From contig JBHGNT010000017.1 of assembly GCA_043228905.1 (NCBI GenBank), positions 14,322,001 to 14,386,000 on the forward strand: 64,000 nucleotides of DNA, written 5' to 3'. Positions 1-64,000 of the stretch are shown in pieces. A model generated the notes under the pieces. It made no database searches and was not told where the DNA came from. It worked only from the letters and a program-made list of their open reading frames with translations. This DNA comes from Azolla caroliniana. Its lineage: Eukaryota; Plantae; Polypodiophyta. How positions within the stretch are numbered: the stretch's first letter is position 1; the number at the start of each line of letters is the position of its first letter. The translations under genes were made by a program, and so were the position numbers.

Positions 1-931
1 TGTTGTATAAGTTCGGCATGACGGATTGTCGACCTGTCTCCACACCCCTGGACCGGAACCAGAAGCTCCGTCCCAACTCCGGACCTGCCTCCAATGAGAA
101 ACAGTTCCAACAGGTTGTCGGAAGCCTGATCTACTTAACCATCACCCGACCCGACATCAGCTATCCGGTCGGCATGGTAAGCCAATTCATGCAGAAGCCG
201 ACCATGGAGCACCTTCAGTGTGCGCAACGAATATTACAGTATGTCAACGGCACTAAGGACCGGGGACTGCTATACCGGCGAGGTATACCCGAAGAGCTCG
301 TCGGTTACACAGATGCTGACTAGGCCGGCGATGCGTCTGATCGCCGCTCCACTTCTGAATACATGTTCTCCATAGGTAGCGCGACCGTTGCGTGGAGCAG
401 CAAGAAGCAGCCCACAGTGGCTTTGTCAAGCACTAAGGCTGAGTACCGGGCCGCTACCATTGCCACTTGTGAAGCCATCTTGCTTCGGCGATTGCTGCGA
501 GACTTGCGGATCGAGGTACGGACCCCGATCCCGATTTACTGCGATAACATGAGCAGCCTGCAGCTCGCCAGGAACCCTTTGTTCCATGCTCGCACAAAGC
601 ACATCGAGGTGCACTACCACTTCGTGCGTGAGCGGGTCCTGAGCGGTGAAGTTGACCTACGGTATGTTCATACGAATCGGCAAGTTGCCAACATCTTCAC
701 CAAGCCGCTCGGATCGGACAAGTTGCAGCACTTTACCAACATGCTTGGTATTCAGCATCTCGACGTGCCGCACTTGAGGGGGAGAAGCAAGGGCAAAGTC
801 TCTACCGAAACGGGCAAAGGCCAAAAACCTGTTGAACCCGTCGGTAAGAGGAGAGCCGGAAGAAGAGGAGACAAGAAGCTGAAGGAAGCCGAGTCGACGA
901 AGGAAGTTGACACATCCGAACAGGTCGGAGC

Positions 932-1445
932 TGTTGGGAGACAGGTCCCTCCGGATGGGAAGGGAGAGGAACAGTGCCGAAGAACAGAGCCGGATGATAC
1001 AGACCCGGTGAGGACCGGATGAGGAGTACCCGGCTACGGAGAGCCAGATGATACAGTCACGGTGAAGATCGGATGAGGAGTACCCGGCTACGGAGAGCCG
1101 GATGATACAGTCCCGGTGAAGACCGGATGAGGAGTACCCGGCTACGGAGAGCCGGATGATACAGGCCCGGTGTGAACCGGATGAGGAGTACCCGGCTACG
1201 GAGAGCCGGATGGTGCAGGCCCGGTGTGAACCGGATGAGGAGTACCCGGCTACGGGGAGCCGGATGGTGCAGAACCAGTGAGAACCGGAGGAAGAGACAT
1301 ATTCGTAAATATGTTTCTGAGAGCCCATCGAGGCTATATTTGTAAATAGCCGAAAAGTCATATTAGTATAAATATGACTTAGGGCAAACTTTTAGTGTGT
1401 TGTTGTCATTTTCTGTTTTGCACGAGATCAGTGTGCGTAACTGTA

Positions 1446-1480
<35 letters not shown>

Positions 1481-1760
1481 CGTTGCCTCTGTTGTAACCG
1501 CCGACTGTGGCGAAGATTTGTGAGCACTAGGTCGGTGCCTCAGTGAACTCACTGTTGTATATTTCTACATAGTGACAGTTTGCAGCCTGTGGGCTACCGT
1601 GGTTTTTCCCCTAGTTTGGGGTTTTCCACATAAACCTCCTGTGTATTCTCTCCTTCTTTGTGTCTCGTTTTATTTCCCGTGTTTTTGTGTATCATTCTAA
1701 GCTCGGTTGTGGCCGAGCGTTGCGCATAAGGAACGTTGGCTTCCCGACAAGTGGTATCAG
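932..1760 (+). mobile_element. Isolated copia LTR (932-1749) with PBS remnant TGGTATCAG (1752-1760)
   Basis: TGTTGGGAG...CCCGACA ends, TATA-like agtataaatat, (GA)n. Same family as LTRs at ~17730-18246, 31444-32049 and 53558-54207 (shared gtccctc(c/t)ggat and tgtaaatag motifs). Confidence 0.85.
987..1290 (+). repeat. 54-bp tandem repeat (~5.6 copies) inside the LTR U3
   Basis: gagcc(g/a)gatg recurs at 987, 1041, 1095, 1149, 1203 and 1257; this produces the 18-aa periodicity in antisense ORF 657..1361. Confidence 0.92.
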
Positions 1761-2795
1761 GGCCAAAAACCTGTTGAACCCGTCGGTAAGAGGAGAGCCG
1801 GAAGAAGAGGAGACAAGAAGCTGAAGGAAGCCGAGTCGACGAAGGAAGTTGACACATCCGAACAGGTCGAAGCAAGCGGCTGTGAAGAAGAGTTGTGCAC
1901 TCAGGAAGAGAAGCGCATGCTGTGCGGAGGTCATCACGATAGTACTGACCATGATATAGAGTCGAATGAAGAATTCGATTTTGGTTCACCGGCTGAAGAA
2001 GCCGAGGGAAGCATGGAGAAGGCCAAGACTCGGAAGTGGTCCGATGTGGTGAGAGGCCTAACGCCGGAAGTCGAATCGGAGTGTACCGATTCGGACAAGA
2101 GCTGGAACGAGTCGGAGACAGCTGACTCGGATGAACAGATGGATCCGGATGAGACGGATCCACTAAAGGCCAAGGGGACACGGACACAGCGGAAGTCGAT
2201 GCCATCATGGGAGAACCGACGGATTGGCAAGCGCCGGAGTCACAGCAACGTGACTGCTGAGATGGGCCGATTGAGTAGACATACCGACCGAGAGGGTCGA
2301 GGCGCGCAGAACCAAAGGGGTCACGGCAAACGGGACCGGACTGGACGAGGAGCGCGAGCAAGGCGGAGTGACACCAGGAGAAGTCGGTTGGAAGAACCGA
2401 CTGCCACAGAGGTCGACACTACGACCCCACCTCAGGTTGAGCTTGAGGGGGAGTGTTGAGCGGCAAGCTCAACCGGAGCCGGATCGGTTGAATAAGCCGG
2501 AGCCGATAAGCGAAACGGATCGAGCGAAACGGATCGGTATGACGGTGAGCAACCGAACCGGCAAGCAGTGGAGGCCGGGTGCAATCCGTAACCGGCAGTC
2601 CAATCGGAAGCCTAGTATAGGATAGACTACTAGGTAGCTATAGTCTCGTAGTAAGTGTCAGATGCTCATGTGAGCATTGAAGTACATGGTACTTCTGTCA
2701 GTCCCAAGAGGACTTGTATAAATAGTGCTACTTAGCACAATGCGTACAGTTAGTGAGTCTTGATATAATTTTGAAATCGTGTTCTGCTCTCTCTG

Positions 2796-2833
<38 letters not shown>

Positions 2834-2872
2834 GTTCTCTGTTTTACGCTTCCGCAAACACTTACGTTTACA

Positions 2873-4735
2873 GGTAGCCGTTTGGGCTGGTCCCCACACA
2901 TCTTAATGTACGACATCCAAGATTCCTTTCCTCACATTCCGCTCTTTGGGGAATGGGTGACAGCGTTGCTTTCCGAACTGATATGCTTCACATACGCCTG
3001 TACTTTCCTTCGCCATAAAGTTCGGGAGTCTGATTACGAATCCTTTCAATTGCATGTTTTGGAGCTTTTGGAGATTGATGTGCCCAATTCTCTTGTGCCA
3101 CAATTTCAAGTCCATTTCGACTTTCTGGCCCTTTGCGTAAATGGCCAACTTCACCTCGCTCGACTCGAGGATGAACATACGGCCTTCATGATGGCCGTGG
3201 GCTACAATTCGTCATTGTTGAATCGTACTTGCATTCCCTATTCGACAATCTGACCTACAGAGATCAGGTTCTTCGTGATTGTTGAGACATGCAAGACGTT
3301 CTTGAGGTAAGTTTGGTCCTCCTCATTTCTGAATGGGACATTCCCGATATGTTGTATTGAATGAGTCGTGTCATCGCCAGTCTCAACATATCCGGGTTGA
3401 TTGGGTTTACGTAGTTCCCAAAACCAATCTTCATGAGACATCATATGGCTGGACGCTAGTTGATTGGGTTTACATTGTTTGAGGCGGAGGCGCTAGTTGA
3501 AGCTTGTGCGGACATTGAGTGTGCTATATGCCTCATTACGAACAGTCTGGCATGATCGTTGTAGTCAGAATTTGTTGCGTAGTTCGTGAGTTGTCGGCCT
3601 GCCTCACGTTTCTTCTTCCGGCACTCTTCTTCGTAGTGGTCGCCACAGTACCCGCACTCGACTGGGTTTCGGCGATTGCTCGGTCCGGCGTTATGACTCC
3701 CCCTTCCGCTAAGCTCTCTAGGCCTGTTCCTGTCCGCTTGCCATTGGTGGGAGTTACGCCCTTGATTCTGCCGATCATTAAGGCCTTGTCTGAAACAACC
3801 TCTGTTTCCACGACCGAAATCTCTTCTATTATCCGACTGGGAATAGAGCAAATGACCATCTATTGCGTTGCTCCTTTGTCGAGCGTGATTCTCTTCGACC
3901 AGCAATATCGATTGAAGGTCGAAGAAGGAGGGAGGGTTCTCCCTTGCAAGAATGGCTAATCTAATCGTGCTGAAACGCGGTGCTAAGCCTCTGAGGCATA
4001 TCTGCACCAATTCGTCATCATCAACGACGATGTTGATCGATCCGAGGGCGTCACATAGCTCCTTGATCTTCAAGGTATAACTTGAGATTGACATGTCCCT
4101 CTGTTGGATGCTATTCAGCTCCTGACGAAGCTAGAGCTTGCATGCAGCCATGTTGGCTACGAAAATCTTTTTCAGATTTTCCCACGTCCGCTTCGGCTTT
4201 TTTGCCTCTCGAATGTAGCCAAGCATATGATCATGAACGCATCATGCAAGGCAATACAACACACGGCTTGCGTCCTGCTCCCAAGCGGGATAGTTGGTGT
4301 GTGCTGGGTTGGGTTGTGATTTGTGAGCTCCTTCAATGTACCTCCAGTAGCCTTGTCTGACAAGGTATTGATGCATCTTGTATTCCCAAGATGCAAAGTT
4401 CGTTCTGTCGAGCTTCTCCATAGGAAGAGCGCTTCTCATCTGAGTGTTCATGGTAATTTCTTCTTCTGTTGATTAGTCGGTTCTGTTGATCGTCGGCGTG
4501 CAGCACAACACAATCGAATAGGTGTGATCAGACAACCATATGCTCTGATACCATGTTAAGAAATGGAGTCTATGGTGATTGCAATGCAGCGGAAGATGAG
4601 AGACTATGTGTAGCAACAGAGAGAGAGAGAGAGAGAGTGAAAGCTCAAAGACAGAGATAATCAAACTGTATATTACATAAGACTTCCAACAGTAGCTAAG
4701 TTACAATAAGTTGGTTTATATACCAACTAAACTAG
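2873..4735 (-). mobile_element. Truncated Ty1/copia (partial 5' LTR from 4554, PBS, gag, protease, GAG-pre-integrase, start of integrase)
   Basis: PBS reverse complement gctctgatacca at 4542-4553. ORFs 4242..4451 (EKLDRTNFASWEYKMHQYL), 3456..4094 (gag, degenerate zinc knuckle), 3238..3444, 2903..3178 (LWHKRIGH). Multiple stops and frameshifts. Confidence 0.88.
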
Positions 4736-4739
4736 GGCA

Positions 4740-5885
4740 AGCGCTGGTATGTCCATGGGCTAGTGTGAAGCTATTCCTATGGGAAGTTGTGTTCGATTCT
4801 CAACACCCGCCATATACTCTGTAGACCTGCCTTCACCTCTAAACTCTTCACGATCTTTGTGGGGATTTTCACATTGAGACTCCCCTCGCTACCGCAGGGT
4901 GGGTTAAGGTCTAGTCTCATCGGATGGTGATCAGAGAAGGTAAGACCTGCCAAGATAGCGGAGGAGCCCCCCAGCTGTTCACTGGACGAGTTGATGTATA
5001 TGCAGTCTAGTCGTGCAAGACTACCACCCCTAGCATTCGCAACAGCTCGGGAGAAGTGTAGCAAATGTGAGCATCTCCTAAGGGAAGAGCCCCATGTATC
5101 CTTCACTCCAATTTTTCCAATTAGGAAAGCCCATGAATCCAACTTCGCACCATGAAGCAGTCTTTGGGTCCCCCCTTTCCTATCTCCGAGGTGCTCCGTC
5201 ATGTTGAAATCACCGGCCATTACCCACGCCTCTGCATCAGGCAATGTAGTCGCTAACATCCTCTAGAAGATTGCTCTCTCAGGGGAAGAGTTAAGGGCAT
5301 AAATGTTGAGCACCCCAATCTGAAGGCGACTCCATTTCAGAAGCAGATATAAGGCTCTACCTGCCACCAACATCCCATGTGATGTTACTTCGTATCGGTC
5401 CTTATCACTGATCGAGATGCAGACCCCTCTTCGGTGGAGGTCACCTTGTGCAGCCGACCACAATGTGGTACACGCACCCGACAAGGGGTTTACTAGGCTT
5501 TGAGCTCTCTCTTAAGAAAGGTGGTGTTCCTGCAAAACCAATATGTCAATGTTGCCCCCAATATTAAGGGGATTCAACTCCTCCCGAAGTCTTTTGCACT
5601 CGTGATGTTGTCGACCTCTGCCAAGGCCCTATACATTCCACATTAGGATCCTCATCTGAAGGCGATGAGGTTGACGCCCATGTCGGGGCCAACCCCCATT
5701 TCATGGGAAAAACAATCATGTACTTCTAGGTGAAGGGACTCCACAGTAGACTACAGAGCCCCTAAGGGGTTCTTAGTCTATCGTTCCCGACCCGCTTCAA
5801 ATAGTTCCCGTGATACATTTTAGCTCCTAAGCGGTTGCACATCCGGCACCCCTTTGTCCCAGAGTGATGTCGCAAACTAGGTGAT
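4740..5885 (-). mobile_element. LINE (L1-like) fragment: degenerate ORF2 endonuclease domain
   Basis: Reverse frame from ATG 5655 reads MRILMWNV*GLG...DILVLQEHH; ORFs 5263..5484 (NIYA) and 4777..5259 (AGDFN, RLDCIY, SDHHP) carry EEP endonuclease motifs. Boundaries approximate. Confidence 0.85.
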
Positions 5886-6054
5886 GGGCTATCTATATCA
5901 CCGTTTTATATTTCTTTCAAATGGTGATATATAATTTTGTGATAATAGTTTCGATAGACCAAGAAGTGATATTATATATCTTTGACGACATTATTCATCG
6001 ACCCACCAATCACATTATATGCATGTGGCAATGTGAAGCATACACAAATTTAAT

Positions 6055-6140
6055 TCATACCTATCGGATTCAACCCAACGACCTAAGGATGTCTATATGT
6101 ACACTACAATCCTCTGCTCTACCATCTGAGCTAAGGTTGG
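6055..6140 (-). pseudogene. tRNA-Tyr(GUA) copy 1 with 13-nt intron, degenerate
   Basis: Reverse complement ccaaccttagctcagatggtagagcagaggattgtag[tgtacatatagac]atccttaggtcgttgggttgaatccgataggtatga matches plant cytosolic tRNA-Tyr; T-loop and acceptor stem damaged. Confidence 0.85.
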
Positions 6141-6692
6141 ACTATGAATTTAAATTTAATTGATCATTTAATATTATAATATTCTAATGTTTCCTTGTCT
6201 ATGCATGTATGAACCTGTTCACTTTATATCACCGTTTTGTTTTTCTTTGAAATGGTGATTTATAATCTCGTGATAACATTTTCCATAGACCAAGACGTGA
6301 AATTATATCCAAAACGTAGAAATAGAAGTAGCATAGTGCCGAAAGTTTCTAATAATAGACCAACTAATCATCAGATATACAATCTTAGAATACGAAGTGA
6401 TGTCCTATTTATACCGAAAGTAATGAAGAAAGGAAAAACCAACAACTTGTGAAACTCAAACCCTCGACATAAGGATGTGGATACATGTATTGTAATTTGC
6501 TCATCGACCCAAGAGTGTGTATACATACATTGTTATTTGTTCGTCGACCCACATAGGTATATAAAGAGTTCGAAATGTTTCTGTGCATGTATGTTCAAAT
6601 CAAACTAATTTATATATCTTTGACGACATTGTTCATTGACCCACCAATCACATTATATGCATGTGGAATTGTGAACCATACACAAATTTAAT

Positions 6693-6778
6693 TCCGACGT
6701 ATCGGATTCGAACCAACGACCTAAGGATATCTATACATAAACTACAATCCTCCGCTCTACCAACTAAGGTAAGGTTGG
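6693..6778 (-). pseudogene. tRNA-Tyr(GUA) copy 2 with intron, degenerate
   Basis: B-box GGTTCGAATCC intact; D-stem 5' strand cctt instead of gctc. Confidence 0.85.
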
Positions 6779-7289
6779 ACTATAAATTTAGATTTATTAA
6801 CTATTTAGTATTATAATTTTCTATTGTTTCCTTGTTTATACACCAATGAGTTTTTTGACTTCATATCACCCTTCTTTTTTTCTTTCAAATGGTGATTTAT
6901 AATCTTGTGATAATATTTTCCATAGACCAAGATGTGATATTATATCCAGAACATAGAAATACAAGTAGCATAGTGCCAAAAGTTTCTAATAATAGACCAA
7001 CTAAGCATCATATATGCAAACTTAGAATTCAAAGTGATGTTCTATTTATACCTAAAGTAATGAAATAAGGATAAACCAAAGACTTGTGAAACTTAAACCC
7101 TCGACATAAGGGTGTGTATACATGCATTGTAATTTGTTCGTCGACCCACATAGGTATGTAAAGAGTTTGAAATGTTTTTGTGCATGTATGTTCAAATCAA
7201 ACTGATTTATATATCTTTGCCAACATTGTTCATCGACACACAAATCACATTATATGGATATGGCAATGTGAAGCATACAGAAATTTAAC

Positions 7290-7374
7290 TCTAACCTGTC
7301 GGACTCGAACCAATGACTAAGGATGTCTATACGTACACTACAGTCCTCCGTTCTACCAACTAACCTAAGGTCAG
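7290..7374 (-). pseudogene. tRNA-Tyr(GUA) copy 3 with intron, degenerate
   Basis: gaggaCTGTAG-intron-atcctt intact; 1-nt deletion in the variable loop; D- and T-stem mismatches. Confidence 0.85.
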
Positions 7375-7926
7375 ACTATGAATTTAAATTTAATTGAATA
7401 TTTAATATTATAATATTCTACTGCTTCCTTGGGTATGCACTTATGAACTTGTTCACTTTATATCACCGTTTTGTTTTTCTTTCAAATGGTGATTGATAAT
7501 CTCGTGATAACATTTTCCATAGACCAAGAAGTGAAATTATATCCAAAACATTGAAATACAAGTAGCATAGTGCCAAAAGTTTCTAATAATAAACAAACTA
7601 ATCATCATATATAGAAACTTAGAATTCGAAGCGATGTTTTATTTATACCTAAAGTAATGAGATAAGGATAACCCAAAGACTTCTGAAACTCAAACCCTTG
7701 ACATAAGGGTGTGTATACATGCATTGTAATTTGTTCGTCGACCGAAGCGTGTGTATACATACATTGTTATTTGTTCGTCGACCCACATAGGTATGTAAAG
7801 AGTTTGAAATGTTTTTGTGCATGTATGTTCAAATCAAACTGATTTATATATCTTTGCCGACATTGTTCATCGACACAGAAATCACACTATATGCATGTGG
7901 CAATGTCAAGCATACACAAATTTAAG

Positions 7927-8012
7927 TCTGACCTGTCGAACTCAAACCAACAACCTAAGGATGTCTATACGTACACTACAGTCCTCCGTTCTACCAACTA
8001 ACCTAAGGTCAG
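7927..8012 (-). pseudogene. tRNA-Tyr(GUA) copy 4 with intron, degenerate
   Basis: Anticodon arm intact; B-box mutated (tttgagt). Confidence 0.85.
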
Positions 8013-8198
8013 ACTATGAATTTAGATTTAATTGAATATTTAATATTATAATATTCTACTGTTTCCTTGGGTATGCACCTATGAACTTGTTCACTTTATA
8101 TTACCGTTTGTTTTTCTTTCAAATGGTGATTGATAATCTCGTGATAACATTTTCCATCAACCAAGAGGTGATATTATATCCAGAACATAGAAATACAG

Positions 8199-11100
8199 TG
8201 TTGAGAGACAAGCTCAACATCAGCCGGATCGGCTAAAGAAGCCGAGGACCGGATCGGTTGGGACCGATCTGTTAGGCTAAATGCGTAAACCGGTGCGCAG
8301 ACCGGTGCGTAGGTAGGGCCGGATCGGTGCGGAAACCGAGAGGCCGTTAGGAAAGATATTCCGTGAGGAATATATTTGGGAGTTAGTGTAGGAGCTCTCA
8401 ATGAGCATTGAAGTACTGTCAGTACTTCGGTCAGTCCTTCTAGGACTTGTATAAAAGTGTTCACTGAGCACGTCTTATGTACATATTGAGCATTATTGTT
8501 GAACATAGTTTTTTTGTGTGTTTTCACTCTCTCTGTCTCTTCCGCGTATACTGTGTAAGCTCAAGCTTTCCATTAAACCTGAGTTTTCTTCCTTCTGTTC
8601 GGTCTTCATACTTGCTTCCGCACGCTACTTTTTACATGGTATCAGAGCGCGAGGGTTGAGAACCTCTCTTCAGCCGAACCTCTCTCCAGCCGATCCAGCT
8701 TGACGAAGAAGAACAAGAAGAACGATGGATAGAGGCATGGCGAGCTCGCTTCCAACAGAGAAGCTCGACAGAACCAACTACGCATCTTGGTCCTACAAGA
8801 TGCACCAGTACCTGCTCGAGCACGACTATTGGAGTTATGTCGAAGGAGCTAATGAAGCGGCACCCGAATCGACACACAGAGACTTCCCATCGTGGGAGCA
8901 ATCGGCGAGCAGGTTATTATACTGCTTCGCGTCGTGTGTGGGCGAACAGCTATTGAGCTATGTTCGGGATGCAAAGACGCCGAAGGGTGCGTGGGAAAAT
9001 CTGAAGAAGATTTTCGCCGCGAGCACCACAGCCAGGAAGCTTCAGCTCTGACAGGAGTTGAGCAACCTATGACAACGCGACTTGTCGGTGGCGGACTATA
9101 CCTCGAAGATCAAGGATATCTGCGACTCCCTCGCCTCCATAGACGTGAACATCGAGGAGAGCGAGATGGTCCAGGTTTGTCTCGGAGGTTTGGCGTCAAA
9201 GTTCGGAGCGTTCCGAACGGCCGTGTGTACCCGGGAGAATACGCCGTCCTTTTTCGACTTACAGTCAATGCTCCTGGTAGAGGAGAACCACGCGGGTGCG
9301 TCTACAAGCACGCACACCGACAGCAGAATGTTGTACACGGAGGGCGATAGGCCCCGTGGATGTGGAGGACGAGGCGAGTCGGTGCGCAATGGAGGCGGCC
9401 GATGAGATCAAGGAAGAAGGCACCGAAGTGATGCCGACAACAACTCCGGACCCTCCGGAAACAGGGGGAGTCGAAGCAATCAGAACCGGCAAGGGAAGGC
9501 CATCGCGGAGTGCCAGTACTGTGGCAAGAAAGGCCACAGGGAAAGTGAGTGCTGGAAGAAGCGCGCCGAGTCGGAGAGAACCGGCTCCGGACATACCGAC
9601 AAGGGAAATCGGCAGCGATCGCACTACTACCGAAGACTCCGGGAGAGCCGGAGAAGGGTTTGCCTTCGTGACGAGACACGAAGCAAACTCAATGAAACAG
9701 AGCACCTCGAGATCAGACGAGGTGTGGTACGTAGACTCCGGCGCGTCAAACCACATGACGAGCCATAAGGAGTGGTTCTCGTAACCGATACAACCTGGAG
9801 TAGTCGCAACTGGAGATGACATTCCGCATCCGATCGCAAATGTCGGAGAAGTTCCCCTTAGCCATGTCAGGCAGAAAGGGAAACTCATGAACGTGTTGCA
9901 CGTTCCGACAATTACGAAGAACTTGGCCTCGGTCGGACAGATCGTTGACCAAGGGATGGAGGTTCGGTTTACACACCTCGGATGCTTCATTGAGGAAGAA
10001 GGCCGTGTGATTGCGCAAGGGCGCAAAGACGGGAGGATGTTCATCCTCGACTCCACTGACGGCGGCACCGCAATGTTCGCGAAGGGACAAAAATCCGAGT
10101 CGGACATCGACTTGTGGCACAAGCGGATAGGCCACGTCAACTACCAGCAGCTTCAAGATCTGCAATCGAAACAGGTAGTGTTCGGACTGCCCAAATTTAG
10201 TGGCCGAAAGGCACAAATTTGTGAAGCCTGCCAGCTCGGGAAGCAACACCGACTTCCTTTCCCCAACGAGCGAAACCGGAGCCGGAACAAGCTCGACCTT
10301 ATACACTCCGATGTATGGGAGCCAGCACAAAATGTTAGTCTTGGCGGGAGCCGATATTTCGTCTCCTTCATCGACAACCACACGCGGCACACATGGATTT
10401 ACCTCATTGAGAGGAAGAGCGAAGTCTTCGACTCTTTTCAGGACCTCAAAGGGTTCGTGGAAACGGAAATAGGACGAAAGATCAAGTGCTTGCGGTCGGA
10501 TGGCGGGAAAGAGGATTTCTCCGGTCAATTCAACGGTTATCTACAACAAATAGGAATTCGGCGCAAATTCAGTTGTAGATACACACCTGAGCAGAACGGC
10601 GTGGCCGAGAGGAAGAATCGGTCAGTTATGGAAGCGGCACGGGCAATGCTGGAGGAGAAGAGCTTGCCCAAGTTCTACTGGGCCGAGGCGGTAAGGACCG
10701 CGGTATACATCCAGAACCGGATCGGAGACAAAGTGTCGGCGCACGAGCTATATTTCGGAATGAAGCCGAACTTGCGACACTTGAGGGTGTTCGGTAGCAT
10801 TGCGTATGTGCATGTACCGAAGGAAAAAAGGAGGAAGCTGGACCCAAAGGCCGAGAAATGCATCTTGGTTGGTTACTAGGACGAGCAGAAGGGCTATAAG
10901 TGCTATAACCCTCGCACCAAACAAGCGCGTGTTAGCCGTGACGTTGTGTTTGACGAGTCCGCATCCTGGTGCCAACCCCCGACTCCGCACCCCGACTCCA
11001 ATCCGAGCTCTGACGATGAGGTCAGTGAGGCCGAGATGCCTCCGGATGAGCCCGAAATCGAGACCCGCGAAGAGAGTCCGATTTCACTCCGTTTAAGTGG

Positions 11101-13984
11101 ACCGATTGGACGACTGAGTCGGTACGACCAGTCCGATGAAGAGCCGGCGAGTAGTGGAGACTCGGTCATGCATTCCCCGCGTAGGAAGCCGAGGAGACGG
11201 CTTACGCGCGAAGAGGAAGGGAAGAAGAAGGTGTCGGATTCCGGCACGGATAGGAATGGGTCGGACCGACACGAGTCCGAGGGAAGCAGTGACGGACCTT
11301 CAGGAACGAAGTCCGCGTCCGCCGGGAAGACCTTGACATCAGCAAATGACCGATTGCGCCGATCTATCCGCCAAAAGAACCCAGTTGTGCGGTTCGGATA
11401 CAACGAGTACATGGCGCATCACTATGCGTACATGACCCGTGTAGCGGAAGTGCGTCAGCCGGAGAGCTACGCAGAAGCGGCTAAAGACGCAACTTGGCAT
11501 GCCGCGATGGAAGAAGAGATGCACACATTGGCAGAGAACGAGACTTGGGACTTGGTTGACGCATTGGCAGAGAACGAGAAGAAGGGTGTGAAACCGATCG
11601 GGTGTAGGTGGGTGTACAAGGTCAAGTACAACACCGATGGCTCGGTCAACTGGTACAAGGCTCGGCTAGTGGTAAAGGGCTACACGCAGAAACACGACAT
11701 CGACTATGATGAGACATTTGCGCCGGTCGCGAAAATGACGATCGTCCTCGCAGTAGCTGCAGTGAAGGGGTGGCACTTACATTAGATGTATGTAAAGAAT
11801 GCGTTCCTGCAAGGTGACCTTGAGGAACAGGTGTACATGGTACAGCCCCCCGGATTTCACTCTGGAACGAACTCCTCAGCGGTATGCCGATTGAAGAAGT
11901 CCCTTTACGGACTGAAGCAAGCCCCGCGTGCCTGGAACGCGAAGATCACGCAACAACTGTGTCGGATGGACTTCGTCACGTCAAAATTGGACTCTTCCTT
12001 GTTCATCCGGAAAGGTCGACTTGGACCGGTTAGTATTTTGCTATATGTTGATGACTTGGTCATCACCAGCGCCAACCTAGGAGAAATCGACCGCGTGAAG
12101 ATCCAGCTTGCGGCATCGTTCGACATGAAGGATCTGGGGGACCTTCATTACTTCCTCGGGATCGAAGTGATCCGTACCCCCGAAGGCATATTGATCAGCC
12201 AACGTCACTGTGTGCTGAGTATGCTCTTCAAATTCGGGATGGCCGACTGTAAGTCAATCGTGACTCCTCTGGACAGAACCGTCAAGCTTTGTCCCGACAC
12301 AGGAACGGTATGCGACCCGACGAGGTTCCGGCAACTTGTCGGAAGCCTCATATACTTGACCATCACCCGACCCGACCTCAGTTATCCGGTCGGAGTGATC
12401 AGTCAGTTCATGGCGCGACCTACCGAGGAACACCTTTAGTGTGCACAACGCATACTTCGGTATGTCAACGGCACTAAGGACCGGGGACTGCTATATCGGA
12501 CCGGTGCAGCCGCGCAGTTAGTCGGCTACACCGATGCTGATTGGGCTGGCAACGCCGCCGATTGCCGATCCAAGTCCGGATACGCGTTCTCCCTCGGGAG
12601 TGCCACGATCGCGTGGAGCAGTAAGAAGAAGCCAATAGTTGCACTGTCGAGCACCGAAGCTGAGTACCGAGGAGCGGCTGTGGCGACATGCGAAGCCATA
12701 TGGTTGAAGCGGCTACTTAAGGACCTGCAAGAGGAGGTGTCAGATCCGACGACGATCTACTGCGACAACCTCAACAGCATCCAGCTGGCGAAAAACCCCA
12801 TTTTCCATGCACGGACCAAGCACATTGAGGTGCACCACCATTTCGTCCGTGAGCGTGTCCTTTCCGGTGAAGTCGAACTTCAGTACGTGTCGACGGATCG
12901 GCAGACTGCCGACATCTTCACAAAGCCTCTTGGTCTGGACAAATTGCGACAATTCTCCGGTGCGCTCGAATTGCGTCACCTCGACGTGCCAAACTTGAGG
13001 GGGAGAACAGTCCCGAACGACCAAGCAAAGCAGCAGGAAAGGAGCGGAGGCCGCGACACCGAGTCGGTTGACTCGGCTGTTGACTCGGTTGTCGAGTTCG
13101 ATTTCGGATCGGCTGAAGAAGCCGAGGGCGGACCCGCGGAAAAGTCTGAAAGAGAACAGAAGGGGAGCAGCCAAAGGAGAGAGCTGAAGCCAACCACGCA
13201 TGGGGAAGATGATGCCACCAAGGGCGAGAAGACCGAAGACGAGTTGGAGATAGCCTACTCGAATGGGAGCGAAAACAGATCGGAGGTAGCCCAGTCGGTT
13301 CGGATGTTTGATTCAGATACGTTGAATCAACCGAGGCCCAAACGGAAGAAAAGGCAGCAGGAGAAGCGTCAAGACCGCAACAGCAGAAGAGCTGATACGG
13401 GCCGCATGAGCAGACAAGCCGACCGGAAGGGTCGAAGCGCGCGGAGTCGAACAGGTCGAGGAGCGTGAGTGAGGCGTGAAGCCAGGAGGAACTGGAGCCG
13501 TGAGCCCAAAGATCCCGAAGAGCCTCAAGTTGAGCTTGAGGGGGAGTGTTGAGAGACAAGCTCAACATCGGTTGGATCGGCTAAAGAAGCTGAGGACCGG
13601 ATCGGTTGGGACCGACCGGTTAGGCCGAATACGTAAACCGGTACACAGACCGGTGCGTAGGTAGGGCCGGATCGGTGCAGAAACCGAGAGGCCGTTAGGA
13701 AAGATATTCCGTGAGGAATATATTTGGGAGTTAGTGTAGGAGCTCTCAATGAGCATTGAAGTACTATCAGTACTTCGGTCAGTCCTTCTAGGACTTGTAT
13801 AAAAGTGTTCACTGAGCACGTCTTATGTACAGATTGAGCATTATTGTTGAACATAGTTTTTTTGTGTGTTTTCACTCTCTCTGTCTCTCCCGCGTATATT
13901 GTGTAAGCTCAAGCTCTCCATTAAACCTGAGTTTTCTTCCTTCTGTTCGGTCTTCATACTTGCTTCCGCATGCTACTTTTTACA
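8199..13984 (+). mobile_element. Full-length but inactivated Ty1/copia (LTRs 8199-8636 and 13547-13984; gag-PR-INT-RT-RH-tail)
   Basis: 438-bp LTR pair TG...CA with about 18 substitutions by eye. TSD TACAG at 8194-8198 and 13985-13989. PBS TGGTATCAGAGC 8637-8648; PPT 13538-13546. Motifs WYVDSGASNH, LRSDGG, LLYVDD, ARTKHIEV; several nonsense codons. Confidence 0.97.
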
Positions 13985-14316
13985 TACAGGTAGCATAGCG
14001 CCGAAGGTTTCTAATAATAGACCAACGAAGCATCATATATACAAACTTAGAATATGAAGTGATGGTCTATTTATACCTAAAGTAAAGAAATAAGGATAAA
14101 CCAAGGACTTGTGAAACTCAAACCCTAGACGTAAGGGTGTGTATACATGCATTGTAATTTGTTCGTTGACCCACATAGGTATGTAAAGGGTTTGCAATGT
14201 TTTTGTGAATCTATGTTCAAATCAAACTGATTTTTATATATATTTGATGACATTGTTTATCGACCCACCAATGACATTATATGCTTGTTGCAATCTGAAG
14301 CATATGCGAATTTAAG

Positions 14317-14402
14317 TCCGACTTGTCGGATTCGAACCAACGACCTAAGCATGTCTATACGTACAGTACAGTTCTCCGCTCTACCAATTGAGCTAAGGTC
14401 GG
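14317..14402 (-). tRNA. tRNA-Tyr(GUA) copy 5 with intron; best-preserved copy, probably still a pseudogene
   Basis: Reverse complement ccgaccttagctcaattggtagagcggagaactgtac[tgtacgtatagac]atgcttaggtcgttggttcgaatccgacaagtcgga. A and B boxes essentially intact; mismatches in anticodon and acceptor stems; C instead of purine at position 37. Confidence 0.6.
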
Positions 14403-14599
14403 ACTATGAATTTAGATTTAATGGACTATTTAAATTTGTAATTTTCTATTGTTTCCTTGTCTATGCATCTATGAATTTGTTGACTTTATATCACCGTTTT
14501 GTTTTTCTTAGAAGTGGTGATTTAGGGTTTACGGTTTCCGCACATGTATTTTCAAATGTACCTTTTTTATTTATATATCATTGACGACATTGTTCATTG

Positions 14600-16260
14600 T
14601 TTTTAAAGATAATGGCACCATGTTTTGAGCGCATGTATAACTGCAAATAATTCCTTTTCTTGAATGGTATACCGACATTGAGCAGAATCAAGTTTCTTAC
14701 TCTCGAATGCTATTGGTTGACCATCTTGATATAAGACATCACCTATAGCATAATCGCTTGCATCGGTTTCAACTTGAAAAGGTTTTGAAGGATCGGGTAA
14801 ACGAAGTGAAGGAGCCTTGCACACTAGGTCCTTGAGTTCCTTAAAGGCGAGGTCTAGTGTAGCATTCCACACAATAGGTTTTGTAGACTTACGCATTTGA
14901 CCTTTTAGAAGATCAGTAAACGGCATCGTCAATTGGGAGTAATTACGAAGAGATTTTCGCAAAACCCAACAAAACCAAGGAATGATTGAACTTCTCGAAG
15001 GTTCCAAAGAGTGGGCCAAAGCTTGATTTTCTCGATGCGAGAAGGATCAATTTCAACTCCTCGTTCGGTTATGAGATGTCCAAGATAAGTAATTGATTTC
15101 TTGAAGAACTCACATTTTGAGATCTTCGCGTAAAACTGTTTGTCACGCAATGTTTGTAAAACAAAGCGGACATGTTTAGCATGTTCTTATAATGTACGAC
15201 TATAAACTAAAATATCATCCAAGAAAATAACGAAAAAATTTCCAAGTTGTTCTTGGAAAATGTCATTCATTTCTTGTTGAAATGTAGCCGAAGCATTGGT
15301 TAAACCAAAAGGCATAACCAAAAACTCATAATGGCCATAGCGCGTACGAAATGCCGTTTGAGGAACATCGTCCTCACTTATATGTATTTGATGGTAGCCA
15401 GTACGGAGATCAAGTTTCGTAAAATACCCAGCTCCCTGGAGACGGTCAATTAGATCGTCAGACCGGGGCAATGGATACAAATTCTTGATCGTCACTTTAT
15501 TCAAGCGTCGATAATTAATACACATACGCCATGTGCCCTCTTTCTTTTTAACCAAGAGAACTGGTGCCCCCCATGGAGATTTGCTATAACGTATATAACC
15601 CATTCGTAAATAGTCCTTGAGTTGCTTAGCTACCTCATCCTCTTCAAATCGACTTAAGCGATAAGGAGGTACACTTATTGGTGCAACGCCAGGTACAATA
15701 TCTATACGATGGTCTGTATTACGTTTAGGAGGTAAACCATCTGGTAGTTCACTCGGAAAAACATCACGAAAATCATTTAAGATTTCATGAAGTTGTTGTT
15801 GTTCAAAATATGTTAATTGAACCGAGACATTATCGATATTGTAAACGTGAATGTCCGAATCAAGTACACAATAAAATAGAGTAGAACAAGACAACTCGGA
15901 TATTGATGGACACGAGGAAACAATCGAGAGGGATTGTTTTTTGACACATTGAATAAAATGAGTATAATCATTCAGTACAAAAGTTATTGAATGATGAACC
16001 CAATCAATAAATAAAGAAGAGTTTTTATTATAAAACTAGGGATAACCCAATATTACATCTATGGTACAAAGATTCATTACATGGAAGTCTATTTCCTCTA
16101 TTTAAGTATCAATAGAAATTTCTAATGAATGAATCACCCCGTTGATGTATTGTACCATCAGCCAAGTGCACCGTGTAGGTGTGATCACTTACGGTGGGTT
16201 GGATTCCCCATATCTAAACCAAACAATCATTGACAAAGTTGTGTGAGCTTCTTGAATCCC
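14600..16260 (-). mobile_element. Internal fragment of a chromovirus-like Ty3/gypsy pol (protease remnant, RT, RNase H), no LTRs
   Basis: ORF 15187..15894 ([45 protein letters not shown]), 14929..15150, and 14603..15019 (ETDASDYAIG, EKELFAVIHAL). Confidence 0.9.
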
Positions 16261-16289
16261 TTGCAATGCGAAGCATATGTAAGTTTATG

Positions 16290-16375
16290 TCCGACTTGTG
16301 TGACTCGAACCAACAACCTAAGGTTGTCTATACAAACACTACAGTCCTCCGCTCTACCAATTGAGCTAACGTCGG
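16290..16375 (-). pseudogene. tRNA-Tyr(GUA) copy 6 with intron, degenerate
   Basis: D-arm and CTGTAG intact; T-stem 3' strand cacac disrupted. Confidence 0.85.
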
Positions 16376-16500
16376 ATTATGAATTTGAATTTAATTGACT
16401 ACATACTATTATAATTTTCAACTATTTGCTTCTCTATGCACATATGAACTTGTTGAATTCATATCACCCTATTGTTTTTCCTTCAAATGGTGATTTATAA

Positions 16501-16925
16501 TATTACATGTGCATGAACACTATTATTAAAGGAAAACGCATAATAGATAAAGTGATTCATGCATATCTAGCATGCATGAAAACTTTAGAAAAAGCATGAT
16601 GCTTTCCTTGTGGGAAGATATACTCAACGTCTCCCATCATTATATAAAGGTGAGGAGCAAATTGTAATATGTTATTATATAAAGGTGGGTTGATTAATAT
16701 ATTATACTCGTGGGATTCACGAGTTTCTATCTACTTCTCTCTTTCAATCTAAAATCATGTTCTTATCTAAGTATTGATTAATACACTATACTTGTGGGAT
16801 TTAGAGTTTCCGTTATCTCTCTTACAATATATTCTTAAATAGATTAATCTCAAATTCTTCCTCCTAGTCCAAAACCCTAGCGGTTCCCACCTCATTCACG
16901 CAACGATCCGACGCCAAAAGGCACG
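16501..16925. other. Unassigned AT-rich insert within a repeat unit, possibly an LTR fragment
   Basis: Not part of the unit consensus; contains duplicated attatataaaggtg and gtgggatt...gagtttc modules. No TSD seen. Confidence 0.3.
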
Positions 16926-17039
16926 CACCGTGCATTTATTTTCAAATCAAACTTATTTATATATATTTGAGGACATTGTTCATCGACCCACAAAGCATAT
17001 TATATACAAGTTGCAATGTGAAGCATAAGGAAGTTTAAG

Positions 17040-17125
17040 TTCGACTTATCAGATTCAAACCAACGACCTAAGGATGTCTATATGTACACTATAGTCCTCT
17101 GCTCTACCAACTGAGCTAAGGTCAA
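17040..17125 (-). pseudogene. tRNA-Tyr copy 7 with intron, degenerate (anticodon ATA)
   Basis: D-arm intact; anticodon GTA>ATA; B-box tttgaat. Confidence 0.85.
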
Positions 17126-17450
17126 AGTATGAATTTAGATTTAATTGACAATTTAATATTATAATTTTCATCTACTTCCTTCTGTACATATGAATTTGAT
17201 GACTTTATCTCACCTTGTTGTTTTTCCTTGAATGGTGATTTATAATCTAGTGATAACATTTTCCATAGACCAAGAAGTGGTATTATATATAAAACATAAA
17301 AATAGAAGCACCATAGTGACAAAATTTTCTAATAATAGACCAACTAATCACAATATATACAAACTTAGAATACGAAGTGATGTTCTATTCATACCTAAAG
17401 TCATGAAATAAGGATAAGCCAAAGACTTGTGAAACTCAAACCCTCGACAT

Positions 17451-17725
17451 ACACATTGAATAAAATGAGTGCAATCGTTCAATACAAAATTAATTGAATG
17501 GTGAACACAATCAATAGATAAAGAAGAGTTTTTATTATAAAACTAGGGATAACCCAATATTACATGAGTGGTACAAAGATTCATTACTTGGAAGTGTACT
17601 TCCTCTATATAAGTACCAATAGAAATTCCTAATGAGTGAATTACCATGTTGATGTATTGTATTCTTCCATCAGCCAAGTGCACCTTATAGGTGGACGGAA
17701 TAGTTCTCGGCTGCAACTGAGTCTG
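17451..17725 (-). mobile_element. Second gypsy protease-region fragment, paralogous to ~15945-16180
   Basis: Shares acacattgaataaaatgagt...aaagaagagtttttattataaaactagggataacccaatattacat...ccatcagccaagtgcacc. ORF 17543..17731 (VHLADG..., HVILGYP). Confidence 0.75.
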
Positions 17726-17729
17726 AAGC

Positions 17730-20655
17730 ACTCGATGGAAGAAGTAGGCAATAATACAATAGATAGAATGCCCTTACGCATAAGATATGAGACGACACAA
17801 AATGTCAATGTGGAAAACCCTAATGGGGAAAAACCACCGGAGCCCACAAACTCCAACTATCAGTATGAGAGAGGAAGGGTACAATAGGAGACTCAGAGGC
17901 AACGACCTCGAGTTCTAGATATCTTCATCTACCAGCGGTTACAACAGAAACTAGTTTTGTATCTCTCTCTCTCTCTACAACAATTAGAATGACAACAACT
18001 ACGTACCTATTTGCCCTAAGTTATATTTATACTTATATAAATTACAGGCTATTTACAAATGTGACCTCAACAACCCATAAGAAACATATTTGCAAATCTA
18101 TTTCTCTTCACGGTTCATACAGGATCCGGCCAAACCCCTTTCGGGTCCATCCGATCCGGTTTCCGGATGTCCTTCTGGACGCTCTGATCCGGTTCGTTCT
18201 TCTCTGGCTTCTTTGATCCCCATCCAGAGGGACTGATATCTAAACAATCTCCCCTTCACTCCAGTATGGGGTGTTTGTTAGTCTGATCTATCTCCGGCAC
18301 GTGTCCAGCTTGTCAGCTAACAACGCCTTGGTCAACATATCCGACGTGTTCTCCTCTATACGAATCTTTGTCAGCAAAACCTCTTTATCTTCCACCTTTT
18401 CCCAGAGCCAGTGATATCTCCCCTGGAGGTCCTTGGTCTTGGAATGGTAGGCCACGTTCTTTGGGAGGTGGATGACACTTTGATTGTCGTAGTAGAGTCG
18501 GAATTTGTCTTGTTGAATCCCTAGTTCTCCGATGAAGTCCCTCATCCACATTACCTCTTTGCTGGCTTCTATAGCCGCCATGTATTCCGCTTCCGTTATC
18601 GACAATGCCACCAATTTTTGCAATCTTGATTGCCATGATACTGCTCCCCTTGCATATGTCATGACATATCTAGAGGTGGACCGGCTGGTGTCCGCATCAA
18701 CCGATATGTACAAATCGGTGAAGCCTTCCAATAGGGGTTTACCGGAGCTGAACCGGAGGCACATGCTTGACGTGCCTTTTAGGTACCAAATAATCCACTT
18801 GACAACAGCCAAATGTTCTCTTCCCAGATTGTTCATGAACCAGCTGACCACTTCGACTGCATTTCCAATATTCGGTCGTGTACACACCATTGCGTACATA
18901 AGGCTTTCGACTGCAGAGGCATACATTATCTTCATCATCTTCGATTTCTCAGTCTTGGACTTCGGGCTTTGTTTGCCGACAACTTGCAGTTTGCCGAAAG
19001 TGTCAACCCGACCGACATAGTATCCAACATGTTGAATCGTTGGAGTACCTTTGTCACATACTTCTCCTATGACAGCCACTGTTTGTTACTTCAATCGGTC
19101 CCGGATTATATGCATTCCTAGGATCTGCCTCACTAAACCCAGATCTTTCATTGAGAAGGTCCGGTTCAATGCCTTCTTCAACATCTTGATTTTGATTGGT
19201 TCAGTCCAACAATTAGCATGTCCTCCACATACAGCAGGAGTATCAGGAAGTCGCCTCCGTCAAATTTCTTCACGAACACGCAGAGGTCTGCGTACATCTT
19301 CAGTCTGGTACCATTGTCGGGGAGCTTGCTTCAGTCCGTATAAGCTCTTCTTCAACCGACACACCTAGTTCTTCTTCCCTTTCTTGACGAATCCTTCTAA
19401 CTGTTGCATGTAGATCTCTTTTTTGAGGTCGCCATGTAGAAACGTTTTCTGGATGTCTAGTTTCTCTACCTCGAGGTTCGTGCTTACTGCTATGCTCAAC
19501 ACAATCCGGATGGATGTCATCTTCACTACTGGGGCAAAGATCTCGTCGAAATCCACTCCTTTCTTTTGTTGAAACCTCTTCACCATGATTCGGGCTTTTT
19601 TATCTTGGTGGATTTCTGGCATCTCCCGGTTTTAACTTGTACACCCACTTTTTCCGGAGCGCTCTCTTTCCTTTCGGTAGCTCCGTCAATTCAAATGTGT
19701 GGTTCTCATGTGGGGATGCCATCTCATACTACATGACACTTAACCACTTGCAGCTGTGGGTTTCCTTCTTTGCTTCTTCGAAGCTTTCCAGCTCCCCCTC
19801 GTCGGCCAATAAGACATGCTCTACATCCGGAAATCTCCGGGGGAGGCTTCTCTCCCTTAGAAGGTATCTACGTCCTTGGTTTTCGACCACCGGTTCCTCC
19901 GGTTGTTCTTCATCCGAATCCAACATGGGGTGTTGTTCGGTTCTAGTGTCCTATTCTTCTTCTTTGGTCGAATTAGTTCTCTGTCTGAATCCCTGGCTAA
20001 TCATGGTCTTTGGTTGACATCCGACTTCCAACCGAATGTGTCCTAGCATCTTTGAACCGATTTCTGTCGGATAACTCAGAGTTCACTATCTTCTTCTCCG
20101 ACTCCCAATCGGCAATGGTCTTGTCTTCCATGAAGAGTGTCTCGACTCCTAAAAACCTTCCTATCGACCAAGTCCCACACTCAGTAGCCGAACTCATCAT
20201 CTCCGTATCCAAGGAATATGCATGGCCGAGACTTCAGATCCAATTTCGCTCTCTTGTCCTTTGCTACATGCACGTAGGACCTTTAGATGCCGGTAAGACA
20301 CGTCTTTACAAGTCCATACTCTCTATGGTGTGTCTCCGTCCAAGGGCGTTGAGGGTAATCTGTTTATCACGTACGTCGCCGTCATCCGCGCCTCAACCCA
20401 AAACTTCTTGGACAACTTCTCATGAGCAAGCATGCTCCAAACTCTCTCCATCACAATTTGGTTCATCCTTTTGGCCAGTCCGTCCAGCTCTTGTGTCTTC
20501 GGTAAGTGAATTCGAGCCAGATTCCCATCGACCGGCAGTACTCCTCGAACTGCCCCCGGTATTCTCCACCGTTGTCGGCCCAAACCGCCTTTAGCTTCTA
20601 GTCGGTTTCTCTTTCCACTCTTGTATGAGCTCCTTGAAGATGGTTAGTACCTGAT
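17730..20655 (-). mobile_element. Truncated Ty1/copia (Tork/Tnt1-like): integrase, RT, RNase H, PPT, partial 3' LTR (~17730-18246)
   Basis: ORFs 20323..20583, 19365..19622 (FAPVVKMTSIR) and 18288..19079 (YAMVCTRP, SWQSRLQKLVALSITEAEY). PPT reverse complement ctccccttcactcc next to the LTR start at 18246. Confidence 0.88.
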
Positions 20656-20659
20656 AGCG

Positions 20660-23600
20660 CATCAACATAAAGTAAAATGCTAACCGGCCCAAGTCGACCT
20701 TTCCGGATGAACAATGAGGAGTCTAATTTTGACGTCACAAAGCCCATCCGACGCAATCGTTGCGTGATCTGAGCATTCCAGGCACGCGGGGCTTGCTTTA
20801 GTCCGTAAAGGGACTTCTTCAATCGGCACACCGCCGAGGTGTTCGTTCCGGAGTGAAATCTAGGGGGTTGTACCATGTACACCTACTCCTCAAGCTCACC
20901 TTCCAGGAACACATTCTTTACATTCATCTGATGTAAGTGCTACCCATTAGCTGCTGCTACGACGAGTAGAACACGCACGGTAGTCATCTTCGCGATAGGT
21001 GCGAAGGTCTTGTCGTAGTCGATGCCGTGTTGCTGTGCATAGCCTTTCGCTACTAATCGGGCCTTGTATTGGTTGACCGAGCCGTCGATGTTGTACTTGA
21101 CCTTGTACACCCACCTACATCCGATCGGCTTTACACCTTTCGGTGCGTCAACCAGGTCCCAAGTTTCATTCTCCGCCAATGCACGCATCTCTTCCTCCAT
21201 TGCAGCATGCCAATTAACGTCCTTCACCGCTTCTGCGTAGCTCTCCGGCTCACGCACTTCTACTACACACGTCATGTACGCATAGTAATGCGCCATGTAC
21301 TCGTTGTAACCAAACCGCACAACAAGGTTCTTCTGGCGGGTTGATCGATGGAATTGCTCATTAGCCGAAGTTGAGGCTTTCTTGGCCGACGCAGACTTTG
21401 GTCTCGAAGACCCGTCGTCACTTCCCTCGGAGTCGGACTCGCGTCGATCCGACTCGTTCCTATCTGTGTCATAATCCGACACCTTCTTCTTCCCTTTTTC
21501 TTTGCGTGTAAGCCGTCTCCTCGGCTTCCTACGCGGGGAATGCATGGCCGAGTCTCCACTGCTCGCCGGCTCTTCATCGGACTGGTCGAACCGACTCAGT
21601 CGTCCATTCAGTCCACTTAACCAAAACGAAATCGGACTCTCTTCGCGGGTCCCGATTTCATGCTCATCAGGAGGCATCTCGGCTTCGCTGACCTCATCGT
21701 CAGAACTCGGATTGGAGTTGAGGTCCAGAGTTGGAGGCAAGTACCAGGACGCGGACTCGTCAAACACAACGTCGCGGCTCACACGCGCTTGTTTGGTGTG
21801 AGGGTTATAACACTTATAACCCTTTTGCTCATCCGCATAGCCAACCAAGATACACTTCTCGGCTTTCGCGTCCAACTTCTTCCATTTCTCCTTCGGCACA
21901 TGCACATATGCAATGCTACCGAAAACTCTTTTCCGCCATTCGACCGCAAGCACTTGATCTTCCGTCCTGTTTCCGTTTCCACGAACCCTTTGAGGTCCCA
22001 GAAACAGTTGAAGACTTCACTCTTCTTCTTGATGAGATAGATCCTTGTGTGCCGCGTATAGTCGTTGATGAAGGGGACAAAATATCGACTCCCGCCAAGA
22101 TTAATGTTCTGTGTCGGCCCCCATACATCGGAATGTATCAAGTCGATCTTGTTTCGGCTCCGGTTACGCTCGTTAGGGAAAGGAAGTCGGTGCTGCTTCC
22201 CGAGTTGGCAGGCTTCACAAAGTCGTGCCTTCCGGCCACTAAATTTGGGCAATCCAAACACTTTCTATTTCGATTACAGGTCCTGAAGTTGTTGATAGTT
22301 GACGTGGCCTATCCGCTTGTGCCATAAGTCGATATCCGACTCGACTTTTTGTCCTTTCGCAAACATTGCAGTGCCACCGTCACTAGAGTCGAGGATAAAC
22401 ATCCTCCCGTCTCTGCGCCCTTGTGCAATAACTCGGCCTTCTTCTTCGATGAAGCACCTGAGATGCGTGAACCTGACTTGCGTCCCCTGGTCGACGATCT
22501 GCCCGACCGACACCAAATTCTTCATGATTGTGGGAAGGTGTAACACGTTCATGAGTTTCCATTTCTGCCTGACATGGCTCAGGGGAACTTCACCGACATT
22601 CGCGATCGAATGCGGAGTGTTGTCTCTGGTTGCGACTACTCTCGGTTGCATCGGTTTCTCAAGGTATGAGAACCACTCCTCATGGCACGTCATGTGGTTT
22701 GACGCACCGGAGTCGACATACCACACCTTGTCCGATTTCGGGGTGGACATCTTCATCGAGTTCGCTTCGTGTCTTGTCACGAAGGCTTACCCTTTTCCGG
22801 CTTTTCCGAACCCTGCGGTGTAGTGCGATCGCTGCCGATTTCCTTTGTCGGTTTGTCTGGATCCGGTCCTCTCTGAATCGGCATGCTTCTTCCAGCACTC
22901 GCTCTCCTTGTGGCCTTTCTTGCCACAGTACCAGCATTCCGCAATAGATTTACCTTGCCGATTCTCGTCGCCTCGACTCCCCCTATTTCCGGAGGGTCTG
23001 GAATTGTTGTCGGCATCACTTCGGTGCCTTCTTCCTTGATTCTGTCAGCCGCCTCCATTGCGCACCGACTTGCCTCGTCCGCCACGACCACGGGACCTAT
23101 CTCCCTCCATGTACAGCATCTTGTTGTCAGCATGCGTGCTTGTCGATGCACCCATGTGGTTCTCCTCTATAAGGAGCATCGACTGTAGGTCGAAAAACGA
23201 CAGCATATTCTCCCGTGTACATACAGCAGTTCGGAATGCTCCGAACTTCGACGTCAGCCCCCCTAGATAGATCTGCACCATCTCGCCTTCCTCGACGTTC
23301 ACATCAATGGAGGCTAAGGAGTCACATATATCTTTGATCTTTGAGGTGTAATCAGCCACTGACAAATCGCGTTGTCGTAGGTTGCTTAGCTCCTGTCAGA
23401 GTTGAAGCTTTCTAGTTGTAGTGCTTGTGGCGAAATCTTCTTCAGATTTCCCCACGCATCTTTCGGCATTTTTGCATCCCGAATGTAGCTTAGGAGTTGT
23501 TCGCGCACACAAGACGCGAAGCAATACATTACTCTGCTTGCCAACTATTCCCACGCCGGGAAATCTCTATGTGTCAATTCGAGTGCTGTGTCATTTGCTC

Positions 23601-24206
23601 CGTCGACATAGCTCCAGTAATCGTGCCCGAGCAGGTACTGGTGCATCTTGTAGGACCAAGACGCATAGTTGTTTCTGTCGAGCTTCTCGATAGGAAGCGA
23701 GCTAGCCATGCCCCTATCCATTTTGTTTTTCCTGTTCTTCTTGGTTAGTTTTCTTTTCAAGCTATGTCGGCTGTAGAGGTTCTCAACCCTCACGCTCTAA
23801 TACCATGAAGAAGATTATGTGAGGAAGCAATAGAGAACTAAACACGGAAAATCCGCAGGTTTAATGGAGAGCTTGAATATACACAGTATGCGGGAGAGAC
23901 AGAGAGAGAGAACGCACAGAAACTCAATTCAAAAAAATACTCACTCTATACATACACCGTGCTCAGTGAGCACCTTTTATACAAGCCCTAACAATAGGGC
24001 TGACACAAGTACTAACAGTACTTGAATGCTCATAAACGAGCCTACTACACTAACTCCCAAAATTATTCCTTACGAGGAATATCATATTGACGGCCTTCCG
24101 GTTTACGCACCGATACGGCCATGTTATGCATACCGATTTACACACCCAATCTACGCACTGGGTTACGCATCGTATTACGCACGAATGTTGAGCTTGTCTC
24201 TCAACA
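20660..24206 (-). mobile_element. 3'-truncated Ty1/copia of the same family as 8199-13984 (5' LTR 23806-24206, PBS, gag to RT)
   Basis: LTR starts (reverse complement) TGTTGAGAGACAAGCTCAACAT; degenerate PBS at 23794-23805. ORFs 23545..23793, 23045..23365, 22274..22780, 20940..21953 and 20598..20882 closely match those of the 8199 element; ends at LLYVD. Confidence 0.93.
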
Positions 24207-24551
24207 ATGTGTATATGAACATAACACGCAATTGAGTGGTCGGCTTTGGGGTCAACACTATTTCGGCCTTGACACAAATCCAATATCAAATTTATCTCAA
24301 ATGAGGTATTGATCTCATACACATATGCACACATTTTGTACAACCAATTATTACCATTACAACATAATTGAATCAATGAAAAAAATTACATATTGGCTAT
24401 ACATTAATTAGATTGGGAGACGAAAGAATAGAAAAGTTATTGAAGTTCCTTTGTTGATAGTTATCTAGATCAAGCTCGATCACATATCGATCGATCACCA
24501 TCCATCAGGAAGAAAACAAAAACAATCAACAAAAGAAACATTAGAATGAAA

Positions 24552-27500
24552 GCTCAGATACCATTGTTAGATCTAGATCCTACTATAAGCATGAGATAAG
24601 GATATAAAGGATTAATAGATAATAATGGAGAGAGAGAGAAAGAAGGGTGCCGATCCACCCGACCACCCCCGAGCGAAGGGATCGAGACGGACTCGAGCCT
24701 CGATTGGTGTCCCATATGTTGGCATAAAAGGCTGACTCCTTCGAAGTTGTATCCATCTAAGTGTGAACTCGTCAATAAGTTAGGGCTTAGTATATAAGTG
24801 AATACCTAACATTATATAGAGTGACGAGTGATAGAGATACGAAGCGTTTGTGCATTGTATCTCAAAGAGAGAGTGAGAACAAAGCAATAAAGCTTTCCAT
24901 TAGAGCTTGCACTATGTAAGTCCACGCCTATTCTATTTTCTGTCTGCATTTGTTGTTCAGATCCGACAACAGATCCATACACGATTCCGCAAATCGCACT
25001 CGTTATCGACAACTAGTATCAGAGTGAATCTTTGTTGTTCAGCGGCAATAGACAACAAAAGAAGCTGAAAGAAAAGACTAGGTAAGAAATCTCAAGTTCA
25101 CAAACAAAATATGGCTTCAACATCCGAAATAGGAGCTGAAATCAGAAAATTCGACGGCAAAAACTTTGCCTTGTGGAAGGAGATGATGCAAGATGTGTTG
25201 ATAATTAAAAGACAGGTCGAAGCCATTCCGCATAGCAAAAAAACGGCTTCAATGACAGCCGAGGAGTGGAGATCAACGAACAAAATCGTGCGCTCCACCA
25301 TCCGAATGCATCTGGCTGAAAATGTCTATTTCAGCATGGCGAAAGAGACAACAACATTCTCATAATGGGAGAAGCTATAGGTCGTTTATTAAAAGAAATC
25401 CTCATCGTCGAAATTGATTTTGATCAAACAATTGTTCAACATGAAGATGAGAGAGATTGATCCGGCAACCTCCCACATCAACACCTTTGGTCGGGTGTTG
25501 TCTAAGCTCTCATCACAAGGGATCAACTTCAAAGAAGAAGTGAAATCCTGTGCCCTCCTATCGAGCTTGCACGACGTACGCCAATAACCGACCGATCCTA
25601 AACTTGGACGAAACAATCAGCCAAGTCCTCACAAAGGACATCAAGCGAAAATCGATGGGACTAACCATCGATGAGTTGGCAAAAGCCCATCACTCGACCG
25701 AGTCGTTCGACCGACAGAGTCGAACTAAAGAACAAGCCAACAGAACTGGTAGATGCTACAGCCAATTGAAAACAAGGGGAGACCGACAACGGTCGAAGTC
25801 GAAAACAGGCCGATCAAGCGAGTACTGCACACACTGCAGGAAAGTTGGCCACAATGTTTCGGACTGTTGGTCATTAAAAAGAAAAGAGAGTGGTCGGCGA
25901 TCCGAGTAGAATCAGAGACGTTCTGACTCGGACCGGTCTCCAGTCGGCCAGATCAACGTTGCTGACACCCGATCTGGAGAAATCCTCTCCTTAGAGGACT
26001 CAATGATCGGAGTCCTCTACAAGGCACAAGTTGCACACACGTCGCTACTAGACTCTGGTGCCACATTTCACGTGACCCCCAACATTGAATGGTTCTCGAA
26101 CTATTCAGCCAACGCCAGCGACATGGTCTGACTGGGAAATGGGCAGGAGTGCAAGATAGCCGGAACCGGGGAGGTTCCCATCATATTGCCAAATGGCAAC
26201 ACAATAACCCTGCACCGAGTTCGGCACGTACCCGATCTAAAGAGGAGTCTGGTCTCCATCGGCATGTTAGCCGAAGACGGGTATCGAACGACTCTACACG
26301 AGTCGACATGGGTGATCAGCCGAGGAAACCTCAAAATCGGTAGTGGGCACAAGTATAATAATCTATACCAATTGATGGCGATCAACCCTAAAGGGGCCAT
26401 GAACGTAGCCGAAAAAACCGACACGAACTTATGGCATGGCCGACTTGGCCACATGTCTCAAGCCAGACTTGATCGGCTGATGTCGGTCGGCTACATCTCG
26501 AAACTCCAGGAAAAGACAGACTTCTGCGAGCATTGTCGATATGGGAAAAAAACCCGAAGTCCGCACTCTCTCCACTACGAGACGGTACGACAGCCCCTAG
26601 AGCTCGTGCACACAGACATATGTGGGCCCATGCCAAAGCGATCACTAGGAGGCTCCCGGTACTTCATCACATTCATAGATGACTGTACATGGAAAGTTTG
26701 GGCATACTCCATCAAGTCCAAAGATGAAAAGGTCTTCACTCGATGGATATCTTAAGTGGAGAACCGATCGGGATACACAGTGAAGACACTCCGATCCGAC
26801 AACGGAGGTGAGTACGCCTCCAAAGCCTTCAAACAGTACCTATCTGGAAAAGCGATCCGACACCAAGAGATCGTTCCCTACACACCCATGCAAAATGGAG
26901 TGGCAGAACGGATCAAAAGGACAATCCAAGAGAGGGTTACGACAATGCTCCAACAAGACGGACTGAAGCTGGAATTTTGGGCCGAGGCATTGCAGACGGC
27001 AGTGTACCTAATAAATCTGGCGCCGTGAAGAGCAATCAGGCTCGATGTGCCACAGGCACTATGGTAAGGCAAACATCCAACTTACAATAGGCTCCGTATA
27101 TTTAGACGTGAAGCCTACGCGTTCATCCCCAAGGGACAAAAGGAAGAAGTTGGCACCCCATGCAACAAAGTGCATATTTCTCAGTTATGGAACTGATGGG
27201 GACTTCAGCTGCCGGCTATGGGACCTTGAGAACCGGAAATTGATCCGAAGCAGCGACGTAGTCTTCAATGAAGACTCTATCTTCTCTCAACGGAACCAAC
27301 AGAAAACAGTTGGTAAGAAGGTATCCTTCAAAGATGACAGCACTGTCGTAGAAGGACCGACCCATTGGGCCGAATCGGAGACTCGACAAATAGTCGAACT
27401 CCAACAAGTTGTCAACTTCCCTGCCGACACCGAATCGGCAACAAGTCCTATCGTCGAACTCAAAGGCAAAGTCACCAAGAGACAAGTCAGAAAAGAGTCG

Positions 27501-30120
27501 ATGACAACCACAGGGGAGGACAACCAGACACCATCAAAATCCCAATATGGGGGCAAGACACCTAACAAGACTCCTAATACAGATGGTTCAACTAATATCG
27601 ATCGACCAAAGAGCTAATCGAAGGATCCGAACCAAATATCTCAGCACCTAGGAGATCTGGACGAGCTCGAAGGCAAACATAGTTCTACCAACCGGACCTC
27701 GACTATGTCAACTACACGGATGCAGGCGAACCAAGCACCTATGAAGAAGCTATGGCCGCACTAGACGCCGAAACATGGCTACAAGCCATGAAATCCGAAT
27801 TGGACTCGATTCATCAGAATCAGACATGGGAGTTGGTCGAACTACCAGCTGGAAGGAAGTTGCTACCTTGTAAATGGGTTTTCCAATACAAGTATGTATC
27901 CGACTCAGAGAAACCCAAGTACAAAGCTCAACTTGTTGCGAAAGGATTCAAACAAGAATATGGGGTCGACTACGACAAGATATTCTCACCAGTAGTCACG
28001 ATGACCACCCTCCGACTCCTACTAGGAGTCGTGGCGACAGAAGATCTAGAGCTCGAGCAGATGGACGTAAAGATGACATTCCTACACGGAGATCTGGAAG
28101 AAGACATATACACGTCTCAATCGGCAGGCTTCACGGCGATGGCGGAGGACAGTCACCTTGTATGTCGACTAAAGAAAAGTCTATATGGCCTAAACAAGCG
28201 CCGAGAATGTGGTACCAGAAGTTTGACTCCTACATACGGCAGCGTGGATACAACATATCAGAATCTGACTCACGCATGTATGTTTAGCAACTGGCCGACG
28301 AGTCAAGGATCTATCTGATCCTATACATCGGCGACATGTTGATTGCAGGAAGCAATCAAGTAGAGATCAGGAAGCTGAAGTGGAGTCGTCACCCAAAGTT
28401 CGCGATGAAGTAACTTGGACAAACCCGACACATACTGGGCATGAGGATAGAGAAATATTGGACGACCAAAACTCTCCGACTCTCCCAGTCCGAATACATC
28501 CGCAAGGTGTTGAAGCGCTTCAACATGGAGAATGTGAAGCCAGCACTAACCTTGATTCCGACGTCAATTGGACTTATCAGCCAGAGACTCTCCTTTGACG
28601 GACAAGGAGAGAGAACTTAATGGAACAATACCCTACGCATCGGCAGTAGGAAGTATCATGTACGCAATGGTGGCGACCCGACCCGACCCGACGTAGTCTA
28701 TGCCATAGGGGTGGTCAGCCGGTACATGTCAAACCCAGGAAAGAAGCATTGGGAGGCCATCAAGCACATCCTTAGGTATCTAAAAGGAACCCTGGATGCA
28801 CAGCTGACTTTCGGACTGACAACCTTAGCTGAAGTCGAAGGCTACACCGATTCCGACTATGCTGGAAATGCAAATAATCGGAAATCAACATCAAGCTACA
28901 TCTTCACCTATGGTGGCGGGGCGATATCATGGAGGTCGAAACTTCAAGAGGCACGGCTCTATCTACCACAGAAGCCAAATACATAGCAGCATCGGAAGCA
29001 GTGAAGGAAGCGATCTGGCTACACCAACTGAACGCCGACTTCAGAACTACGAGCTGAAACGACCGATCAGCGTCGATCATCTATTACAACTCACAGAGCG
29101 CAATACACCTCATCAACAATCATGTCTATCATGCGAAGACGAAGCACATTGAGGTGTGGTATCATCATATCTGGGAGCTCGTAAACAAAAAGAAACTCGA
29201 AGTTCGGAAGATCGACACCGAGGTGAACATCGTCGATTGCCTGACGAATCCACTTCCAGATCTACGCTTTGGAACACTAAGGACGAAAATGGGGCTACGA
29301 CAAGCGACCAAGCAGAAGAAAGTCAAACGGGGACAGAAGGTAAGATCAAATCGGAACAATAGCGACACATCCTATACATTTGCTGACTCGGTTGCATGCC
29401 GACCGACTTGTAACATATAAACTTAGATCAATTTTGTAATCTAGGCTTACGAGGGAGATAACCCCAAACACTTGTACATGCGAGAAAGAGTAGTCCTTTT
29501 ACTAGGGAGTTTGTTGGCATAAAAGGCTGACTCCTTCCAAGTTGTATCCGTCCGAGTGTGAACTCTTCAATAAGTTAGGGCTTAGTATATAAGTGAATAC
29601 CTAACATTGTATAAAGTGACGAGTGACAGAGAGACGAAGCGTTTGTGCATTGTATCTCAAAGAGAGAGTGAGAACAAAGCAATAAAGCTTTCCATTAGAG
29701 CTTGCACTATGTAAGTCCATGCCTATTCTATTTTCTGTCTGCGTTGTTTGTTGTTCAGAACCAACAACAGATCCATACATGTTTCCACAAATCGCACTCG
29801 TTATTGACACCATACCATCGTCGTGTCGTCGAGTCATACCTAGTACTAGCGCACTAGCTACAAGAGTTGATCCATCATAAGGACAGAGTCTCGACGTATT
29901 CAAGAGATCTTCCAATGAGGGTAGCTAGGCCTCATATTTATAGTCCGACCTAAGGCCCTAGGCAAGTTCACACTTGGCCTTAATGAGTTGTCTCAATACC
30001 AAGGATTAAAAGTAATCCTTCCCTTCTTTACACTTTCGTTTAACCCTCACATTTTATCCATGTGTATAGAATACTATAGTAAAACTTACCATAGGATATT
30101 ATATGGTCATGCCCGTAACA
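24552..30120 (-). mobile_element. Host LTR (24565-24716 plus 29815-30120) with PBS remnant, split by the 24717-29809 insertion
   Basis: gctcagatacca (PBS reverse complement, one mismatch) at 24552-24563, then TGTTAG. Other end CGTAACA at 30120 abuts copia RT sequence. Confidence 0.55.
24717..29809 (+). mobile_element. Full-length degenerate Ty1/copia (Tork/Tnt1-like; LTRs 24717-25011 and 29512-29809)
   Basis: LTR pair TGTTGGCAT...GACA with about 17 substitutions and a 3-bp indel by eye; TSD CCATA on both sides; mutated PBS tagtatcagag. Gag KFDGKNFALWK, CCHC knuckle, LRSDNGGEY, GYTDSDYAG. Confidence 0.95.
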
Positions 30121-31745
30121 CATGCAATAGTCGGAAGGATTCGAAGAAAAAGGTAAAGAGAACCTAGTATGCCGATTGAGGAAGAGCTTATACAGATTAA
30201 AGCAATCACCCTGACAATGGTACCGAAAGTTCAAATCCTTCATGGTGGATCACGGTTTCAACAAGACAGAAGCCTATCATTGTGTTTTTGTTAAGAAACA
30301 TGATGCAAGATGCGAAGCCAGTTGATTCGACACTACCAACAAACAGCAAACTATTCGGAAGTCAATGTCTGCAATTGAAAGAGGAAAAAGCTAAGATGAA
30401 CAAGATCCTGTATGCATCATCTGTTGAAAACCTAATGTACACGATGGTGTGTACAAGGCCGAACATCAGATATGTAGTCGAAGTCGTCAGCCAATATATG
30501 AGCAAGCTCGGAAGAGAGCATTGGGTAGCGGTGAAGTGGCTACTTCAGTACTTGAAAGGCACCTCAAATGTGTGTCTTCGATTCGGCTCAGGTAAACCCC
30601 TATTAGAAGGCTTTATTGATTTGGACATGTCGTTTTGTTACCCGTAAGAATATACGGGGAGGCATAAGGGGTGGAACACGATAATGTGGTTTATGTGTAT
30701 GAGTGTGTGAGGATGAGTATGTGTATGAACACATGCACATTTGTGTGCATGTGTACAAAAGTGAGAGAGTGGATAAGTAATGTAACTCCCTACTTGTCTC
30801 ATTCTTTTGTCACGGTTACCTCTTGTACTATATAAACCCCACCCATGGGGCATAATGGAATATAGTTTTTTCCCTCTCATTTTGTGTTTGTCTCATTGTT
30901 TCTCTTCCCTTCTCTTTCCCTCACATGTAACCCCCTTGGGAGGGGGCTAGAGCTATTCTAGGCTTCACCCCCCACCCAACAACACGGTTGATATGGATAC
31001 CAACCGATCCACATCCAGATATGTAATGACTTATGCACAGGGAGTTGTTTCATGGCAATTGAGACTACATAAGGTCGTGGCGTTGTTGACCACGAAAGCC
31101 GAGTACATGGTTTTCATCGAAGCTGGCAAGGAAGTAATATGCATGAAGGAGTTCATCAATGAGCTGGGAATTCGGCAAGAAGAATTACGACTCTACTACG
31201 ATAACTAGAGTGTCATCCACCTTGCAAAGAATGTTGCCCACCACTCAAGGAAGAAGAACATCCAAAGGATAAACCATTGGCTCTGAGAGTGAGTAGAAGA
31301 AAGGGAGTTCACTCTGATGAAGATCCAGACAGCAAAGAATGGGTCGAACATGCTTACGAAGGTGTTGTCGGCCAAAAAGTTGGACGCGTGTTGACAGAGA
31401 GTTGGATTGATGACGTATCGCATACCGGAGCGAAGGGGGAGTTTGTTGGGAAAACATGTCCCTCCGGATGGGAAGAGCATGAGTTGAATGAAATGGAGTC
31501 AATAGGTAAACTTGGCCGAGGCCGAAAATTGATTTCCGAAAAATTGATAATCAATTCGGTTATTAGCTGATTCAGAGGGGGCTATAATTGTAAATAGCCT
31601 AAATGTGCCCTTAGTGGGCCATAGTTGTAAATATTCCATATTGTATATCAGTATAAATATACTTAGGGCAAGTAGTTAGATGACATGCATGATCATTATT
31701 GTGAAGTTGTTGTTAGTTGTTGCCACTGTAACTAGAGAGAGAGAG

Positions 31746-31789
<44 letters not shown>

Positions 31790-32049
31790 TGGGTGTACTC
31801 TATAGTCATCACTCGACAACGAAGAGGTCAAGGTCATTGCCTTGAATCCTCTTGTTGTCCTCCTCCCCTCATAGTGATTTGGTTTGGAGTTTGTGGACTC
31901 CACGTGGTTTTTCCCATTCGGGTTTTCCACATTAAATATCTTGTACTTCTGTTTTCTATTTGTCTTTTTGTTTGTGCACTATCTTACTCGATCGTGGCAT
32001 CCCGAATATACATATGAAAAGTGATTGTGGCCGGTTTTCGATCCTAACA
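30121..32049 (+). mobile_element. 3' remnant of Ty1/copia (internally deleted RT, RNase H, PPT, 3' LTR 31444-32049)
   Basis: KENLVCRLRKSLY frame; ORFs 30282..30647 and 30993..31208; PPT ggagcgaagggggag; LTR TGTTGGG...CCTAACA with (GA)n(GT)n. Confidence 0.88.
30636..30984 (+). mobile_element. Solo LTR inserted in copia RNase H
   Basis: TGTTAC...CAACA ends; TSD CGTTT/CGGTT (1 mismatch); removal restores the host frame DMSVDMDTNRST; internal ctatataaac. Confidence 0.8.
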
Positions 32050-32563
32050 ATAATTTCATGTAACTTACATCAATCTTAGTGAGTGATATGAATGAGAAGT
32101 AGAGGTGATGCCATATGGTAACATAACAAAGCATGCAAAGTCTATCTTGAGTAACATATTCATTAATTATGTTAGTTTATAGATAGCACATCATTGGCAA
32201 GCCATTTTCTCTTAACATAGATTTCATGTATGTTGATATGCAAGATCTCAAACTAAAAGTGTCATGACTTGTTATAACCAATACAACATCAAACCAATTA
32301 CTTGAGACTTGGGAGCCAAGATTTGAAGATTGCAAAGTTTTAGGTCAAACTAGGGGACATATAAACAACATCATATGATAATACATAAAGCCATTTGTTA
32401 TGCATTAGAAATCAACATTATCAAAGAGTGAGCAAAAAAGAGCATATTTCATTTGGTACTATACCTCCCCATGCAAAGCCAAATTTTAATATCTATAATA
32501 TGTCTTCTTGGCAAAACTTTTGAGAACCTAGTTTTTGTGACTAGAGAACACTCATATTGATAA

Positions 32564-32866
32564 TGTTGTTGGGCTAAAAGTCCCTCTCTACCCAAATATG
32601 TACGTCCTCAGAGCTAAGGCTTAGTTAACCTAACTATAAAAGTGAGGGACCGAGTCTTGTAAAGAGAGTTTGGCGGGAATGTAAAATTGTATCTTGAGCA
32701 AAAACTCTCTTTGTGTAATTGTTGTCATCTTGTTCAATATCTGTGTTGCATAGTGCACCATCGCTCTTCCTTGCTATGTTTCTTGTTTGCTTGATTAAAG
32801 AAAGATCCTATCTACTTCCCTACAACTAGCCGGCTCATCCACTGTACCAACCAGCTGAGACACACA
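32564..32866 (+). mobile_element. Possible old solo LTR
   Basis: TGTTG start, ctataaaag TATA-like motif, CA-ending 3' side; TSD not convincingly resolved. Confidence 0.25.
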
Positions 32867-33908
32867 GTGTCATATCAAGTCTTCAAATGTGACTATTTTG
32901 ACTTTCTGAAAAGATTATCAAACAACAAGAAGTTATGACACTCATGAACAATTACAATGCACATACTTAATATACAACAAACTTTTATCCACCTTCATAC
33001 ATGAGGATGGAGATGGGTTTATGAATAGCAAACTCATATTACTTCAATTACATCATTAGCTTATGCCTATAAAAGTCATGATTGGGAGTTTGTTCAATTT
33101 TTAATTGCATAATCATATAAACCCTAAAGGTTACACAATGTAGAGTATAGATGTTTGCCTAGTGCTATGGATGGTGTGGAGATCATATAGAATTTGTCAC
33201 AAGGGTTGTCAACACTATTTTAAGTAAAATGATGCCCCTCTTATCTTTTGCATGGAAAATTTACCACTTATGGATCTATGTTTAGCAAATTTCGCCATTG
33301 CTTTAATGTGCATTGAGTGATGATTTAGCCAAAGGAAGCTTTAAATAAGGTTTTCCATCACAATTTTGTCTTAGATAGACTAAATATAAGGCATTCAAGG
33401 CCCCACATCATCATGCTTCTAAGATGGACTGCACGTTAGAGTAATATCACACGCAAATCAATCAAATAAGTCTAATCATGAGCCTTCCATTTGTTGCCTC
33501 AACAATTCAACATGGATGTAAGATGCAAGAGAATCTCGAGTATTCATGACTCAAAACCTAATTCATTCTATATGTTTTAGCAACATTAATATGTAAGATA
33601 GGGAAGAGGATTTCCCAAAATAGCCATACAATTGAACGTGAAAAGCTTGGAGGCATCAAAAATTAAGTATTGCCAATAAAAGAGGATGTCCCAATATTCT
33701 ATGTTTAGCATGTGATCGCTATACACATCTGAGAGGGGATGGCAATGGTGACTATGTACATGATCATGGGTGTGCAAGCTCATTGTTATATGAGATCCAT
33801 AACAACCTCACTTCTATTGTATTGATCCATATAACATACATTCTTTGTATTTTGTTGCATCCAAGAAGACATTCCAATCCATATACTCAAAATTCCATCC
33901 TATCATCA

Positions 33909-35367
33909 CTAATGCCGAACGGACTTATAAAAGTGTCTTGTTCTTATGCTTAGCGCAACACTAACACAAGATCCTGCAACACACGTAGCGGCCATTACAA
34001 TGAAACTCAGGCGAAAACAATGTGCACCAGTGCAAGATCCATTCTCCGCTTCCAAATCATACAAGTACCCGGTAACCTTGATGGAGAGTATATATGAGCT
34101 AAGTGGGCTTGCCACTGCAATAGTATTGAAAATAGAACCAAAGCTCTTCAATCCAAAAATCTCTGATGCCGTCGCCGGCATTAATGACCATTGTGCCCCA
34201 TAACATGTCCCTATTAGTATAGGCCCTACATATAGGGCACCTGGAATTGCTAAAGCTATAATTGCATGCCCAATCGCCATGATCCCCAATGTGATCATTA
34301 TGAATACAGGCCTTGGGACCTTATTTGAATGAAGAAAGAGCTCTGATATATACCCACCCCCCAATCTACCAGAGAAGTTCCATATGCTCCACAAGGAGAC
34401 AAAAGTAGTGACTTCTTGTGAACTGTACCCTAATGATGATCCCAACTGGCTCATGTTATTGATGGTAGTGAGCCCAGATCCCATCCCGCAAGCTGAAGTG
34501 AAGAATAGAAGCCAAAAATCTAATGAAATCATCGACTCCAAGAGGCCGATATTCCTAGCCATCAAAGTTTCATCGGCCACCTTCGAAGCTTCACCTAGCA
34601 GGACAATTTTTTCCTCTAATGTGGAGGTTTCTGTTGGTGATAGGAGACACTCTTTTGTTTCATTCTCATCACCATCAAAACCTGTTTTAAAAATCACCCA
34701 TAAAGGAGACAACAGGATAAGGACGATTCCACCCAAAATCACGGCTCGCCATTGTCTACCCACATCAATGTAGTTCTGAATTAAGATAACAACCAATAGG
34801 TAACCAGCGAGAACAAATAGAATGGCCGAGAACACATTGAGCCGCGTTTTCTGATCACCGTTTCGGACCTCTGGCATCGGCCGGATGATAAACATGGCGC
34901 ATAGGCAAGATATAGGCGTAATAATAGCCATTAGAAGAGGAAAATTTTCACCTTCGGTTCCAAAAGAAACATAGTAAACTTGCACTAGCACGGCTCCAGC
35001 AATTCCAAGTGCTCCCTACAAGGGGCATTAGAAGACAAATTCATGTTTCTGATTTCATGGATTTCCAATGGAACCCAAAATAATGCACCACATGTGTACA
35101 ATCTACTTGGTACATAAAGGAAGTGATTAAGGTAGGTCTTAAATGACTATACATATAGTTTTGATGTAGATCTTAATGAAGCCGGAATGCCTTGAAGGCA
35201 TGAAGACGTTTAGAAAAATGCTCAGTTCTTGTATGCTAATATGCATACTATCCAATACTTTCCATCTCTCTCTCGATTTCTCTTTTTCTAGAGGAGAATC
35301 ATGTAGCATATATACTGGTCCTAAAGGTCATATGGTCATGTTATTGTACTGCCAAGGATGTTAAAAG

Positions 35368-35398
<31 letters not shown>

Positions 35399-35776
35399 AC
35401 TCTGTGCATTATCTTAAGATTATTTCATGTGAGCTTCCCCCAGATCATCAAGAACATTGTTCCTCATCTCTCTAAATACATAAAAGATTATTTCAAGCGA
35501 GCTTCTCACAGATTTGATCCGTAAGATCATTGCTCGACATGTCGAGTCTTCATCCTCATCGCCATCACCATCACATCACATCACATCACATCACATCACA
35601 TACCATATCATACCATACCATACCATACCATACCATCGCCATACCCATCCCCATCCCCATCCCCATCATCATCAACATCATCACCATCACCATCACCATC
35701 ACCATCACCATACCATACCATACCATACCATACCCATCCCCATCATCATCAACATCAACATCACCATCACCATCAC

Positions 35777-35814
<38 letters not shown>

Positions 35815-36335
35815 CATCACCATCATCATGTCTCTCTTAGGATACACAAAAACCCTCTTACCTTGAGCAAGCCCACAATCGTGCCTCGGCTCCTCGGGAA
35901 GGTTTTCACACACGTGACGACCGCCGCCGTGTTGGAGAAAGTCTGCGAGTTCGCGGCCAGGAAGGCATAGAAGCAAGTGAGCCAGAGCGGGGGCACGGGG
36001 ACGAATCCAACGATGGATAGCCACATCATGAGGTAACCCGAGAACGCGAGGACGGCAGCCGAGGCGAGGACGGGCCAGGTCCGGAAGTGGTCATATAGGA
36101 GGCCCGAGAGGATGCCGACATTGGCACCCACATCTTTCGAGACGCTGATCGAATCAAGGGATTGTTGGGAGAGGCCGAGGCTGTCCTTGAGGCTTTGGGA
36201 GTATATGCTGAAGTCGTAGCTTCCTCCGGTTATGGTTTGGAGCCATAGGGCAGACATGAGCATCAGCCATGGCTGGGTGAGTTGGGGTGAGGAGGGTAGT
36301 AGGGTGGGAGAAGAAGGGGACATGATGGTTTCCAT
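33909..36335 (-). CDS. Nodulin-like / NFD4-type major facilitator superfamily transporter, 526 aa; exons 36335-35862 and 35015-33909
   Basis: Exon 1 has Nodulin-like motifs (FSIYSQSLK, KDVGANVG, AANSQTFSNTAAVVTCVKTFPRSRGTIVGLLK). Phase-0 GT-AG intron 35861-35016 (AAG|gtaaga...ttgtag|GGA). Exon 2 has SLDFWLLF, GSGLTTINNMSQLG, SEIFGLK, CTGAHCFRLSF. No internal stops. Confidence 0.93.
35545..35830. repeat. Compound microsatellite (CATCA/CATAC/CATCCC/CAT) in the MFS intron; a second (CAT)n at ~35368-35397
   Basis: Read directly from the sequence. Confidence 0.9.
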
Positions 36336-36364
36336 AGCTTTGCTTCAGAGGCTGACAAGAGGAA

Positions 36365-36404
<40 letters not shown>

Positions 36405-36478
36405 AGATAAGGAATTGTGTGCATGTGCCATGGGCAATGGTGGGTGGTTAGTTGGTTGGTTAGTTGGCATGATGGGTA

Positions 36479-36614
36479 GGTTGTGGCCCACGGTACCGGA
36501 TGTCCCTAGGACTAGGGCCTAGCAGGTTGTTGCCCACGGTCCCGGGTTTCCCTAGGACTAGGGCCTAGCGGGTGGTGGCCCACGGTCCCACGCAGGGGCG
36601 TCCCTAGCACTAGG
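36479..36614. promoter_or_regulatory. 46-bp GC-rich tandem repeat (~3 copies) upstream of the MFS gene, with site II/TCP-like motifs
   Basis: Units start at 36479, 36525 and 36571 (ggttgtggcccacggt...ccctaggactagggcctagc). Contains GGCCCA (reverse complement of TGGGCC) and GGTCCCAC. The repeat is certain; regulatory function is inferred. Confidence 0.5.
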
Positions 36615-37856
36615 TGGATATAACATGCCATTTGAATTTCATCACCTGCATGTGGCTCCTAGTGTGTCGCCCATGGAAGGAACATGGATTTCATGCCCAT
36701 TTACTTGATGATACACCCCCTTATATTTATTATAATAAGCAAACCTATGAGAACCCCGCCGGATCCAAAAAAAGAAAAAATTCTATTTGAACGAGTTGAT
36801 GATGATGTTGTAGGTTTCCTATGGATCACATGGAGTATGTTGAATTGTTTCCTTCTCTTCTAATTCCTTGGCCACATGAATGGCACTAATGGATAGTGTC
36901 CTTGAACCACGCCTTTTGGAGATCTTTGTCATTGCCCTTTTTTTATGAGATTTTCTCATGTACAATTGATCCCATCTACATGATAGACCCATTTTTGGAG
37001 CATCCACAAAAAGGTCTTTGTTTTGCCCCACACTCACGAGTTTGTTTCGTAAAGTATTTAAAAGTGAATATTACCAAGAAAGAAACAATATCTCATCCTC
37101 GGTATCCACATGGATCCAACTAACGTGAAGTTCACTATCACAGATGAATCATCAACATTTGTCTTTATCGTCAACGTCAATATGATTTTTACAATTATCT
37201 TAGCACAATTGTGAACATTTGTTCAGGATTGTGCTAAGACTAATCTTTTTTGTCATCCAAATAAATCCAACCAACATTTCTAGGCAATTGTTACGAAGGA
37301 GCGAGACGCTCCACTCATAACGTGGGAGAGGTGCAAACAAACGTTTTCTCGGAGTATCACAAGTTGATCCACGGTGAAGCCAGAACGCTCGTAAATGGCT
37401 CTGACTAAGGACCGCCAATGAGATAAATCGATGTTCCGACCATCATTAAGTTTGTACCATTATATATAATATATATATTGTCAAAAGCCCACGAATAAGG
37501 GTCATTCCATTGTTCCGGACATTCCATCATCACGGACATTTGGGCCCATGACCTAGAAATAACTACCCACCAAGACTTAGAGATGATTGTCTTCAAAGAT
37601 TGTATTGGTTTCGGACAAACAAATGAATGGGAGTCATGGATTGCTCTTACTCCAAAATAGTAGTAACAAAACAAAAGAAAAAAAGCAATAGAATTTACTG
37701 ATATAAAAAAAAAAGCAAGTCTTTCTACACACACTAGAGGGTAAAAAGAAAAAGCATTTTACTACTACTAAAAGCAGCTCATTATGATACATATATGCAT
37801 GCTCAGGAATAGTTATTATGTGAAGGAAGCCATTATTATAATACACTGATTATCTG

Positions 37857-38382
37857 ATGGGTCCTCAGTCACGCTTAGACATGTTCATCCATGTATGTAA
37901 TTTGCTGATTTTGCTTTTTGTGATTTTGGGTCCCTCTGATTCTTACTCTTGGCATAAATCCAAGGCCTTACTCGGAAGCACCAGCGACCTACAGGTATAC
38001 ATATATATATATAAATACTTAGTGTGTGTACTTATAATCTGTTTAAGGAATAAATTCACTCCTTTATCATGTAATTAGCATCTCTGCTTAATGACTATGG
38101 AACTCTTAATCCTATGATTAGTATCTTTGTTAAAGAATTCAATCACGTGATTAGCTTTTGGTAATAATGTGATTAGTCTGAAGGAGGAGGAGAATGCAGC
38201 CGGGAATGCGAGTCCAAAGATTGCTTGTGTAAGTCCAGATGCATTCCATGAGGTTGCAACTTCACTCTTCTACTACATTTTAATGGAAACTCAGAAATTT
38301 AGAGAGCTACTTATAATGTGTATGTTGAATGTGATATATAGTCATATGTGTATGTGCATGTTGAATGTGATATATAGTCATA

Positions 38383-38419
<37 letters not shown>

Positions 38420-39881
38420 GTTGAATGTGGTATAAAGTCATATGTGTATGTGTATGTGTATGTGTATGTTGAATGTGGTATAAAGTCATATGTGTATGTG
38501 TATGTGTATGTGTATGCATATGTGTATGCGTATGTGTATGTGTATGTATATGCGTATGCATATGCTTATGCGTATGCGTATAATGGATGTGTATGTGAAT
38601 GTATTAGTTCCTCCTTTGCTACGATACGGAAAGTATTGCGGGATCGGATACACAGGATGCCCGGGGGAGAAGCCTTGTGATGGATTGGATGCTTGTTGCC
38701 AAGATCACGATGCATGCATCGGTAGCGATCCTGGTAAGTGTCGTGACAAAATTCATCATCTTATTTCTTCATTGAGAGCTTTATAAAAGTTTGTAGACAT
38801 TTTCCGATAATGATTGTGGCCTTATATTATGGGCAATTTAAGTTTTAGATGTTTACATTGTTGATATTCTCATCACTTTGTACCCAATTATTTTGAGCCT
38901 ACTACAAGGGAAATTATCATGACTTTGTTCAATGTTTAACATTAGTAGTTTTGAACTCCATATGTGTCACTAGCAACTAGAAGTTTTGGTCAACATTTTC
39001 ATGGCCCCAAGATTGATTAAGCAAACATGATGGGAAGTACTAGGCCTTGTCCTCTTTGGCCACACAAGCAAACTTCCAATGATGGATAACCACAAGAAAT
39101 CAAGGGCTCGAATCAATAGTTCCCTCGTAGAGGTTGTTCATAATATTAAGCATTGTAGTAAAACTTCTCACATATATGTGCATACACTTATTGCATCTGC
39201 AAAAGCTCATAATGTTTAACATTGCAAGGAAAAATGATGGAAAGAGGACCTTTCTAGCATGGGGAAATATTCCGTCTCACACTGAATCACAACCAACCAT
39301 ATCCAGTTAGTTGTGCTCCACATACCGTATTAAATCTTATAATGTTGTTCACTTGGTAAGGAAACATATCGGAACATTTGTAATCCCCACATGTCGAGGC
39401 ATCCAAAACTTCTTATCAATACCCTTCAAGGTGCCATCTTTTTTTTTGCATGATTTACGATATGATTGTTGCAATATTTTTTATCTTGAGTTCGAATCAT
39501 GATACTAAATTAAACTTTATTCCAAGTTGTTTAGCTATAATCCCCAATAATGCAATGCTTGAATTGAAGGAATCAATATCCCTTCCTACAGCAATAAAAA
39601 ATAAATGTGATATTTAACGTGCAGGCAATTATTTGAATGTGACATGCAACAAGAAGCTTTTGGAGTGTGCGCTCGCTTTCGAGATATCAGGTGCACCACA
39701 ATTTCGAGGGGCAACATGTAGCAAGGCCACAGTGTGCACATCCATGGAAATTTCCATGGCCATTGCTATCCGCCTCCATGATCAAAATAATAAACGTCAC
39801 GATAAGAACAACAATTCCACTTCGAACTCCACCATCTCTGCTAGTTCCACGACCGAGACATTATATCAACTTGAACCCTAG
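37857..39881 (+). CDS. PLA2: Secretory phospholipase A2 (plant group XI), 190 aa; exons 37857-37994, 38177-38228, 38608-38733, 39625-39881
   Basis: Spliced product has a hydrophobic signal segment, CSRECESKDC, Ca2+ loop YGKYCGIGYTGC, catalytic DACCQDHDAC and NYLNVTCN. All three introns are GT-AG with consistent phases 0/1/1. Confidence 0.93.
38316..38600. repeat. Compound (TATGTG)n minisatellite in PLA2 intron 2
   Basis: TATGTG runs separated by four ttgaatgtg(a/g)tata(t/a)agtca modules. Confidence 0.9.
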
Positions 39882-40525
39882 TAAATATTCGAAAATTATT
39901 CTAGTAAACATTGAACTTCACTAATTCTTGTGTCCTCTCATCTCTTGTGTGTGGTTCTCAAACTCTCGTTGATATGTGTTCTCTGACATTTTAATATTTT
40001 GTATGTTTCTCTCTCACTTTCCAATAGTTTGTCATTCACGTGACTTTGGGAAAAGTTACTAGAGTATTCGTACATTGTAATTGCTACTTAACTTAGAGAG
40101 GATTACAAATAACAAAATGCCAATGTCTTTTTGGGGTTTACAAATTATAATATGACCAAATGATCAAAATGCCATTTTAGTTTATTCCCACAATTCCCAA
40201 AATGCCACAAATATATTTGCATGTCTACAACCACCAATCAAACTAAATAACTTTCAAAAAAGAAAATGTGACATTCTCATCATTTTCAAGTGCCGAATGA
40301 CATTATGGGAATTATGATGGTAAATTGGTAATGTGTGTAGGAGTATTTTGATAATTTGTCTTTACAAAATTTGTGTGTCTCTATTCATAAGTGGCAACTC
40401 ATGACAAACAACCATAGGGGGAATTTCCTTCACTTTACATATGCATTAGAAACTTCATGTTTTTATTTTGAGGCCATGTATGTTAAAATTATGTTCCTAA
40501 AGTTATCTTTCCAAAAGTGTTTACA

Positions 40526-40732
40526 CTTGAAGAATGGATATATTTGTACATTCTAGAATTGAAGACCATAATAAAACATGGTGCAAAGAATGATAATTGG
40601 GTGTCTTTTCACTACTCAAAAACTATACGCTTGAAGAATGAATATACTTTTACATTCTAGAATTGAAGACCATAATAAAACATGGTGCGAAGAATGATAA
40701 TTGGGTGTCTTTTCACCACTCAAAAACTATAC
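40526..40732. repeat. 104-bp tandem duplication
   Basis: cttgaagaatg...ctcaaaaactatac at 40526 and 40630. Confidence 0.9.
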
Positions 40733-40974
40733 ATTCTATGGGGTGAATACAACACCCATTCGCCCATCTAGTTTGATCTACTATTGTTGCATGACCTTCA
40801 CATCCTTTTCTTTACAAGTCAAGGATGCTTATTAATAAGTGTTGTGCAATCTTAAGAAAAAAACTTTAAAACTTTATGTTCTTCTGTCTCATGTGTGACG
40901 TCACATTGTTCCATCTTCCAATAATCTGGTAATGGCCATGCTTCACATATGTTTTGCAATGATCAGATGTGGAC

Positions 40975-41795
40975 TAGTGTGACCAACACTAAACTGTGTG
41001 AAGGATGACTAGGTGAAGTATTTGGACCTACTGAACATAATGCAAAATCACCCATTGTCTAGTTTAATGGCTCCTATTAACTTACTCATTGTGACTCATG
41101 GGTGTCTTCTCCATTCGTCGAGAAGACTTAGAAGCCCATGAATCAAGGAGCCTTCTATACATGTCCAGAAGGCCCTCACCTCAATCCGTCGAGGAGGTGT
41201 GTTGTGGTTTTGATCACGGAACCCCTCAACACAACGAATGTATTACAACGGGCGCCTTCTCTACCCATAAAGAAAGGACCTCACCTCAATCCGTCGAGAT
41301 GGTGTGTTTTGGTTCCGATTACGAAACCCCTCAAAACATCGACTATGTTACGTTCCCCCCCTTTGAAGAATGCATTGGAATGTAAGGTTGGACTTTTGGT
41401 TTCCATTGGATAACCTTAGCAACTGAGCTACATCCATTTATGCTTCGATACTATGTTACACCAAATGTTTTTATGACTATCTCTGATCGAACTCGAACTC
41501 GGACTCGCGTGACCAACGCTACTCGACTGCGTGAAGGAGGACTAGGTAAAGTATTTAGACCCATTGAACATACTATCCAACCACCCTCCGTCCAATTTAA
41601 TAGGTCTTATTAGCTCACCTAAATTAAATCCCCCGTTGTGATTCATGAGTGTCTTCTCCATCCGTCAAGAAGACTTTGAAGCCAACGACTCAAGGAGCCT
41701 TCTCAACCCATTGAGAAGGCCCTCACCTCAATCCTTCGAGGTGGTGTGTTATGGTTCCGATTACGGAACCCCTCAACACATCGGGTGTGTTACAA
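40975..41795 (-). mobile_element. Degraded LTR-like direct repeats (about 40975-41352 and 41505-41794)
   Basis: Two ~300-bp similar blocks plus a ~105-bp internal duplication, ending in (t)gttaca-like motifs; ttcccccccttt (PPT reverse complement) follows at ~41353. Confidence 0.5.
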
Positions 41796-43071
41796 GGGGG
41801 GGAGGGGGAAGGACGATGAACATGGACAAAACTGCGCCGCTCGGCCTCTCCCTCGCTAAAGTAGAAAACCAAAGAGCAACTAAGCACCCCCGAATCTTTG
41901 GCTTCAAAGTCACTCGTCATGTGGTAGACATTAAAAAGATAAGGGAATGTGAGTTACTCCGCATAGAAACTATGGTCGGGATACCATTTACATTGAGACC
42001 ACAACCGACACCCACATCAAAACCCTTCAAACCCCGCTCCTTTTCAAGAGATTTGGATGGAAATGAAACTAGTTTCAACACAATCATTTACTTTATAGAA
42101 CATGCTACACCACATCGCACTTTTATACTGCGTTATCACTCTCTTATTCATGTATATTTTTATGTAACTTATTTTTTATGATTGTGTACATATCCTACTA
42201 GTGTTATCATTTGTCTCAAGGACCAATTTTGGTATGAGAATATGTTAATCTCTCTCTCTCCTCATTGTCTCCTCTATGCATGTCACTCTCCAACACTCCA
42301 AATTGCTAGCATGTGCTCTCCTCCTACCCCTATTTTCACAGCCTATGCCTCTTGCACCTTCACCTACTTTACCTTGCCACCTACATATAAACTACCTCAC
42401 CTACACTTACACCATCACCCATGTTTGGAACCTTTCCCGTTCCCATTAACCTCGTGCCCTTGTACTTCCAAGATATGGGCAGTGGTTCACTGGTAGACAA
42501 GATGCTTATCAACCTCAGTGGAGTGCACCTTCCAATGCTTGAACATTACACCAACCCATCTTGCGGGCTAGAAAACTACCGTGTTTGCTACGCTATCAAA
42601 ATTAGGCCTTCAATTTCTTCTTGGCATTTGCCCATGGAGTGTACGCACCAAACTTATCCAATGATTCCTCGATGGTTACAACAAGAGGACTACGCAAGTG
42701 ATGATGTTTGTCTTTAATAATGAAGATCCTGTAACATTTGAATTTACAATGGAAGATATACGATAAACACTTCCCAACACATGGCATGTCATTCAACCCA
42801 AATCATCTACCTAAAATCATCCCGCCCTATTATATACACATAACGTAGGTGAGGGTAGGTCATTGATATTTACATAAGTGAAGGGTATGTTCACTAATGT
42901 TAAAAAGGGGACTAATGTGATTGGATAGAAGGAATGATAGGTGCATGCACATCATGATTTGGACAACTAATGAATGGAGAACCTTTTAGAAAGGCACATC
43001 TATTCAAGGGGCCTAGGAAGAGCTATAAATATGAGGCTTAGCTACCCTCATAGGGACATTATGTTGGAAGG

Positions 43072-46000
43072 TGTTATGTAAAGGCATCCCTCCTTGCGGG
43101 GGAGTCGGCCGAAAAGTCGACTTAAGAGTCAGCTGGTCGAAATCGGTTGAGAAGCCGAAATGAGTCGACTGACCGAAATTAGCCGAAAAGCCGAAAAGAG
43201 TCGGCTGACCGAATTTGGCCGAAATCGGTTGGAGAGCAAAAAGAATAGTCGAATAGCCGAATTGGGGGTTGACTAACTGAATTCGGAGAGGAAGCAAATT
43301 TGAACTAAGTCGAATAGGAGTTCAAACACACACACACACACACATATATGTCTTCTTATACATATATATGAAATGACTTAGTATATATATACTAACAGGC
43401 CTAGTAGTGCATCTGTATGTGGGATAACTAGAAGTAAATAGTGAGATAAAGGGGGAAAACATATATAACGTATGTGAGTAAGTGAGAGACATATATATGT
43501 GAGTGAAAAACAAGTTGTTTTATAAGCGTGACTCAGAGAACGATTGAGTATATACACAGTAGTGGCTGTGTAAGAGAGAATACTTAGAAGCTAAGTGAGA
43601 GAAGAAAGAAGAGTGAAACAAAGAGAAATAGAGAGAAAGACAGAGAAGCTTTGGAAGCTTCAAAGGGGAATAGACATCTACGTGTTAGGGTTTGGAATGC
43701 TCATCAGAAATTGTGGTTTCAGAGAACATTCAGATCAGATCAGGCGCTTTCATTCTATGGTTGTATTTTGTCCTCTATTATAGTGGAAATCTTTGTTCCG
43801 TGGTTTTTCCCTGAAATCAAGGTTTTCCACGTAAATCGTGTGTTGTTCTTCATTTTTCTGTTTGTGTCTAAGTTTAATATCGGAATTTGTCTGAGTGAAA
43901 TTTTAACAAATTGGTATCAAACCGTAGGTTCTAGATGGAAGGGGGTGTGAGTGGCTTTCCAAGGATGATTGTCCTAAACTCACAAAACTATTCAGACTGG
44001 AAGATTAAAATGGAAGATCTTCTGATAGTCAAAGATCTATATGAGCCTATAGAAAATAAGGATATACCAAGAGGGTTAATAGAATCGGAGTGGAAAATTC
44101 TAAATAGAAAGGCAGTGGCAACTATAAAACAATGTGTAGACATTAGCGTCCTACAACATGTAGCAAGTGATACCAATGCCTTCGAGTTATGGCATAAACT
44201 CTCTGCCCTCTATGAAAGGAAAAATGCCTTAAATAAAACCTTCTTGATGAGGAAGATAGTGAGACTAAAGTACGTAGATGGGGAGAGCATTGTAGAGCAC
44301 ATCGGTACTTTTATGGGAATGGTGAATTAGTTAGCCTCAGCAAAGTTCCCGTTAGATGACGTTATGCAGGCCACCCTACTGTTGTGTACTCTACCGGATA
44401 GCTGGGAAAACTTAATAGTGACACTCAGCACTTCATGTAAAGAAGATAACCTATCTTTACAAGTAGTAAAGACAAGTATTCTAAATGAAGAGACAAGAAG
44501 AAAGGATAAAAGCACCTTGTCTCAATCGGAAGCTAATGTGACCCAAGAACTTATTAGAGGTAGAAGAGAGCATAGAAGTTCAGAAAATGGAGATAGATTT
44601 TATGGAAGGTCGAAATCTAGGGGAAGGCCTACATGCTTCTATTGTGGGAAGCCCGATCACTTCCAAAAGAATTGTTGACACCTCAGAAAGGACAAAGGCA
44701 TGGCTGATGAGGTCGAAACCAGAAAAATCTCTGATGATAAAAACACCTCAACCATTGTAACCAGTGAGGAAGAGATGTTGTTCATATGTGAACAAGTTAG
44801 TGTGAATCTTGCAAGTGCTGAGAGCTCATGGGTAGTGGATTCCGGCGCATCATTTCACCTAACTCCCAAAAGAGAATGCTTCTCATCTTACACAACGGGT
44901 GACTATGGCTATGTTAGGATGGGAAATGACGGTGAATGCAAGATTGTGGGCATAGGAACTGTGTGCTTGCTAACATCTACTGGCTGCAGGTTAATGTTGA
45001 AGGATGTACGCCATGTTCCGGATGTCAGATTGAATCTGATATCGACTGGACGGCTAGACAATGAAGGCTACAGTGGTGGTTTTCAAAATGGTTCATGGAA
45101 GTTCTGTAAAGGGAGCCTGATCGTGGCTCGAGCCCAAAAACAGAACACATTGTATGTAATGCATGCAAAGTTGTGCCGAGATGAGGCAAATGTAGTGGCT
45201 GGCTCAGACAGTGAGTTGTGGCATAAAAGGTTCGGACACATGAGTGAAAGGGGAATGCATATCCTTGCGGAAAAGGATTTTCTACCGGAGGTGAAAGGAA
45301 TACACTTGGAAAGGTGTGTGGACTGCTTGGCTGGAAAGCAGAATAGAACAGCCTTTCACTCTAGACCTCCGATGAGAAGAGAGCATGCTTTAGAGCTGGT
45401 TCACACAAATGTGTGCTATGTGGATGCCCCATCACATCGTGGAGGACAATATTTTGTCACATTTATTGATGACTTCAGTAGGAAGGTGTGGGCTTATGTG
45501 CTGGTGTCTAAAGACCAAGTGTTGTCGGTCTTTAAAGAGTTTCATGCAAGGGTGGAAAGAAGATGAAAGCTGTCCGGACAGATAACGGTGGTGAATATAG
45601 AGGCCAATTTGAGATGTATTGCAAGACTCAAGGCATCAAACTTGAGTATACGGTGCCGAAGACACCTGAGCTAAATGGTCTAGCATAAAGAATGAATCAG
45701 ACTATAATGGAGAGGGTACGAAGCATGTTGGCGCATGCAAAACTACCAAAGTCATATTGGGTTGAGGCAATGTTGACGGCTGTTTCTCTCATAAATAGAT
45801 CTCCATCAGTGCCTCTAAAGGGGAATGTACCACAGAGGGTGTTGACAGGAAGGAATGTGTCTTATCAGCACTTAAAGGTGTTTGTTTCTACAATATGTGA
45901 ATGAGAAACAAGTTGTTTTATAAGCGTGACTCAGAGAACGACTGAGTATATACACAGTAGTGGCTGTGCAAGAGAGAATACTCAGAAGCTAAGTGAGAGA

Positions 46001-46286
46001 AGAAAGAAGAGTGAAACAAAGAGAAATAGAGAGAAAGACAGAGAAGCTTTGGAAGCTTCAAAGGGGAATAGACATCTATCATCAGAAATTGTGGTTTCAG
46101 AGAACATTCAGATCAGATAAGGTGCTTTCATTCTATGGTTGTATTTCGTCCTCTATTATAGTGGAAATCTTTGTTTTGTGGTTTTTCTCTGAAATCAAGG
46201 TTTTCCACGTAAATCGTGTGCTCTTCTTCATTTTTCTGTTTGTGTCTAAGTTTAATATCGGAATTTGTCTGAGTGAAATTTTAATA
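43072..46286 (+). mobile_element. Ty1/copia (Tork-like) with internal deletion of RT/RNase H and the 5' half of the 3' LTR
   Basis: 5' LTR 43072-43908, degenerate PBS tggtatcaaa, gag 43935.., WVVDSGASFH, integrase to ~45880, partial 3' LTR ~45893-46286. TSD GAAGG at 43067-43071 and 46287-46291. Confidence 0.92.
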
Positions 46287-47182
46287 GAAGGTTGGTGTCT
46301 TAGACACAGGTGGTGTGGGCTAAGCTTTCGTAATGACGATTGTATTAATCTCTTCTAAGGTATTAGTCATCCTAATATCCCGCGGTATGGGACATCGTTG
46401 GTAGGTTGGCTATGTTTAGATCATAGCTCGGAGGTGGTCGAGTGGAACGGGATCTTCTATCCAATCTATTTTCTTTCTTTTTACTTTATTTTGGTCTATT
46501 TATTACAAATAGACTCTTAAGAACGGTATCACAACTTTTACTAACAATTTTTTTATTTCCTATTTTGATGTTTTTACGTGTGAGCAATGGGGATCTAACA
46601 AGGCTCGTCACGCTCTTCCCAAGATCAAAACAACATTTTAAACCTGGTATTCTTCTTTCTCGATCTCTATTCTTTTCTATGATGTGTTCTTCTTGGTCAA
46701 ATCAAATTTGTATTATGTTTTCTTTTCTTTTATTTCTACCATGATACGATTTAAAATCTTATTGTGCATTGGGTCGAGCATGTTTGCACTAATGACACAC
46801 ACTCAACTCATGGCCCTTTTGCATATTGCAATGTATCTTCCACTCTCCCCTCTCTTGAGCCATCTCTTACGTTAATATTTATTCTTGTGCATTGGATCAA
46901 GCATGTTTGTCCTAATCGCAAACACTCACCTCATGGCCCTCTATTCAACCATCTTCCCTCTATTCAACCATCTTTTGACTATTCTATGGGATGTTGTGGT
47001 ATTGATGAGTTGTATATCGCCTACCTATGCCACTCTACTCTCTATTGAGCTATCACTTGGCCGATTCTATGGGATGTTGTGGTTAAGGAGTTGCATGTCG
47101 ACTACTTTAGAGTTTCTTACCTTAGGGCATGCTTAACGTCTCATACATCTATTTGATTATTATCTTAAGTATTTTCGAATTA

Positions 47183-47852
47183 CACCAATTGTTTTTTCAC
47201 TTTCTTATGATTTTCTCATAATTGTCATTTACCCACCCACAATTAACTCTCGTTTTTACCCTTATTTTTATGTTCATCTACACTATTTACGTATGTTTAA
47301 TGGTGTAACGATTCATATAGACTATTTTTTCATATTGAGTGAGCCTCATGCCGCTTTTTGAACATTTTTTCCAATTTGAAAGCGTCCTTTAGGTTTAACT
47401 CATGTAATCGAGGCTTAGAACTCGATTAAAAACAAATGAGTTCCCCTATGAATGTTTTACTCATAAATTTAAGTACTACATATTCGCGCACAACACCACC
47501 ATCATTTGTCATTTGTGATTTTCTTTTCACTTTTCACCAATTGTCTTTTCACTTTCTTATGATTTTCTCATAATTGTCATTTACCCACCGATAATTAACT
47601 CTCTTTCTTACCCTTATTTTTATGTTCATCTACACTATTTACGTACGTTTCATGGTGTAACCATTCATATAGACTATTTTTTCATATTGAGTGGGCCTTA
47701 TGCCGCTTTTTGAACATTTTTTCCAATTTGAAAACATCCTTTAGGTTTAACTCATGTAGTCGAGACTTAGAATTTGATTAAAAACACATGAGTTCCCCTA
47801 TGAATGTTTTACTCATAAATTTGAGTACTACATATTTGCGCACACCACCATC
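47183..47852. repeat. 352-bp-period AT-rich tandem duplication
   Basis: caccaattgt...caccaccatcatt at 47183 and 47535. Confidence 0.88.
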
Positions 47853-48578
47853 ATTAGTATCAATTTGTGTCTTATGTCACAATTGTGCAAATTACAATCA
47901 CCGTATTGGGATGGATATGTGCATACCTCACACCATCCGTTTATTTGTGGCATTTTTGTTTATTAGGTAACACATGGTTTTTTGAACCTTGTTTTCATCA
48001 CTTCTTGACTCTTATAGGTAGTGACTTATTTTTCTCTTTATTTTCATAGCATTTGTTTGCTACTCGCAAGACTAGAATATTACTCGCGAGTGCGCTTGTT
48101 TTTGCACGTAATACACTTTCTCGACTATATCAATACATGTTGGGTTGGCATTTTAATATAAGGCTAACTAGGAGATTGCATTGATGTTAGAACCATGGTT
48201 GAACCTCGGGGAGCCGCCGCATGATTATTCCAGATAGAGATCCAAGAAAGACATCTTAGCATGTTTTCCCCCATGGTTTTTAAAACACCATAGTGTTACC
48301 ATAGTCATCGGATCTCAAATCATATCTCGTATGTCTAGAGGGGTAAAGGCATGAGATGCTTTCTTGGATAAAGTTCTTCCAATCAAAATTTCAAGCATTC
48401 ATTTTGCTTGTGTATTTTTTGTGCAGTTGGAACGAGCTCTCCAATTGAGACATCTCAACTCCAATCTACATCTTGCACACAAGCTAAGATCACTAGTCAG
48501 CAATTGCTCACTACTACCTTGATTCAATTGGCTGAAATGAGGCAAGCCAATATGGTTTTGGAAAAGAGATTTTAAGAA

Positions 48579-48995
48579 TTGATTATTAAGTCGAAGAAAG
48601 AAGGTGAACCTTCTTTCAAAGTCATCCCATTCAAGGGAGATAAGAAAGAAAGAACCGAGGAGGCCACTAGCACTTGGCTTGGTCGTTGGGAGTTTGATTT
48701 TGAGCTCCATCCCAAGCCCGATGTTATAAAAATTGGTTATGTTAGTCGTGAGCTAGGTGGCCAAGCTGCTACTTGGTGGCACATCTTAAGGACGACAAAG
48801 AACTTACCCACAACTTGGGAAGGTTTCGTCCATGTTTTTAAGTAACAGTTCTTGTAGCCACCTTCTCAAACCAAACAAGCGCAACACTTGCTCACACTGT
48901 CGAGTAAGCATTTACCTCTCTTGAGGATTATGTGCATCATGCTTGGACCTTGATCCAAAAATTAGAACTTATAGGTGAGAAATGGTTCGTCGCGT
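48579..48995 (+). pseudogene. Ty3/gypsy gag remnant
   Basis: LGGQAATWW...LPTTWEGFVHVFK*QFL matches the retrotransposon gag pattern; cut by the LTR at 48996. Confidence 0.6.
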
Positions 48996-51900
48996 TGTCG
49001 CGAAAATACGACAAGGATATGTGAACTTGAGGCAGGACCCCAGGACCTCCAACCAGAGGATATCAAATTCCTATGTAAGAATTAATGGAAATCAGAAAAT
49101 TTAATATTTTTCATTACCAAAGGAAAAGAAAAATTACAATCAATCCCCAAGATTGGGATTACATAAGTTTAGGTTTAGTAAGATATGGCTTGAATAAGAA
49201 AATTAAGACTTTTGGCTTCGATTGGAGATTTAGGGATTATGAGTGATAGATTCTATGAGGAAATTAGGGGTTTTTTTGTGATCGCTTCCTTGATTGATAG
49301 ATAGAACCCCCCCCCCCCCCCCCCCCCCCAAAAGCCAAACTAGGATTCCCTTCCCCTTGAGAGATAGGTTTTTCCTTTTTTCTCCCAATCCATTGCATGC
49401 ATCCCACATGGCGTTTTCTTTAGTTGTATCGCCTCCACCTTTTCTTTGCATGCCTTTTCACATGACCTTTACTTTATGCATGCCCTCCAACTTCAGTTGC
49501 ATGTGTCCACATGGCCTTTACTTTAGTTTAGTTTACTTTGCTTTAACTCGGCGCATTATCTAATCATTCGCCCGTCTCAATCGCCGCCCATCCAATCTGT
49601 CCGATCCACATCTAGCCTCGTCCGGTCGCCGGTTCCACCCGATCGATGGTTCCGTCGCCCTTCGGTTTCTAACTCCGCCCGGTTGCTGGTTCTGTTTAGT
49701 CGTAGGTTCCGTCCGGTTGCTGGTTTCCGATTGCCAGCTCTGCCCAGTCGCCGGTTTCTAGCTTCATTCCAGTTGCTTGCTCCGACAGGTTGCCGGTTGC
49801 CAACCAATTCCTGGTTCCATCGCTGGCCGATTCCGGTTTCATCATTAACCGGTTCCAATTTCATTGCTGGCCGGTTTCGGGAACTTAGCCACATCCATCC
49901 ATTTAGACAAAGTGGCCAAGCCCAACTATTTCTTTTGTGCTCTCAACACATAGATGAAAAATGATGGTTCTCAATCAACTTATATAGCTAACTCCTAAAG
50001 TTTCCTATCTATGCGGGATATTTCAAAATTCTATTTTCTTTATCTTCTCAAACTTCATGTCCACATAACTTGATATGTAGTTGTCCATTTTATATGTAGT
50101 AAAATGCGTTTTCAAGCTCTTGAGTAAATCCATCTTTCTATAACAAGCCATTAATCTAATCTAAAATAATTATTTCATTATTTTTTTACATAGTGTGTGA
50201 AGATTTACACGACATTCTCCCCCACCAAACTTGCAAATCCACCGGTATGTGCCAATTTTGGTGAGGCTCCACTAAATTAGATTACTATACTTTTTCGTCG
50301 ATGCCCAAGACAAAATCGTCAAAAGCTTCGAATCCAATTTCTATTCTATCTCTTCTCTTGAAGATCTTGATTCTTTTCCCGGCAATTGGCAAGGCAAGTG
50401 GTGTACCATCCAGTTCTACTAAACGATATGTTGCATTATCTTCCACTTTCTTCACCACATATGGTCCAAACCATCATTGTGAAAATTTTCGAGCCATACT
50501 ATGTTGGTTGTCTAGGCTACTGTCGTAGACTAGCACCCAATATCCTTCAACGATTTTCCTCGGACGAAGTCGATGTCGTTTATCGAAGTCTTTCTTGTTC
50601 TTTAGCCGCGCTTTAGCCACTTCTATATCTTCCAAATTCCGCTCCAACTGTCGAATCCTCAATGCTAGAAGATCTTCTCTACTTATGTCATCTTGCCATG
50701 GCAATGCAAACCATGAAATAATACTTTGTTCTACAGGCATTATCGGCTTCTGTTCGAATATGAGCTATGCCGGCATGTATCCCGTCACCGTGTTATGAGT
50801 AGTCCTGTCAGCCCATAGTGCAAATGGCAATAGACGCAGCCATTCTCCTATTTTCCCATGGCAAGCTTTCACTAGAGCCTTCACAATCAGTCCATGTCCA
50901 TGTTCCACTTTCCCATTTGCTTCCGGATTATATGCCATGGTAAGAGATAATTTGATTCCCATCCTAGAGAAGAATTCTCTAGCTTCATTGGCGTCCAGCT
51001 CGCCTCTATCAGCCACTATCTTGTCGACGCATCCATATCTGCAAATAACATCTTCAAGAAGGAATTTGCATACTGATGATGTTTCTTTAGTTCTCAATGC
51101 TCGCTCTTCAACTTGATTGGTAAGATCTTCTCTTGCGAGCACAAGATACCTCATCTGCCATTGCCCCATTGGCATCATTATGATGTCTACCATCCACTTG
51201 TAATGCATAGCCAGTCGGATGAAGCTCATCTCGATGGAGAACATTCAAAAATATTTGACATTCCTTACATGTTTCCAAATAAGCTACTACATCTTCGTAG
51301 ATGCACGGCCACCAATATTTCTCCTTAAGCTTCACAAACGTAGCCCATATTATTCGATGGCCTGCAAAAACACTATCATGAAATTCAGACATTAGTTTTT
51401 GTCAGTCTTCTAGCTTGCAGACAACTCTCATTAGAGTCCCATTCTTCTTTTTTGCATGCCTCCAAAGAGCTCCATCCTTAAGGAAATACTTGTATAAGTT
51501 CTTCCGAATTCGATGGAAGTCTTCCGTCGACCATGATTCATCTTTTTGGAGAGAACTCAAGTATTTCCCTATCTCCACGAATTCGCCTTCGTAGTCCTCT
51601 TCTATGAAAGTAGTCAGCACCCGAGTGTAGGAACTTGTAAAGAAATCCAAGCCAACATCCTCTTCATCAGAATGTCGATCTTCTTCTCCGTCGTATCTCG
51701 CTCGTGATAGCATGTTTGCAATGACATTACGCTTCCCAACTACATGATGGATCTCCGGGTTAAGTGATTTGATATATGCAATCCAACTCAACATGGCAAT
51801 ATCTGGTGTATTACAACCAGATATCATACCCAAAATTGGTAGGCAATCTATCTCAATTATGACTTCTCCTCCAATAAGGTAATCACGATCAGATTTGATT

Positions 51901-53557
51901 GCCGAGACGATTCCCCTTAGCTCCCTCTTCACTTGGGCATACCTTCTTTGCCTGTCACTTAACACTTTCGCGCCAAACCAAATTACATATCGATTGCAAT
52001 CTTCGTCTTCTTGGTTGATAACCCATCCGATTCCGATTGGACTAGTATCCACGGTCACGAAAATGGGCTTGCCGTATGAATAGTCCGCTTTCCGTAATGC
52101 AGGTGCCTCCATCAATAATTTCTTCAGCCTTCAGATGACGATTGTATGCTCACTCGTCCATTCGAACCTCCGCTTATTCTTTAGTATACCATGAATCCAA
52201 ATATGATAAAACGCACATGCTCCAAGGAACCTTAGAACCTCTGTTTGGGTTACACATTCTTATTTCATGTCTTGGATTGCATTCACCTTGGATGGCGAAG
52301 GCTTCCGACCATATGCTCCACACAAGTGACCTACCACCAAGATCGGTTGTCTGAATGCGGATTTTTCTCTCAAAAATGTCAAATTCGCATCTTTGAGCCT
52401 TTGGAGCACCTTCTCGCAATCTTTCATATGATCCACGATGAACTTTCTGCATCCATCCTTATCTTTTGATTCATCCTTCTCTTCATCCAAACATCTTTTT
52501 ATCGGGATATCATCCAAGAATGGCATCGTGATATCCGGGATGCAATCCTTCAAGACCTTGTTCATGGCATTCACCATATGAGCCACCGAGTTCGTTGCAC
52601 CTTGAGGTAAGGTACACATCCGCACAAGCCCGATTGGAGTCCTCATGGTTGTAATGTCACGACTGTTGACCGCCAACTGGAATTGATTGTAGCCAGAGTA
52701 GAGATCGCCAATGGAGTAGATGGACTGGCCCGCAAACGCCTCGGCCAATTCATCCACACTCGAACCAATTCCAGCATTCCGAATTGTCACCTTGTTGACG
52801 GGTTGAAGATCTTGAATGAATCGCAACGATCCATTCTTCTTTGGCATTATGAACTACCTATTAGAATAAGGAGCATTCGACGGTTCTAGAATTCCCATAT
52901 TCACCTTCTCCTTTAAGAGCTTGATCAGTTTCGGTAGGTGTGCTCTTGGAACCGGTATCGGTTTCAAATTCCAAGGCACATGCGGCACCGTGAAGATCAT
53001 CATTGGCTCTATAATCTTTGGGTCGGCACATCCAATTTCTTGGGGAGAGAACGCGAAGGCTTTCCCATGTCTTTCAAGCATTTCATGAAACTTTCGCTCC
53101 TCTTCAGAGAGGAGGAAATCCTCCTTTTCGACTCGTAGCTTTCTTTTCGTCTCTTTGGTGAAGACGTGACCAATTGTATTTGGATTCCTTAATCTTGGAT
53201 CTTTTGCAACTTCCTTCATCTTTTGCCAGCTATCTTCCGGTAGTGGAATTGCAACTGGCTTGATCTTCCTATCCACGGTTTTATATTTTGTGTTGACTTC
53301 AACTTCCTCCATTAAGATGCCTCGATGATATTCATCGATGATAGCGTACATGTTGACAGAGTTAACCGAAATCATATGTTGATGGTGAGGATAGCTCAAG
53401 TCCACGACTTCCTCGATTTTGCCGATGTTGTCGTTAAATGAGGCTTCCTCCAGAATATGAGACATGAATTCCTCTTCTTTGATTATGCTTTCTTCTTTCA
53501 ACACCTTCTCAAAGTGTTGTATCCGACACTTGTCCTTCTTGTTGAGTAGTCTTAATT
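48996..53557 (-). mobile_element. Ty3/gypsy non-chromovirus element (RT, RNase H, integrase, PPT, 3' LTR 48996-50214), 5' part displaced
   Basis: RT FIQDLQPVNKVTIRNAG...TLPQGATNS...PFLDDIPIK; RNase H VTVDTSPIGIG; integrase IVADRGE, YNPEANGKVE. PPT reverse complement ttctcccccacc at 50215. LTR matches 54593-55873. Confidence 0.92.
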
Positions 53558-56537
<2,980 letters not shown>

Positions 56538-58099
56538 TGTCGAATACGAGTGTATAATGGCCGTATTCACACTGTCCCTTTGGACAGCCCAAGTTCAGGC
56601 TATTTTTGTAAATAGCATAAAGGGTAGTTGCCCTAGGATAATCACTATATAAAGTGACTTTGTAACCTTTAGTGAAGGTTGGTTGTAATTTGTAACTGTT
56701 GCTATTGGAATATAACGTTTCCTTTGTGCCTCTCTCTCTCTCTCCCCCTCTGTGTCTATCTTGCTCATGCATACACAGGTTCTTCTTCATCACGAATGTT
56801 GCTTGCACTTCCGCATTGAAGGCCTTGTCCCCACCATTTGGTATCAGAGCGTTGGAGATTCTTCAACCCGTTGCCGGCCATCATCGCACAACACAACATT
56901 CTGTTTTCGTTTTCTTTGAAGAACAGAGAAGGGAGAAGAAAAATAAGAAGCTCGCATCTCACTGTGTTAAATAAAAAATTGGAGTATGCCAGTCGGTTGT
57001 ACTCTGTTCCTGTGATTGTAACCGCTTGAGGGGAGCTCCTTGAGGAACAACCAACCCAATCGTGCTTCATTCGGCTAAACAACATCCAAATAGGTCACCA
57101 GACGCTATTCACCCGCTTGCTATAACCACCCACTACAGATTGGTCTCCTGGCAACAACCACTTCGTGCTTCACTCGGCTGATCGACATTCGGGAGGATCA
57201 GTTGGATCCGTCCCTCTCATTGTTGTAGTCATCCGAAGCAGAATCGGCCCAAACAATCGGTTTCGTGTAATCGGTATTCGGCATACAATCAGAAGCTAAC
57301 CGGGCTCACTTCGACTCGGCAACATTCAGGAAGACTAGCCGGTTCTGTCCCTCAAGTTACCGGAGTCACTCCAAGCAAGTTTAGCAACAAGTATCCGAAA
57401 CCAAACCGACGAGAACGATATCGGGTGAGCCGATCGGCTGCACCCCACTAAGGTTCGTAGTCAACTCCGAACCAAGTCTTACCAACCGAAACAGAAGTAG
57501 ATGGCATCAACATCCAGCTCATCGGAGATGAGTCTAAGGAGGTTCGATGGTTCGAACTTCAACTTCTGGAAGGAACAAATGCAGGATTATCTCATAGTCA
57601 AGGGTCAGATAGACCCGATTGAGAATGAAAATCCTCTAGAAGCATACAAGGCAAACGAGTGGCTAAAGCTGGACAGAATCGTTCGCGCCACGATTCGGAT
57701 GCACTTGTCAGAGTCAGTGTACTTCACAATGCAATCATGCACGATAGCGTTTGAACTTTGGAAAACACTGTCGGAAACTTATGAAAAGAAGGTTGCCGCA
57801 ACGAAGATGTATCTGATCTGGCGCCTCTACAACTTGCGGATGAACGAATCTGATTTGGTTTAGGCACACCTCAATGAGTGCAAAAGCATAAGCTCCCAAA
57901 TCTTGTCTCAGGCGACGACAATCGAGGATGAACTCAGAGCAATGATACTCATGAGTAGTCTCCCCTCTTCATGGGAAACTTTCGTTACAACCGTGTGCAA
58001 TGCTTCAACAGCTGCAGTTAAGTACTCCGAAGTCACGAGCGCAATCCTGACTGAAGCAGCTCGAAGAAAGTCTTTCGCCAAAGACTCGGCAGATGAAGC
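56538..58099 (+). mobile_element. 5' part of another Ty1/copia (LTR 56538-56836, PBS 56839-56850, long leader, gag 57501-58099)
   Basis: TGTCG...CACCA ends; TGGTATCAGAGC; gag RRFDGSNFNFWKEQMQDYL, SSLPSSWETFVT. Confidence 0.9.
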
Positions 58100-61000
58100 T
58101 GTTAACTCTTCGGGCCGGACAATGGCCTAACACAGGGTGTCTACGGGAGACACTTCACCAAAGGGTGTTACGGCAACCGGATTCGACTTCAACGCTTAAT
58201 CCGACTTAATCAAGTTACTTATTAGGATCTTCTTCATAACACGCGTAAGATATAACAATTAAGATAGAACGGCAATTAACACAGAGATATAACAACGCTT
58301 AAGCTTTCATTAATTAGCCGCTAACTATTACATTGTATCCGGGCCTTTAAATAGGTTTCCGGTCTGTATTACAAAACGGTGCCCTCCGCACCTGTTCGGG
58401 ATCGGTCCGGATCCGGAACGGCATACCGTTTTGGTCCGTCTGTCCACACTCATAGCTTAATTACAACCACATTCCTACTACTTAATTAGCTCTCTATTTC
58501 CCACTCTGGACTCCTTTCCCGGCCGGTAACACATGGCACGCCCGTGGGACAGTACCTTGTACGTCGAATCCACAACCGACCCTTGCTATTCTTCGTCCAA
58601 AATGTCCAGAATGCTTTGTTCGAGAGGCTCCAATGGTTCATCTAGAAGTGGTTGTTGTTGTTGCTGCTCTGTTGCTGTCTACTGTGGCGGGTCCGTTGGT
58701 GGTTGCTGCGGCTGCTCCTCCGGTTGTGGCTCTGACACCGGCGTCGTTGTCGTTGCTCCCTGCGTCGTGGTGGTCTCCGGTTGACTGGTTCCCGGCTGGC
58801 CCTCAACCGGCGACGGTTCCTCATCACTAAGGTTAACCATTGTCGCTTCCCGTGCTTTTTCTTCCCGCACCCTGGACCACTCGTAGCTTTCAAACTGGAT
58901 TTGAGCATCCAGCCTATCATCGTCCAGCTGAGCTATGAGCTGCTTGACCTGCGCCAGCTGTTCATCTGCCAGGACTTGGAAGTCGTCGGCCAACTCGTCC
59001 CGTATGGCGGTGAAGTCCTCGGAAGTCAATGTATAACAGTCATCTCCTTCCTTCCGCCGGTTTGCCACATCCGCCCGTAGCAACTGGAGTTCCGCCGCGT
59101 TTTGTGCCCACTTTGTCCACCATTTTATGGAGCTTTCATCAATCAAGTGTTTTGTCTGATTCAGCCATGCCCGGAGAATGGACTGAGTCCGGCTCGTTCC
59201 CAATTGCGATTTGGTTTCCGCCGCTTGCCGTTCCTCCTTCAGTTGTTTGATGATTTTGACGTTGTCCTCCGCCTGCGCCTTGTAATGCGTCAATTGCCTT
59301 TGATATGTGCTTTGTAATTTCTGCAATACTGTTGACGCTCTCTCTTTGTCTTCCTGCTGCTGCTTCTGGAGCTCCATCCGGACCTTCTCCGCCTCTTCCA
59401 AGCGTCTTGTATTTTCCGCCCGTTCGTCGGCGATCGCCGTCGCGGCCCGATCAACTGCCTGCTGGAGCTCGGCCATCCGTTCTTTATGCTCCGTTTCCAG
59501 CCGTTTGTAGTCCTGGTGCAGGTGCTCAAAATCATCCGTCTTTTGCTTGAGTCGTGCGTTGATCTGACGATGGGCCCGGTCCTCACGGTCCTTCTGCTGG
59601 CGGAGCTCTTCCTTTAGCCGTTCAATCTCTGTTTCCGTCGTTTTCCGCAGCTTGTCCTTTTCCTGCAGCACTTTGTCTCTCTCCTCCTTTAGCCGGTCGT
59701 ACGCCTGATGGCCTTTCCGGAGGCTCTCCTCTACCCGGCGGAGGTTCTCAGCAGTCTTCTTTAATTCGGCTTCGGCCGCCGTCTTCAATTCTTGTTCATG
59801 GCTCCTTAGCGCTTCTTGTGCGGCAAGTTCCTCTCTCAATTCCGCAAGCTCCTGAGCTTGCGCCGCCTCTCTCGCCGGAACGGTTTCTGTTGCCGGGGTC
59901 TTATTGCTATGTACAAGTCGTTCCGTTTCATTATTCTGTACACTTACCGGAGTCACCGGTGATTGGATCCGTATTTTGGCCATCTCTGTTGTGACCTGAT
60001 CCAAGTCTTTTTCAAGGCACCGGATTCTGGACCGGGCCGTCTCTAGTTGTTCGGTTGTGACGAGCAACCGTTCGCTTTGCGCTGTTTCTTCCGCCTCTAT
60101 ATACCCCACTGCTCCGACTATCTGTTCGCCTATCCACCGGAGCCACAGGTTACCGGTGCCTTGTTGTGCTTGCACGGAGGTTTGATAGATGGGCTCACTT
60201 GTAGAGGGGTGGTCCCGCCTGGTTGCGCCGAGTTGCAGTTCCGTTTCTGCCCGTGGACCATCCTGCTGTCCTGGTTCCCCTTGCGCTTCTTCTTGGCTGA
60301 CCGAGGGAGGCTGCAGTGACCTTTCCGGCTCTGGCGGGATGGGACTTGCCGGTGTTGCCGGTGGTGCCGGGGCTTCTGTTTCCGGTGCCATCTGTACCGG
60401 TTCCGGTCCCTTCCTTGGCGTGGGAGTCTCAGTATGGGGAGCCGGTGTTCCCTCCGTCTGAGGGTCCGAACGTTTCCCAGCTGTCTCAACGGTCCTTGCC
60501 GACGACTGTCGTTGGAGGTGCTCCGTAGGCTCCTCCTCTATTTCCTCCTCCTGAGCTCCGGCATTGAGTTTTGCCGCCAAGGGGTCCACTTCTCGATTCA
60601 CCGGTCGGCGGAGTGTGACCTTTACGGGCCGTGCCGGTGGTTCCTCGTGCGCCTCCGTTGGGCGCTTCCGGCTTCCGCTTCCTGCTGCCGCCTGTTCTGC
60701 ATCCACCGCCTGTTCGGCATCCACCGCCTTTCCCTTACTGGCCTTAGAGGCCAACAGATGTTGCCGTTTGGAAGCCGTCCTTGGGGTGCCGTCCGGCACT
60801 CTTCCTCGCTTCTTGGGCTGGACGGTCTGAACGGGTGGCACCAGCAAGGTGAGCCACTGCGTTACGGCGTGCCATATCCTTCGTCCGTCTCGGCCTTCTT
60901 TGCCGTCTTTGCCTCTGACGATCTCGATCGCCGCACACAACCCGTCTGCAATCAATACCGGCCAATCCACCTTGATCCCTTCATAGGTGGCGATGATCAT

Positions 61001-64000
61001 CCCTGCCCGGTTCTGCGGCATGACAGGGGGTCTAGGGTACATGTGGTCGTATTCATGGAGCACACGAGCAATTTCGCGGAACAACATATCCCCGCCGCCC
61101 TGTGTCCGGTAGCCGTTGCTGGCTAGAGAGTACTCACCAAAATACCTGATGAGTTGCTCCGGGGTTGGATTGTCGATCGTGAGTATGCCTCCCTCCGGAA
61201 GGCCTGTTAACGCTCGAATCGCCTCTGCCGTTATGACCTCTGTATCAATTTCCTTGATCACTTTGTCAGCTTCTTTGTGTGGCGGTACTTCCATCATCAT
61301 CAAGAAGCCCTCGAGCTCGTGTTGCTTCAGCCATGTCTTGGCGGCTTCCAACAGCGTTTGCGGGTCCATCTCTGTGTCGGGGTCGGATTGCGGTGGCGAG
61401 GATGGATGGTGATGAGAGTGGGGTTGAGAAAGAGAGAGTTTAGAAGGCGGGGGTTCTCTGTGCGCAGGTTCTCGTCTGATGATCTTGCAGCGTTTCGGTT
61501 CTTCTGTGCTCCTGGGTTCGCGAAAGTAGAGGGTCTCTACGCGCAATGGTTTTTGTCTGTGCATTCTGGCGCCTTTTTCGAGTTTGTGCATGTCGCGTAC
61601 TTAAAATAGCATTATGTCCTGTGGTGGCGCTTTAAATGCCCACTACGTACCTTTTCGCTCCACGCTCTTTCATCCATTCGTTCCTCGCTTTTGCATGATT
61701 GTTTTTTCATTCCTCGCTTTTATTTATTTATTTATTTATTTATTTTTATAACAGTTATTATTATTATTATTGTGACGTCACTTGTCCGTTGGTCCTCCCG
61801 GACCCTTACCGGCCTCGTTCTCCCCAGTTACCGGCTCGCCTTCCCTACCGTCTTGGTGGTTGCTGTCGGTCCTTTGCTCAAACGGGTTCTTAGGCATCGG
61901 TCCTCTATATGCCTTTAACCGGAATCCGTTGACCCATTTGCCCAGCACTTCGCCGGCAAGTGTCCCCAACTGGTAGGACCCATTATACTCCCGTGTTAGC
62001 CAATATGGTCCGGTCCATCTAAACCTTAGTTTACCCGGCATCTTGCCCATCCGGGTTTGGAATACTAATACCGGTTTGCCGATTACGAACATTTTTTCGT
62101 TACCTTTCCTGTGCCGGTCGACGAATGCTTTCCGTCGCCGTTGCTCCAATTCTAAATGTAGGATGCTGGCCAACCGTTGCTCCTCCAACTCACACAGCGC
62201 TGTCAACCTTATTGTCTCCGACTCCTTCTCGTTCAGCCATTCTCGTAGCTGGATCCGTAAGCTAGGTACTTGAAATTCTACCGGCATGACCGCCTCGAGT
62301 CCAAATGCTAACCGGAACGGTGTTGTTCGGATGCTCGTTTTGTATGCCGTCCGGTATGCCCAAAGCGCGCTATGTAGCTTTGTGTCCCAATCCGTCCGGT
62401 TCTCGTTGACGATCTTCTGAAGGATATTCTGGAGCGTCTTGTTTGTTGATTCCGCTAATCCGTTCGCCTGTGGATAGTAAGGTGTGCTTCGTTTGTGGAC
62501 CACGACATAGAAGGTCGTTAGGCTTTCTACTACTTGTCCGAGAAAGTGCCCCCCTTGGTCACTTATCAATTCAATGGGGCATCCGTAACGGCACCAGATG
62601 TACTCATATAGAAACTTTGCAGTTGACGCAACAATGTTATCCCGTAAAGCTTTGGCCTCCACCCATTTCGTGGTGTAATTCGTAGCAACGATAACGTACC
62701 GATAACCCGTTCTCATTGCCGGTGGCTTGAATGGTCCTACAAAGTCCAGCCCCCACTTTTGGAATGGCTCGAGTGGTAGTACCGGCTGGTGTGGCATACG
62801 AGCCTGCTCCGTTGGCTGGCCCATTCTCTGGCATAGGTCACATTCTTTTCGTACCGTACCGCATCTCTTAATGTCGTTGGCCACCATAAGCCACTTTGCC
62901 ATATTTTCCTGGCCGTCGCATCTCCGGCATAGTGACCTCCGGCCACTCCGCAGTGGGCTTCCCTCAGTATCAGTTCCTTTTCATCATTGCGCACCGCCCG
63001 TCTCCATATGCCGTCAGCGCCCTTGTGGTACAGTGTGTCTTGCAGTAAGCAGAAATGTCGGCTTTGTACCACTAGGCGTTTCCGTTCGTCCCGGTTCAGC
63101 TCTTCCGGAGGCAGTCCTGTGCTCAGAAACTGGTGCATATTTGTGAGCCACTTGTCTTCCTGGGCCACTGTCTCATCTGCTGCCGTCTTCGTAGTGACTC
63201 AAAACAGCTCTACATCCGGAAACTCATCGGCTACTCCGTCACCCGTCTCTCCGGACTCTAATCGGCTTAAGTAATCCGCTACGTCATGCTGTATACTGGG
63301 TCGGTGGAATATTTCAAACTCGAACTCCTGTAACAATAAGGTCCACCGGGCCAATTTGCCGGTGAGTGACGCCTTGGACACTAGGTAAAGGAGTGCCGAA
63401 TGATCTACATGGAAGGAAAACTTCCTTCCCAATAGATAGTGCCGAAACTTTGTCACACTGTAGATCATTCCTAGAGCTTCCCGTTCCGTAGTAGAGTAGT
63501 TCCGTTCTACTTGGGATAGCTTCCGGCTAGCATAGTACACTGGCCGGTACCACTTTGGTTCCGTAAGCTGCATCAGTACGCTTCCGATTGCAATGTCGGA
63601 GGCGTCCACGAACACGTGAAATTCTTTACTCCCATCCGGAGGTTGTACTACCGGTGCCTGCGACAATAGTACCTTGAGGGCCTTATATGCCCTATCCTCA
63701 GTATCGGTCCACTGGAATGGTGTCCGATGTACGGCGACATGCAACGGTGTAGCCAGGTCGGCCAAGTATCGGAGCATCCGGCTGTGCCACCGGATCTGGC
63801 CTAAGAACCGGCTTAATGCCTTTGCCGTTGCCGGCGCCGGTGCTTCTAATATGGCTTTCACTTTGTCCGGGTCGACTGCAATACCTTCCTGGCTCACGAT
63901 ATGTCCTAATAAAGTTCCACTGGACACGCCAAATATGCACTTTGCCGGATTCAAGCTTAGCCGGTACGCTCTACACTTTTCTAGACAAAGACGGAGGTGC
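58100..64000 (-). mobile_element. Ty3/gypsy (Athila/Tat-like non-chromovirus) 3' portion: RT end, RNase H, integrase, extra ORF, 3' LTR 58100-58531
   Basis: ORFs 63199..63954 (FVDASDIAIG, TEREALGM), 62737..63168 and 61778..62902 (WGLDFVGP, ISDQGGHF, WTGPY). LTR has TGTTA...TAACA inverted ends and interrupts copia gag at 58099. Confidence 0.92.
58679..61591 (-). CDS. 970-aa extra ORF of the gypsy element (N-terminal folded region, P/E-rich linker, long coiled coil)
   Basis: Uninterrupted 2.9-kb ORF between integrase and the 3' LTR, same strand as pol; E/K/Q/R-rich heptad-like region at about aa 510-900; no obvious signal peptide or transmembrane segment. Confidence 0.8.
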   Translation of the reverse strand: MHKLEKGARMHRQKPLRVETLYFREPRSTEEPKRCKIIRREPAHREPPPSKLSLSQPHSHHHPSSPPQSDPDTEMDPQTLLEAAKTWLKQHELEGFLMMMEVPPHKEADKVIKEIDTEVITAEAIRALTGLPEGGILTIDNPTPEQLIRYFGEYSLASNGYRTQGGGDMLFREIARVLHEYDHMYPRPPVMPQNRAGMIIATYEGIKVDWPVLIADGLCAAIEIVRGKDGKEGRDGRRIWHAVTQWLTLLVPPVQTVQPKKRGRVPDGTPRTASKRQHLLASKASKGKAVDAEQAVDAEQAAAGSGSRKRPTEAHEEPPARPVKVTLRRPVNREVDPLAAKLNAGAQEEEIEEEPTEHLQRQSSARTVETAGKRSDPQTEGTPAPHTETPTPRKGPEPVQMAPETEAPAPPATPASPIPPEPERSLQPPSVSQEEAQGEPGQQDGPRAETELQLGATRRDHPSTSEPIYQTSVQAQQGTGNLWLRWIGEQIVGAVGYIEAEETAQSERLLVTTEQLETARSRIRCLEKDLDQVTTEMAKIRIQSPVTPVSVQNNETERLVHSNKTPATETVPAREAAQAQELAELREELAAQEALRSHEQELKTAAEAELKKTAENLRRVEESLRKGHQAYDRLKEERDKVLQEKDKLRKTTETEIERLKEELRQQKDREDRAHRQINARLKQKTDDFEHLHQDYKRLETEHKERMAELQQAVDRAATAIADERAENTRRLEEAEKVRMELQKQQQEDKERASTVLQKLQSTYQRQLTHYKAQAEDNVKIIKQLKEERQAAETKSQLGTSRTQSILRAWLNQTKHLIDESSIKWWTKWAQNAAELQLLRADVANRRKEGDDCYTLTSEDFTAIRDELADDFQVLADEQLAQVKQLIAQLDDDRLDAQIQFESYEWSRVREEKAREATMVNLSDEEPSPVEGQPGTSQPETTTTQGATTTTPVSEPQPEEQPQQPPTDPPQ

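Follow-up and report, generated by a model that had tools for sequence, protein, structure and literature searches.

Tandem clusters of tRNA genes are known in plants, among them the Ser-Tyr-Tyr (SYY) cluster of Arabidopsis, which is heterochromatic and silenced (PMC7544208, PMC11700998). A tandem cluster is defined by at least three tDNAs per kb, or at least five within 5 kb, in the same orientation, and the published cluster rules count high-confidence tRNA genes only (PMC11700998, PMC13578239). The surveys consulted describe Tyr clusters only in the form of Ser/Tyr heteroclusters of eudicots. For the fern Azolla filiculoides, published counts exceed 7500 for tRNA genes and 10,000 for tRNA-like or pseudogene sequences (10.1101/2021.12.21.473619, PMC13578239); the PlantRNA 2.0 paper gives counts only, and a description of tandem organisation, isotype or unit structure was not found there (10.1101/2021.12.21.473619). 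tRNA-derived SINEs are likewise many-copy, tRNA-related sequences whose Pol III A and B boxes are internal; they are retroposed monomers scattered singly, have a tail and target-site duplications (TSDs), and lack an intron and upstream flank.

The locus described here lies in a 64-kb stretch of Azolla caroliniana DNA (the window), and it is very probably a tandem array of nuclear tRNA-Tyr(GUA) pseudogenes, a relic that was amplified at the DNA level and then decayed. It is a dead remnant of a kind known from plants, the tandem tRNA-gene cluster, rather than a set of functioning genes, and its seven copies would fit the class of fern and gymnosperm tRNA-like sequences left out of curated tRNA sets (PlantRNA 2.0; 10.1101/2021.12.21.473619). 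With the SYY cluster on chromosome 1 of Arabidopsis thaliana and other eudicot clusters it shares the head-to-tail, DNA-level amplification of intron-containing tRNA-Tyr(GUA) together with its flanks (PMC7544208, PMC12308677, PMC11700998, PMC13437025), and both it and the SYY cluster lie in repeat-rich, probably heterochromatic surroundings. It differs from the SYY cluster in belonging to a fern rather than a eudicot and in being a Tyr-only homocluster with a unit of about 600 bp, where the SYY repeat is Ser-Tyr-Tyr in 1.5 kb. Moreover, whereas the SYY genes are nearly identical, have conserved cis-elements and can be reactivated, the copies in the window are damaged, unconstrained and without a nearby oligo-T run.

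Results

Seven copies of an intron-containing tRNA-Tyr

Seven tRNA matches (Rfam RF00005, gathering score 29) are present in the window, all on the minus strand and scoring 34.6-46.1 bits. The best preserved is copy E.

6055-6140, minus strand: tRNA-Tyr pseudogene A; Rfam 36.3 bits; two acceptor pairs broken; B box GGGTTGAATCC; A box T16>A
6693-6778, minus strand: tRNA-Tyr pseudogene B; Rfam 34.6 bits; two acceptor pairs and one D-stem pair broken; A box G10>C; B box intact
7290-7374, minus strand: tRNA-Tyr pseudogene C; Rfam 36.2 bits; 1-nt deletion in the variable region; one D-stem and one T-stem pair broken
7927-8012, minus strand: tRNA-Tyr pseudogene D; Rfam 38.6 bits; D-stem pair 11-24 broken; B box GGTTTGAGTTC (C56>T, C61>T)
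14317-14402, minus strand: tRNA-Tyr pseudogene E; Rfam 46.1 bits; pairs 6-67 (acceptor) and 30-40 (anticodon stem) broken; G37>C, G15>A; B box intact
16290-16375, minus strand: tRNA-Tyr pseudogene F; Rfam 35.8 bits; one acceptor, one anticodon-stem and two T-stem pairs broken
17040-17125, minus strand: tRNA-Tyr pseudogene G; Rfam 40.3 bits; anticodon ATA; B box GGTTTGAATCT; all 10 lesions C>T or G>A

Every copy carries a 13-nt insert (consensus TGTACGTATAGAC) directly after GTAG, at intron position 37/38, and a 28-nt anticodon-intron pattern is matched six times at three or fewer mismatches, against 0.00 matches expected by chance. Six of the seven keep the GTA anticodon, the exception being copy G. 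With introns allowed, ARAGORN identified the consensus as tRNA-Tyr(gta) and placed the 13-nt intron at the canonical site, and in the local fold of the consensus the intron pairs with the anticodon (CUGUA/UAUAG). An earlier note on this DNA had proposed seven co-oriented, intron-containing tRNA-Tyr(GUA) copies whose consensus should be recognisable as tRNA-Tyr, and both parts of that identification hold.

ARAGORN with introns allowed also called two of the dead copies, C as Tyr(gta) and G as ata, and the default run, without introns, detected none of the seven. In this respect the locus is a practical caution for annotators.

The consensus contains no non-standard stem pair, in keeping with the normal cloverleaf attributed to it earlier, whereas each of the seven copies has one to four; across the cloverleaf 89.8% of cells pair (15 of 147 unpaired), and covariation among the seven copies is not above that of shuffles. 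Lesions differ from copy to copy, as had been noted, with 5-10 in each and 42 of the 62 (68%) being C>T or G>A. At least six copies also have an altered A- or B-box base, anticodon or position 37. A perfect B box is present in B, C and E and a perfect A box in G only, so that residual TFIIIC binding is possible, and no copy has both. Downstream, an oligo-T run of four or more is absent within 120 nt of all seven copies, the nearest TTTT lying at +121 to +513. All seven copies read as pseudogenes, none of which would now be able to give a normal tRNA-Tyr.

A tandem array interrupted by retrotransposons

The copies are embedded in repeat units that are divided into blocks by other sequences, as follows.

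5894-8198, minus strand: array block 1; unit A, truncated by an internal deletion; units B and D, 638 bp each, and C, 596 bp; the 3' part of unit E, ending at the Copia insertion site; GC 32%
8199-13984, plus strand: Copia LTR retrotransposon in unit E (Pfam gag_pre-integrs, rve, RVT_2; LTR alignment)
13985-14597, minus strand: array block 2; 5' portion of unit E, including the tRNA copy, followed by part of an upstream unit (unit positions 519-638, 143-193)
14601-16262, minus strand: old AT-rich Ty3/Gypsy fragment (Pfam RVT_1 at 15187-15894; GC 37.5%)
16263-16501, minus strand: truncated unit with copy F (BLASTN of one unit against the window)
16502-16929: unrelated 428-bp insert between the units of F and G
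16930-17451, minus strand: truncated unit with copy G (BLASTN); about 325 bp of upstream spacer follows
17452-17693, minus strand: second Gypsy fragment, from the protease region; shares 88% identity with 15945-16181 (BLASTN)

The repeat units are 596-638 bp long with conserved flanks on both sides, the difference between the ~597-bp and 638-bp forms being a single 40-bp internal duplication, and the whole-unit alignment gives 86-91% identity. The repeated unit thus takes in upstream and downstream flanks, as in a segmental duplication. A TATA-like element (TATTATAA), reported earlier, is kept in six of the seven copies and lies at -41 to -34, inside an A/T run that reaches -25. The earlier description of ~600-640-bp units with conserved flanks stands, but only four copies are in strict tandem (five once Copia is removed), F and G being carried by truncated units that lie apart amid transposon fragments. 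The four copies occupy 1958 bp (6055-8012). Copy density is about 1.6 per kb, against the three per kb of the cluster rule, and a density of five in 5 kb is reached only when Copia is removed and the fifth copy adjoins them; all copies counted here are damaged. In total the locus holds about seven or eight units (~4.4 kb), several of which are truncated. Their identity is 77-91%, without any sign that they have been homogenised, and BLASTN of one unit found none elsewhere in the 64-kb window.

The Copia element has 438-bp LTRs (8199-8636 and 13547-13984) with TG..CA ends that are 95.9% identical (K2P 0.043), a primer-binding site (TGGTATCAGAGC) and a coding region split into several ORFs. It is bounded by a 5-bp target-site duplication, TACAG (8194-8198 and 13985-13989), and after its removal blocks 1 and 2 join seamlessly. 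Because TACAG lies inside unit E, and because the LTR divergence is 0.043 compared with unit-to-unit K2P values of 0.10-0.25, Copia arrived after the amplification. The Gypsy fragment at 14601-16262, which comprises a protease, RT and RNase H region without LTRs, interrupts the unit carrying copy F, and at the array's upstream limit the second Gypsy piece is fused straight to unit position ~308. The array was formerly contiguous and was split later by the Copia and old Gypsy fragments.

Related arrays in a closely related fern

Comparison arrays are found on the metagenome contigs L003 (ERZ1034409) and L006 (ERZ1034377), and also L007; at the one locus tested, the fern behind L003 and L006 shows ~93% identity to the species of the window. 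The exons of the window consensus are identical to intact tRNA-Tyr genes (~60 bits) on all three contigs. The GTTGG/CCGAC T stem, which the earlier note had singled out as a variant, is indeed paired but not peculiar to the array: given these identical exons it is the lineage's normal tRNA-Tyr T stem, and so it says nothing special about the window array. Besides the exons, the L003 and L006 arrays share with the window the type of 13-nt intron (TGTAGATATAGAC, TGTACATCTAGAC), the upstream TATA-like element and the lack of a T4 run downstream, and the L003 unit, at ~620-670 bp, is similar in size. Whole-unit homology of the window array to L006 and L003 is 65-74%. Phylogenetically, all seven copies of the window group in a single clade (98/95) that is sister to the L003 copies (89/87), with a second array family separate from both (100/99). 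The locus can therefore hardly be the trivial local duplication, confined to this site, that the earlier note had allowed for; judged by homology and phylogeny, it is one diverged member of a larger tRNA-Tyr array family in this fern lineage.

Two differences set the window array apart from these relatives. The L003 and L006 arrays each contain at least one intact gene (60.2 bits), whereas the window array has none, and in L006 divergence is significantly lower in the tRNA than in its flanks (0.085 vs 0.139, p=2e-5), a signal that the window array lacks. In the related fern, family-1 genes carry T5-6 at +31, and the intact family-2 relatives, like the window copies, are missing a nearby T4 run; the missing terminator is thus a family trait, not proof of death.

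Decay without detectable constraint

Judged by divergence from the consensus, the tRNA of the window array shows no sign of stronger purifying selection than its flanks or spacer. Per-site divergence is 0.10 in the tRNA and, in the 60-nt flanks, 0.13 (p=0.10); with a whole-spacer value of 0.071 (p=0.04) the tRNA part is changing faster than the spacer. The number of surviving B boxes, three of seven, compares with 2.4 predicted by neutral decay. In the polarised substitution spectrum, for which the ancestral state is the consensus of only 4-10 copies, G/C>A/T changes occur at a rate of 0.45 per site against 0.13 in the reverse direction, and the C>T/G>A bias is strongest at CpG, with 28 C>T events at 28 CpG cytosines. 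This bias is the signature expected of methylated, silenced repeats, from which we infer methylation of the array; since the present-day CpG observed/expected ratio (0.84-1.02) is not strongly depleted, the methylation argument rests on the polarised spectrum. The array is presumably silent.

Discussion

We propose that the founding unit, of ~600 bp, would have comprised a single tRNA-Tyr gene with its intron, a TATA-like element upstream of the gene and an AT-rich spacer of ~500 bp. Its head-to-tail amplification took place at the DNA level, unequal crossing-over or replication slippage being the most likely mechanism. A 40-bp internal duplication would have given rise to the alternating 638-bp and ~597-bp units. 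Array maintenance would then have ceased, the copies gaining independent changes, mainly C>T/G>A, while units were truncated and LTR retrotransposons entered, the old Gypsy probably first and Copia, with LTRs ~4% different, later. Of the two possibilities raised in the earlier note, a decaying tRNA cluster or a tRNA-derived satellite, the former accords with damage in every copy and the absence of constraint on the tRNA part.

The satellite would have a chromatin or small-RNA role, its units persisting because their A and B boxes recruit TFIIIC in the manner of an insulator or ETC site or, in a variant, because terminator-less Pol III read-through transcripts feed an siRNA supply keeping the region heterochromatic. 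The TATA-like element upstream of six copies, the three intact B boxes and the abundance of transposons in the region would all suit such a role, as would the lack of a nearby oligo-T terminator throughout the family, intact relatives included, as a result of which any transcripts would be long. However, B-box survival matches the neutral value, conservation of the tRNA part does not exceed that of the spacer, and the locus is not a long, homogenised array of many monomers: its few, partly truncated units of 77-91% identity have no counterparts elsewhere in the window. We consider the satellite role, in either form, very unlikely. A broader proposal concerns the array family as a whole, which combines the TATA-like element, a TGTAC.T.TAGAC-type intron and, even where copies are intact, no oligo-T within at least 100 nt. 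It could constitute a fern-specific Pol III class that makes long read-through transcripts, putatively small-RNA precursors or TFIIIC-bound boundaries and not translation tRNAs; this is quite improbable, and if true, the window would represent a late stage of that family's life cycle.

That the locus is instead a still functional tRNA-Tyr cluster in conditional use, inactive in the majority of tissues and turned on where tyrosine codons are in high demand, is suggested by the isotype and the tandem, intron-containing layout, both shared with the Arabidopsis cluster that is reactivated in the root cap (PMC12308677), and by the GTA anticodon of six copies. We regard it as very unlikely indeed, since every copy has stem mismatches or altered invariant bases (C56, G10, G37 and others), the scores of 35-46 bits compare with ~60 in the lineage's intact genes, a terminator is absent within 120 nt, the tRNA has no excess conservation and transposons are inserted within units. 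Equally slight is the probability that the copies were spread by a mobile element, whether a tRNA-derived SINE or a transposon with an internal tRNA array. The array does sit among retrotransposon fragments, one of its ends is fused to a Gypsy fragment duplicated 1.5 kb away, and related units occur at other loci. But the units abut directly at a constant period, the seven copies are each other's closest relatives, and the Gypsy and Copia pieces interrupt units rather than flank them. A SINE origin was rejected on the structure of the copies, which are tandem, retain the intron and both flanks, and have neither an A-rich or poly(A) tail nor a per-unit TSD; the same features bear out the earlier argument for DNA-level amplification over SINE-like retroposition.

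By itself, the locus is of little importance. As a decayed tRNA-Tyr array, it shows the fate of a tandem tRNA cluster that is no longer maintained, namely truncation, invasion by transposons and a GC-to-AT decay that proceeds most rapidly in the GC-rich tRNA. Taken with the related contigs, the window adds detail to the published but undescribed counts of fern tRNA-like sequences, and part of those totals may stem from tRNA-Tyr homoclusters at various stages of decay.

Results

Seven intron-bearing tRNA-Tyr copies lie in four stretches of the window

In the 64-kb window the Rfam tRNA model (RF00005) has exactly seven hits, all of them full length (model positions 1–71) and on the minus strand, with scores of 34.6–46.1 bits relative to a gathering score of 29. 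Each carries a 13-nt insert immediately 3′ of GTAG (consensus TGTACGTATAGAC), and the seven co-oriented, intron-bearing tRNA-Tyr copies described in an earlier note are thus real. BLASTN with one repeat unit as query confines the unit family to four stretches, with no further copies elsewhere in the 64-kb window.

tRNA-Tyr-like copies (minus strand, Rfam RF00005) and array stretches (BLASTN with one unit), in window positions
6055–6140, minus strand: copy A
6693–6778, minus strand: copy B
7290–7374, minus strand: copy C
7927–8012, minus strand: copy D
14317–14402, minus strand: copy E
16290–16375, minus strand: copy F
17040–17125, minus strand: copy G
5894–8198: array stretch
13985–14597: array stretch
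16263–16501: array stretch
16930–17451: array stretch

Mean column identity is 90% in an alignment of the seven copies with 40 nt of upstream and 20 nt of downstream sequence, and a 28-nt pattern spanning anticodon and intron is matched six times at three or fewer mismatches (chance expectation 0.00). ARAGORN run without introns reports no tRNA in the window because introns are disallowed in that mode; with introns allowed (-i), it identifies the consensus of the window copies as tRNA-Tyr(gta) and places a 13-nt intron at the canonical site, in agreement with the earlier description, and at default stringency calls only copies C and G among the individual sequences, the latter with anticodon ata. 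The minimum-energy ViennaRNA fold of the consensus is not a cloverleaf, whether the intron is left in or taken out, and for this reason the assignment rests on the covariance model and on ARAGORN. The TATA-like element noted upstream is present as TATTATAA at −41 to −34, within an A/T run that extends to −25. Each copy differs from the consensus by 5–10 lesions, and the reported excess of C>T and G>A changes among them also holds (42 of 62, 68%).

The array is split by retrotransposons

The complete units measure 598 bp (E), 638 bp (D), 596 bp (C), and 638 bp (B), the longer form being distinguished by a single 40-bp internal duplication carried by B and D. In unit A an internal segment has been lost, and one array edge lies at 5894; the other, at 17451, is joined to the second of two Gypsy protease-region fragments. 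Copies F and G are kept apart by an unrelated 428-bp insert (16502–16929). The GC content of the array is 32–34%. Although the alternation of 638- and 597-bp units suggested a two-unit higher-order repeat of ~1235 bp, we do not claim one, since adjacent copies pair in the tree (A with B, C with D) and the pattern is mixed. The unit spacers also contain a recurrent, conserved hairpin with a 6-bp stem, ACCCTTATGTC(A/G)AGGGT, and a T-rich stretch that follows it; these “terminator-like” sites match a bacterial-type pattern.

Other features of the array region, in window positions
7694–7710 and 7097–7113, minus strand: spacer hairpin plus T-rich stretch, ~220–300 nt downstream of the tRNA
8199–13984: Copia element splitting unit E (LTR ends, target-site duplication, Pfam domains)
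14601–16262: old, AT-rich Gypsy fragment interrupting the unit of copy F (Pfam RVT_1)

Excision of the Copia sequence exactly restores unit E. The element, with a GC content of 54% versus 32% in its host array, is bounded by 438-bp LTRs with TG..CA ends that are 95.9% identical (K2P 0.043; 16 transitions, 2 transversions) and is flanked by a 5-bp target-site duplication, TACAG. Its primer-binding site, TGGTATCAGAGC, is of the initiator-methionine tRNA type usual in Copia elements. The insertion is fairly young. Pfam matches to gag_pre-integrs, rve, and RVT_2 fall in broken ORFs, and because the coding region is split into several of these the element is probably defective. The two Gypsy protease-region fragments (15945–16181 and 17451–17693) are 88% identical and ~1.5 kb apart; one runs on into reverse transcriptase and the other abuts array spacer at unit position ~308, an arrangement suggesting that the locus was rearranged locally or that a second truncated copy inserted. 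The rest of the window is mostly retrotransposon debris, together with one host gene near 34 kb. For a 970-aa ORF on the minus strand (58679–61591), Pfam gives no match and the protein collection no exact record; with an integrase-bearing ORF (61778–62902) next to it, it probably belongs to a retrotransposon.

The window copies have the marks of pseudogenes

Judged by their sequence, none of the seven copies appears to be alive, and all are best described as pseudogenes. No copy retains both an intact A box and an intact B box, each has one to four nonstandard stem pairs, and invariant bases are changed in several (C56 in A, D, and G; G10 in B; G37 in E), while the anticodon of copy G has become ATA. 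The closest downstream TTTT is 121–513 nt away in all seven. The strongest point against living copies is that the tRNA part is unprotected: per-site divergence from the consensus is 0.10 in the tRNA, whereas the 60-nt flanks reach 0.13 (p = 0.10) and the whole spacer 0.071 (p = 0.04), so that relative to the spacer the tRNA is changing faster.

Over the window copies, 89.8% of cloverleaf cells are paired, and covariation does not rise above that of shuffled controls, of which 75 in 500 attain the observed level. Changes from CG to UA at acceptor pairs 1–72 and 2–71 could be read as compensatory and hence as a sign of selection. We reject this reading because both steps are C>T or G>A and pass via a G-U pair, and because covariation is not in excess; these few double changes are the expected product of a process dominated by C>T and G>A. 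The earlier suggestion that the array supplies TFIIIC/Pol III sites likewise finds no backing, as the B box is intact in three of the seven copies, against 2.4 expected if sites decay neutrally at 10% each, so that nothing suggests such sites are being kept. The faster change of the tRNA fits its higher GC content (51% vs. 30%) combined with mutation bias, the rate of G/C>A/T change being 0.45 per G/C site and that of the reverse 0.13. The consensus has 28 CpG cytosines, at which 28 C>T events are counted, and the CpG observed/expected ratio today is just mildly low (0.84). The substitution spectrum resembles that of methylated repeats, methylation being putative here.

Related arrays retain intact genes

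A metagenome scan with the exact anticodon–intron pattern had no match; a scan with the T-arm variant retrieved seven contigs of fern origin (L001–L007; assemblies ERZ1034377–ERZ1034411) that together hold 21 Rfam tRNA matches, including intact tRNA-Tyr genes of ~60 bits. The exons of the intact genes on L003, L006, and L007 equal those of the window consensus, GTTGG/CCGAC included; the T stem described earlier as a variant is therefore normal for tRNA-Tyr in this lineage.

Two array families can be told apart on these contigs. Family 1 (L001, L002, L004, and L005) has the intron TTGCCCTACTGTG, a CAA-rich upstream sequence, and T5–6 at +31, and its intact genes alternate with a dead copy as well as with half-tRNA fragments. 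On L001, L002, and L004 the intact genes are identical, the dead full-length copy scores 30.5 bits, and the “half” copies consist of the 5′ 36 nt fused directly to the T arm. In family 2 (L003 and L006), the introns read TGTAGATATAGAC and TGTACATCTAGAC, a TATA-like element lies upstream, and no TTTT occurs for at least 100 nt, even at intact copies. The window unit belongs to family 2. Alignments of its flanks and spacer with L006 and L003 span 280–750 bp at 65–74%. A midpoint-rooted maximum-likelihood tree was built from tRNAs with 60-nt flanks, after removal of half-tRNA fragments and of copies truncated at contig ends. In it all seven window copies group in a single clade (98/95), whose sister is the L003 copies (89/87) and which falls inside family 2; family 1 is separate (100/99). 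On L006, unlike in the window, divergence is lower in the tRNA than in its flanks (0.085 vs. 0.139, p = 2e-5). Positions 1–11765 of this contig (11.7 kb) are nearly all tRNA-Tyr units, with ~20 tRNA-like copies at irregular 550–1800-bp spacing, most without a nearby TTTT; the sole fully intact copy is at 388–473 (60.2 bits).

The only clear host gene seen in the window bears on the source of the contigs.

Host gene, in window positions
33909–34991: exon of an NFD4/nodulin-like transporter (Pfam Nodulin-like and NFD4_C)

Its best named relatives are from Adiantum (56%) and Ceratopteris (51%), with angiosperms at most 48%. The best match overall is L008, a contig from the same assembly series (ERZ1034403), with 92% amino acid identity and 93.2% DNA identity to window 33738–35032. 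The window itself therefore comes from a fern, and these metagenomes contain sequence from a near relative of it or, possibly, from a duplicate locus of the same species that has diverged.

Discussion

The feature is real, was correctly seen, and is ordinary in kind. The locus is what remains after a tRNA-Tyr gene was amplified in tandem at the DNA level, now seven pseudogenes invaded by retrotransposons; the absence of any copy with both boxes and the unprotected tRNA fit the earlier alternative of a decaying tRNA cluster. At this locus the array qualifies neither as a working tRNA gene nor as a SINE or a satellite. Tandem tRNA clusters are well documented in plants. Those of Arabidopsis comprise 27 Ser-Tyr-Tyr units and a Pro cluster, and its clustered Ser, Tyr, and Cys genes lie silenced in heterochromatin (PMC7544208), the Ser-Tyr-Tyr cluster being switched back on in root-cap cells (PMC12308677). 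In plant surveys, Tyr clusters are reported only as Ser/Tyr heteroclusters, in eudicots (PMC11700998, PMC13437025, PMC13578239). The window array is the same kind of object as these plant clusters, but differs in being decayed, in a fern, and Tyr-only. Azolla filiculoides has >7500 tRNA genes and >10,000 tRNA-like or pseudogene sequences (10.1101/2021.12.21.473619, PMC13578239); for ferns, the literature yielded counts only, and for plant tRNA-derived satellites it turned up nothing but papers on organelle genomes.

One point is mildly unusual: the array family has no nearby oligo-T terminator, even beside an intact tRNA. This leaves a small chance of a role outside translation.
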